Assembly (NCBI RefSeq): GCF_964355755.1
Contig: NC_092673.1
Location: 14,046,948-14,110,947 of the forward strand
Origin: Antedon mediterranea
Taxonomy: Eukaryota > Animalia > Echinodermata
Direction: 5' to 3'
Length of the DNA stretch: 64,000 bases
Each line of letters opens with the position of its first letter. Positions within the stretch are counted from its first letter, which is position 1. Positions 1-64,000 of this stretch are shown here, piece after piece. The position numbers and the translations under genes were made by a program. The notes beneath the pieces are model-generated. The model made no database searches. It worked only from the letters and a program-made list of their open reading frames with translations, and was not told the DNA's origin.

Positions 1-19
1 TATACCGGAGAGTAATGGT

Positions 20-1243
20 CAGACCTTGATTTATAAATATAAGAGGAGAGCTCCTAATGGCTCTCCTCAATATGTTGAGGAGAGCCATTATTTTGATTAA
101 GTATTCGAGGCACAGGCCCACCATGGTTGGGCCTGTGGCGAGCCAAATTTTGACACCTCTAGATGGCCGGAAATGGTATTCTCGCACGTAAAATTCATCG
201 TAGGTCATTGTTCTCTGAACGTAGTCTACGATGTATTGTTATGATAATTATCTACGCGTCGATCGTAGGGTGGTTCGTAGGGTTAGTAAACACCATTGTC
301 ATCGCCTTTACTTTAGAAGCATGGACAATGCAAACAAACAATGTATTGTTTGCTAATTAAAATCCTATCTAAAGATAGTAGACGTCAATTTTTGTAGCCA
401 CCATAGCTAGGCCTACGCATCAGTTATCCTAATTTGGACGGAAATCTGCCGCCGACGAGACGACATCGGGTCCGTGGACCTCTCTGCTTACGCAGAGAGA
501 GAGAGTCGAGGCTATCTATCTAGTCTAGTTTCGGCGGCCTCTACACTATACATTATTTAATCCTACCTTGGGTTAGCGATTTATAAAAACAACGACACCT
601 AGGCTAGGACACCAACAAAATATATGCAAAATAAATAAATATATATTCCATATTAATTACTATAAGATTTAACATAAAGGCGACATGTGTATAAGAAAAG
701 GCCCGACCAGAATTTGGAGGGGAAAACATGTGAGCAGTTATTAAGATCAAGAGAGAGTGTTTCATGTCATGTGACACAAAATCCAGGTACACGATCTTAA
801 TTACTGTTTATCGTCGGCAGCCACCCTCACATACTGAGTTAAAAAAAAAACATGTGAGATGTTGCGGTAAAGCAGAGAGTATCGCGTTTCATGCCATGTG
901 ACCAAAAAAACTAGGTCTGTATAATTACGGTCTTCTGACGGCAGTCTTTTTGAGCTACCGATTGAACGTTCTGATACTATATTTAGAATGAATTGTTTAC
1001 GATATTTTTCTCGCAACATCAAAGATCGTAGGCGCGCCTAGCCTATCGGGGGTAGCCATAACAAAGATCGTTTGCGCGACTATAGACTGTGTGTTGTATT
1101 TGGGGTTAATATTCTTATTATTATATATATTTTTATGACGCACTGTAACAGGTTGGGGAGCGCTATTTTAGGCGCTCCTTTGATCGTTTTCAGGAGCGCC
1201 AAGGAGCGTCAGCGCCATGGCGCTCCTTTTAAATCAAGGTCTG
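20..1243. mobile_element. Non-autonomous TIR DNA transposon (hAT-like)
   Basis: 14-bp TIR CAGACCTTGATTTA (20-33) / TAAATCAAGGTCTG (1230-1243); 6-bp flanking duplication AATGGT (14-19, 1244-1249); no coding content. Confidence 0.65.
556..935 (+). repeat. Interspersed repeat, second copy at ~35843-36190
   Basis: Same-orientation near-identical blocks, e.g. TTTAATCCTACCTTGGGTTAGCGA...CTAGGTCTGTA..ATTACGGTCTTC. Confidence 0.8.
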
Positions 1244-1719
1244 AATGGTGTAATGATAATATCAGAATAGCATGTGATAGGCATGGATTAGAGGTTATCT
1301 GTACCATACTAGGCCTACTAAACTACTGTAATTTCATCATTAATTAGGCAAGCTCCTTTACTCTCATTGCCTTTACCTGAGGGACAATGTTGATTAATAA
1401 TATATAAAATAAATCACTATATTCAATTCTATATTACTTAAACTTTGTTTATTTCGTGCATTCGCCAAGCGGCCAACAGAGGGCGTAACTTGTTTACATC
1501 GTTCGCATGACTAAAAAATTATTTTCAAAATTTTTGCTTTACTGCATCTCTATCCCTACCACCTAGCCTATACTTATAGCCTATAGGCCTACCTATAGTA
1601 GGCCTAAAAGTAGTACTAGCTAGGCCTACCCCATCATAGGGAGCCCCCTGAAAATCAAGTTTGGGGCAAAAGCTTATTTTATGCTTATAAAATGCATATC
1701 AAAGCCGATAAATTTAAGT

Positions 1720-1840
1720 GTGCCGAATCGTATCAGCAGGGTCGAATCGTCCCGCTACCGAATCGCCCCGCCTACCAAATCATCCCACCAAGAGTGGGCC
1801 GAATCGTCTCAGTTCAGGGGGCCTAATCGTCCCGGATTCG
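1720..1840. repeat. Degenerate CCGAATCGTCC tandem units (probable MITE subterminal repeats)
   Basis: Repeated GAATCGT(C)C motif. Confidence 0.45.
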
Positions 1841-1978
1841 CGAGCATCTGAATCATGATAAAGTAAAAACATACAATACTGTACAGAAAGTATTCGGCTA
1901 TTTTCCAAATCCTTGACGACTATCACCAAAATCAAAAGATCATCATTCTTCTTTTACTTCTTGTTTGTTAAGTGTAGC

Positions 1979-2016
1979 CATGGAGTAAAGAATATTATTA
2001 TTCTTTACTCCATATG
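1979..2016. mobile_element. CATGG micro-palindrome with 7-bp TSD (P-like footprint)
   Basis: CATGGAGTAAAGAATA..TATTCTTTACTCCAT(AT)G flanked by GTGTAGC/ATGTAGC. Confidence 0.55.
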
Positions 2017-2249
2017 ATGTAGCCTAGGCCCTACCGCTGCTGAAAATCATATACATGGTGCATGGCATGGCATGTTCGTCGCACACGTCACACGACACAC
2101 ACACATGTACAGTCTATGGGCGGCTAAATAGGACAATTAGCCACGAACTTAAAAGTAACTCGAAACTTATGACCGACTTAAAAACCTTAGAACAAACTTT
2201 TGATCGATTAACAGCATCTTAACCAGCAGTCAGTCGTATGGCAGTTCCT

Positions 2250-3150
2250 TAGATTTGTGATTTCCTTTTTCGGAGGAAACAGTCATAATTTAGATCCCAT
2301 TTTATCAAAGAGTAATCAAGCAAAGATGATTTTCTTACTACAACTTCTTGTTTCCAAAAAGTAGAATACGATTGTTTAATTGTATTTTCAAATGGCTTGA
2401 CCCAGTTTATATCAATCTCAGTACCTGTACATATATCATTAAGAATGGCATTGAAATCGAACTTAATATAATCACAAGTTTTTTTCAAATTCATTAATAA
2501 ATTGGTACCTTGAATTAAAATTCTAATAATCTATTTAATATAAGTTTTGGCCAACGATTCATTGATTTATACACATAATATTTCTTATATATTTTGCTTT
2601 AAAAATATCCTGAGTTACTTTAATTGGTTGCCAACCTAGATTGCCATAAAGTTTCTCTTTTGCAGTGCTTTTACTCGCTTTAAGAATTGTTCGCGTCATT
2701 TGTAATTGAAGAGACTCAACTATTTGTATGTCTTTAGTATTTGTATTAACACATACAGCACAAGCAATACTTCTACAAAGGATATCTCCATATACAACAC
2801 GATTGTTGAGTCTATCTATAATAGATTTAATGTACGCAGTGATCCTATTACCCTTTTTGATAACTTGATTAATGTGGAAATTGTCTTTTAGATTTCTAGA
2901 AATGTAGGCCTATACACCAAGATACTTATATGTTTCAACTTCAGATATAAAAGTATCCTCCAATTTCCAGTTTTTCACTATTCAAATTCTGGCCAATCAA
3001 AAAAAATTGACTTTTCACTATTAAAATTAAATTTCCGTTTTTAGCAAATAAGGATACTAAATCTAACATTTTATTGAGTTCTTTTTCGCTGTAATCTGCT
3101 AAAAGTACGATATCGTCGGCCCAACAAAGGCTACCAAGGCAGATATCGTG
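2250..3150 (-). mobile_element. Decayed non-LTR retrotransposon RT fragment
   Basis: WADDIVLLA (YADD box) in ORF 2941-3219, followed by YKYLGV near 2930-2912; many stops. Confidence 0.7.
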
Positions 3151-3775
3151 TGTATGCGCACACCTAAGTAGTAATAGATGTGAGTCTAGCCCCCGATTAG
3201 GGCGTTTGAGGGAGATCACAGTTAATCCTATTTATTATAATTAATACAATGGTTAACAATGGTAAAGAAATTGAGTTGGTGTGTATTTTAAATAACGGTA
3301 ATTTCAAAATGGGTTAAGTATGCATGTTGTATTTGTATTTAAGACATAAGTAATTTAGTCCGGATATATTTAGTTGATGACGTCATGATGTGTTTTGAAT
3401 TGTGACGTCATACAAGATGATAGTTTCACTATTTTCAATGGTAAGAAAGTAAGACAATTGAGTTGTTATGTATTTTGAATTATTGTTGTAGTTACACTTG
3501 CTTGAGCTATTCCGACATGTAGGCGTAAGTAATTTAGTCCGGATATTTAGGATTTTAAAAAAATGGTTATTTTACGTAAATCAGATTCAATGAATGGTGT
3601 CCTTATTAATCTTTACCGACATGTGATTAACCATTCTCCGGAAATGTTAACAAATAGCAGCATCGGAAATATAAGCAAAATGTGTGTTATGTGCGCATGT
3701 AAATTGTGCTACAGTAATCATTTATATCGAATCGTACGCTACTGACGCATACAATTATATTCTCTGTATAAGGTT

Positions 3776-3819
3776 CATGGATTAAGGAATAGATTCTAGA
3801 TTCTATTCTTTAATCCATG
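3776..3819. mobile_element. 44-bp CATGG palindrome with 8-bp TSD (P-like footprint)
   Basis: CATGGATTAAGGAATAGA...TCTATTCTTTAATCCATG flanked by ATAAGGTT (3768-3775, 3820-3827). Confidence 0.7.
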
Positions 3820-4062
3820 ATAAGGTTGTAGTCAAAATAGACATTTCAGTAGATCTCTACCAGAATGAATGCCTATAAACCAACAGTTGATTTTACCCAT
3901 TCCAAAATAAAATCTACAAAATGCAACGTACCTTCTGAAAATGTAAAGGATGACTACACAGATACCAACAGAGGCACGTAAAAGTAATAAAATATATTTC
4001 ACTCGGAAGCTAATCAAATCAGATCAGCAGCAGATGATTTAACATATTTTGTTATTTTCCAG

Positions 4063-4260
4063 TACACAAAATATCGAGAAAAAATTTAGATTGTGATTAA
4101 ATTCAACTTCTTGATAAAAAAAATCAGCTGATACTTTGTACATGGAGGAAATTTCCTCTATGCTTTGTATAAACAATGTGAAGAAGAGATTGACTATTTT
4201 ACAGGTGATCTTGCAAAGGTGAAAGTTTTTGGTAGATGGTTTAATATACCTAGAAAACAG
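4063..4260 (+). pseudogene. ALKBH2: Isolated decayed exon of AlkB homolog 2 DNA dioxygenase
   Basis: AG acceptor 4061-62, GT donor 4261; reads NLDCD*IQLLDKK/SADTLYKQCEEEIDYFTGDLAKVKVFGRWFNIPRKQ, matching ALKBH2 (..EVEYFTGALARVQVFGKW..PRKQ); stop, frameshift and insertion; no further exons seen. Confidence 0.8.
4141..4162. mobile_element. 22-bp CATRG palindrome with 7-bp TSD inside the ALKBH2 exon
   Basis: CTTTGTA-CATGGAGGAAATTTCCTCTATG-CTTTGTA; removing it plus one TSD restores ADTLYKQCEEE. Confidence 0.8.
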
Positions 4261-4309
4261 GTTAGTTTCTCTTTATTTTTCTTCATGGTTTCATGACGAT
4301 AATGTAGGC

Positions 4310-6506
4310 TACATACTATTACGTTTAATGATGTTATTGCTACCACTGAATCTTGGCTACAGTATGACAATAATCCCCTAACAGATATGCCGGGTTATAA
4401 TATTTTTTCCAGAAATAGGAAATCTAAGGCGGGTGGTGGTGTAGCCCTGTACGTACGAAACAATGTATCAGTTACTGTCCATAATGATTTAACAACAGAT
4501 GAATCAATATGTGAATCGATATTTATTGAAATAGAACATATACATGGGAAAAATATCATCGTGGGAACAATCTATCGTGCTCCGTCTTGGAATATCAATG
4601 CATTCAATGATATCTTTAATTAATTTACTTCATACTCTTTCAATTGAAAATAAACTGGTATATCTGGTGATTTCAATATAGATATTTTGCAATGAAACCA
4701 CAATTAACAATTTTGTAAACACTCTTTTTAGCAACATTTATTTACCGTTAATACTTAGACATACTAGGATAACATCAGCCTGATTTACACCTCGCTAGTG
4801 GTCAGCTCTATTGCGACATTTCCGATCACAACCTGTTTTTTTTTATAATATCTTTAAAGCAGGTAAAAAGGACACTTTATCTAATTACCGACCGATCTCA
4901 GTCCTTTTGATATTTTCTAAAATATTAGAAAGAATTATCTATAATAGAACCTATGCCTTTATGAAAAAAACAATATTCTTTTAATTAATAAGCAATTTGG
5001 ATTTCGCAAAAAGTTTGATACCGCTATGGCCTTAATTGATTTGTCCAATGAAATAATAGATGCATTTGAAAATGATAAGTTTGGTGTTTTTGTAGATCTA
5101 TTCAAAGGCATTTGATACAATTAACCATCCCATTCTTCTTTCAAAACTGTATCATTATGGTATTCGCGGTGTTCCTCTCAATTTGTTTAAGAACTATTTA
5201 TCCAACCGCTACCAATGTATAGTTGTGACTCACAATCTGACTATTTGCCTATTAGCTGTGGAGTACCACAAGGTTCATTACTAGGTCCTCTTCTGTTTCT
5301 TTTATATGTGAATGATATTTACAATTCGTCAGTATCTTTATCTTATTTTTTATATTCAGATGACACAACACTAAATCTGTAAAAATCGACACTTAGAGTC
5401 GTTATTTAACACTTTAAATACAAGTTTAATTAATGTATCCGAATGGTTTCTGGCAAATAGCCTTTCTGTAAATTAAAACGTGCAGCTATGTTTTGTTTAG
5501 AAGTAGTCCGATGCCGGTTAAATTAGGTCCATTGCAAATTAAACTAAATGGTTTTGTTCTCCCCATGTTCAATCATGCTAAATTTTTGGGTGTACACATT
5601 GATAGTCGTCTGACATGGAAACCCCATATTATTGAGACAGAAAACAAAATCTCAAAAAAAATTGGTAAAATTTGTAGACTGGCATTTCTTCCACATCATA
5701 TTCTCCAAACACTTTACTGCTCCCTTGTTTTGCCATATCTTTTATATTACAATATCGTTTGGTGTAACACATTCCCATCTAATTTAAATAAACTTCAAAT
5801 ACTATAAAAGAAATCATACGAATAATTTCGAATGTTTCACCTAGAACTAGTACAAATCCTTTATTTCGTTCTCTTAAATTATTAAAATTGATATATGAGA
5901 TGATTGATATTAATATTTTTCAACAATGTTTATTTATTTACAAAAGCCAAAATGCTCTTCTTCCGTCTTATTTACGCGATATTTTTTCACCTAATTATGA
6001 ATTTCACGGCTATTCTACAAGAATTCTCAATAACCTTCATATTCCTAAACACAAAAAGACTTCTTTTCAACATAATATTAGATTTACTAGACCCAAGATA
6101 TGGAACTCACTTCTTAACAAAATTACAACTTCTGCAAACAAACATAGCTTCATCTTTAACACTAAACAATATTTTAATACAAAAGTGATTAGATATATTC
6201 TAGGTATTAGTTTTTATTGTTTTCATATTCCGTTATGGTAATTACTTTATTCCTATTATACCATTTACCATTATTTACTAATTTGATTTTAATTATTTTT
6301 TGTTTTTGTTCAGGCACTTTCAACACAAGCTTTTGCTTTCCAGAAATTGTGCCTCCTTCATAATATAGTTTTATTCATTAAAAAAATATATATATATATA
6401 TATATATATGTATTGTTTTAACTACCTTACTTCTTATGAATTTTGTATTATTTATATTTTGTATATTATGAAGGAAATAAATGTTACTATGAAATGAAAT
6501 GAAATA
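4310..6506 (+). mobile_element. Decayed L2/CR1-clade LINE (APE endonuclease + RT), internally deleted
   Basis: ATTESWL, GGGVALY, IYRAP, GDFNID (endonuclease); NYRPISVL, QFGFR, AFDTINH, GVPQGSLLGPLLF, YSDDT, KFLGVHID (RT); (GAAAT)n tail ~6491-6505. Confidence 0.9.
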
Positions 6507-7330
6507 GGCATTTCTCTCCACATGACATAAATCTATCATGGAGTAAAATTAAAGTTGCTGGAGTAAAAAGGTCACCAATGGAATATGCCTATCTGTCCTA
6601 TTCAGTGTGACCAGTGTGTTATGTGATCGGCAGAAGTCGTCTATTTGTGCGCTAACTTTGATTGTATTCTATGAATGCAGTCACGGACAAGGTTCTGATT
6701 CACTTATGGTTGTCATAATGATAGTAAAAAGACAAGAACAAATGAAACTATAAAGTCAGTTTGGAGCGAAATTGATCAAGTCACATCTACATTTGTAATG
6801 CAATGATTTATTGATAGCGAAATTGATTATATGCAACGTATGCAAATAATTCCTGAAACTATGTTGTTTTGGCAAATTGTTCCGAATGTTTTGCTATTTC
6901 CGGGAGCGGAAGTGACGTCAATACAATAATACAACAATATCATAAATTGGTTTCTGTATATATTCTTATTCTCCAAGTCAAGACCTTTGAAATGACACCA
7001 AACACGGCTATATTACGACGAAAATCGTTTGGCACAAAGGTACCATCTATGAGACGTCATATGGCTGCATCCGGTTTGAAAGAAAAAAATAGCTTTGAGG
7101 ACATGTCCCTGTAGTATATCCATGCCAAATCCCAGCTCAATACTACAACAAATAAGGGAGGAGTAGTACAGTACTTTATAAATCGCACTTCTTTCGATTG
7201 GTACCATGTTTATGACGTAATAATTCTGCATTCGGTTGAAGTACGAACATTTTCTCTCTATAGCTTTGTTCACCTATTACCCTAGTATAGGCCTATGCAT
7301 GCCATGTTTCTGAACCGTCAGACGACGCGT

Positions 7331-7690
7331 AATCAATCGATCAATCAATCAATCAATTGATCAGATTTATATAGCGCCAGTATCCATAATAATGTTCAAA
7401 GGCGCTTGACAAAGTTAAGCAGGAAATGCCTCTGTGTAAAAATGGGTTTTTAGTCGTGTTTTGAAAGTGTTGATGTTTTCAGATGTCTTTATGTCGATTG
7501 GCAGTTTATCCACAAAATGGGTGCTGCACAGGAAAATGCACGATGGCCATATGTCTGAAGTTTCCATTTAGGAACATGAAGGAGAAGTTTATTTGATGAA
7601 CGCAGTGTACGAGACAAGGTGTAAAGTACAAGAAGATCAGCAATATACTGAGGTGCAAGTCCATTTAGAGCGTAAAAAGAACTAGTAGGA
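7331..7690 (-). mobile_element. L2/CR1 LINE 3' fragment
   Basis: GLAPQYIADLL..SRTLRSS..YGHRAFSCAAP.LW ORF2 C-terminus; (ATTG)n tail at 7331-7360. Confidence 0.8.
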
Positions 7691-7770
7691 CTTGAAATTT
7701 GGCTCAAAAGAAAGAAGAGGAAGAGGAGAACATGAGCGAATACTAGAATCGGGTACCGCGAGTAAAAAAT

Positions 7771-8388
7771 AAGTAAATTTAAGATTTCTATAATCCGGAA
7801 GCAGTTGTGAAAGACCTTTTAATTTCGCTTGATGAAAACGAAAGCGCCATAGGCCCATATTGTTTGTAAACGACTCAAAGATGTTTGCAGCACAAACAGA
7901 AATTTGGTGGTTTAATTTGAGAAAGACAAAAAAAACCTGTGCTTGATTAGGCCTACTACAAAATTAGTTTTTTTGTGCATTTTGTTTCATAGTATACGGA
8001 AATAATAAGAATAGTCGTAACGATCAATGTTTTGTGCTGAATAATTTTGGTGGCTATTTATGATAAAATGATAGCTTGGTTGATTAGATTTGGTCGAATT
8101 ATATATATCAAATAAATTGTATAATAATAATACTACTAGCAAGTTCGATTGGATCGATTAATACGAAATTATAATAAAACATTAAGAATGTATAACAATG
8201 GTATATTTGACTTTAATTACATATTGCCTTTCAAACTCATCTCAAATATGTGTGATATTATCTCTCAACTAATTCGTCAAGAAAGTAGTTGAATGGTTTG
8301 GTGATGTAGATGATCTCGTCTCCAGCATAAAGTATACCGAAACAGTTCAACTCAGTACTCCATGATGAAATCGAAGATTTTATTATAC
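7771..8388 (+). promoter_or_regulatory. Upstream/5' region of the adhesion GPCR, duplicated at 21861-22643
   Basis: ~600-bp block directly before ATG 8362, repeated in the same orientation after the gene. Confidence 0.6.
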
Positions 8389-8431
8389 TATGCTTTATTT
8401 TACGTCTTTACTTATCATTTAGCCTACAGTG
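8362..8431 (+). CDS. aGPCR exon 1, signal peptide
   Basis: MMKSKILLYYALFYVFTYHLAYS, donor GTGAGT, phase 1. Confidence 0.8.
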
Positions 8432-11400
8432 GTGAGTATTTTTTTTACGTGCAGTTTTACTTCAGTAGCAATTAACCCTAAACGGAAACGTTTTATCAAT
8501 GAATTTTGACGTAAACATTGTTAATTTGTATTCTTTCTGAAAGGTAGATGAATTTTAAATTAAATTTTCAAATGAAAACACAATTAAAGATTTATAGAAT
8601 CATTATTAGAAATAGAAACAACTTTAAACAATGATAAACGTTTATTAAATATAGGCCTATGCTTAAAACTGTGTTAAATCTACAACTTTGTGTTGATATG
8701 TGTGTTGGTATCTCTATAGTGAATAATTGTAGATGTTATGGCAAGCATACAAAGCGTGCAATATTATTTGCATTTTCTCACGTAATAATGGTAAATCTAT
8801 CCGTAGTTATTGTGTAAGTTTATATGAAAATGTGTGTTTTACGAATTTGTTTTGTTAATATTCAAGATATACTTGAATGTCCGTCTACTGTTAATGTCTC
8901 TACCGATCCTGGAGAACACACAGCTTCGGTAGATTTTAAAAATATAATAGCAATACATCCAACGAACAGTTCAGGACCATTAACTATTTTCCCATCATTT
9001 GGTCAATATGGAATTGGAAAAGGCGATACTGTCTTCAGAGCTACTGATCAGGAATGAAACTACACAGGCCTATCGTGTACAATTGAAATAAATGTCCAAG
9101 GTGAGAACATAAAAACCAGGTACAGTAATGTAATTGACTCTGATAATATGAAGATGAAAATTAAAACGCAAAACTGCACGTGTTTAAAGCTTGTTTCCCA
9201 CTAGAACGCAATGCAGCGACTCAACGACGCAAAGTGTTGTACTAAGCTCTGTCTACACTATCAAACTTTAGACATATGTGACAAACAAATGTGATGTGGC
9301 CATATATGGTAGTGATATCTTTAAAATATGGTAGTTATATAAGATCATCATGTCCATATATATGGGCACATCACATTTTTTTTGTCAAATAAAGTTTGAT
9401 AGTGTAGACAGAGCTTTACTTAATCACAAGTGGGAACTGGAAACGCAAGTGCTTCAAAACGCAACGTCGATAAAGGGTCTTTCACACCTGTTCCAACACG
9501 GTTCCGGTCCGTCGAATCGGACATCAATGTTCCGTTTTCAAGACGCTCCACGCGGCTATGCGCCAATTGATGATATGCGCGTAGCCGCTTGAAAACGAAA
9601 CATTGACGTTCAATTGGATTTTCCGCCGGCGCCGGACTAGAACCGTGCCGGAACAGGTGTGAAAGACCCTTAGCGCAGCAACGCGTAGTGCAGCGCAAGG
9701 TGAAGTGAAAGTCTACGGCAACTAAATGTTGACGCAAATCAAGCAGGTTAAAAGCAGAATTAAATTTGGAAGAAGGGAATTTTAAGTTAAGTCGGTACAA
9801 CGCAAGTGAGTTAGTGTGTATTAGTGGAAAACCAAGCTTTAAAAGATTCCCTGGTCTGTTTTTTTTAATAGGCCTAAGCATTATAGTATTAATCAAATGA
9901 GCTGTTATGCTAAATTGTTAACGTACGGTGTAATTTGAATATATTATAGGCCTACTACTACTACTCACCGAGTGTTGGAATTATAATGATTCAATATAGT
10001 CATTTCTGTTTTGACCTTCATTAGGCCTACACATGACAAAATTAAATTTGTTTTTCATTAAAATTACATATTAGATACAGAGGTTCCTGTACTTGACTGT
10101 CCACGTAACTTTACCGAAATTCTGGGTGTAGATGAGACCACACGAAAAATAGAATGTGGATATATGATTTCCGTAACTGACAACTCAAGAGAAATGCTCA
10201 CGTACAACCCAATCCTTTCTTCATTGTTTCCTACTTATCTTCCTGCTGGAAAGAAGAGATATCAGTTTACAGCAATTGATTCGTCGGGAAATGTCGGTAG
10301 CTGTACTTTCACAATAACAGTTGTCGGTAGGTAACAATAAAAATCGACTTTATAAATATTACAATACCCTACTAGGCCTATACCATTATCAAGATGAACT
10401 CGTCATTCAAAGTTGGAGGCGCTAACATATTGAATAACCTACCAATTGAAATTAAATATTCCCCAACAATTGCTTCATTCAAAGTTAGATATCGATCTAA
10501 AACAACTAAACATTTAAACAAAATTAAGACAAGACCATAGGTTTTTTTTGCCTGATTTAAATAAATATTACATTTGACGATCCACATTAATAGTTAATGT
10601 GACATTTAACATATAACAATAAGTTAGTTGGAATTCACCGTTTATACGACTCCAACGCTGAGCACTAAACAACATTTGTATAAATCATATTGACAACAAT
10701 TGAATACATTTCTTTTTGTAGATGTAACACCACCTGTACTTTACTGTCCAACTGGTGGTAATTTTACTACCGATCCTGGAAGCGCCACGGCTTCCATTGA
10801 TTATTCAGATGAAATAACCGCAACTGATAACTCAGAACAAATAGACGTAACGCCTCGTCCAATTGACGCATTTCCGACGGATATTCCAATTGGACGCACT
10901 GAATTTCATTTCAAAGCTATAGACTCGAGTGAGAATGAAGTAGCGTGTTTAGTGGTAATAATTGTAGAAGGTGAATATTCTTTGAGAAATAATTACAAAT
11001 GAAAAGAATTTAACCCTAAATGTAAACTTTGAATGACACCAGTTTTTTATTTGTTGAACAAGAAAATTGTACATGGAAAGTTGTTACATAGTATTCAGCA
11101 TACAGTACTGCATATTCAGCTGCAAATTAATGTAACAGATTATCACATTTTTAGCGAATTTTTAGTAATAAATTCTTTTATATACCTTTAAAGATCTTAC
11201 AGCTTTTTCTTATGTTTAAGTTGTATTTAAATATTATTATTTGGTCTTACTGTAAACATTGCAATGGATAAATCATTTATTTATCTTATCTTATTTTTAA
11301 TAGACAAAGAACCGCCTTCGTGTCCACCTGGTAGTGGGAATTTTACTACCAATATTGGAAGAAGCAATGCTACGATTGATATCTCAACTACATTTTACGC

Positions 11401-14400
11401 AATCGATAATGCAGGAGAGGTGTTTAGTAATGTTACGGACGGTTTACAGATTTATCGAATTGGAAAAAGTGTTGAAACGTTCTTTGCAAGTGACTCAAGC
11501 GGTAACAATGTGACGTGTACAGTTGAAATAAACGTTCGAGGTAAGTGATTGCATTTTATTCGATGAATTCTTTTGCCTGTTAAAGGTTCAGTCGTTTGGA
11601 TGCTTATAATGTTGTAACACTAACAAATAAATAATGTATCTTTTAATAGACGAAGAACCACCGGCTTGTCCAGTTTTTCTTAATTATTTCACCACCGATT
11701 CGGGAAGCGACATAGCTACGATTGCCTTTTCAACTACATTTTACCCAACTGATAATTCCGGACACGTTTTTGGTAATTTTTCAACAATGGTTGGGTTTTA
11801 TCCAATTGGAAACAGTGAGGAAACTTTAGTTGTAACTGACCCAAGTGGAAACAGTGTCGAGTGTACTGTTGAAATAAACGTCCGAGGTGAGTGATTAAAA
11901 TAATATATCGGATTATGAAAATAGAAGCAAAAATTACGTCGAATGGCGATGATAAGACGTGCATTCGATATATCTTTCCAGTGTCGTACGAATAGGATAT
12001 CTTTTAACAGCAACTGCCTCACCAGTAAGAATTGTTTATTATTAATATTATTTGATACTTTATACTTAATGTTAAATTTTGACTAATAAAACTGTAATTT
12101 AATAGATAAAGAGCAGCCTGTATTGAATTGTCCTGAGGACATGTTGAAACCCCTTGAAGAGAATGCAACAGTGAATGTCCAGTTACCGATAATAAATGCA
12201 AGTGATAACATAGACGATGTCCTTATCATTCGTCCTCATCCTGAAGATATATTCCCCGTTGATCTTGGAGTTGGAGACTTTTATTATACCTTCACAGCAA
12301 ACGACTCGTCAGGAAATGTTGGTAGCTGTGCATTTCAAATTACAATTATAGGTAAATCAGCCTGTAGATCAATTTATTCGTGTGAATTGAAAACGTTAAC
12401 TAAATGCGCATGCGTATAATTTACATATACTTTCTGTAATAAACGCATAAATGCGATAAATTGCCTCGATTAGCACGACTGCATTCACCTCGTGGAAAAC
12501 AGGCTTTCTTTGATATCTATTTTGTTTAGATTGTACGGTTCTGTAAGTCATATGTACCAACCACCATGACATAATACTTTTACAAATGTAGGTTCTCTAA
12601 CCAATATACATTTTTATTAATTTGAATTCAAGATATAAAACCACCTGAACTTGACTGTCCACCTGGCTATACTTTTTATACCAATCATGGAAGTGACAAG
12701 GGCACAGTTGATTTATCGAATTTAATAAAAGCAACGGATAATTCGGGAGAAGTGGAAATTTACCAAACTCTCCGAGCGAATTATACAATTGGAAGAAGGG
12801 TGGAAAATTACACAGCAAGTGATCCGAGTGGAAACAACGCTGAGTGTACAGTTGAAATTTACGTTCATGGTAAGTGATTATAGAAAAGAAATAATCGTTT
12901 AATACATAACTTAACGTTGATGATTAATATAATAATAGTGTGAGGGCGTGTGGCGCAGTGTGTTGGTCGTTGGTCTCTCCACCCAGGTGTATAAATGGGT
13001 ACCCGATTAGATCAAGACACAACTTTCCGGCGATTTCTAGCTGCATTATGGAAGTATGTTTCCATACGTGTTTGATCCAAAAAAATGACTTGAGTAATAA
13101 TGTTCAGCGTTTAGAGGTTTCACAACATTAGGCGTTATATAAATCGAGGATATTAGGCCTATTATTATTATAATAATAATCAACATCAAACTAAAATGTT
13201 TACCTCAACAGTGTTGAGGTAAAAGTTTAAATAAAAATGTTAATTCATTCAAATTAAATGAAACTTCGCTAAAATAATTACATACCAGGTATAGGTTGTC
13301 GGTTGATTTCGGTTTGTTGTCGGTTGATTTCGGGTTGTTGTCGGTTGATTTCGGGTTGTTGTCGTGTATACAGTCTTGATCCAATCTCCTAGTACTTCCT
13401 GATCTGTTATATTCCAGAGTCGGGATGTGGGAAAGAATGCTTGCATATTTATGAATTTTAATTATGTATCGGAAATAAAAATATTAAGCTAATTAAACTA
13501 ACCACTTCAATAACAAGGCCAACTGCCATAAGTCGCGTGCTAAAACGCATAGTGATACCGGACCGACAGACAGACCGACAGACCGACAGACCGACAGACC
13601 GACAGACCGACAGACCGCCCGACCGACATAGTGAACTATAGAGTCGCGTCCACGCGACTAAAAATGTCACAAACCTTTTCTTCTCAACTACGGCTTCATT
13701 CTTCTAGTATTATGTTAATTCAAATTACGAATTATTAGATAGAGAACCACCTGTACTTTACTGTCCACCTAGTGGTAATTTCACTACCGATCCTGGAAGC
13801 GATGTTGCTACGGTTAATTTTTCAACTACATTATACGCAACTGATAATTCCGGACAGGTTTTTGGAAACTATACAATGGTTGGTTTTCATCCAATTGGAA
13901 AAAGTTTGGTCACATTCTTTGCAATTGACCCGAGTGGAAACAATAGGAAGTGTAAAGTTGAAATAGATGTCAAAGGTCAGTGAGTAATAGTAAAATATAT
14001 TTCAACATAATTAGCATGAAAATTACGTAATGTCATCTATGAGTTAGCACACATAATACTGATGGTTATAAACTACATTATTGGGTCTTATGGGATGGTT
14101 ACGTCATCGTTTGGAAATGAAAATCTGAAATAACAATATTATTACTGTATTATTATTATTGGAAAGAGTAACACAAATGGGATTATATAAGTCATATTAC
14201 TGTATGTTTATAATATAACAGATACAGAAGACCCTGTGTTAAATTGTCCATCTACCAACATGACGATTTTTCCAAATACTGATTCTTTACTGGCATCTCT
14301 AAACTACTCAAAAATTATAACAGCAAGGGACAACTCGATGGAAATAATCATCTCCCCAAATCCTAATGCAACATTTTATGGAGGAATTGGTATTGGAGAA

Positions 14401-17400
14401 AGGGTGTACAACTTCACAGTAGCTGATTTATCGGGAAACATAGATTTCTGTGAATTTAGGATAACGGTTCCAAGTAAGATACCACAGTATACACGCGAGC
14501 TTGTTCTAAAAGCGCTTAGTTTTCGGTACTGTATCTAAAAGTATTGTTGCGTAGTTTATAAAATTATTTATAGGCCTATCTAAATTAAAATATTATCGTG
14601 TCAATTTTCATTTTATTATTAGTGAAGCTGATGACAGTAAACATAGAACTTTATTACATAAAACAACACATAAGCTTTTTTTTTTTTATTATTAAAGCCT
14701 ACTTTACATTAGAGGAAAAACGCAACATAACAAGCTCCGTATCAACTGAACCAGATAGTATCGTATTTTGGGCATCGACCGAAAACGCTATAAAAGAAGG
14801 TATGCATTTAAAATGAACTGACTAAGCTAACTGAAAGTTTAAACACATTTTGTTTACTATCAATAGGCCTACCATAAACCATAAGGTTTTTTATCAAACT
14901 TCCTTAAAAATACTTTGCTTACCTTGCCATTGACACCCCACACAAAAAAAAAAATAAACAAACCAGCACGCGTACAAAATATGATTGATGACTGTACATT
15001 TTTAGTACGCGCACGTCAATTCAATAGTAACACAATTTAGAGACGCTTAAAGTTTTAAGATAGGATTTATCAAGATTATTGTATTTTTTAGATGGACCAT
15101 TCTTTCTTAATGCAAGTTTAAGTGAACTTTCGGCTAACACATTATTAGAAACTCTGTAAGTAATGATCATGAAGTATATTACAGCTATTCCCATTCTTCA
15201 TCCATGAAAGGTTTTAAATAATAGAACCTTTTAATGAAAAACTTTTTTTTAAATTATTTGGTACAGCCTGAGATTCGAAAATTTACTATAGAAATGTTTC
15301 AATCTAATTTTTTTCAGCGATGGAGAGTTTTTCGAAAGTGCAACAGACGTAGTTACTCTTGACGTTTTTAATAGACAGTTTAAAAAAATAAGTTTAAATT
15401 GTCGGATTCATTTTCCTGTATTAAAGGTAACTTTAAGAAGCGATTACATGCATAGGATTGTTAAACAATGCAATAATGTGACTTATTATTTCGAAATAAT
15501 TGATAGCAACATTAACTGACGAAGAAGTGTATCACAGGAATCACATTATGTTCCAACAAATAATTGTCGGTAATCTTTTTTTAATCCAACAAGTAGGAAA
15601 TTGCGTTGAATGGAAATTTGATGCCAGTTTGTTACTTTACAAATGATAATCACCCTCCGTCGTAAGTATTAATGTTTTAGATTACATACCACGCACGCAT
15701 TGAACGCCCACAACCTAGCTACGACGACCCTGTATGTTCTCCTCCTCCGCCTTGTGTCTAGAGACAACATATCATGTCTGGAGACAAACAACGATGGGGC
15801 TGTTTCATGGCAAGCGACGGTCAGATCCATAACACACATGTCAATGTGGTTGCTGTTTGTTCCTATTGTTTCTGGCTTTCCAAAATCACTTGCTACTGAA
15901 GTACCTTTTTTCTAACTTAAAAAGTAATTTTAATGTTTCATGTTATTAAAGCGAGTGTTTATGGGCAACTGATGGATGTGTAACACTCTACGAAGAAGAC
16001 TATTACGTAACTGTTGTGACGTGTAGATGTAGTCATCTGACGTCATTTGTCCTTCTCATGAAACCAAAACCGGTTAGTTCTTCTTGTTATACTTCCCTAT
16101 CATTATGTTTGTAGCAGTTTATGATAGGTTATATTTAAGTTTTGAATCAAAATGGGTTACTTATAATTGAATATGTTTTGTTGAGTTTAAGGAGAAATCA
16201 ACGGATCATCGACACGATATGTCTACACTCACAAAATGTGGATTGGTAGTCTCCACTATTTTTCTCATCAACACACTTGTCATTATTTGCTGTTTCAGGT
16301 AAGTTACAAATACGAAATCATGTAAATAAGTTCAAAGTTGCTCCTATAATGATCTACTATAATACAAACATATCTCAAAATTGTACAATTTTGACAATAA
16401 AGTAGACTTGTATCTTGTATCTAATGCACTGAACCGATGGAACAAATATTTTCTAATTTCAGAGAATTAAGAAGATCGGATAGATTCAGAATGCTGTGCC
16501 ATTTGGTGATTTCGTTACTCTGTGTTAACACTTTGTTTTTGCTCCTTGAATCAGATGTTAATAAATCACTGGTAAATAATCGAAATAATGTCACTTTTCA
16601 AATAAGTTATTAGCACTGACAAAGGAAAAAAGTTGTTTCCGAACTGAGCACTTTCTCTCTGGCTGTACTTTTGATTTGGCTTTCTGCTTATTTTATTTCT
16701 ATACATTGAGATCCAGCCAAATAGATACCAACAGCATAGTCAGTTTCAGTAATTTTCCGGATTAATTTGTTGATTAATAAATGATGTCTCATTAACTAGG
16801 CACAAACGTATCACGTACTGCAAATGTTTTTTTAAACTTGCTTCTATCATTCCATCGGATAAATTAAAAAAAATGTCCATTAAAATCTACATCCAACCAA
16901 TCGTAATCATCTAGCACGCCTGCTTCGAACGGCAAGATATAGTTCCAAGTAGGCCCCTACATGTGCTTTCTCGTTTGAGAAATATGCTAAAAACGGTTTT
17001 TTTGATATACCTTATTAACTAAGTCTCGAAATTTTAGAAATTATTGTAAAAATATAATAACACTTAAAAAAAAACTTTTTTAAACAATTTATTACAATAA
17101 TGCATATGTATAGAGAGAATACACTAGCCAGGCATCGGCATCTTTACACATTTTTATTCCTAAAATTCTTAAAATCGAGGGCGCCAAACATAAAACTTAC
17201 GAGATCGAAAGGAGTCGGGAAGTTTGTGTGCTCCCTTGCCTCTAGCACGGTAAGACCTTGAGTCACGACATCAGATGCTTTGATGTTATCGCCTCAAAAT
17301 GCCGTGGTGGAAAGGGGGACGTTTAAATCTGTAAACCCCAATTACAGAAGCTCGCTTAGCTTTAACTCTATTCCACCAAGACCGGTTTGAACCCACGATA

Positions 17401-20400
17401 ATCGTGTTCCACGACGCTCTACCGCCGACTGAGCTATCTGGTTGTCTGGTTTATATACATGTTAATAGAGTTTCGTTCTCACAAAATGATGCTCATGAAT
17501 ATGCATATTTAGGACGTAACGATTAGAATGACGTAATATGAAGCGCGTATAAGAATATACCATTGTCACCCTTCATTACCCGTGTACATTGTGGCATAAC
17601 GGGTAGTGCTCAAGTAACTATCGTTTGCATTCTCTCAGCTCTACTACTAGCTGGGGTTCGAATCTCTACAGATTTTTTTAAATATTTGATTTGATCTCTT
17701 TATTTTAGAATAAATATTCCATATTACTGAACAACAACAAATAATACAAAACCGGAAAATCAAACTAAAATAGGATTTTTTTATATAAAATGTTTTTCTT
17801 TTATTTCGTCAGAGAGATTCTTATTCTTATTCTTTTATTGCCAAATATAAAATACATGAAAAACACGACATACAAACGAACCAACTGAGTGAGCTGGCAT
17901 GGGACACAAAAGCGAACCTAATCACTATGACTTAAAGCCTGTGTTCCCCACTCACCCAGTTTCACAAGCAATGATTATACCATCTTAAAATATAATATAT
18001 CAAAATTCCAAAGCTAAGTTTAAATCATAAAATAAAAAATAAATATAAAAAGAACAAATTTATTTTAAGTTTTAAGTTTAGCAAGGAATATAGGGAAATA
18101 ATCCAATAGCAGGGAATCTTTCACTTCATCATGGATGTCTTCCCACAGTCGCGGGAAGACATGGATAACTGAGCGATGCAAACAGTTAGTCCGTGCATAC
18201 AAATGCTTGAAACTTAAGGTCGAGTATTGACGCATACATTTTCGCGGATACTTTTACAATCAATAGAACCTATTAGTGTTTTACATACAAATGATAGACG
18301 GGGCCAATTGATAGATTGGCCTATTTAGAAAGTAAAGTTAATTTAGGATATGCAGGAACTGGTCCTCTAGACTTATATTCTTTTTATATTCGAAGTCCAA
18401 TTTCCGGGCATCAAGCAACTATATTTTTCAAAATTATTAGCTCCACTCAACATGGTGGGCTGGTCCTGTAGAATTATAATTTCGTTTCGTATATCATTGT
18501 ATACGTACAATTAGTTTTTTCGTTTCGTTTATTTTTCCACTCACTTATATAGATAATTTAAACAAACATGAGTATACATACTGTATATTAAATGTGGGTG
18601 GATGGAGGTCACAGTAAGTTCACTGAACTTTAAGTCGTGACCCCCATAGGCCTATAAATATAGTAACAATGCTACGGAGTAGACTAATATATATATATAG
18701 GCCTATATATAAGTGAAGGTACATAAAATCAAAAATAAAAAAAAACTGAATTATAGAATTTTAGATAAACCAGGCAGTTATATAATATAATGATAACAGG
18801 GATAATGATAACAATTAGAGTTTCTTTGAACTAAATCTTATCACACCCTTTGTTAATGATTGTTTATGTTTATGCTCTTTTTTGTTATTTCCGGGGACCT
18901 GGCAGCTCTATTTTTAAATTTCTCATCTCAGCCCCAACCATGGTACGTGGAGCTGAGGTCCTAATGAGTCTGATATATTTTGTTTCATATTTCAACAAAT
19001 CAGGTCGTAAAAGCATTAGGAAACAAACCAAGATAATCTTTTGTACAATGTAAATGTGAGGACGCAACGTTGTTTAAGCTTGGTTCTCACTAGGATCATA
19101 GTCAATACAACTTTCTATTGACATGTTAGGACAAAAGACACAAGCAAGTTGGAATAAGCAGGGAAGAGTTAAATTTAACTCTTCCCTGGAATAAGCTTTC
19201 GATTGGCCAATTCGCTTGCGTTGCTGCTTACGTCTTTTACGTTGCGTGCTAGTGGGAACCAAGTAACATTGCATGCCGCTGATTTAGAGCGTTTAATACA
19301 GTCACAAATTTACGTAGACATTGTATTGATGTTGAGCAAGAGTTCATGGTTGGATTTCCGGTAAGCCTACCAAAAAAACGCAAACGTATTGGACCACAAT
19401 TATCATTTTAAGATTAAGAACCACACCTATCAATGTGTAATCATAACTCCATGGTTTAATATAAACAGATCTTCACTTAAAATTTGATTACACAACAAAC
19501 AATTTAAAGTCTGTATTTCAGTTTTCGAGCAAATAATTCTCAAGTAGTAAGTAAACCTAAATAAAATAAGTAGCTTAGGCGAAACGATCCGAAAGTTGTT
19601 AAAATGTTTGTAAGGTTGGTTGAAATAACGGAGTAATACCATTTAAACTTTCTTTTCCCATCAAACAGATAGCATGTAGTGTGCTGGCGGGATCTTTACA
19701 TTATAGTCTGTTAGTGAGTGTTTCATGGATGGTTATCATATCAACTGATTTATATATTAAGATCAAGCATCCATTTCTGAACCATGAACGACGATTTTCG
19801 TACAGCCGATTTATCGGTTGGATTATTCCCGCCATTACCGTCGGAATAACTGCTGGATCAACACGAGACAATTATGCATCTGACAAGTAAGCAAAACATT
19901 ATTTTAGGTATTAACCAATCAGTTGAACGCTTGACATGACGTTTCTTAATATATTCGTGTGATTTTCTACTTTTAGATGTTGGCTGTCTACAGACTCAGG
20001 TGCCATATGGGCATTTATCGTTCCAGTTTGCCTGGCTGTATTGGTAAATTAAACATTTATTTAATTAGGCCTACAGAGTATTATAAAGTGCCAATACACA
20101 CATTAGGGGTAGGGATGTGGTGGATGGCTGTAGGAGAATAATTAAGGTTTGCAGTTCTTTGATACAATTACTTCATTTTACAGATTGTACTTGTACAGTT
20201 ATTGGTAATTGGCTACGTAGCTTATAAGAAATCTCAACTACCAAACCAATCGAGAGAAGATTCTCAGCACCTCAAAAGAATCAGGTTAGCTCCAAACAAT
20301 GTATACATGCTTTGTCTTTAAGCAACTACTCAGGACGCAGCGGAACGCATGACGAACATACGCAACTTAAGAAACTTCATGATATTGTATCCAGATACTA

Positions 20401-21418
20401 GTTGAAGAGAAATAGTTAATTGTACCTTTGCGTTCGAAAGCTTCTTTCTAATTTCACTGTAGACTAAATTCAATTTATTTCACGTTATTTTGTAGAACTC
20501 TATTTAGTGGCATATTGCTTCTTACACCAACTGTTGGACTTTGGTGGATATTTGGTGTCGTAGTCATCTTCTCTGATTCGGTGGGCATGGAATACATCTT
20601 TGTGACAATGAATTCCTTTCAGGGACTATTCATCTGGTTCACTCAGTGTGTTCTCAGCAAAGAGGTGATCTATTTAGGCTAGTCAATCTAGCTAAAAAAA
20701 CAGCCTAAAGTGAAACAAATTTCAAACCGAGATTTTTCTTTTTTAAATGGTCACATATGATGAGGAGATCAAAATTTGAGCATCACACCTCTGTCACTAA
20801 CCCCGATGATATGCAAATTAGCCTAAATATGCAAATAAGGGTGAAATTACAGGGTTATCATATTTTAAAAACTACTAGTCCGGGAGAGTTGATTTTTTCA
20901 CATCTGTATTCAGAATGTACATATTTATATTTGCTCCAATGAAACATTTTACATGGAAATGACCGGAAGTATGATATTTGCCCCTTGACCCCATCGGGAT
21001 GAGTGACAGAGTGTGATGCTCAAATTTTGCTCATCACATGTGACCATTTAAAAAAGAAAATCTCTATTTGCAATTTGTTTCACTCAAAATGCTAGATTGA
21101 CTAGCCTAATTTGTTTAATTTGTTATATTGATAATTCTTTTTTTTTTATTCTCAAATTCTTCAACAAAAAAAACGAATAAGAATATAAATAGCATATTTA
21201 GAGAAAACGAATTGAAAGGGGGAATCCCAATAACAGAACTCATAAATGTAGAAACCTCCTGTTATACAAACAAATTTTGAAAACACAATTTAAAAGGCGC
21301 TCCATTTTACCTTTCATTTTTTTAGGTGCGAGATATTGTAAGGAAATCATTCAACAACCGAGTAAAACAGAGCGAGCATAGGCCTACAGTAAACACTGTA
21401 ATAGCTACGACAAACTAA
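8362..21418 (+). CDS. HYR-repeat adhesion GPCR (SP - 9xHYR - GAIN/GPS - 7TM_2), 22 exons, 3576 nt (~1191 aa) with in-frame TGA at 9055-9057
   Basis: All 21 introns GT-AG with consistent phases; GPS CRCSHL|TSFVLLM; family-B motifs HYSLL..SWM, GWIIP, CWL, WAFIVP, NSFQGLFI. Confidence 0.88.
8867..9100 (+). CDS. aGPCR exon 2, HYR1 (contains TGA)
   Basis: DILECPSTVNVSTDPG..ATDQE*NYTGLSCTIEINVQ; 234 nt, phase 1-1. Confidence 0.75.
9188..9838. mobile_element. PIF/Harbinger-type MITE carrying two nested MITEs (9245-9415, 9474-9670)
   Basis: Outer TIR AGCTTG(T/G)TT(T)CCACTA; inner TIRs AGCTCTGTCTACACTATCAAACTTTA and AGGGTCTTTCACACCTGTTCC; TAA/TTA flanks. Confidence 0.75.
10075..10326 (+). CDS. aGPCR exon 3, HYR2
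   Basis: DTEVPVLDCP..VTDNS..AIDSSGNVGSCTFTITVV; 252 nt. Confidence 0.88.
10722..10970 (+). CDS. aGPCR exon 4, HYR3
   Basis: DVTPPVLYCP..ATDNS..PIG..AIDSSENEVAC; 249 nt. Confidence 0.9.
11304..11540 (+). CDS. aGPCR exon 5, HYR4
   Basis: DKEPPSCP..ASDSSGNNVTCTVEINVR; 237 nt. Confidence 0.9.
11650..11886 (+). CDS. aGPCR exon 6, HYR5
   Basis: DEEPPACP..TDNSG..TDPSGNSVECTVEINVR; 237 nt. Confidence 0.9.
12106..12351 (+). CDS. aGPCR exon 7, HYR6
   Basis: DKEQPVLNCP..ANDSSGNVGSCAFQITII; 246 nt. Confidence 0.9.
12633..12869 (+). CDS. aGPCR exon 8, HYR7
   Basis: DIKPPELDCP..ATDNSG..ASDPSGNNAECTVEIYVH; 237 nt. Confidence 0.9.
12938..13170 (+). mobile_element. Internally deleted tRNA-derived SINE
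   Basis: A-box-like GTGGCGCAGTG, body motif CTCCACCCAGGTGTATAAATGGGTACC, LINE-like 3' end GCGTTATATAAAT plus (ATT)n tail. Confidence 0.65.
13295..13365. repeat. 21-bp tandem repeat x3
   Basis: GTTGTCGGTTGATTTCGG(G/T)TT units. Confidence 0.8.
13512..13664 (-). mobile_element. Helentron-associated HINE/DINE-1-like element
   Basis: Hairpin AGTCGCGT-CC-ACGCGACT next to T-run, (GACCGACA)n core, partner subterminal repeat AGTCGCGTG near 13531. Confidence 0.7.
13739..13975 (+). CDS. aGPCR exon 9, HYR8
   Basis: DREPPVLYCP..ATDNSG..AIDPSGNNRKCKVEIDVK; 237 nt. Confidence 0.9.
14222..14473 (+). CDS. aGPCR exon 10, HYR9
   Basis: DTEDPVLNCP..ARDNS..ADLSGNIDFCEFRITVP; 252 nt. Confidence 0.9.
14698..14799 (+). 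CDS. aGPCR exon 11 (stalk/GAIN)
   Basis: Polypyrimidine-AAG acceptor, GTATG donor, open phase 1-1. Confidence 0.7.
15092..15155 (+). CDS. aGPCR exon 12 (GAIN)
   Basis: DGPFFLNASLSELSANTLLETL, phase 1-2. Confidence 0.7.
15318..15426 (+). CDS. aGPCR exon 13 (GAIN)
   Basis: DGEFFESATDVVTLDVF..IHFPVLK, phase 2-0. Confidence 0.75.
15597..15661 (+). CDS. aGPCR exon 14 (GPS start)
   Basis: EIALNGNLMPVCYFTNDNHPP (PxCxF), phase 0-2. Confidence 0.75.
15952..16072 (+). CDS. aGPCR exon 15 (GPS cleavage motif and Stachel)
   Basis: WATDGC..VTCRCSHL|TSFVLLMKP; scissile bond at 16039/16040. Confidence 0.95.
16192..16298 (+). CDS. aGPCR exon 16 (TM1)
   Basis: LTKCGLVVSTIFLINTLVIICCFR. Confidence 0.9.
16463..16571 (+). 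CDS. aGPCR exon 17 (TM2)
   Basis: ELRRSDRFRMLCHLVISLLCVNTLFLL. Confidence 0.9.
17373..17442 (-). mobile_element. tRNA-derived SINE head / tRNA pseudogene
   Basis: Reverse strand TAGCTCAGTCGG (A box) and GGTTCAAACC (B box); no clean cloverleaf. Confidence 0.55.
17818..18250 (-). mobile_element. LINE 3' fragment
   Basis: (AATAAG)n tail and degenerate ORF2 end (YARTNCF..). Confidence 0.5.
19077..19263. mobile_element. Harbinger-type MITE, same family as 9188-9838
   Basis: AGCTTGGTTCTCACTAG ... CTAGTGGGAACCAAG. Confidence 0.6.
19669..19886 (+). CDS. aGPCR exon 18 (TM3-TM4)
   Basis: IACSVLAGSLHYSLLVSVSWM..FIGWIIPAITVG. Confidence 0.92.
19977..20043 (+). CDS. aGPCR exon 19 (ECL2-TM5)
   Basis: CWLSTDSGAIWAFIVPVCLAVL. 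Confidence 0.92.
20184..20284 (+). CDS. aGPCR exon 20 (TM5-ICL3)
   Basis: IVLVQLLVIGYVAYKKSQ..LKRIR. Confidence 0.85.
20496..20664 (+). CDS. aGPCR exon 21 (TM6-TM7)
   Basis: LLLTPTVGLWWIFG..YIFVTMNSFQGLFIWFTQCVLSKE. Confidence 0.92.
20675..21108. mobile_element. Long-TIR MITE starting 11 bp into aGPCR intron 21
   Basis: TAGGCTAGTCAATCTAGC / GCTAGATTGACTAGCCTA plus ~100 bp further inverted similarity. Confidence 0.8.
21326..21418 (+). CDS. aGPCR exon 22 (helix 8 and short C-tail)
   Basis: VRDIVRKSFNNRVKQSEHRPTVNTVIATTN*, completing KE|VR. Confidence 0.85.
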   Translation: MRDIVRKSFNNRVKQSEHRPTVNTVIATTN

Positions 21419-21440
21419 CAATCGAGTAAAACTAATCACA

Positions 21441-21497
21441 GCACGCGGATAACTCGCGTGTTATACCGAGCACGCGGATAACTCGCGTGTTATACCG
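21441..21497. repeat. 30-bp tandem duplication in 3' UTR
   Basis: GCACGCGGATAACTCGCGTGTTATACCG x2. Confidence 0.8.
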
Positions 21498-21860
21498 TAC
21501 ACGTTTCAACTCACTTGTTGCACGAATTGCATTGACGCGCGAGTAATGTAATATATTATGGTTATTTGTAAAATATAATATTTTAAATATTAAACTGTTT
21601 TAATTGTTAAAATAATAATAAATACAATTAAATGTATGCATATTTCAACGAATGTCATTAAAGTGCGCGTAATATAATATTGTTGAGATAAGCATGTTTT
21701 ATTTTTTTCCTTTGGAAACAAATTAATGATAACAAATGCTTAATACGGTACATTTCTACTTTATGAATTAAAGTTGTATTTATTGTTTATATATACTGTT
21801 TAGCAGAAGGTTTGTTGGTACAATACAAATAATGCAACCGTTTGGTTTAATAGAAAAAGT

Positions 21861-22643
21861 AAGTAAAATTAAGATTTCTATACACCGGAAGAAGTTTTGA
21901 AAGACCCTTTAATTTCGCTTCATGAAAACGAAAGCGCCATATTGTTTGTAAACGATGATTGTTAATTTCTAGCCATCTTTTACTTTTCTTCAAAAGTATT
22001 TACAGCACAAAAGAAATTTGCGAAAACTTTAATTTGGTGGTTTAATTTGAGAAAGAAAAAAAACCTTTGCTTGATTAATTTTATGTTGTATTTGGTTTCA
22101 TAGTGTATGGAAATAATAAAAATAGTCGTAACGATCAATGTTTTGTGCTGAATAATTTGGTGGCTATTTATGATAAAATGATAGCTTGGTTGATTAGATT
22201 TGGTCGAATTATATATATCAAATAAATTGTATAATAATAGTAATACTACTAGCAAGTTCGATTAGATCGATTAATACGAAATTATAATAAAACATTAAGA
22301 ATGTATAACAATGGCATATTTGAGTTTAATTACATATTGCCTTTCAAACTCATCTCAAATATGTGTGATATTATCTCTCAACTAATTCGTCAAGAAAGTA
22401 GTTGAATGGTTTGGTGATATAGATGATCTCGTTTCCAGCTTAAAGTATACCGTATAAGTTTACCGTCTTTCAACTCATTTATTATTTTTTTTATTTCTTT
22501 ATTCGAATTCACAAAATAACACAACATATAAAATACAAATAATGAATTCAGGGTAACACAAAAAAGTAACCAAAGGTCGAACTTATTTCCATTGTGGCCT
22601 TTATACTCAGTACTCCATGATGAAATCGAGGACTTTATTATAG
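21861..22643 (+). pseudogene. Truncated second copy of aGPCR upstream region and start of exon 1
   Basis: Matches 7771-8388; ATGATGAAATCGAGGACTTTATTATAG at 22617-22643 vs ATGATGAAATCGAAGATTTTATTATAC; extra 132-bp insert 22478-22609 flanked by ACTCA. Confidence 0.85.
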
Positions 22644-24539
22644 GCCTACATGTAGTTGAAAGGGTTTCCTCTGTATTCAAAGCTTTGTTGCATCTAAACT
22701 ATTTATGAGAACACTATAAAAGTACGAATTGTTCTGAAAGAATGCAAGAACGTTATTATACAATGTTAATGTGTCAACACTATTGCTAATTGTAATCTGA
22801 TTAGGAATTTTGCATTGCCCTGGGCGTAATGGTGTACTTGCTATGGGTGTTGTACCACTACAGAGTTTGTCACAAAACTTCTGACAGTATTCATAGTCAC
22901 CATAATGCTTAAAAGCAAACTTAAACCAACAAAGTTTGCTAATGAGGAATCCAAGTGTTTTATCTGATGACATCATATTGCATAAACCTTTCTTTCGGCT
23001 TGTATGTACATAATTATTTCCTTCTGTATATTGTCAGGGAGAGGCAGTGGAAAACATTTTTCTATTCGATAATAAATAAACTGGTTATATAATTATAAAC
23101 GACGTTGTAGTTGTTGAAAGAATGAATATGGTTTTGAAATAAATAATATTTGCAGTTTAAATATATATATTTTTTCTCTGTCTTTCTCATTTGTATGACC
23201 GGTGTTTTGCACACGCATTGTGATTGCAAAACAGGAGGTGGTCTCTCGCTTGAAGTTGTTATTGCATAATTATATTAAAATCTTTTACTTCTGGAAGAAG
23301 CAATACACCATCTATTTGCTGAGCTGATCCGGCGCGCTCACTGAAAGACATGACATGCCGCGCATTCGTTGCATGTTGTATAGAATGCTATTGTTTAAAC
23401 GGCAAGTTAGGTATTACACCCGTCTACTACCTGTTGAATGCTTAATGAAAATTCTGCGCGCTTTGCCAGATTAGCTCTACCGTCGTCATGGTCAATTACA
23501 GAGGATTGCCGAACGAGCTGATCCGGCGCGCTCACTGAAAGGCATAACTTGCCGTGCATTCGTTGTTTTACAAACACATTTAAACAATGAAACCATTTTA
23601 CAAATAAAATTATGGTGTAGTATGCTATTCTATAAGAAAAAGCTTTTTTATGATCCTGTGGTAAAATCATTTGTGATGTAGGGCTACCGGTATAAATCCC
23701 AAAAGTGATCAATCGGTGACACTAGAAAGCAGGAAGCACTCCTAACCATAACCTGTACAGTAATTATCGCATGGTGGTATTTCGCGTACAATTAAATTGT
23801 CATCATTGCCTTACTGCATCAGAAGTGGGGTTGTGTTGCTTGGTTCAACATTGACATTACTTGAACACCTTTCTTTGTAACTGGGTCGTATATAAGATAT
23901 GCTGGACTACTGTTGTCGTATCCAACAAGCCTACTCTCCGCTTAGCTCTACTAGTAGGCCTACTATCAACTAAAATTGTTGTCATTGTCACGGCTTCATC
24001 TCCGTCACATCCTAAATCCTAAAATATTTCAGTAATGAACGCAGATATATGGTATAATTGAACAGTGGCCTATTCTTTTACTATTTCATTGGTTCTAATT
24101 TAGTTTTAAAGAATTTTGTAAAACATTGAGAGTCATATCATTTCTTGAAAATTACAAATTTGTGGAATAGTAGGCCTAAATGGTTTTGAACATATATTAA
24201 CATCATAATATTATGTTAAATCCAACATTTTTTGTATTAATCTAGAAAAAAATGTATAGGCCTACGTATCAAATAATAATCCAAACCAAATTATTATTTT
24301 TTAGGCTATATTTTTGTTTATTCCTGAAATGTGACGGCTATGACAGCAACATTGAACCATGTGATTCATAAATACAAATATAATACGAAATATATAATAA
24401 AGATTGCGACAAAAAATCCTATTTTTTGTAAACCTGAAATTAGACATTAAAAAGGAATGACCCTCTATTCTCTTTTGTTGTTGTTCTGTAATGGCTGGAA
24501 TAGCCTCCCATATTTGACTAAAAGACCACGTGATGTTCC

Positions 24540-24786
24540 TGCTCTTCCTCTCTCTCTCCTCCACACGGCGCGGCTCACCACACTGTGTGGCGCGCGTGTC
24601 GACGACGTACGTATATAAACGACGTACGTACACGCTGCGGACGGCGTGGTAGCTCCCGTCTCACACACAGACACGAAACGAACTTGAAGAAAAAGTTTTA
24701 ATAATACGACAAAGTAGGTAAAGAAGTATAATACTTTGTTTCCATTCGAACCAGAACCAAAAATAGAATAGAGTCTTGAGGTAATG
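24540..24786 (+). promoter_or_regulatory. Putative CpG-rich promoter, TATA box and non-coding first exon
   Basis: CpG-rich island, TATATAAA at 24612-24619, GAG|GTAATG donor at 24781 followed by TAGGCCTA-rich DNA. Confidence 0.4.
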
Positions 24787-24924
24787 TAATGAGAGCGCCA
24801 TGAGAGCTAGGCTAGATTTAATTTAGGTCAAGCCTAGGCCTAGCTAGGCCTAGGCTAGGCCTAGCTAGGCCTATTGAATATTCCATAATAAAAACTTGAC
24901 GGTTAGCCCAGCAGTCACAGTGCA

Positions 24925-25130
24925 TTTCGGCCGCCAATCATACACTCCAATCATTTCGGCCGCCGGTTAACTCGGTCTTAAACCGTCTCGGCCAAAGTCA
25001 AGTCGGCCCCAAGTCAACTCGGCCCCAAATCAAGTCGGCCTCAAGTCAACTCGGCCTCGTGTCATCTCGGCCTCAAGCCAACTCGGCCTCACGTCAACTC
25101 GGCTAAATACTAATCGGTCAATTCGGCCCC
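24925..25130. repeat. AAGTC(AAC)TCGGCC tandem units (MITE-like subterminal repeats)
   Basis: About a dozen TCGGCC-cored units. Confidence 0.6.
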
Positions 25131-25421
25131 ATGAAAGTATGGAACTGCAAAAATGTAAAATGTATTTGGATGTAAAATATTAATAACATCATGAACAATA
25201 CATATTTTGTCCTTTTTGGCGTTTCATGAATTTGGCAATTCCATAAAGCTTAATACTAGTTACTAGGCCTAGTAGGCCTAGCCTAGTAGTAGTAGTAGGC
25301 TAGTAGAACCCCTAGGCCTAGTAGTAGTAGTAATAATAGTAGTAGTAGTAATAGGCCTAGTAGTAGTACTAGGGCCTGAATATAGGCCTAGGAGTAGGCC
25401 CTTGGCCTAGGTAGGCTAGTA

Positions 25422-27563
25422 GGATGCTAGTCAAGTCGCCCCATCGCAAAGTCGCCCCATCGCAAAGTCGCCCCATACAAAGTCGCCCCATACACAGTCG
25501 CCCCAAAACAAAGTCGCCCTGACACAGTCGCCCCATTGCAAAGTCGCCCCATCGCAAAGTCGCCCCAACGCAAAGTCGCCCCATCGCAAAGTCGCCCCAA
25601 CACAAAGTCGCCCCATCGCAAAGTCGCCCCAAAACGTTAAAAAATAGTTTAAAAGTGCGTAAAATGTCGCAATGATGCACAAAATAACACTGAACGTGTA
25701 GGCATAAAAGGGGAAGCCCCGCCATATAGTCTCAGGTCACACGATCGGCACGCTCCCCAATCATCAGAGAGGAAGCCCCCAACTAATCACTCCGCGGTCG
25801 CACTAACGTGCTAGCTCTCACCAGAGGGAAACCCCCGTAATTACTCCGCCGTTGTCGCACTACAACGCACCATCTGAAGATGGGGAAACCCCGTCGGAGT
25901 TTTACGATGATATCAGTCGCGTTCGAAATCGGTGGCCTTTAATTTTGGTCGCGATAAAATGATGTTTTACGATCTAGATTATTTTTACTTTGGTCGATGA
26001 ATATTTATTATTATTAGGCCTAGGCCTATATTAATAATTGATTTTCGTTTTTATTTTACACTGAGGTCTATGATGAGAGAAAGATGTGTGCCTTAAAAAT
26101 GACAATTTGTAAACATAGTTTAAGATTATAGTAAGCCTATTATTCAGCATAATGTCATTTAACAGTACATAAATTTAAATGTAAAATATTTTATAGGGAA
26201 CGTAGGCTACGTCTGTCTTTTATTTTTTATATGCAACAAATTAGGTAAAACAATTTATTTATAAACATTCAGTTTACTATTATACATAGTATTACAATGA
26301 ACATTGATTGTAAGCCTGGAAATGCAATCCCATCATTATATCCATTATAAAATTGCATCATATCGCCACTATATGTCGTAAATGATGACGTGCATGTGTG
26401 TATTCGTCGTACGTCCGTGTACGTATTATTCCGTGCCTCTTCACTGTCTTGTTTATTAAAATTAAATAAACACCCGATATGAGGATATTTATTAGGCATG
26501 ATAATAACCAAAAGGGTTGAAAAGAATTTCTTCAGTAAAATGATCATTCTGCTGTTGAATAAAAAGCGACTCGCAATCTGAAACATTCTCTGAAACCAAT
26601 CGGAGCTGCTCCTTCTGTTTCCTTCTCACAGCTGCTACGTCTTTCTGCTGCCCGTCGGGGATTCCCCTTTTTAAAAAACACGCACACGATAATCATACTG
26701 TACGATGGTTTTTCCATGGTCAAATGTAGCGTTTTAATTTTACTAAAATACCTGCATGTGTAAAACGATCATATCGACGAAGAAATCCCCTTTTTTTATT
26801 TCTTCATTTTGAAAAGTCATAATTAAAATTAAATAACTATAGACACATAACTTGTCAATAAATGCAAAATGATCAATAAGTAGCCTATATAACATTTATT
26901 GTCTTACAACGCTGTTATTGTTTTAACTACTGTAAATATACGAAGGCCTACTATTTATACACTTATTATATTATCCTAAAAAATGAGCTGGTATCCACGC
27001 GTAGGTTGAAGAAAGATTCGTAATTGTGGCTCTGGTAACTAATTTTAAAATCATATTAAATTAACATTTTCGAAACTATAAATCAGGGATAATCTTTTCG
27101 AAATCTTTTTAGAACTTTCAAACAAGGGACTATTTTTTAATGATTTTTAAAAAGCACATCACTCCATTAAAACCTGTAAAATAAAAATTAAAACACAAAT
27201 TATGTATATAATAGGATAAACATTATAATGTATACGACATTTAGCGCGACCAAAGTAGCAACGCAATCGATATCAAACGCAACCGCTATATGATTAAAAC
27301 AGCGTACTACTAGCGGCGGCACTACTTCCGAAATAAAACCGTGGGCGACTTTGCGATGGGGCGACTTTGCGTTGGGGCGACTTTGCGTTGGGGCGACTTT
27401 GCGATGGGGCGACTTTGTAATGGGGCGACTGTGCCGGGGCGACTGTGCCGGGGCGACTTTGCGATGGGGCGACTTTGCGATGGGGCGACTTTGCGATGGG
27501 GCGACTTTGTATTGGGCGACTTTGTATGGGGCGACTTTTCGATGGGGCGACTTGACTGGATCC
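25422..27563. mobile_element. Foldback-type MULE-like element with minisatellite TIRs
   Basis: Inverted arrays of 16-bp AAAGTCGCCCCATCGC (25430-25632 / 27342-27556), ends GGAT..CAGTCAAG, 9-bp flanks AGGCTAGTA/CGGCTAGTA. Confidence 0.8.
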
Positions 27564-28502
27564 CGGCTAGTATACAGTAGGATGGCCTAACTAGGCCTAG
27601 CCTACATAGTAGTAATGTATTATAGGTATAGGCATAGGCCTAATTAGGCTAGCAGGCCCTATAGCCTAGGCCTCTAGGCTAGTCTAGTAGACCCCTCCCT
27701 TATTAGTACTAGGGTCCCGCGGTCATTGATCCCACTAGGCCTTGGGTATAGGCGATAATAGAACTACTGAACTCGTAGCTAGGCTAGGCCTACTCTAGTA
27801 GGCTATGACCTTGCTCGACACCGAACAATCCACGCTACACCGATGACTTGGCCTCGTAGAGAGTATGAGTTTAGGCCCCTTACGCTCATAAATGCCTAGA
27901 AAGAATTCAAGGAAAAAAGAACAATAATTTACCGGTCAACCCTATTTTGGCCCCGATGGCATTCCACACATCTCTTTTCTTTAGTGCATTTTTGTACTCA
28001 GCATCTGACTTATCATAAAGTATATTGTTTTTTTCAACAAGTATGATTAGCGCTTCCTCGGTGGACTCCATCGCGATGATTTTCGCCTGAATTTTTCGAT
28101 CTCTCTTTTTTTGCGCTCTTTTATTTCCTGTAAATGAAGCTCTCTCATTGGCCGAAATATTTCTATCGTTTTGCTCACCATAAAAAAATCGCTCATGGAA
28201 GCGATATCAAAAACGATCATTCTATCGTATATGATAGAATGTTATCGTTATCGTACTAGTACTAGTACTCGTACTACACCTTAGCGATTTTATTCTATCG
28301 GTTATCGTTATTGTCGTAGTATAAACAGCCCTTTATGCCGTTTTTATAGAAATATAACTTAGTCGTTAGTATTTAAAAGAACTTCACAAGTGTACCACAT
28401 ATATATTAGAAGTTTGTTGTGAAAGAATTAGGGAATTATAGGTAGGAGTAGACCGCCGTAACATGAAAACGAAACACAAAATTTGCTAGGCCTAGCTTAT
28501 TG

Positions 28503-30283
28503 CTACGCTCGCGCTAAGGTCAAATTTTCGTTCGCCAAAATGGCGAAAGGTTTTGAAAAACATTGGCCAAATTGAAAATCCTTTAGCCAAATTTAAAAAA
28601 CCATAAAAATTCGCAAAAATGTTTATTAAATAAATAATGCATGTATTTGTTTGTTATTTTACTTCTTTTACATTTATATTATTATTAGGTATCCCAATGA
28701 AGCTGATTTTCGTTACCGCGATTTTAACACGTTCGTGAAATTTCAAAAAGTGACGTGTCTTTGAAGTTAAAAATATACTATTTCTTATGTACCCATGAGA
28801 ATAAAAATTATATGCCTGGAAAGATCTTGTTTAAGGGATTATTTTTATATATTTTTAATCTATGTTTATTAAATATTTTAATAGAAAACGCGAGTTAAAA
28901 ATGAGGTACAAAAGCCGGCGAGCCGAAATCTGCGCGCTAAAAATAACTTTGGAAAACACCTACCCATTTTCGCACCCGATCGCACGAGGTCCATAATAGG
29001 TAGTGGAGTAATTTTTGTTGCATGTTATCAGGTTTTAAATACGCTTTATTTTGATATGTAAATCGGTTATTATTATTATGTACATCCGCCTCATATGTCA
29101 ATTTTAACGATAAAAATTCAATTTTTGAGTCTTTCTCATTATCAAAATCTGGCTAATTTAGTATTGAATTAAAGCTAATTTATATTTCTGTTTGATAAAC
29201 CACATCGTTTTATTTGACTTTGCGTGGACCTGGTGCGAAGAAACCAACAAGACCAACCACTGAAAAAAATAATTCCTACCATAAATATCAGTGTTTACCA
29301 TTTTCCTTACGGGGGATTCAGTTCTCCACTTATTACTAAATTACCGTCGCCCAAGCAATGTGCATGGTATGCATGTATTAGCGCGTTAATTAATGATTGG
29401 ATAACCCCCGCAGTGGACTGTTCCATTTTCTGAACTAGTCTTCGCCGCACACGAGGCATGTCGAAAAATGTCGCCTCTCATCATGGAATATTTGCTTCGA
29501 AACGTCAAGTTTATCGATTTATTAAATTATTTAATAAGTGGAATATTTATCAATCTATTATATAAAACAAGTATGTTAGGAAGAAATGTACCGCAGAAAT
29601 TTAAGAAGCTTTGAATTTGCTATGCAGCAGCCGTAACCCATTCTATGTAGGCGGCCGAAACGCGCTTTGGCCAGGGTTGCCGTTGTAGTATACGTTGTTT
29701 CTTAGCTATTCAATTTAAAGCGCAACTTTCGGTTAGAATAATCGAAAGGGAAATAAAATTAAACATGTTAACATTATACTATTGAGGTAATTACTTTGTT
29801 AAATTTAAAATTCCCCTTTTTAAATAACAGAACAGCCTCGTTTACGGAAGTATTCGTCCACATGTATCTGTTTACATTTCTTCTTGAAGTTCATTTTCTA
29901 CGTCGAAGAATAGGGACTTCCCCTTTTATTCGCTCATCATCACGTCGACGACGACCGGCCACGAACCAATCACATTAACTGTGTGTCATTAAAACGTCAT
30001 CGAGGCACGCTCTGCGCATGTTTAAACAGAACTAAAAAAATGAACACGGCGATCTTGACGTCGTCACATAAAATGCTGTGGTGGTAAAAAGTCTACCCGA
30101 GTCAGAAAGTACTGAAGTGTGGCGAATTCTCGCTCCCATAGAAGTCACGCCGGCCAGGCTAGGCCTAGGCCTAGGCTTGGAAATGTATTTTCGCCAATTT
30201 GGCGAACGAGGCAATAATTATTTTCGCCAAATGGAGACTCCAGTCGCCATTGGCGAATTGGCGAGCGGTTAGCGCGAGCGTAG
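28503..30283. mobile_element. Non-autonomous TIR element, 5-bp TSD (hAT5-like)
   Basis: TIR CTACGCTCGCGCTAA / TTAGCGCGAGCGTAG, TSD TATTG, subterminal TTCGCCA repeats. Confidence 0.75.
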
Positions 30284-30446
30284 TATTGGTGTTCAGTTTA
30301 CGTCGTGAGTTGTTTCATTCGTAATTCACCAGGTATTGCGTGTTTATAGGAATATACATCATTATATATATATCATTTAAAAGTAGTTTACATATATTGC
30401 ATCTTGTTTTAGAATTCGATGCGGAAGAATTGGATGAATAAGCTAA

Positions 30447-31160
30447 TAATTGTGGAACCCCAAAACCCGTAATATTAACACCAAACAAAATGGCATTACA
30501 AACTTCATTTTACGTACGGTACGGGACCTAAAGGCGTACGTAAAACAAGAGATTCGTAAATTCCAGGTTGACCTTAAATTGACCCCAAATACGTAGAGAT
30601 CGTAGCTATAAGGGCTATCGTGTTTGCCTAGGCCTACTTTACTGCTATATGCTATAGAATTTCTGCTATATGCTATGGACCAATCCTGCATTAGCTATAT
30701 GCTAATAGCTGCTATATGCTATAGAATTTCTGCTATATATGCTATGGACCAATCCTGCATTAGCTATATGCTATAGAATTTCTGCTATATATGCTATGGA
30801 CCAATCCTGCGCCTTAGTGACAGCATGCAGGTGGGCACTAGCTAAGCCTTAATTGCCTAGAATATTCAGGCCAGGCTAGCAGACCTAGCAAGAAAGCAAG
30901 CCTAACTAGAAAAGTCCAGCCTGTGCGTTTAATATCAATATTCTTGTACTTCTATTAATAAAAACAGTCGCTGGTGTAGGGGGAATGTGTGTAGCTTGTC
31001 TTACACAGCAGAATTCCTTACACACCTATGGCTTTGTTGTTTGTTGTTGTTGAATTGCGCCCTCAAAGTAAGAAAATGATGACGTCATCGATTATTTTAA
31101 GCGTACGTAAAATCCAGGGAACGTAAAATTAGGGTACGTAAAACACAGGTTCTACTGTAC
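30447..31160. mobile_element. Tc1/mariner(pogo)-like MITE with internal tandem repeat (30642-30810); related piece at ~46880-47010
   Basis: Right end GGTTCTACTGTA; CTGCTATATGCTAT.. repeats; shared block TCATTTTAC.TACGGTACGGGAC..GTTGACCTTAAATT. Confidence 0.5.
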
Positions 31161-31987
31161 TGTATGGAAAAACATCACATACAAACCCCAAATTATATAG
31201 ATTAAATTCCACAATTGATTTGAAACTTTTCATAACTATTTTAGGAAACATATTACTGAAAATTAACAATACAATTGATGTATGTAAAAGTAACTTACCT
31301 ACGATATTTCAACGAACTGTTGGTCACGCCGTAACAAATTAACTCTGTAACAACCTGGAACACGAAAATTTATTGTCTGCTGTGTTTACCTCTGGAAGGT
31401 CAGATGAAGTGCGAGAGGTCAGCGAATAACGCTTTGCGCCACTGGGGGCATCATAGAACCTCATGATTTTTATTTCTGAACAGGTGATGGCATTTTTCAA
31501 GCGGGAGAGTTTCCCGCCGTAACGAAAATTGAGAACACGACATGCATAACAAAAGTATGAATAATCATTTATTTGTTTTTAAAACTTATGATTCTTCATC
31601 AAAACCGTTTTTAGTGTATGTGCTTTATAAAACGTCTAGTTTTACAGTTTCCCTAGCCCTGGTTTGTTGTAGTTCCCTTCTAAATAGTAGCTTTACCACG
31701 TAACATTTTGAAACACGAAATGTTACGTCGTTATACCTCACTTTCAAGGTCGATATTATCCATGTGTAAAGTACTACAAAAGAAACTCATACACATCCTA
31801 CTATATTCAGTTATTTTCTTTAATAATAAACACAGAATAGTATAATGAACATACTACATAAAAATGTCACACATTTTGTGCTATATTACAGGTAACACCA
31901 CAATGTTTTTGGCTAATAAAATTGTTATATATTTTTATTTTTGATCATTTTATAATGTTCTCCATTTATACCATAATCAAATCATAT

Positions 31988-33649
31988 CAGCCGCGTAACA
32001 AGGGGGTCTTGTCAGGGGGGCAAAGAGGGGCAAATCCTTCCAGACACGAAGTACTTGAGCCACAGCCCCCCCATGGTGGGGGATGTGGCGAAGCGAATTT
32101 TGGTAAATGACACCCCTAGATCGTCGGAAATGGTACTCTCGCACATAAAATTCATGATAAATGGAAATAACACTCCCATTTATTGCACAGCAATCAGCAA
32201 AATGATCGTACATTTTTCACCGTTAAAAACTCAGGTGACATAACATTTGAACATGGGAAAACCCAATCTAACATTGGATCCGCACCTGGCAAAGGTAGTA
32301 ATTTTTCCGGTTAGAAGACTGAAACAGGGCCGTAACCAGGTTTGACGGCGGGGTGGATCGTTAAGTTGTTTAGTGGAACCATACCCTCGAATTTTTTTTT
32401 CTCTATAGGCCTAGGCCTATATGTATGGCCGCAAATCGCATTTCCGGCTAATCTCTTTTGTTTATGAACTATATAATTTGGTGTAATTTCCAGCCCACGA
32501 ATTTCAATTGCCGACCTTATTGCCGACCTTAAATTGTCAGAGGACGGCATTCTCTTGCCGACGACCGAGACTAGGCTAGATCCCTCCGCCCTTTAAGCCT
32601 CCTAGCAACAACATGGTACATTAAGGGATCGTATCATTGAGACTTTAACAGGCATATTCACCATCATGTGGTGTTTAGGTAACAAACCATGGAATTAAGA
32701 TGATCCCTGAATTCACTCAACCATTGCATCTTGCGCTTGCGTTAGCTGCATGCTTTCTCTCTATACTATATAAAGCAGCTGGCTGGGCGCGTCACATGCA
32801 CACAGAGACCTGTATAGGGGAATACCCTTTTATGTCAAGCAAACAACTATGCTCTGTGTACGGCTAGATCCAGAACCATGATGTTCAGCAGTTATCAAAT
32901 AGAATTTATCTTGTAAATTTAGTGTTAGGTTTTTATATTTTAGTTAAAATATACTTTATATTCTTATGTCGATTTATATTAATTTAATTTATTAAGGCTT
33001 GACTAGACCTGTAGTAAACAATCGTAGTGCTGTGTTAGTATGCCCAGAAAAAAAAAAGTGGGAGGCCAAGCGGAACTCGCTGTTCAGCGGGGGGGGGGGG
33101 GGGGGGTTTGGTACTCTCCCCCGATCTCCCCCTGGTTACGGGCCTGTGAAAGATTGAGTATTGGAGTGACAGCCAGCCACGAAGTACGTTCGTTTTGCTG
33201 ATCGCTAGCGCGTTACATACAATTAGTAGGAATGTATTTTTTTAAGGTGGCCTCACACGCACAGCACAGCGTCACAATTGTGTATGAGATGCCCGCGATG
33301 GCGGCTTAGATAAAAGACGCCAAAAACCACAGTCAACTGACCGCATGTTAATGTACTGATAAGCAGTGCGTCTTCCCACAAGTTGTCAGTCAGGATTTTG
33401 TGTATTTCATATCATCTTACTTGAATATCATACTGTACTGTGACTCATTTGACTCATTTGAAGCCATATCATATATCGTATATTTTATTCTTATCTTATA
33501 TTTTCTTTCTTTTTCTTTCTTCTATCCCTTCTTTGTATTTTATTTTATTTTTTTGACTTGTTACCCAGCCCGATCGAACGCTTCTCAACCCGGTAAAATC
33601 CGCCAGGGGGGTATTCCGCCCACCTGCCCCCCCGCTTGTTACGCCACTG
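31988..33649. mobile_element. hAT MITE (8-bp TSD) with nested TIR element 32325-33146 (5-bp TSD)
   Basis: Outer CAG..GCGTAACAAG / CTTGTTACGCCACTG, TSD AATCATAT; inner CAGGGCCGTAACCAGG / CCTGGTTACGGGCCTG, TSD TGAAA. Confidence 0.8.
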
Positions 33650-34181
33650 AATCATATAAACACAAATTGATAGTAATCTACCAATAAAAAAAGAAACACA
33701 CATACATCATGTTGGTACACAAATTACCTATTTGCTCCCTCATTAAAATAATCACCCATATACAAATATTTAAATTCATCATTCAAATTGAAACCTTTTT
33801 ATTTACATCTACAGACGTTATTTAATTTATCTATGTATTTAATCTGTTATTTATTACCAATATTTTATTTTATTTTTATTTTATTTATTTTATTTTATTC
33901 AAACTCATTCAACAGCGGGAAACCCGCCCCTTACAGAATGGAATAAACTATACCATCTAAAAATATATAAAAATCTTAAAATCTAGCAATACAAATTTAT
34001 ACAATTTTACTAATTTTATTACAAAAACAATTATAACGGTCAAAAAAGAGATCAATAGAATTATCTTTAACAACACAATTATTAAAAAGAAGACAAATAC
34101 GTGAAAGAAGACAAATACGCCGTAACGAAATTTGAGAACACGACATATATTTACATCTATCTCATCTAATTACAACAAAAA

Positions 34182-34320
34182 GAGCGTTCTAGTTGCACGT
34201 TGGTAAGCTTGGCGCTGAAGCCGGTCAACATCTTCGCGATGAACTAATTCCATTGTGATGTGAACATTCTGACTCTCTTCATGCAGCAGCCCGATTAAGA
34301 GGTAGAGTTGAAGTTTTCCT
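34182..34320 (-). mobile_element. MULE transposase C-terminal exon fragment
   Basis: KLQLYLLIGLLHEESQNVHITMELV..RLQRQAYQ, resembling invertebrate MULE C-termini. Confidence 0.5.
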
Positions 34321-34873
34321 GCAATAAAAAAAATAACGATATACTATAACAGGAGGGGAACCAACAAGATGGCAGCCGTAAATGTGTAAACATTATTTAA
34401 TATAAAAAATAATCTAATATAATGAATTAAGACCACATACATTACAACACATGTCAAAGCACAGTGAAGTTTTTATAAAATTAAATATAATTATTGCTAA
34501 CCGCAATAGAATAAATAATTTCTTGGTAAGGCTAAAAAAAAAAAGTTTGTTAGCCCTACGCGCCCGCCCCTAAATCGGCAAAATCTAGGGGCGGAGTTTT
34601 TAAAAAAGTTTTTTTTTTAAATTTTTTTTAAATGAATTTTGATATAGGCTTAGTTTTAGAGCTAAAGCTAAAGAGGTCCCATTTTTGGACCATGAATTTG
34701 ACATTTGTTGCATATGTGGTACACATGAAACGGTGTTCTACAACACCCTACGCTTGTTACTTTACATTTAGCGGTGAACTTTTGTTTTTAACTCTATTTT
34801 TTGATGTCTGGAATAAAATTGTGTGTCATCATCAAACACAGTTGATGAGGAATCGGTTCTTTGCCGTAATTCT

Positions 34874-37800
34874 TTAATTTCTGATGTTGTTTGTGCGCGT
34901 CTTTAGTCGTTTTGACGGTTGAGCACATGAAATTTCAATTTCATCTTCAGACATAAACACATCGTTGTCTTCGAAAACCGTCGTCTTCTTCGGACTTTCA
35001 GTTGTTTTAGTCAATGAAGTATTGGGAGTCAGTACACCATCTGTTTCATCTTTTCTTTCTAATTGAAACAATTGAGCCTCATTGTCAACTAGAAATTGTG
35101 AATCTAAGGTTTCTTCATCCCCATCTGGTATACCATCATCCATTTCTATTTCCTGAAAGATAAATAAAATATATAGTTTTTAAAATATTTGTATTTAAGT
35201 AAGGCGCCTTCGGTAAATTATTTCAAACGACAAGAACGCGTTCAGGCACGTTTGCTATTGTATTACGACAAAGGTCATAAAGACGCGTTTGGCAGACCAT
35301 TTGGGGGAACCCCGTTTGGACGCGTTTATTCACGTTTGGCATGTTGCTCCGCCCCATTGAACGCTTGACTGAGCAGCATTATTGTGTGTTAGTTGGTACG
35401 ATTCCTTCATTGAGTATTAAATTTCCAGATAATGGCATATTGTTCTTTACACGCCCGCCGTTTGTCAAGACGTACTTTACATAAAAATTACTTTTTAAAG
35501 CTTGGTACTAGGGCCTAGTCTCTAGGGGAGGCCTAGGCCTACTAATTATTTCAAAAACACATTTATTTTTCAAAATTGTAAAAGTTTTGAAACTTGAAGA
35601 CCAATCAAATAAAATAAATATACCTGTTTCCCGAGTTTCAATTCACAAATCACATTTTGTATTGATTGTACCATGGAGTTATACTCTCCTTGCCTAATTA
35701 CGGAAAAATATACAACAATGCGTACAATATCGCTACCAAAACGCGATTCCTTGTCTGTGGGGATTCCCTTGATGATACGGCCCCGCACAGCCCGTAAACA
35801 ACATTGCACTGTAATAAATAATGCGACCTACACTATAAATGATTTAATCCTACCTTGGGTTAGCGAATTATAAAAAACAACATCTAGGCTAGGACACCAA
35901 CAAAATATATGCAAGATAAATATATATTCCATGTTAAGATTTAAGATATGCCTTTTAAATTATTAAAGAAAATACCCGACTCGAATTTGGATGGAGGGAA
36001 AAAACCATGTGAATCGCGGGAACAGTTTAGATTACGTTTCATGTCATGTGACACAAAATTCAGGTACACGTAATTAGCCACCCCTGGTACCGAGTTAAAA
36101 AAACATGTGAGAGGTTGCGGTAAACAGAGAGTATCGTGTTTCATGCCATGTGACAAAAAAAAAACTAGGTCTGTATTAATTACGGTCTTCATACTTTTGT
36201 TCTAATTTTGAGGGCTGGAAATAACGTTCAAACACCGTACTGTTAAAATAGATTTCTTTCAGATTTTTAAACTTTTATCTGAAATATAAATTGATATATC
36301 TAGTATTTAGTAACGGTAAATAGCGGATATTAATACTGTCATAATAATATGAAGATACGATTTAGTGATGCTTATAAACGATTGATTCGTGTAAACGTGA
36401 TTTGGCGCCAAGTAGCTAGCGAGATAGAAGGTAATGCAAAGCGACGATTTGCTGTCACTCGCTCGCGATCAACTAGGCCTAGCCTAAATTGCAGTTATTT
36501 TTACAATTTTTTCATGTTTTTGTGAACTGCCGATCGGTTATATAATCATTGCGCTACAAATACAGCACTGTACATTTTATTTCACTTTAAAATCTACGAA
36601 AACCGTTTTTTTTTGCTTCACCATTAATATTATTAGACGTTGTTTTGGCGGGCCTAGTAATTATTATACCGTGATGTTTGCCGCGAAAGGGGGTTCCCCG
36701 ATTAGTTTGCAAGAGTCCGAGATAATAGAAAACGCGACTCTGTGACACAAACGTGTTCGAACGTCGATGTTTTGTTTGAACTGGCAAGACAAAGGGAAGC
36801 CGTTTGCGTGACACAAACGCACTACAACGCTCCGGCTCCGTTTGGAAAGGCGTGTCGGGAACGTGGTAATTCTCATGAATATTCAATTAGATGCACTAAT
36901 TAGAACGGTTGATTGTGAAACACGTTTCAACAACGGTCAAAATCGAAACGCGTTCTTGTCGTTTGAAATAATTTACCGAAGGCGCCTAATATGTATCAAC
37001 AACTGCAAAAACAAGCATTTATTTACCAATGAGTCACTTGAGTCGATCTGTAGGCTCGGTTGAGACCGTTGCTCCATTGATGCATTCATCGAGGAGATGC
37101 TCGTTCCTGTAGAATCAAATGGAACAAATAAATATGCAGGTATGGTATTTTCTACAACTCGTCCATGTTGTTCAATCCAAGCTTCATTATCTTCCTCTTC
37201 TTTCTGTATACTCATTCAACTTAATCTCCAAATATCGGTTAGCTGCTTTTTTTAAGTTTGGTACAAGGAAGTCGACACTTTCTACAACTTCACGAAGATA
37301 TTCCATTTCATTAATTGTTGGTTCATACATGTTGTTGATCATGGTCATAAAGAAATGTTCTGCAAGGAACATGTGCGTTTCAGGTAAAGTTATGACTGGT
37401 TCAGGGTCGTTCAGCGGTTCAATGGAAACGTCTAGATAGACCGGCGTACTTTGAATCTTTTTCACAATGTTTCAACTCATTTGGTATGTCTTCATTAGTT
37501 GTTAAAATGACCCATTTCGATTCAATATTTGCGATAGTTCCATGAGTTTTCACTGTGACATGGTCACCGGAAGCTAATCGCCATAACGTTGACCTATTTG
37601 TAGCATTACTGATGGATTTTAAAGTACAGTCATCGGCAACAAAAACTGTTTGGTCTGACGACCTAGAGTAATTAATGTCTAACTCCTGACGAATCAGTAG
37701 CTAACATGTGTGATTTGTAAGTTGGAATGATTCGAGTTAGTATTGACTTTCCGGTGCCTGTGTTGGTTCCATAAAAACATATACCCTTCATCCCATCATT

Positions 37801-38738
37801 ACAATTCCGGTGGCAGTAAGACATAATCAACATTACACAAACCAATTTGTTTGATTCTTCTATTTTTCCTTTGAAGTTGTTATTATCTGTTCATATTTCT
37901 CGGAATTAGTAAACAATATACGTTTTGGTATTTTCATCATTGGCTTTACCATTACAGATGACTCAATTAACACTTTAATTGCTGGTTTAAGCGTTGCTAG
38001 GTCCTTCATGCTTACATTAAACTTCTTGCGTATCATAACAAGAAACGATTTTTCAGTGATTGGCATGTTGGCCTACTTCATTTTGCAGTTCACCTAGTGT
38101 ATCGTCAGTAGATATAAGTTGTAGCGTTTTTATGTGTTTCACATATGACCCGTCTGTTGTTGAATGACCACAATCAACGTTTGCATTAACTTTATCACCT
38201 TTGTCAGGTTGATCCATAGGACCAACATCATTACCATTAGGTATGTGCGGGTTGTACGGTTGCATTTGGAGGCATAGGTATTCCCCCTTGTGGTGGATCT
38301 TCAATCGAATGTGCTTCATTATTCCAGTTTTTGTATGGTAGGCTTCTAAATCTTTAACTGGTTCTAAATAAGGAATGGAACAGTCAATGCAATGACTACC
38401 CAATGTAACAAGTATACCACATAAATATGTACGTGTTGACATTTTACGAATATGCATATGTTGGTATGGCAAGTGTGCTTGCTGTCGTTTGGCTGCTCGT
38501 AAATATCCATGGATATGTTCAAATTCCGGTATTGGTTCAGAATAATCTGGGCATTCTACATGACCGAAATTTGCTATTATTCTGGTCGCTTGTGGATCGT
38601 TGCCAGATTCTCGGAAAGATATTTGTTGTTTCCTATTAAACAAGCAATGTCGTATCCTTCTATTGTGCATGTTAGTAAAGAAAATGCCCATGTTACGGCT
38701 CTCTGTTGTCTCCATATACCGGGTATTACTACGTCCAT
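34874..38738 (-). pseudogene. Decayed spliced Rep gene: HUH endonuclease + SF3 helicase (CRESS-DNA/parvovirus-like); exons 38738-37027 and 35152-34874
   Basis: RAVTWAFSL (motif I-like), EHIHGYL (HUH, 38517-38509), EAYHTK (motif III-like); Walker A YGTNTGTGKS (37770-37744), Walker B VFVADD, LASGDHVTVK, motif C VILTTN, Arg finger LSRRF; several frameshifts; in-frame phase-0 intron. Confidence 0.78.
35203..36986. mobile_element. Non-autonomous PIF/Harbinger element inside the Rep intron
   Basis: ~40-bp TIR GGCGCCTTCGGTAAATTATTTCAAACGACAAGAACGCGTT, TAA TSD on both sides. Confidence 0.85.
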
Positions 38739-38929
38739 CTAATAAAATGAAATAAAAATATTAATGACAATAATAATAATAATAATATATAATTATATCA
38801 CTCTATACTTACTCGTCTATGAAGTTTAATAATTGTGGAAGTGGCCAATTTTTCCATGATCTGAAACTTTTTTGACGTCTTAGTTTTGGCGGAGAATTAC
38901 GTAAACATGGACGTTGTTTATCAAAGAAA

Positions 38930-39400
38930 ATCATTATGACACAAGATCTCAAGATCAACTAATGCTACCTAAACCTAGAACAGACTATAGAGGTGCTAAA
39001 TTATGGAATGAACTAAGTGATGACATAAAAAATGTAAAAACATCTTTTAATTTTAAATTAAAATTAAAAAATGTATGATTACCACCATTACATTTAAGTA
39101 TACTATAATTCAAATTATATGATGTTAGAAATGTATTTAAGATTTTCAATTCAATTGTGGTGTGTGTTACGATGTTTTCGCGAGTGAATAAGAAGCATAT
39201 AAAACACAAACGAAAACTATTTATTCTTAATTATCTTACAAGCGTAATATTAACATCAAAATGAGTCTTTGTGATATATTAATATTTTATTGACCAGTAC
39301 TTGTTGGAGTTGTATTATTTTGTACAATGTAGGCATTAAATTGACAACTTCTGTGAGTGATTGATGATAGGCCACTGACCTTGCTAGGCCTTGACAGCTG
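38930..39400 (+). mobile_element. L2/CR1 LINE 3' fragment
   Basis: HYDTRS..LPKPRTDY..RGAKLWNEL..FKLKLK. Confidence 0.65.
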
Positions 39401-39409
39401 ACGGCTTTT

Positions 39410-39525
39410 GAACAAATTTTTTCGGCCTGACTTTTTTCAAAAATCGCATGGTCGGAGTATGAGTCGACCCCCCGATTTTACAATTAAAATTAAAAGTCTC
39501 GACCTATACTCCGGAAAATACGGTA
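39410..39525. mobile_element. Tc1/mariner(pogo)-type TIR end
   Basis: TCGACCTATACTCCGGAAAATACGGTA terminus. Confidence 0.55.
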
Positions 39526-40480
39526 GCTCACTGGGGATGTCCTATAATTTTTCTGAGTTCAATTATAACACCACTACCTGGTCCCAACTTCCTCATTATC
39601 TTTCTGACACTAATTGTATCTGATACAAAATAAAAATACATTTCTGGCAACATAGTAAAGAACCGCCTTATTATTATTAGTTACTTGGCATTTAGAGCTT
39701 CCAACTCTTTCTGCAAATCTTTCTTTTCATTTTAAACTTTCTTTATCATGAAGGTTGGTATATGTTTGACAAACATGGCTAGGCTAATCATATCCCGATG
39801 AAGATATTGCCATTGAAATTATTTTTTCAAGAATTTCATTTGGGACATTGTTATTATCAACTGTAGATTGACGATCAGTTTCATTTAGTTGTAAGGGAAA
39901 GATATTATCTTCACCTGAATCTTCGAGTGAGCTTCAATATATCGGAGGTGAGGCATCAATCTGAAAGTTACTGGATTGTGAATCGGATACATCCTTTTGC
40001 GATTGTTCACTAATGGGTTCACTAACACAAATATAGTGTTCACCGTGTTCCTCTCCGTAGTGTCCAAGATGGATTGTGCCTAACGGAAACTATGTAATGG
40101 GTTAATTACAGTTCTTGCATCAGAACCCAGAGAAGACAAAACTACTACTGTATTTGTATACTATATATATTCGACAGTGTTTGTAGTGTGATGTGGTCCC
40201 CAAAAGTTCCTGCGTTTGCCATTTGGTCCGTATAATTGAACTACGGCATCCCGACAAACAGTTGGAGAGGCATGCCGTCTATATTATCGGGGTTATCCCG
40301 AAGGTGACCAACTACTTCAGCACGTAGCTGTAGGCCGTCCGGAAAATTCCTAAATCTTGTAGCGCAAACCTTACCGAATCAAACTGGCAATTCCCATTAC
40401 CAGGTGGGTTACTGTATACCTTAAGGATATACCCTCTTCAGAGAAATCCCTCTCAATAAATTTATCATGACCTCTTAATT
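39526..40480 (-). mobile_element. Ginger transposon, C-terminal part (OTU-like protease, F-box-like motif)
   Basis: NPPGNGNCQF (OTU Cys box), LRAEVVGHL, GTFGDHITL, LGHYGEEHGEHY (His box), VPNEILEKII; stops and frameshifts. Confidence 0.72.
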
Positions 40481-40714
40481 TTACTGATTACTTAAAGTGA
40501 TATACAGTAACTTTCTTTGCATACACTGTGTCACACAATATATATATATATGATACAGGAAATTAAACCTTTAAATAAATCTAAAAAGTTGAATACTAAA
40601 ACTATAAAACATTTTTAAACTCTTAAACTGTGGTACACTGTACTGTAATTTCTTGAGACCTAAATTGTCAATGTCCTAAATTCATTTATTGGGACTGGGA
40701 AACCATACAGCCAT

Positions 40715-40865
40715 ACCATCACCAGTTGCAAGGTACCGCAAAATGACTAAAACCAACTCCTCCACTGAGATAGCAATTCCAATTCTGTTTTTGCTCTCTT
40801 TCAGATGGGGCTGAATTAAGGACACAAGTTGATTCAATCTTTCTGGTGTCATTCTTGTATATCTA
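40715..40865 (-). mobile_element. PIF/Harbinger transposase N-terminal fragment (probable host TIR ends at 45221)
   Basis: RMTPERLNQLVSLIQPHL..AISVEELVLVILRYLATGD; GGAAACCAGGCT-TTA end at 45210-45224. Confidence 0.72.
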
Positions 40866-41161
40866 TTTAATAAGACAAAACAATTTGTAAATGCAACACA
40901 TACACTTTCAATGTTGATACATTATTAATGTTAATATCAATGTTTTGTTTAATTTTTAGTGGTACTAGAAGCAGACTTTCTGTTCACATGTAAAAATGTT
41001 AATAATAAATAAGTGTGATATTTCCTATGTACTGGGCCCGGCAGTATTTACTGTTAATACTGTACAAGCCTTTATTTCTTTGGAATCATTATAGGCCTCA
41101 TTTTCTTGTTTAAAATTTGCTCTGTAAAAATATTTAACATTTTAAAATTAGTGTGTTGAAG

Positions 41162-41198
41162 CATAGAGATATTATAGTGAACTAGTAATATCTCTATG
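41162..41198. mobile_element. 37-bp CATAG palindrome with 7-bp TSD (P-like footprint)
   Basis: GTTGAAG-CATAGAGATATTA..TAATATCTCTATG-GTTGAAG. Confidence 0.72.
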
Positions 41199-41866
41199 GT
41201 TGAAGCTTTTCAATAATTATTTTAAATCAAAGAAAAATAATTAACTTGTTTTTTTAAGTAAATGACTACAAATTTTAATTTTATAGCATTTTCCTGTTAA
41301 GCAGCTGAACTACTACTAGTACTGTCATTAGTTATAGTTATGTGTACAGTATAGATAACATTTTAAAATGTTTTTTTAAAAAATGTGGTTATTATTTATT
41401 TGACTGTACGTCCAGTGTGGATAAGCAAAGCAACAGTCAATAGCACAAACAACATTACCACACTAACTACAATACCCTATTATACAATACATAGGCCTAG
41501 GCTATTCCTATAGCCTATCAAGGATCATATAAAATAAAGTCACACTAAAAAAAAAGAGATTTAATTCCAAAGTTAGCCTAGGCCTACAGATGGTGGTCCA
41601 CTTAATTGGGATAGAGCCTAGCCTAGTAGGCTAGTATAGGAGACCTACTACTACTAAGTACTAGAGGCCTAGGCTAAATAGTAGGTAGGCCTAAAAAAGG
41701 CTTTTGGCAGTAGGCCTAGTAGTTCTACTAAGTAGGGGCCTAGGCCTACAAGAAGGCTACAGTCTAGGCCTATGCCATTTTTATTACAGGCCTATAACAG
41801 AATCTTGCCTATTTAATAGGTAGACTAGGCTATGCCTATGTAAAGTATATGACACACAGCATGTAT

Positions 41867-44800
41867 GGGTGTGTAGAAAGTGACGACCTCGAATTGGACG
41901 ACACCAACGACCCGGGCGACCTCGAATTGGACGACCTAGAATTGGACGACCCATAACACGAAACCGACGACCCATATAGCCTAGCCTAGCCTGAGTGTGG
42001 TATAACATCCCGAAGTTGAACATAGCCAAAGATCTTTAAACCATACCTTATATAATACTCGCAAGCAAGCAATTGATTGAAAAAATACAGAAATATCGCC
42101 ATTTGATACTGAATGTGTCGACATGAACAAACGAACAGATATGGAACGCCAAGAGTGCATCATTAAAACTGCATTCGACTCGATTAGCACACGAAATATC
42201 ATAAACATGGAAAACCAGGTCAAAACGGCCCCTTTTTAAGCGGCGGGTAAGGTTTGACCGTATACAATGCATGTGTGAAATGTAAAGCTTTCTTATGGCC
42301 CTCCCCATGCACATGTTCGCAACACGCTGCTTGGTAGGCCTATAGTGTTCGTTGTAAGAAGACGAGATGTAATTATACGTCCATGGTTTTAACCAATTTA
42401 TTTCTTTTTAATTTATTTTTAATATGTTTGTCGAAATACCATCTTTGTTTACAGGCATGTCTGCCACAAGCATCTGCTTTTTGACCATGCCTTCTTCAAT
42501 TTAATTAATCTTGTTTATCTCTATTTGTAAACTGCTTTTATTTGGAAAAAATAAATTGATTTTGTGATAGGTTATAGAACATGATAAACATAACGTATTA
42601 TGAACAATGCCCAATAGATTTATGAAACGGACGGATACTTTTTTCGTAAAATAGTGACATTAAAAACATGAGTGACTGACATTTTAATAACTCAATCTAC
42701 GGGAAACTTTGCTACAACTAGCGTTTATTACTTGAATCACCATAACAGACTTTTGTTGATTCTGCATAGTTTATACAGGTTGTTTTTTTTAATGTTCAGA
42801 GATTTATGTTACCCAAAATCTTGAAAATCGGTCGGCGGTTTTCTTTTTTTTTTTGCTTTTGAGGGACTTTTTAACTTTATAATTTTATTACATTCTTTGT
42901 TTTTTGAGCCTTTTTTGTTTTAAAAAGAGATTACTAAACTGTAATTTTATCAATTTTGGCTACGGAAAAACACATTTTAAAAATTGTGCCCTCTATTTAA
43001 CATTAAAGTCAATGAATTTTATCTCTAATGCATTCTCCCTAGTCACACGTGGACACTATTTTACCAAGTCTCCGGATCCGCTGCACTAGATTCGCCAACT
43101 GTTGACGTATAAAGCAAACCGTGTGTAGATTGTTCAGACACTATTGTATAAATAGTGTCCTCGTAGTCTTTAGTGACTTCAAAAAACCGATCCAAATTTA
43201 AAAAACAAATATTCTACTTGAGCAACATGACAATTTGTTTTAGGCCTAAAATGACGAATACTCATTAAATCACAAAAACATAATTGCTGACATTTTATGA
43301 AAACAAATATAACAAAATAACTTATTAATAACATCATTAACAACTGACATAAGTATTTCTCTTAGTCTTATCTACTGCATCCATCTGACCATCCATCTTT
43401 TATACACAGACCTATTTATACAATACAACATATTCCAACAACATTCCTATATACTACAAAATCCTGATCAATTGCGGGCAGAATAAAGAACAGAAAAGAT
43501 AATAACCAATATTCATCTGACCCTGGACGTCTAATTATACGTCCATAATCTGACCATTTATCTTTCATACAACATATATTTTCCTATATACTGCAAAATA
43601 CTGATCAATTACGGGCAGAATAAAGAATGATAATAACCAATAAAATAAAAACTAAACAATACTGGAAATAACAAAGAATATTATTTGAAATTAACTTCTA
43701 CTCTACGCAATTCTGGAATAACCATACTTTTTCTTCGTAGTTGCCTTTAAATCGTTGCATCACGCTAATTAACATATTAATAATTATAATTTAATTAATT
43801 TCGTATCAAAGATCAAAAGTAACACTTCCTCATGTATTTATCCCATGAATGAAATGTATTCAGTAAACATTATATTTCATTCTGGTTTACTCATGTTCCG
43901 TGAGTAGATCAGTGTTGGTTGAAACCGGTTATGATGAGTTTTAATAAATAAGAAATTAGTAAGAATGTTAATGCAGCATAGACAATGTGACATTAACCAG
44001 TTTAAGTATGTTATGGGTTCTGTGAGACTTCGTCTTACCACATAATGTGTATAACATCATGTTACTTCCCACTACATATGTCCGGCTCACAAATTGAGAC
44101 TGCAGACCGACACATATTTTCAATTACAGTAAATATAATGCACATGCTTAACAATTCTATACACATTACAATTCTCTACGACGAATTGTTGCATAGATAG
44201 GAGAACCCTATCTTAAAACCTAATTTGTATTTTTGGGGGTATGGCGGCCCTCATTTTTATCTTCTGTAAATTGGTCCACTCACCAAGTGCGAACATTTAA
44301 AAAGAAAAAAGATCGTTTTAGGTTAATTTAAATATGGTAATTATAATCGGGTCAAAGATCAAAAGTGATACTTCCGGTCATTTTGCGAGAAAAAATCTAT
44401 TAGAGAAAATGACGTATTCTGAACAAATCCTCTCTAGCTAGTTACATAGATCTTGCAACATAAAATGTAGTCATTTTGTTGGCCGCCATCTTGGGGCAAA
44501 CATACAGATAGCCTTGATTTGATTTGATTATTTGGGTTAACGATGACCAATCCACTGAGCAAACCTTACCCGCCGCTTAAAAAGAGGCCGTTTTGACCTG
44601 GTTTGCCATGTTTATGATATTTCGTGTGCTAATCGAGTCGAATGCAGTTTTAATGATGCACTCTTGGCGTTCCATATCTGTTCGTTTGTTCGTGTCGACA
44701 CATTCAGTATTATATAAGGTATGGTTTAAAGATCTTTGGCTATGTTCGGCTTCGGGATGTTATACCATGCACTTAGGCGTAGGCTAGGCGCCTATATGGG

Positions 44801-44903
44801 TCATCGGTTTCGTGTTATGGGTCGTCCAATTCTAGGTTGTCCAATTCGAGGTCGCCTGGGTCGTTGGGGTGTTCAATTCGAGGTCGTCGCTTTCTACACA
44901 CCC
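41867..44903. mobile_element. Non-autonomous MULE with ~370-bp TIRs
   Basis: GGGTGTGTAGAAAG.. / ..CTTTCTACACACCC, inverted similarity 41867-42255 vs 44562-44903, 10-bp TSD CAGCATGTAT. Confidence 0.88.
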
Positions 44904-45221
44904 CAGCATGTATAGCCTTTCTAAGTCTAGGCTATCTACCTGAACAACTATTTCTTTGCAATGGCAACCATGCCATCGATTGAACAGATAGAAGCGTAAG
45001 AAAAAAGTTCAACTTTACGTAACGATCATAGACGGCCGTAAGCGCTTGAAGTTAAAAAAAGTCAACTTTACGTAAGGATCGTTATCGGCTCGTGTGCCTG
45101 CGGTTCAGAACGATCAAAACGTCGTTCACTTTTGTTCAACTTAACGGAAGAGACATAACAAACGCAACAATCGTAACAAACGTTGGCATTTTCAAATCTT
45201 ACCTTGACAGGAAACCAGGCT

Positions 45222-46140
45222 TTAATGGAATGTACAGTTTTTCCCTCAATTTCTTTCGTTTGCTTAATTTCTTTGTTTCTTCTCGTTCCTTTGTGGCAAT
45301 GTTTTCTTCGGGAATCCACTCTTCAACATTTTTATTTGTTACTGGATGTATAAATTGTACTTGTATTTGTATTTTCCGTTTTTAAATTCTGCCTTTCAGA
45401 ATAAATTTCTTCTTTGATTTTAGTTTTCCTTTCTTACTGAAATTTTCAAATGTTATTATAACTTCATTTACGTCATACGTAGATATTGTATTTTGTTTGC
45501 TATACGTGTTATTCATGCGTTTGTTCATTTGTATGGTTGCTTGTTTTGCTTTTTTTCGAATTTTGTCAACATGCTTTGCATTGCACCTGATGTCTTTTGG
45601 TCTAGGTGATTTAGTTAAAAGAATCTCATCTTCGGTCTCAATTATCGATGCTTTGCTTAAAATCATTTGATTTTTGTCCGTAGTAGATTTCGAAGGGTGT
45701 TTTCCAACCCAACTCTTTTTTACACTCCTCGTTTAAACTTCTGTTATAATCTGGTAAGTGAGCGACCCAGTTTATACGCTGCTTTTCCAACACCATGAGA
45801 TCATACAACATTTTCTTACAAAGTCGTCGGTGGACTCTTTCAACCTTCTCTTGTGACTGAGGGTGGTGTGGCCGAGATTTTATTCTTTTAATTTTTATCT
45901 GTTTGCAAACTCTCTTTACCTTCCCATCAAATTCTCTTCCATTATCACTCTGTAAGCGGTGAGGTGGACCATGTTCCTTGTAGATTTTGGTGAGTAAGTT
46001 TGCTATTGGAGCGCTGGATTTTTGTTCCAATGGCCGCAACCAAACAAAACGACTGAAAACATCAATTATGCTTAAAATGTATCTGTATAGTTTTCCCTTG
46101 TACATTACTGCGTCAGTGTCATATACCCATTAAATCAATC
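45222..46140 (-). mobile_element. Ginger transposon integrase (rve, KRBA2/SCAND3-like)
   Basis: YRYILSIIDVFSRF, LQSDNGREF, SRPHHPQSQEKVER; splice acceptor before IDL at 46140; no RT or LTR. Confidence 0.82.
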
Positions 46141-46374
46141 TAAACAAAACCAGATATTATATTGTTTAATTAACTTTGAATATTATAGCAAAATCTCCAA
46201 AAGCTCTAGGCTAGGCACAAAATCGTCTAGTTCTGTTACGGTTCGACGCGGACACGACAATCTCGATCATAAAATGTATTGTTGGGACGATTTGACTCAA
46301 CATTGTAAAAAAAAGTCTAGAGGACTAAGTCGTAAGGCATCACCTCATCGTAAAATGATGACAAAATAAAGTAC

Positions 46375-46827
46375 TTACGACAAACATTGTTTACCCTGGC
46401 TGTGAGATTTAAACGATTTTCCGCCGTGTATGCAGGCTAAGGTTATCTCATAATAACGCAACTCTTTCTTTATACTACGGTTATGCCGTTTGCTAGCTGC
46501 CTCGTTTGTTCTTGATTCTCTTTTATAAAATTTCCTGAAACAAGTTGTTTCATAGATGTCAATTGCTCTATTAAATGCATCGTAACTGTCAAAACAATCG
46601 CCCTCAGACAGAACCTCCATGTTCGTCCCCATGCCTCAAACATGTTTTTGTTGGTGGAGAGGGTGAAAAAAGCCAAGAAAGCGCGCGCTAGGCCTTATAC
46701 GATGACGTCACACACGTACCAGTACCCCATTGGCCGATTATGACGTAATGCAATTTTACCGTACCTTTAGCAAACCGAAATTGGGATACGGTAACGTATC
46801 TTTAGCCACGGTACAGATACAGCCAGG
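46375..46827 (-). mobile_element. MULE 5' end with ZSWIM3-N-like first exon
   Basis: EGDCFDSYDAFNRAIDIYE..FYKRESRT..YYEITLACIHGG, GTAAG donor; TIR-like GCCTGGCTGTATCTGTACCGTGG at 46827. Confidence 0.65.
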
Positions 46828-47349
46828 CCAGTATGTATTTTAATAAAAATTTCTATAATAGTGATATTCTATAAAGGAGAACCTTCATTTTACATACGGT
46901 ACGGGACTGAAAGGTGTACATAAAAAATGGGATTTGTAAAATCTAGGTTGACCTTAAATTAACCCCCAAATACGTAGATCGAAGTTAAAAAGGCTGTCAT
47001 GTTTATCTACTTTGCTCACGCAGTGGTCACTAGCTAGGCCTAGACTATAGCTATTGTTTGTGGTTCTGTAGAAATTTAGTTATGCAAAAAGATAGATTGT
47101 ACAGTACGTACTTATACAACAATTAACAATTTAAATATAACTATAAGTAATTTATTTCAAATCATACAGTACATTAGATAAGATATTACAATTTGATTTT
47201 GCTTTTTATTGTTAATTATGTTGTGTCTTATAATATTTAATTAAATTAAATTATTAAAAATTTTAATATATATTATTAATTGTTAATTTAAATTTCCAGT
47301 TTTATCTTATTACAGTCTTATTTTACTCCAATTTGCATTTTAGTTATAT

Positions 47350-47540
47350 TTAATCAGTCTGCTGGCTGCAATCATCAAGGATTGAACACCTCGCTCACCG
47401 GCTCTATATTCATTCCACAATCGCACCAAACGATCATTGGCAGCGATGCTTCGTCATGTCAATCGCTGCAAATTCTGCCTAAAAACGAATTACGATACTG
47501 TGTTATGCATGCCCTCTTTCCTTCCATTTCGTAGGTGACC
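47350..47540 (-). mobile_element. MULE transposase C-terminal fragment
   Basis: NDRLVRLWNEYRAGERGVQSLMIAASRLI. Confidence 0.5.
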
Positions 47541-48079
47541 TAAAAACCATATGGAGAAACATATCAGGAACTAGTACTATAAGAAGAAACTTATTGATAA
47601 AAAAATGTAATTAAATAAAACGTTCTTCTGTGTAGTTGGCCTAAGAAACAAAGAAAAATTTGTCGAAGTAGTTAAGATTCAGTATTTAAATAGCACCTAC
47701 CACGTTTCGCACAGCAATTAATTAATTTGGTGACGCCAACCTTCAATGTCGTTGCTGGTACGGACAACTTGTCTGTAGAGTACTACCCAGTCACAAGGGG
47801 TGAACATATTCCTGTAGATCCATTGTTGTTTGTTAGTAGTCTATGAACTACAAGCACCACATCCTCAGCCAGTTGAATTTGAGTAATTTGCGGAGATAAT
47901 AAAATTGAAATGTGTATTAAATTAAAATAAATTTGTCACTAAAGAAAACTAAAATAATTCAAATGCAATTCAAAATAGAGATTCCTGGAAATTCGTGATT
48001 TAAACACTAATCCCATTCTACTATGAGTTCTTCTTCAGAAATGTTGGCTTGCAATAGTGTGTTTAGATTTCCTTTCAGT

Positions 48080-49200
48080 TTTTCCAGCGAATACAGCTTA
48101 CCTCTTGAAGAGAAACAAAAATGTGATGGATCTGCCTTCTGTTCAACAATTTTTTTTGGATGTTGAGTTGGTTCTTCAGAGAAAGTACTTGTTGTTTTTT
48201 TTTATGACACCTCACTCAGTTGATTGTCCATTTTGCTTGTATCTTGCCACAATCCTCCATACTTCATTAAATCGCAAAGTAGATTCTTCCTTAGCCTGTT
48301 CCAGTCGTTTTTCACAACAAGTTGTTCTTTCTTCTTCTGCAGGTGCAACTTCTTTTCATGAAGCAGTTGTTGTGTCGCATCAATTTTCCTTTTACGAATG
48401 CTAAGCATGCGAGCAGTAGAAAGAAGTCTTCTTCCCATACTCTGACTTAGTGGTCAACCATGCAGATGACCTGTTTGTCTTGTATGTGACCATCATCATT
48501 TGATTTTGATTCAGTGCCATTTACAAGAGATTTCAAAGACAATATCTTTGTTAGTTGAATATTCTAACTCCGCAGGAAAGTACACATCTCAGATGGTAGA
48601 CCAGAACTGTAAAACGTTGTGTATCGCTTAAGCTTCGTCTTCGGAACGCTATCTGATTTAATTCTGATTTTGCAAATGTGTCTAACGGATGCATTGCACA
48701 AAAGAATTCGTTCATATGTTGGTTGCCTTCCATCATGGCTATCTTCAACTTGGCATTGACCACTTTGTTAACGATGCAACGGTCAGTCATGGAGTTTGAA
48801 ACTGAATCCAGGATTGATTGCCATAAATTTAATCCATGAGTAGCTTGTCTTGCAGCTCCTATATCTTGCACGGTTTTCAAAATCTCTTCAACATTAGCAG
48901 TAGCAGTACCTGATGGTAAATAATGATGGTGTATGTTGTTGACTAATCACTAATTTGAACTTCCAGAAAATGGTTCCTCTTTTTCATGATGCCGTCATAC
49001 TTTATTGTGGTGTCTGTTGCCTATTCCAAAACCTCACTAACTGAAATTCTGGATAATTCAGCAATTCATGCAACATCCGCAAACAAGTAACAGAGTCTGA
49101 CAAAACTTCACTCTTAGCATTTGCTAGCTTCTCCCCTGCATACCGCAAAACAGCAGCAATATTGGTGGTTCATGCTCTAAGCAGCTGCTCGGACATTCCA
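48080..49200 (-). mobile_element. Decayed DDE transposase, family uncertain (hAT-related?)
   Basis: TIKYDG, SMTDRCIVN, FFCAMHPL (CxxH), KYGGLW. Confidence 0.5.
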
Positions 49201-50039
49201 ATTAAAGGTTTTCCCATATTTTTTTGGATTGGATTACATTTTTGCTATTTAATTTAAGCTCTGAAATTTCTTCGTTAACCAGACGGCTTTCTTCTTGCAG
49301 TTTGATTAATTTTGCATGTTGCTTTTACCCTTTTTTGATTTACTTCTAAAATAAAATAACGATGACGGTTATCGAGCCGGACCGCTAATATTTACAAACA
49401 TTGAAAAAGTTATGGGTTTTGATGCTTCAACCCAGCCTAGGACATGTTTTCGTTGATATCTTAGTCTAGGCTTACACTAAATACAAAAATTTAGTTTAAT
49501 TGGTTTAATATTATAAATTAATTTGAATCACACATGTTGTTTTGAAATATACAAAAAATGTGAAAAACATCGTCGCGTTGTACCTATTTTTTTTCAATGA
49601 CTTAAATTGACAATCGAGTTCAAATTTAACCAACTTTAATGATTGCAGATTTTTTGAACGATTTTCAACGTTAATTTTTACACCCTTTTCCTGTAAAATC
49701 GTTGAATCCGTCAACTCAATGCAACTTAACGATCGTCAGGAAAACAGGCCGCTTAAGGAATTGAAATTTCAACGTTTCTACGGGAAAAAAGGCTTTAAGC
49801 TATTGGTGCAACAACAAAAAAAGTTTTGTATATTAAATATGGTCTATAAAACCCACTATATTCAGATAATTATATGACAAAAATTGACTGGCCAAAATGT
49901 CTAGAAAAAAAATCTCAGAGGGAGCATTTTTCCATTTCGGCCCTTCTTTATCAAAATCCTAGATCCGCCCCTGAATAATGTTCTGTTACAGAGGATAGAG
50001 TTCCGTGGCTATCTGATTCGTTGGGTTGTGCATAGCCTT

Positions 50040-50250
50040 CATCTTACTCTTTGCTCTCTTCCACATAGATTCCACCCGATTGGTGGTAACTCCCGTTTTG
50101 GGCTCCACAAAGTTTCTACTATGGTTGACCGTCCTATGTACGTAACCATGATTGGCAAGTTGGCCATATGCAGCTCACATTTCGAAACCAAATTATTGAT
50201 CCCAGACAGATCCACTGGCTGATTATGGGAATCAAAGTGGCGGGCTCATG
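50040..50250 (-). mobile_element. Merlin (IS1595/ISXO2-like) transposase fragment
   Basis: ATLIPIISQWI..AYGQLANHGYVHRTVNHSRNFVEPKTGVTTNRVESMWKRAK. Confidence 0.85.
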
Positions 50251-50749
50251 TGTTTAAAAAATCCTCCCTGCATGGTTTTTCTTTTTTGAGAAAACAGATT
50301 CATCTATCTCTATCAATATTAATACCAATATAATATTATAATGATCACAGCTCGAAATTGCTGAAATCTTTTTTTTTTAAACAGAAAATAATACATCAAA
50401 AGAAAAAAAAAATTACTAAAAAGTTGTTTCACCACTAACAGGATCAAATAGAATCCAGTGAACACTAGCATATTCATAGAATATGGAACCACAAGAGAAT
50501 CCACAATCTCTAATTATTTATTAAAAGTTATGGTTAGGCCATAAGGCTTATTTTATTCAAGATACAGTGTAATAGGCACAAAATGTGAATTTCTTATTTG
50601 TCACTTAGAAACATTGAGGCATGCATGTATTTCAAGTTTTAAAACCAAAATAAACTTTTTACTTTTTGACAGGACCATATTAAAATTTTCAATTGCTGGA
50701 TAGTAACAACAGCTTTTCAAATAATATTGATCTAATTACATTTATTTTC

Positions 50750-53700
50750 AAGCTGTTCTTCCTTTATATTCTTTGAAATAGCTTGCCATATCTGCTTGAT
50801 CTCTCCAACAGATTTATCAACATTTTAGATAATGTAAATATTGCTAAATATTGCTTTCCTATCATTGCAAAAAAATTCACAGTTGTTTTTGTCTTGCTCT
50901 CATCATCTGACAGTTTCAAGAATGTAGTTAATTTGAATGTTTTCATACCATATACAAAAATGAAGTTTGGTTTGGTGCCGGATCTATAATAAATATTGAA
51001 GTATGAATGGAATCTTCTCAAACTTGATATCTTAAACTCTTTCATCTTTCTACAATGATACACAGACATTTGCCATATGAACATGTTTAGATCGCTATTT
51101 GGTTTGTGGGACATCTAATAGCAGAATATAGTACATATACCAGTGGCTAAACCTTTAATAAAGATGATGAAGTATGCATTAAAAGATAGAGAAGCAGGTT
51201 TTTCCGGCACAGAACTATTTCATGCAACAAGAAATTATATTTGCCAAGATGATCAAGCTTATGCATCATAATATCCATTTTGGTACAACAGAAATGGTAA
51301 AATTACACTGATATATTTTGCTCTCTACCTACTATCAAATTGTTCTTATGGCCTGTGACTTATTTAAAATGGGAAATAAATGGTCATGAGTTCCTATTTA
51401 TGTCGAACAGGTTGTCTAGAATTGTATATAGTGTTTTATGTTGAAAAACAAATGTGCAATCTACAACTGTAACTATATTCAAAGAGCATCATCATAGCAA
51501 TTTGAAGTCAACTGAAATTACCATCCAGCTGGAGAATGCAGAACACATAATATTAATGGTAACTTTGAAAAGGCTGAACTTTGTGAACAGCAAACTGTAC
51601 AATTGATCCTGCATGACCAACTACAATACTACCTACAGAAATTTCAGCACAACAAAGCGTACTCTTGTGTTCAACTCAAGTTTTGGTATGGAAACATCTA
51701 AATACATTGATTCTTGAAACTGTCTCTGATGAGGGTAGATAAAGTTACAGTTACATGGCCACAGGCATGGTATTTGGAGTCTACTGTTCAAACTGCTCCA
51801 ATGAATGATGAATAGAATTCTGATTAAAACACATTAGTGCCTATTTTACTGTATGTTGAATACATTGTTTATAAAAGCATAAATTCCTTTTTACCTCTTT
51901 TGGTATTCAAAATTCCTCTTTTCTAAAACAAACGATCTCCCTTCAAGTTCCAAAATGCACAACCTCTTTCACATCTTTTGTGTATTCAATATTTTCTTAA
52001 TGGGATAATTGTTTAATATTTGCATTACAAAAAATGATCACTTGTGAACTTGTATATATGCCCACCGATGGACTTTTCCAGATTCACCTGTTCACGCTTG
52101 TTTTGTTAACACTCTCAGATCTTGCACATGCATTTTCAAAGGAGGACAAGTGCATAAGTATGTCTAGCACTATAAAAGATTGATCAAACTCTTTGACATT
52201 GGCAAAACAAGTCAATGTTTTCAGTTAAATTTTATAGCTACTACAAGCTACTGTTTTTGGTATACTTCCACTGATTTTGCTAAACAGCAAGGTCAAGGTA
52301 ACATTTTGTTATGGGATATATCTAGTCTTTGATATCATACAAATGCATGATGTTGCCCTGTATACATTTGTAATAATTTTTTTTAAATGATCCAGAGTGC
52401 ATAGTAGTGGACATTCAAATGTAAAAAAAGTTAGTCGATGCATGTCGCTAATTCCGTCTTTTACACTGTTGGCTAACTGTAAGTAATACTTACTTTTGTC
52501 CATACCATCAATTATAACCAAAAGATATGTTCATGGGACGGTTTACTGTACATCCCACAATCTTTACTGAGTTAGGATGCGATTGTATGGAAAGCATCAT
52601 AAAAATGTAGCTTCTTTGGAAGTTCTTAATTACTTAAATGTTCAGTATTCTTTGCTTTGTTGATTTCTGTAGCTATACAACTGCTCCATTCTTTTCTTTT
52701 TTAATTATCAAAATCAGTCAAATTGATTATTGGAAAATGGTCTAAATAAGTCGTTTCCTTAGCCAGGCACTGTACTTATTTGTACCTTGCATCTTGTTCC
52801 TTCTCTACCATAGCCTTTTTAAAAGAAAAAGAAAGCAATTTAAAATTGCTTTCCTTATTCTCCAAATTTCTTCTCGGATGCTGTTTGCTGATGGATATGG
52901 TTCACTTATGATCGTTACTCCCCAGCGTACAGTTTCGGCAAGTATGGAAGGTATTTTGTTTTGGTCTCTGTCAAACTTTTTCTGGTTTGTTGCGATAAGA
53001 AGATTATGTAGAGCTGAATATATATTCTTGTGGTAATATAAACTTTGTGATTGATCAAAGGGTCCCACCAATTCTTGAAATAATTCTCAAAGTTGATATT
53101 TCTTTTTGAGACTTATACAATGTTCCCATGAGAACTAATGTCTTCCAACTAAGATTTAAGAGGTGTAAATTTATTTGGTGCGAGTAAATGTCAAATCACT
53201 CACTGTAAAATTAAAGAACATTTAGACATTTTATGCACACATTTCCTCCACTGTAAAACTTCCGTACATTTACATCCTTGGGTCATGTCAAGTAGCACAT
53301 GACAAGGTAGTGTGATCGAAGTCATGTAGACAAAGGCAACAACATTGGTGCAACATCGATGAACTTAATTTTATACAGCGATAGCTTATATTCCAAACCC
53401 GAAAACCCTGAAAACTGTTGGCATAATGTGTATATTTAGCTATAGATTCATTTGAAAGGTACCACTCATTGGTTTTCCCAATAATCATTGCAAGATTGTA
53501 AAAAATCAGTTGATGAAGCTTTTTATAGGTAATATTTTGGTGCTTGAAAACTGTACAGGGTTATGCCATGAGACCTTGCGTGCATAGCATTTATTACATA
53601 ATATCTAATTGTAGATTTAGGGATGTTCATTGGATATTCATGAATTAGTAATTCTTTATGAAAAAAAAAACCCCAAATACCCTGCCAGACCATACAATAT

Positions 53701-56700
53701 TTTAGGCTTATCATCGACAGTAGCCATCATGATGGAAGAAAAGGATTTCCCCTTTTCTTCTGAATTCTAAAAGTATTATTCATGATATCATATACTAAAA
53801 TTGTACAGCATTTTTTTTTTTTTTTATATTTATAAAGCATACAAATACATTAGTCATTCGGAAATTTTTCTTCCACATTCCATAAGTTGAAGGCAGGTGG
53901 GTATTGCCTAGGTCTACTTCTAAAATCATTATCCCAGAAATCGCACTCATTGCTGATTAAATAAACTTTCAAAGGCCTCAGTATAAAAAAAAATTATCGA
54001 GTGAAATGCGTGATCTGTTGTTAAGCTTTTGGCAATGCACATTCTTTCTTTCCATCATGGTTGCAAATCATCCTCCACATCCACATTATCTCTCATCTGT
54101 ATTCACTTAGGCATGTAGCTGTTTGATCCTGTTATCTGACAATAATCCCAAATGTTTCAATACCTCTTTCTAGTTTCTGAAACCATACACATTTCAATTT
54201 TTTACAATTTCAATTTATTTTGTCCACAATCATTGTCATTGTTTCTGCATTTCTTCACAATTTAATCTTTTCTCCATCATTTGGTTTGAATTATTGGCCT
54301 TGAGGCATCCATACTAGTCTCAATCTACCTACTTTCTCTATTAAAAATGTCTGCTATTTGTTACCAAGCGTTTAATTTCATGATGCAGTGCTTGTAGCTT
54401 TTCGGATTAATGTCCCAAAGATGTTTGTGCTTCTGTACTTCTTCTAAATAGTTCTAGCTTATAGTTTTCTTTTTGTATTCTGAACTGCTGGGATGCATTG
54501 AATTCAGCTTTGTCAACATTTAAAGATGTAATGCGTTACAGTTAGTTATAGTACTGGCCTTCTGTAAAAAGTCTCCACCAGATGGTTGTTGCTCCTACTC
54601 TTTTCTTGTATGGAATAGATCGGCAGTCGTGTTCTTGTCATCCAATATTGAAATCTAGAATGTTGTTTCCAAACATTCTAATATGCACGCAGAAACGTAA
54701 TTATATGCTAGAACTTTTTCTTTGCAGTGCATGAAGTTATTAGTAGATTTAATAATCCACAGTGTCTACTGTATGACTTTGTAGCCGTGAAAATAAACAT
54801 TTATATAACAGAAATGACAATGGTGGTGGTTTTTATCAATACGGTTGATTTATCAACTTTTGCCTGACTATGGACAAATTGATTGAAACAAATAAATTGA
54901 TTCAAAGTCTTGATTGAAATATTTCATGCTAAGAACATTGAATGAAAACTTTAATTTTTCAACCAAAAAAAATTGTATAGTACATTTGAATACGAAATAA
55001 AGAATAAATTAAATGAATGAATAACCAATTGCGAGCAGTTAGTCACTCTTTAGCCAATCGGGTCGCGAGCAAGATTAATTTTGTCAGATACTGAAGACAT
55101 GAAAACATTTTAAAAATTAGACTTATGTCTCTATCTGTTTTCACTAATTAATTATGGTCTTTTTTTAGACTCACTGAACATTCAATCTATAGGTGAAATG
55201 TAGTAGAGGTTTTACTTCATTTTCTTTACCACTGCTCACAATGCCATGCTTTTACTACCGAATTCAGGATTTTTCTTAGTTGCACCTAAGCTTTTTTTTC
55301 CCACCTGAGGTTGTTCTAAAATGTATTGGTTAACATTAGTTGCATTAATAAAACTGGCTTTATCGATGAAACATCATTTCTGTATCCTTAACAATGTTGA
55401 ACACCGATTCGGATGCATATACTAAACTTATGTGATTTTTTAGTTTAGTTTTCTTCTGACATGTCCGGTAAGAGATCGGCTAAAAACTCATCTTCATCCA
55501 TTGGATTACAAAAGCCTACCGGTAACTGAAAAGTTGGGCCTCTTGGAAGTTGCATATTTCATTAATGCAGTTTTAGTGCAGGTTTAAAAATGCCAGTACT
55601 GTTATAATCCAAACTTGGTACGAATATTTCAAATTGCAATAAATGCTCTTACAATTTGATTTTACAATGTTTTTTTATATTTTTTAGTTTTTAAACTGTC
55701 TAATAAGTTGGTCTGATATTCATAAAAACATAAGAAGCAGGTCCTGGATAAACATCTTCTTCAATAAATTGGTTTATGAAGGCAATTAAAATGTTAATTA
55801 ATCTTATTACTTATCAAAGAGTCTAAATTCTTTTATTAGTGCAAAGCAACACAGATAACAATAATCCAACCCCAAGTCCAATAATTAAATTTAAAAACTT
55901 TAAATCAGCGCAAAGGACATATTTTACAGTAGTGAATAATCTTTAATACTAACTGTTAATTTGTTCAAACTGTGGGTACTGTTGTTTATCATGTCGAATG
56001 CAATATCAGGGATAGTTGTATAACTTTCCTGACCCTTTGCCATGGCAAGAACTTAATCAGGAGACTTAAAATGACTATTAAGTACAAACCCAGCAGTAAA
56101 TATGTGCAGTCTGATATACCGATTCTTGTTCCATCCCCAGTTTATAGCTTAATTGTAAAGATCACAATTGTTTAAAATTACAAAATGTGACAATATATGC
56201 ACTAACTTATGCTGTAATTGTTCATAGTTCCTTTATTTGCCAATGGTTTAATGGTAAATATATTATTTTTAAATAAAATTTTTAAAAATCTTGCATCAGT
56301 CCTGTAGCTGTTCTAATGACAGACGTTTGGCTGCTATAGATACAGTAGCTCTCAGTATGTCTCAGATACTTAGTTTTTGTCTTTCCGAAATAAAAATTTA
56401 TTTATGGCTATTTGATTGTTTTTTCTTCTGTGCCATTCCTTCTAACTATACTTCCCGAAGCATCTATATTCCTGTAATGCTATCCATCACCTTGTAAAAC
56501 AGCTTTCACTAAGTTAATTGATTCATAACACATTGTTTTCTTTTTTTGCCCTGTCGACAATGTTACCTCTGTTTGAATTCTGGCCATTTTTCCGCCAAGG
56601 AATTTTCTCTCAATAATCGTTGGCTTTTTTGAGTTCAACTTGGTTTTCAGTTAACTTATTCAGATTCATGGGTAGTATTCATGATATTTAATAATTTGTA

Positions 56701-57720
56701 ATACAAGTCTTTTATTCCAAATATTTTAAAAATCTGTACATTTCCTGCTCTTAACAGTGCTTTTACCTCATTGTAAATTACTATTTCGTTGATTTCTGCG
56801 TATGGTTTAACCTTCCTTACGCAGTTCATGTTTAGATAGAAGTAGGCTGCAGATACCTTTGATGCTACATTTTCTTTGCCATCTTTTGTGTATTTCCTAT
56901 TTAGGTTGATTATTTTGGATGACATCATTTGGCTCCTTTCTGTAGCGATTGGAAAATCTTTCTTTGCAACCATAGCATGTTCTAAGGTTATTACAATAGC
57001 TGAAAAACAAGAGGCTCATCATTGGTCCTTGGTGGCCTTTTACAAAAAAATGTCTTTATTTGGTTCTGGCAGCGATGATTCCCTTGATCTGGAATGAAGA
57101 GACGCTCCACCTCTTTGGCATATTGAGCAGCTTTCTTCTTTGCATTGCGATATTTCAATGCATTTTTCTCTTTCTACTTTTCCTCCCCTTATGCTGACCT
57201 TTGAAACTGTTAAGCTCGGCTAATGGCATCGATTACGTCTTGCCTAGCTGCTTCTAAAAGGGACATTTTTTGCTTCTACACACTTTCAGCATGCCCTACC
57301 TCAGCCAATTTTGAAATTGGTGCATCACTTGGTTTGTAGGCCAGAAAATATGACTTCTTCTAGCATTCCACCAGGAATACCAGTTCTGGAAAGATGCCTC
57401 TCAGTCATTTCTTTGCATGCTTCATTCAGTTCAATAATGGCATTTGCAGTGAGTATAGAATTTGTGACCTCAATGAATTGTGCAGCATCATCTAGCAGTA
57501 TTTTTCTTTGCATGGTGTTGTATGATTTGCTTGTAATGAAATTGGCATGATACAGTTCTACGAAATCCATCATTGCCGAAAACATTCTTTATACTTTTCC
57601 AGTTGGCATGATTTTCATCCACAACAAAACCATGAAAATTACTGTTTGTCCAACAGGATCAAAGCGCATCTCATTGAAATCATTCCAAAATGTTCAAAGG
57701 TTAGTGGTGTCCTCTTTCTC
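50750..57720. other. Unassigned decayed coding-like region, mostly minus strand
   Basis: Protein-like frames broken by stops (50764-51114, 52309-53071, 56656-57585), no obvious introns or TIRs. Confidence 0.3.
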
Positions 57721-57959
57721 AGTGTCACACACTGCAAAGCGTGAAAAAAAAATACAATTTTTAGAATAAAGTAAGTTTATTTTATTTTCAAAAGTTCATC
57801 ATATTTAAACTATAAATAACAGTATAAAGTAAAAGTATTATTATATTTAAAGCTTTGTTGAATTTCCTTTTTGTTTCTTCCGTCTTCTGCTCCAGTTTAT
57901 AATATTCTTGTTTAATAATGTTGTCAATAACTTCCAGTCCGTTGTTATGATCGTTGTTA

Positions 57960-58590
57960 TTTTCTTCGGTTATTTCTCCCCAAAATGCTCTCTTCCGCCT
58001 ATTTATAGCAGCATGGATTGACTCGCCACCTTGCTCACCCAGAGGTCCTAAACATACATGCAATTTGTTTAGTGACTCCAAGACATGGTCTTCTAGCATG
58101 TGTAGTTTTGCACTAACACTTCGGTTACTTCGGCGGTATTCATATTTGTGTAAATTTTCTGTAAATAATAGAAATGAAAGTCACACCATTCTATTTAGTG
58201 ATAATGAATGACAATGCATTATTACCAACTAGTTCAATGTCATCTTGAGTCATGATTCTACAATGGTGATGGAGTTGTGAATATTTAGTTTTTACCTCTT
58301 TGGCTTTCTCAGAAAGTGCTTTTCCTTTTGAAATTGAGAGCCACTCTACTTCAGCCTCTACTATGTTGGGGATTGTCTGGCAGAGATCTTTAATAGCATA
58401 GTCCTTAAAATTATTTGTATTTTACTTACCAATGTTTACCTATAATGCAATAAATGTAAAAATATTGTACATACCTTTAGGTCCTTATGAACATGGTTGC
58501 CATTAAATGACTTTCCATGAAACGGCTGGCGCTTTATGTTATGCTTTTGAAGAACTATGTCCAGGGGAGCTGTTCCAAACTCATGACGAG
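57960..58590 (-). mobile_element. Chapaev (RAG1/Transib-related) transposase, spliced C-terminal part
   Basis: LQKHNIKRQPFHGKSFNGNHVHK; AKLHMLEDH..LGPLGEQGGESIH. Confidence 0.75.
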
Positions 58591-58805
58591 ACTGAGGTGG
58601 TGCAGAAGACCTCTCACTTAACCGCCGCTACCATTGAAATCGGCTCAACCTATGTGTGTATTTCAGATTAAAAAGTATCTGTTTAGGGTTTATACAACTG
58701 ACTCTAAGGTGGAAATTTAGGTAAAGGTTTATTTATTATTCAATGAAAAAAGCAGGATAGTCTCAAATTACCAAAAGTATAGCTTTATTCACAAATTATC
58801 CAACA

Positions 58806-59730
58806 TTACAATATTTTCTTACCAGTTGCAATCTTATGTAACTGTAATCTCATTTCTGGATTGCTAACAAGAATAAAGTTCCATGACGGGAAATTATGAA
58901 ACTTTACAACTGCCCCCTGGTGCTTACACGGCCCTACTGGGCAAGTGCAATGTCCAACATCCATGTTAATGTAGTAAATATTTGATCCACTTCTGACTTC
59001 AAAATCAGATGCTGTAACAAATTGATAGTCAAATTGGGCTTTAGTCTCCTCCTTCAAGGTACTGTATTAAAAATACTACACTAAAGATCTAAATATTTAT
59101 GTAACAAAAATTATATTATCTATGTTAAGCTTAATTTTTGTTTAGTTGCTGTTGTGTTCTGAATGAATCTAAAACATGGTGATATTTTCTTTTGTTATGT
59201 TCTTTTTCCTTGGTATGAATCGCTACGTCAATTCACCCATTGGCAATGTCGATTAGGTGCTGTTTGTACGTTGGAGGATCTACAGGACCCTTATTGTTGC
59301 CTCCACAAAGTTATTGGTATTGTTGCCACACGTAATTAGATCTTTACGCATACACAATTCCCAGGCTTCAATTCGTTCCATGTATGCCTTCAAGTGCTTC
59401 TTAAATTTCCTGAATGGAAAAGTTAATGTAAAATTGTAAGCTATGTAAATTCCACAATATTACTTTAATAATGCTACCAATAACTTACTCTGATATCGAC
59501 ATATCCGCAGTTGCACATTCATATATTTTCATAATTTCTGTTTCATCTTCAGCATGCATGACGTTTTTCAGTCTCTTGTCTTGAACTATGTTGTTCTTCC
59601 CATTCCATAGCCATTTCCGTGTCGCCTGCAATATGTGAAAGATGCATAGCATAGTCGTTGCTTCTGGAAATTCTTTTCTTAAGGCGTTTTGCTCTGCGGC
59701 ACAATCATTTGTCATGGATATCTGTGGTCT
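58806..59730 (-). mobile_element. MULE transposase with SWIM finger, spliced and decayed
   Basis: MTNDCAAEQNAL..LCIFHILQA.RKWLW; TNNFVEA; CTCPVGPCKHQ. Confidence 0.82.
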
Positions 59731-59879
59731 TCTAATTTCTTGTCCACCAAAAGACCACCACCACCACACATATTAAATGCATTATTTATATATTCTGACG
59801 GAGCTAGTTGTTGTTTTGCTGGTTTTGAGTTGAAATACAAGATGATGCGAAAGGGAACTAGCACCGATACTTTTGAGGT

Positions 59880-61680
59880 ATTTAAAGGTATATACTAATA
59901 CTATTGTCCAATTGTATCTGTTGAGAGTGTTAAGCTGGACGTGCATGCTATCCCCTCCCTGCTCTCCATGGAACCCCAATCCAAACTTCCACCTCCTGAT
60001 CCATTCACACACATGCTCTTCAAGAATGCGCATCTTGGGTGGCTCCGTGTCTTGTCAGATTCTTCAGAGTCAAAACAATTTATGATTCTCTCAGTTCCAC
60101 TGTTATCATCTAATAACATGAAGACACTAAAAGTAGTCTTGCAGTTGGTCAATTGAATTGTGAATGTCGTCTGCCTTGTATTCCCGGTCTTTGATCTTGT
60201 TTGTCATTTCAACATGCTTTAAGAATGTCCTTAAAATGATGTTATCCAGTCGCTGACAAGCTGCCTCAAGACTGTTGAAATGCTTTAAATATAAGCCTAG
60301 GCTTGTATGTAAGCCAGGAGGACATGTAAGCTTTTAGAAAATTATGTTTTAATACCTTACAGTATATTAAAGGGCTTGATATTACATTGTTGTAATTCTT
60401 GGCTTTTGTTTGTTTACCGTTTGCACCTGTTAAGCCATAAATACGAGCCAGATACTCGTAGTCTCCAAATACAAATACTTTGACTTGTTTCGCCTTATTA
60501 AAAAATGAAGCCAGTTAATAATTTGTCCAATTTACACAAATATATATTTATATTTTGAAAATTGTATTTGCAATATTTTGATATTTATTTGATTCGCTGT
60601 TAAGTTCAGTAATTCATTTAACGCCCGTATTCTTAAACCGGACTTTAGTCGTAGTTCGAAGTTCGACTTAAAAAAGTCGTAGTTCGAGCTATTACTTCAA
60701 ATTCGATTAAAAAACGAAGTAGTTGAAGTTTGCAGTTTGACTTAATGAAGTTGAGCTTTTAGTCGAGTTGCACACGTCTGGGTAACAAAGGCTATACATT
60801 GGCCAATGACAAGAGAGTATTTGAGGAGCAGACGAAATTTTTTACGCATCAGGACTATATACATGAAAAATAATTTTAATCGTTAATTATTAGAACAAGA
60901 TCAGTATTAATTTAACAGTGAAGTATATTTGATTAACAACAAACAAAATCTTCAAACTATATTTAGGAACCATGGCGGTACGGTAACTTTTATATTTTCT
61001 AGGCCCCCAACAAAATATGATCGCGACGAACCACGCACTTTATAGCGTGACAAGAAAGCGCTGGCCCCCTAAACATTCCATCGCGTGGTGAATTTCCGCA
61101 TCTGCCATTGTCGCTATGACGTGACGTAGTTCAAGTCGGACTTGCCCGAAGAAAATAATGTAATTTGTATACAGTTGTAAATAAAGATGATTTTCATTAT
61201 TATAACATATACCAATGTATATTTAATTAAGCAAATATAAAAATAGATATTTCATTCTTCAATATCAGGCCAATATAACAACTCAATGACTGTTACGTTT
61301 TTCATAAACATCGTTTAAAAACCATTTAGTCGACCATTTAGCCTGCCCCCTCCAGGACTAAAAAAATCGATCAAAATCCGTCTCAATTTAGTCGAGGTTG
61401 GCCTGAATTAGTCGGCGATTTTTTTAGTTTTAGCTCGAACTACGACTAAATTCCGGTTTAAGAATACGGGCGTAAGTCTACTTTTCTAGTTTATTATATT
61501 GCTGGCAGATTTTGTGGTTTATACTAGCAACATAAACCCAAGCTATTTTTGTTTAATTATAGTATCCCCTGTGTCATTGCATGAATGTGCCATAGGGACG
61601 TATTCAAAAATTAGGTTGTTGTCAATAATGGTGTTTTTTTGTTGCCTCATCTTCGCCTCGCACTCACACACACAAATTTT
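59880..61680 (-). mobile_element. Second Chapaev transposase, internally deleted
   Basis: VFVFGDYEYLARIYGLTGANG, CPPGLHTSLG, PKMRILEEH..GLGFHGEQGGDSMH. Confidence 0.75.
60622..61472. mobile_element. PIF/Harbinger MITE
   Basis: TIR CGCCCGTATTCTTAAACCGGA.TTTAGTCGTAGTTCGA, TAA TSD. Confidence 0.85.
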
Positions 61681-62169
61681 TTAGTCGGCTTAAAATAAAA
61701 AAATAATAAAACATTAAAAACTATAAAGTTGAGGGTATATTAATATGATATTTTTAGTGTAAACCAGTATAACTTTTTTACATTAGGTTTCAAGACTTTC
61801 GTCTAGCCTAGGGGACCAGTCATCAGGAGTTGATCGTAAATATGTGAAAGTTGGTGCACGCCTTTGTCGCTATTCATCATTTTATCTTGTTTCCATATGC
61901 TAATAGATTCTTTAATTTATGTTTGAGCCAAACTTGTTGTTTGTGTGATACGTCTATATTATTCGAGTTAGGTATATGATTATGCATGGTCATATGGTCT
62001 GTGATCGCTGATTTATTTAACGTCGAGGAAGAAACTTTCCACGATGCGTGTGTCTGTATGCTGTGTGTGTTGTCATCAACATCTATCTTTCTTATGTTCT
62101 TTTAATTGATATTAATAAGTGCCCTAGGGCACTCGTTTCTCCAACATATACCATTTCACAATTGGTACA

Positions 62170-62465
62170 TCCTACTTCGTATACAACACTGTAGGAATAG
62201 CAATTCGTTTGAATCCATTTCCTTTCGTATCAACGTAAGGTTGGATGGGTTATACGGATTCTCAATTGCGTGCTGCCAACCCTAAATCGAATTGTTGGTA
62301 CGCGGCAGCTCATTCTGTACCAACCATGTACATCCATAATTGTATCGGGAATAGTGGTTGGCATCGGCTTCCCCCTTGTAAAATCCCCAACCATGTGGTT
62401 CAAAGTACGCAAGGAAATCACCAAGTACATCATCTGGATCTAATGAAATCATGAGTTCCTCAAGC
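62170..62465 (-). mobile_element. MULE transposase fragment
   Basis: FLAYFE..W, NELPRTNNSI*GW (canonical PRTNNxxEGW). Confidence 0.75.
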
Positions 62466-62469
62466 ACCA

Positions 62470-63272
62470 TCAGCGAAATTGAAAGAACAAAAGCAACAAC
62501 ATTTCTTGGCATTTTTATTGACGAATACTTATCTTTTAGTTCTCATATTAATACAATTTCATTAAAACTATCAAGAGTGGTCGGTGTCCTCAATAAACTT
62601 AAACATGCCTTGCCTTCTTCCGTATTACTATTAATTTATAAATCACTTTTTTTGCCACATTTAATTTATGGTATAACCGTTTGGGGTTTTACTTCAAAAA
62701 TTAATTTAAACCGTATTTATATTTTGCAAAAAAGAGTTTTATTAAGATCAGTTTATAATGTACATTACCTCCACCATTCTGCTCCTCTTTTTGTCTTATC
62801 TAATACACTTAATATTTACGACTTACTTACAAAAAATGTTGCTTTATTTATGTTTAAATTCAAACATAATCAACTGCCCAGAATTTTTGATACTTATTTT
62901 CAAACATTTAGTTCAATTCATAATTATAATACCAGAAATAAATTAGATTATGCTTATGATTGTTTTAATACGGAGGTTGGCAAGCATGATATATCTTTTC
63001 AAGGACCACAAATATGGAATTCTTTACCTGAAGAACTCTTAAGTTAAATTATAACTGCATTTGTTAAGTTAAATGTCTTTTTTGTTCATTATCATATAAT
63101 TATATATATTTCTTACCTTACCTTAATTTTAAATATGTTGCCTGAACCCCACATTTTAAAGCTTAAGCTTCCAGTGGGGTACCCTTTTTCTCATTTATTA
63201 TCTATTATTTCTAGAAAATGTAACTGTATTTTGTTTTTATTTGAGAAATAAAATTGAATTGATTGATTGATT
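62470..63272 (+). mobile_element. 5'-truncated L2/CR1 LINE
   Basis: FLGIFIDEYLSF, LIYGITVWG, LQKR, HNYNTR, GPQIWNSLP; (ATTG)n tail. Confidence 0.9.
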
Positions 63273-64000
63273 AAAAAAAGAACAAAAAAAAAACAAACAA
63301 ACATCATTAACTATATCTTGTGGCAGAAACGCAAGTGCTTGGATTTTCCTAAAAACCAGTAAAGTATTTTCTGCATTCTCAGTATATCAATGTTGGAGTC
63401 GTAGCTGTAGCGTAGATTCGATCATGTGTTTCCTGATCTTTATTCCACGAGAGGGTATACACAAGCTGGGCTGTGCATTTTCCATCTACAAAAGTGTGTA
63501 TTATTGATGACCTGGGGCAATGTCGAATGTTTAAATTTAAATTGTGATGATCACACCATTATGCTTCCAGAGTCTGAAGATTCTCAGTCAGTCGCATGCA
63601 CTTGTCAAAATAAGATGTCCGCTGAATAGAGCTCCTGGTCTATTGTTTGTTATGCTATCTTTGCTTAGCAGTGGCACGTGAGTGGTACTGAAGAGGATTT
63701 TGCACACTACGTTGCAGGAATTCTGATTTATGACCTTCCACGCTAACAAATTGTTTTCTATTTGATAAGTAACTTCTGTCAATTGATTATTAAATAATTC
63801 GATTTTAGATTGAGGTGGTCTTTAAATGACTCCAACTGAAATACATTTGCCATCAGTTACGATATCTATAAATAAGGATTCAGCTTCAGTTTATTATTTT
63901 TAAAAGGGGTTCTGTAGTTCCAAGTGTTTTCCTCTCTGAGAATTTTGCATAAAGTTCTAAAACAATGTGATCAATAAATGGGATTGCAGTGTTCACAGAT

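What the first reader, a model, noticed from the sequence alone, without database searches (positions are those of the whole stretch)
34670..38740. Intron-containing HUH endonuclease + SF3 helicase Rep gene (ssDNA-virus type) among transposon relics
Seen: joining short minus-strand ORFs across frameshifts gives ~570 aa with rolling-circle motifs (RAVTWAFSL, EHIHGYL, EAYHTK). These are followed by all SF3 motifs in order (GTNTGTGKS, VFVADD, LASGDxVxVK, ILTTN, LSRRF). A GT-AG intron (37026-35153, ~87 nt once the Harbinger insert is removed) splices in frame to an acidic exon with an NLS-like PSKRLK. A further frame (34785-34670) reads CKVTSVGCCRTPFHVYHICNKCQIH, and a probable 5' intron lies at 38812-38739. 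Known: HUH+SF3 is the architecture of CRESS-DNA Rep and parvoviral NS1, whereas Helitrons use an SF1 helicase and Replitrons lack one. Inference: the linker is long, there is an acidic/Zn-finger-like tail, and no capsid gene is visible. This fits either an endogenised divergent ssDNA virus or an undescribed capsid-less rolling-circle element.
Basis: partly seen in the sequence, partly recalled or inferred. Interest (0 to 1): 0.85.

Follow-up and report, generated by a model that had tools for sequence, protein, structure and literature searches.

The report
Fossil of unnamed parvovirus-like replicon
A broken gene in this animal genome encodes a nicking-enzyme-plus-helicase replication protein of the kind small DNA viruses use, its only relatives found are dozens of copies on long unnamed contigs, and it is likely the dead remnant of an unnamed virus-derived mobile element.

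Summary
The minus strand carries a HUH + SF3 Rep gene broken by six frameshifts (562 codons, 38738-37027). The 3' intron (37026-35153) is 87 nt once a 1784-nt TIR element with a TTA duplication is discounted, and it joins in phase to an acidic exon. The SF3 call is solid. A helicase piece found six true relatives, which expand to 34 proteins on 16 long ENA contigs (8 whole). Their profile matches the window collinearly (E 8e-32), and a model of one relative matches parvovirus NS1, CRESS Rep and papillomavirus E1 at 9-16% identity. The HUH call is weaker: motifs I and II fit, but the window's Tyr aligns with the first Tyr of the family's YxxYxxK. Homology does not need the 5' intron, and the relatives lack the Cys-rich tail. 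A double hairpin 74-138 nt after the last frame marks a sharp insertion boundary, leaving no room for a downstream capsid gene. Best reading: a dead copy of a genome-resident, ssDNA-virus-derived rolling-circle element of an unnamed lineage (0.47), close to an endogenised parvo-like virus (0.38). The class has precedent (Liu 2011); the lineage looks new.

The parts
38813..38857 (-). Possible 15-codon first exon
   Evidence: Ends at GA|GTAAGT, phase 0; not required by homology
38739..38812 (-). Possible intron 1, 74 nt
   Evidence: GT-AG, GC 0.12, 11 of 14 pyrimidines before the acceptor; splicing not observed
38580..38738 (-). Rep piece with motif I (WAFSL, 38690)
   Evidence: relatives have WAxT at the same distance from the start Met
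38056..38613 (-). Rep piece with HUH motif II (38517), IPYL, motif III-like YHTK (38340) and a linker about 55 aa longer than in relatives
37863..38072 (-). Rep piece, predicted helical bundle before the helicase
   Evidence: Inside the collinear match to profile positions 144-365; helices at residues 147-193 of the relative's model; no match on its own
37675..37890 (-). SF3 piece with Walker A (G-x5-GKS)
   Evidence: E 1.9e-10 to the family profile
37422..37700 (-). SF3 piece with Walker B, B', motif C and arginine finger
   Evidence: Six relatives at E 7e-4 to 7.5e-7 among 1.84 billion proteins; E 1.7e-16 to the profile
37027..37471 (-). Two post-helicase pieces up to the splice donor
   Evidence: no significant match to the family
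35153..37026 (-). Intron 2 (87 nt without the insert)
35203..36986 (.). 1784-nt TIR element with TTA duplication (PIF/Harbinger-type by ends and duplication; label from recall), high-copy, inside intron 2
34877..35152 (-). Acidic last exon (26% D+E) with basic patch PSKRLK
   Evidence: whole relatives also end in an acidic tail (19-21% D+E) with basic patches, unspliced
34668..34787 (-). Cys/His-rich frame, possible zinc finger
   Evidence: link to the Rep is inferred only
34530..34594 (-). Two adjacent hairpins, likely the element's 3' terminus
   Evidence: -16 kcal/mol, z -3.4; low depth like the Rep; the neighbouring high-copy repeat stops at 34529
34250..34529 (.). High-copy host repeat that is interrupted at the boundary (left limit approximate)
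   Evidence: Depth 25-100 times the Rep; in all four runs other copies continue with different letters behind 34529 or end there

Best explanation
This is a broken, low-copy HUH-nuclease/SF3-helicase gene that ends beside a double hairpin at a sharp insertion boundary, and it is likely the dead remnant of a genome-resident, probably capsid-less mobile element descended from a parvovirus/CRESS-like ssDNA virus. Inferred working cycle of an intact element: the host transcribes and splices the Rep mRNA; a basic patch takes the protein to the nucleus; the HUH domain nicks one strand at an element end and stays bound through the motif III tyrosine; the SF3 ring, assembled through the helical bundle, unwinds the strand while host polymerase copies it; the terminal hairpins act as stop signal or primer; the released strand or concatemer re-enters the genome, often in clusters or tandem. 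Shown: the domain content, the breaks, the boundary and the multi-copy relatives. Inferred: every step of the cycle, the absence of a capsid gene in the whole element, and splicing.
For: Relatives were found only as ENA proteins on long contigs (0.13-4.1 Mb): 34 proteins on 16 contig lengths, up to 5 per contig, 8 of 34 whole with all motifs, core identity 56-100% among the 21 compared, one cluster of 6 members at >=90% identity on 5 contig lengths. P0018 runs from one Rep into the start of a second, as expected from head-to-tail copies. P0014 is fused to a Pao retrotransposon domain (E 1e-28), which points to an animal chromosome (BEL/Pao being animal elements is recalled). In the window the last frame ends 74 nt from the hairpins and 138 nt from the boundary, leaving no room for the downstream capsid gene of monopartite parvoviruses. 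The hairpins are at Rep-like depth and start where the host repeat is cut. Both predicted introns are short and very AT-rich. Precedent for virus-derived repeats in animals: PMC3198968 (passages).
Against: The copy appears single in its own genome (flat depth about 10 in X1, against 80-2000 in flanking repeats; contig depth is only a rough guide), so no amplification is shown in this host. The DNA around the relatives could not be read, so they may have capsid genes beside them. The 5' side is overwritten by other insertions and could have held a capsid gene. No second end or target-site duplication was established. The fold hits are all viral replication proteins. The relatives are intronless and lack the Cys-rich tail, and they are only 32-40% identical to the window in the SF3 core, so their behaviour need not apply. 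Motif III is doubtful in this copy.
Confidence: 0.47

Rival explanations
1. Endogenous viral element: the NS/Rep gene of an unsampled, highly divergent parvovirus-like (possibly bipartite) or CRESS-like virus that was integrated passively; the capsid gene lay upstream or on another segment, and the hairpins are a viral telomere.
For: Top Foldseek hits of the relative's model are NS1 of denso-like, chaphama- and penstylhamaparvoviruses (E 1.5e-8 to 1e-6) and AAV Rep68. Size and layout (nuclease, linker, helical bundle, SF3, acidic tail) are NS1-like. NS genes are spliced and a bipartite parvovirus exists (PMC13426907, PMC11357303, passages). NS1-derived elements occur in sea stars (PMC7737747, passages). 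High-copy rearranged integrations of a RepE1 cressvirus are reported in anemone data (PMC11071296, passages). The copy appears single here.
Against: No Parvo_NS1 or Viral_Rep Pfam hit, 9-16% structural identity, and a G-x5-GK Walker A. Several diverged subfamilies with whole ORFs on long contigs suggest amplification inside a genome. No capsid-size frame lies in 33000-42200, although decay could hide one.
Confidence: 0.38
2. The Rep relic is cargo of a cut-and-paste TIR transposon (Zator- or Harbinger-like); the structure at 34530 is that transposon's terminal repeat after a TAA target, not a Rep substrate.
For: The boundary reads TAA then GGC; Zator elements have TAA/TTA duplications and 33-bp TIRs (PMC12905397, passages; TIR sequence not seen). 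A Rep inside a TIR transposon is known in Tuber (PMC3198968). A Harbinger-like transposase relic lies upstream at 40685-40921 (label from recall).
Against: No second copy of this end was found in the window, and it is not at high depth in the reads, unlike the ends of the neighbouring MITEs. It folds into two local hairpins.
Confidence: 0.1
3. A once-domesticated host gene (virus-derived, intron-gaining, single copy) that has since been pseudogenised.
For: Apparently single copy, present in two individuals and apparently on both alleles of one; host-like introns, one of which tolerated a 1.8-kb insertion.
Against: Six frame breaks; it sits at a fresh-looking insertion boundary in a repeat; no cellular orthologue was found.
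Confidence: 0.05

Closest known systems
Parvoviridae NS1/Rep (AAV2 Rep68/78, B19 NS1, hamaparvovirus and denso-like NS1) and their endogenous elements
   Same: HUH + helical bundle + SF3 + acidic tail, about 650-700 aa; best structural matches (Foldseek E 1.5e-8; VIA Z 7.4, rmsd 4.4, 158 aligned to AAV Rep68, tied with E1); splicing of NS genes; hairpin near the end.
   Different: No Parvo_NS1 profile hit; 9-16% identity; YxxK-type motif III; G-x5-GK Walker A; no capsid gene between NS and hairpin; only one end seen.
[quoted passage not shown]
   Same: Motif I, HUH and YxxK in the whole relatives, fused SF3; ESM Atlas neighbours of P0011 are Rep_OBD/RNA_helicase, Gemini_AL1 and Viral_Rep clusters at 0.95-0.96.
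   Different: About twice the usual length (usual length recalled), with a C-terminal helical domain and tail; no Viral_Rep, Gemini_AL1 or Rep_OBD hit by HMMER; no circular genome or capsid seen; no match in plasmids.
ssDNA-virus-like repeats of animals and fungi: DENSOV_HM (Hydra), PIVE (planarian), the acorn-worm parvovirus-like repeat, the Tuber Rep transposon (PMC3198968, passages and outline)
   Same: Integrated, multi-copy NS1/Rep-like genes in invertebrate genomes; hairpin or TIR ends; many degraded copies.
   Different: Those carry recognised Parvo_NS1, PPV_E1_C or Gemini domains; the acorn-worm element has a capsid ORF and the Tuber element a transposase.
Replitrons (PMC10288648, passages) and Helitrons
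   Same: Eukaryotic HUH transposons; Replitron-1 has introns and a CRESS-related Y1 nuclease; a 3' hairpin is Helitron-like (recalled).
   Different: Replitrons lack a helicase and are reported from plants, algae and protists; Helitrons have two catalytic Tyr and an SF1 helicase. This family has SF3.
RepE1 cressviruses and papillomavirus E1 (PMC11071296, passages)
   Same: Structural tie of the helicase with E1 (VIA Z 7.2, rmsd 10.3, 215 aligned); integrations in marine invertebrates.
   Different: No PPV_E1 hit; five of six family peptides were absent from that paper's supplements, the sixth and a generic one hit unrelated proteins in the passages shown (the protein file was cut when stored).

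Membership tests
SF3 helicase | Walker A, B, B', C and arginine finger in order within about 120 aa | tested here: met
   the relative's model aligns to AAV Rep, E1 and B19 NS1 helicases
Rep-class HUH endonuclease | [quoted passage not shown] | tested here: met
   Motifs conserved in relatives; model places motif I and HVH on strands and the Tyr on a helix; Atlas neighbours are Reps. No isolated HUH domain was among the top 50 VIA rows.
Rep-class HUH endonuclease | Catalytic YxxK in the window copy itself | tested here: inconclusive
   YHTK is present, but its Tyr aligns with the first Tyr of the family's YxxYxxK
Parvoviridae | NS1 with HUH and SF3 domains | tested here: met
Parvoviridae | SF3 domain groups with the family in a tree or profile | tested here: inconclusive
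   No Parvo_NS1 hit; no reference sequences were held for a tree
Parvoviridae | Capsid (VP) gene between NS and the right-hand hairpin | tested here: not met
   74-138 nt only; a separate segment is not excluded
Parvoviridae | Hairpin telomeres at both ends | tested here: inconclusive
   One double hairpin; the other end was not found
Cressdnaviricota | Circular genome with capsid gene and stem-loop nonanucleotide origin | not testable with these tools
   Only an integrated, truncated copy; DNA of the relatives was not available
Helitron | Y2 HUH fused to an SF1 (Pif1-like) helicase | tested here: not met
   The helicase is SF3
Replitron | HUH transposase without a helicase | tested here: not met
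   SF3 is fused
ssDNA-virus-like transposon (Liu 2011 sense) | Multiple dispersed genomic copies with defined ends | tested here: inconclusive
   Multi-copy for the ENA relatives; apparently single in this host; one boundary only
DENSOV_HM / PIVE | Sequence kinship to these Repbase elements | not testable with these tools
   Sequences not held

The most novel reading that the evidence does not exclude
An undescribed superfamily of autonomous, capsid-less animal transposons whose transposase is a HUH nuclease fused to an SF3 helicase: a third eukaryotic HUH group beside Helitrons and Replitrons, recently amplified in at least one animal genome and left as an intron-bearing fossil in a feather star.
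Probability: 0.3. Interest if true: 0.85.

Novelty: new variant of a known kind. Interest (0 to 1): 0.52.

Why it matters
The family escapes Pfam's Rep and NS1 models and sits structurally between parvovirus NS1, CRESS Rep and papillomavirus E1, so it marks an unsampled branch of the ssDNA-virus replication proteins. If the intact relatives prove capsid-less with their own ends, they would be a clear case of a virus turning into a rolling-circle transposon while keeping its SF3 motor, a step proposed for the origin of eukaryotic HUH transposons. If they carry capsids, the locus is a fossil of a new invertebrate virus lineage. The window copy itself is dead; its value is as a pointer to the family.

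Tried and rejected
No whole genome is held, so no genome-wide copy search was possible. Pfam on 11 single pieces, PHROGs on 5, PDB sequences, ESM Atlas on the HUH piece and two word-based protein searches gave nothing relevant. Phage and plasmid tblastn: no match. Pattern scans of IMG/VR, JGI metagenomes (53, 79) and GTDB (81) returned no locus; these rest on a few short patterns and are weak evidence of absence, and one search reported 4 candidate stretches but 0 loci. Four of the 10 phmmer hits (P0002, P0008, P0009, P0010) were dropped as repeat-driven. A single-sequence fold of P0011 was unusable (pLDDT 37). VIA wide search gave no Z of 8 or more, its top row was an unrelated helical protein, and it listed no isolated HUH domain. 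No RNA holder listed; run X5 is only guessed to be RNA, and no joint across either intron was among those shown. Second end: the 23-nt continuation of the interrupted host repeat is absent from the window; a 12-nt part of it occurs once at 41519 (0.02 expected), but I picked it by eye afterwards, so it is only a hint that the insert might span 34530-41518. Zator TIR sequence was not found in PMC12905397 supplements. PMC116598 is not held. The unrooted SF3 tree only shows the window on a long branch. Literature searches that found no description of this family. Earlier-findings searches by sequence and words found no matching family. Subscription papers, Repbase and bioRxiv supplements were not searchable and may already hold it.
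Full report
Setting. The window is AT-rich animal DNA full of transposon relics, with a HYR exon at 14191. Earlier AI notes call the genome a feather star (not checked by me). No whole genome is held.

Observation. Between 38738 and 37027 the gene lies on seven pieces separated by six frame breaks, 562 codons in all. The 3' intron is well supported by sequence. Donor at 37026, acceptor at 35153 with 12 of 14 pyrimidines, phase 0. A 1784-nt element with a 41-nt perfect inverted repeat and TTA on both sides sits inside. The remaining 87 nt have GC 0.18 and two in-frame stops. The 5' intron has a GTAAGT donor (0.2 per kb in the window) and GC 0.12. But the ATG right after it gives motif I at residue 17, as in relatives (18-19), so it is possible rather than required. 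No RNA evidence bears on either intron.

The breaks are real. Short-read contigs of X1 match 36963-38948 without a difference or gap, and contigs of X2 and X4 with 1 and 3 other letters have no gaps over the helicase half. A second individual (X5) holds 36960-38967 on one contig with 14 other letters and 49 gap letters whose places were not shown, and X2 and X4 have 24 and 13 gap letters in the 5' half, so alleles differ there. Depth over the coding pieces is flat and the lowest in the region (about 10 in X1, against 80-2000 in flanking repeats), which suggests one copy at 80% likeness or more; contig depth is only a rough guide.

Helicase. Single pieces hit no relevant Pfam family (0 of 11). 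With X at the break the helicase scores PF19263 E 0.001 and PF00910 E 0.0023, under the cut-offs. HMMER over 1.84 billion proteins with the unbroken Walker B-C piece gave 10 hits; 4 were repeat artefacts and 6 were true relatives. A profile of four of them gave 19 hits among 7992 candidates, and cluster look-ups brought the set to 34 proteins, all from ENA, unnamed, on 16 contig lengths of 0.13-4.1 Mb, up to 5 per contig. Eight of 34 have all motifs and 600 aa or more. A profile of 19 relatives, without the window, hits the two window helicase pieces at E 2e-16 and 2e-10 among 2051 pieces, and the X read-through over profile positions 144-365 at E 8e-32. Core identity is 32-40% window-to-family and 56-100% within the 21 relatives compared.

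Nuclease. The relatives have WAxT, HVH and YxxYxxK. The window piece aligns at the xWGH-like strand, HIH and IPYL, but weakly: the N-terminal half was matched or beaten by 0, 2 and 9 of 300 shuffles for three relatives and by 92 and 106 for two others. The window's Tyr falls on the first Tyr of the family motif, so YHTK may not be the catalytic YxxK defined in PMC6668415 (passages). The linker after it is about 55 aa longer than in relatives.

Fold. A model of relative P0011 from 29 sequences (pLDDT 67, pTM 0.48) has a strand/helix N-domain with the motifs on the expected elements, a helical bundle and an SF3 core. Foldseek returns NS1 of denso-like and hamaparvoviruses first (E 1.5e-8), mixed with CRESS Reps and E1, at 9-15% identity, and AAV Rep68 in the PDB (E 2.5e-5). 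VIA gives Z 7.4 (rmsd 4.4, 158 aligned) to AAV Rep68, tied with E1 and B19 NS1; all are under 8 and concern the helicase half. Atlas neighbours are pCRESS and CRESS Reps at 0.95-0.96. None of 29 relatives hits a Rep or NS1 Pfam family. The family is thus of the ssDNA-virus Rep/NS1 type but belongs to no profile-recognised group.

Ends. Downstream, two adjacent hairpins occupy 34530-34594 (-16 kcal/mol, z -3.4; 1 of 6 GC-rich 9-bp stems in the window). They are at Rep-like depth, while the repeat next to them is 25-100 times deeper and stops at 34529, where other copies go on with different letters (34593-34636 is masked, so no contig bridges hairpin and Rep). So an insert begins at 34530, and the Cys-rich frame ends 138 nt inside it. 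No capsid gene fits there, and no long frame lies in 33000-42200 outside the Rep. Upstream, a LINE end, a TIR fragment, an OTU/F-box-like relic and a Harbinger-like relic overwrite the 5' side. A 12-nt match at 41519 to the repeat's continuation is only a hint.

Mechanism. By established knowledge of Rep/NS1 proteins, an intact version would nick an end with the HUH domain, unwind with the SF3 ring and rely on host polymerase, with hairpins as terminator or primer. The multi-copy, clustered, partly tandem and often intact relatives on long contigs, one fused to a Pao domain, and the missing downstream capsid here tip me to a genome-resident mobile element (0.47). An endogenised divergent or bipartite parvo-like virus is close behind (0.38), because the copy appears single here, the 5' side is lost, NS splicing and bipartite genomes are known (PMC13426907, PMC11357303, passages), NS1-derived elements occur in sea stars (PMC7737747, passages), and the DNA around the relatives could not be read. 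Cargo of a TIR transposon (0.10) and a lost domesticated gene (0.05) are minor.

Comparison and novelty. It works like parvovirus NS1 or CRESS Rep but fails or leaves open the membership tests; it is not a Helitron or a Replitron (PMC10288648, passages). Liu et al. 2011 (PMC3198968, outline and passages; reached through earlier finding e1-7140875) already describe parvovirus-like repeats in acorn worm, Hydra and planarian, and a Rep-bearing TIR element in truffle, so the class is known; kinship with those could not be tested. PMC11071296 (part 1 of 8, passages, supplement search on a cut file) reports integrated RepE1 cressviruses in anemones. PMC13055364, PMC7386202 and PMC12905397 were seen as passages only. 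Eight searches found no description of this family. Verdict: real feature, dead copy, new variant of a known kind, interest 0.52; 0.85 if the relatives prove to be capsid-less transposons (probability about 0.3).

Noticed in passing
window 39530-40440 (-): Degraded gene with an OTU-protease-like motif (GNGNCQFDSV, then a C-terminal His motif) followed by an F-box-like stretch; labels from recall, Pfam gave no hit on two pieces. Depth is about 3-7 times the Rep. Same strand as the Rep; whether it belongs to the element is open.
   Followed up: partly
window 39156-39525: High-copy TIR-type fragment (about 50-100 times Rep depth) truncated at 39156.
   Followed up: partly
window 38915-39155 (+): 3' end of a CR1/L2-like LINE ORF2 (label from recall) lying about 60 nt upstream of the possible first Rep exon; it overwrites the 5' side of the element.
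   Followed up: partly
window 40685-40921 (-): Harbinger-like transposase N-terminal relic (label from recall; no Pfam hit).
   Followed up: no
window 41500-41530: An 8-bp hairpin directly beside a 12-nt match to the continuation of the repeat interrupted at 34529; possible but unproven far end of the insert.
   Followed up: partly
window 45385-46129 (-): Integrase core (rve, E 1.8e-11), Ginger/Gypsy-like relic.
   Followed up: no
window 41867-44903 and 25411-27575: Two elements with long inverted arms, one built of 15-16-nt tandem units.
   Followed up: no
window 14191-14535 (+): HYR-domain exon (E 3e-5), a host gene piece consistent with an invertebrate; earlier AI notes call this genome a feather star (unchecked).
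   Followed up: no
P0018, P0021, P0014, P0017: Rearranged relatives: Rep fused to the start of another Rep, an internal duplication, a Pao fusion, and a foreign N-terminus.
   Followed up: partly
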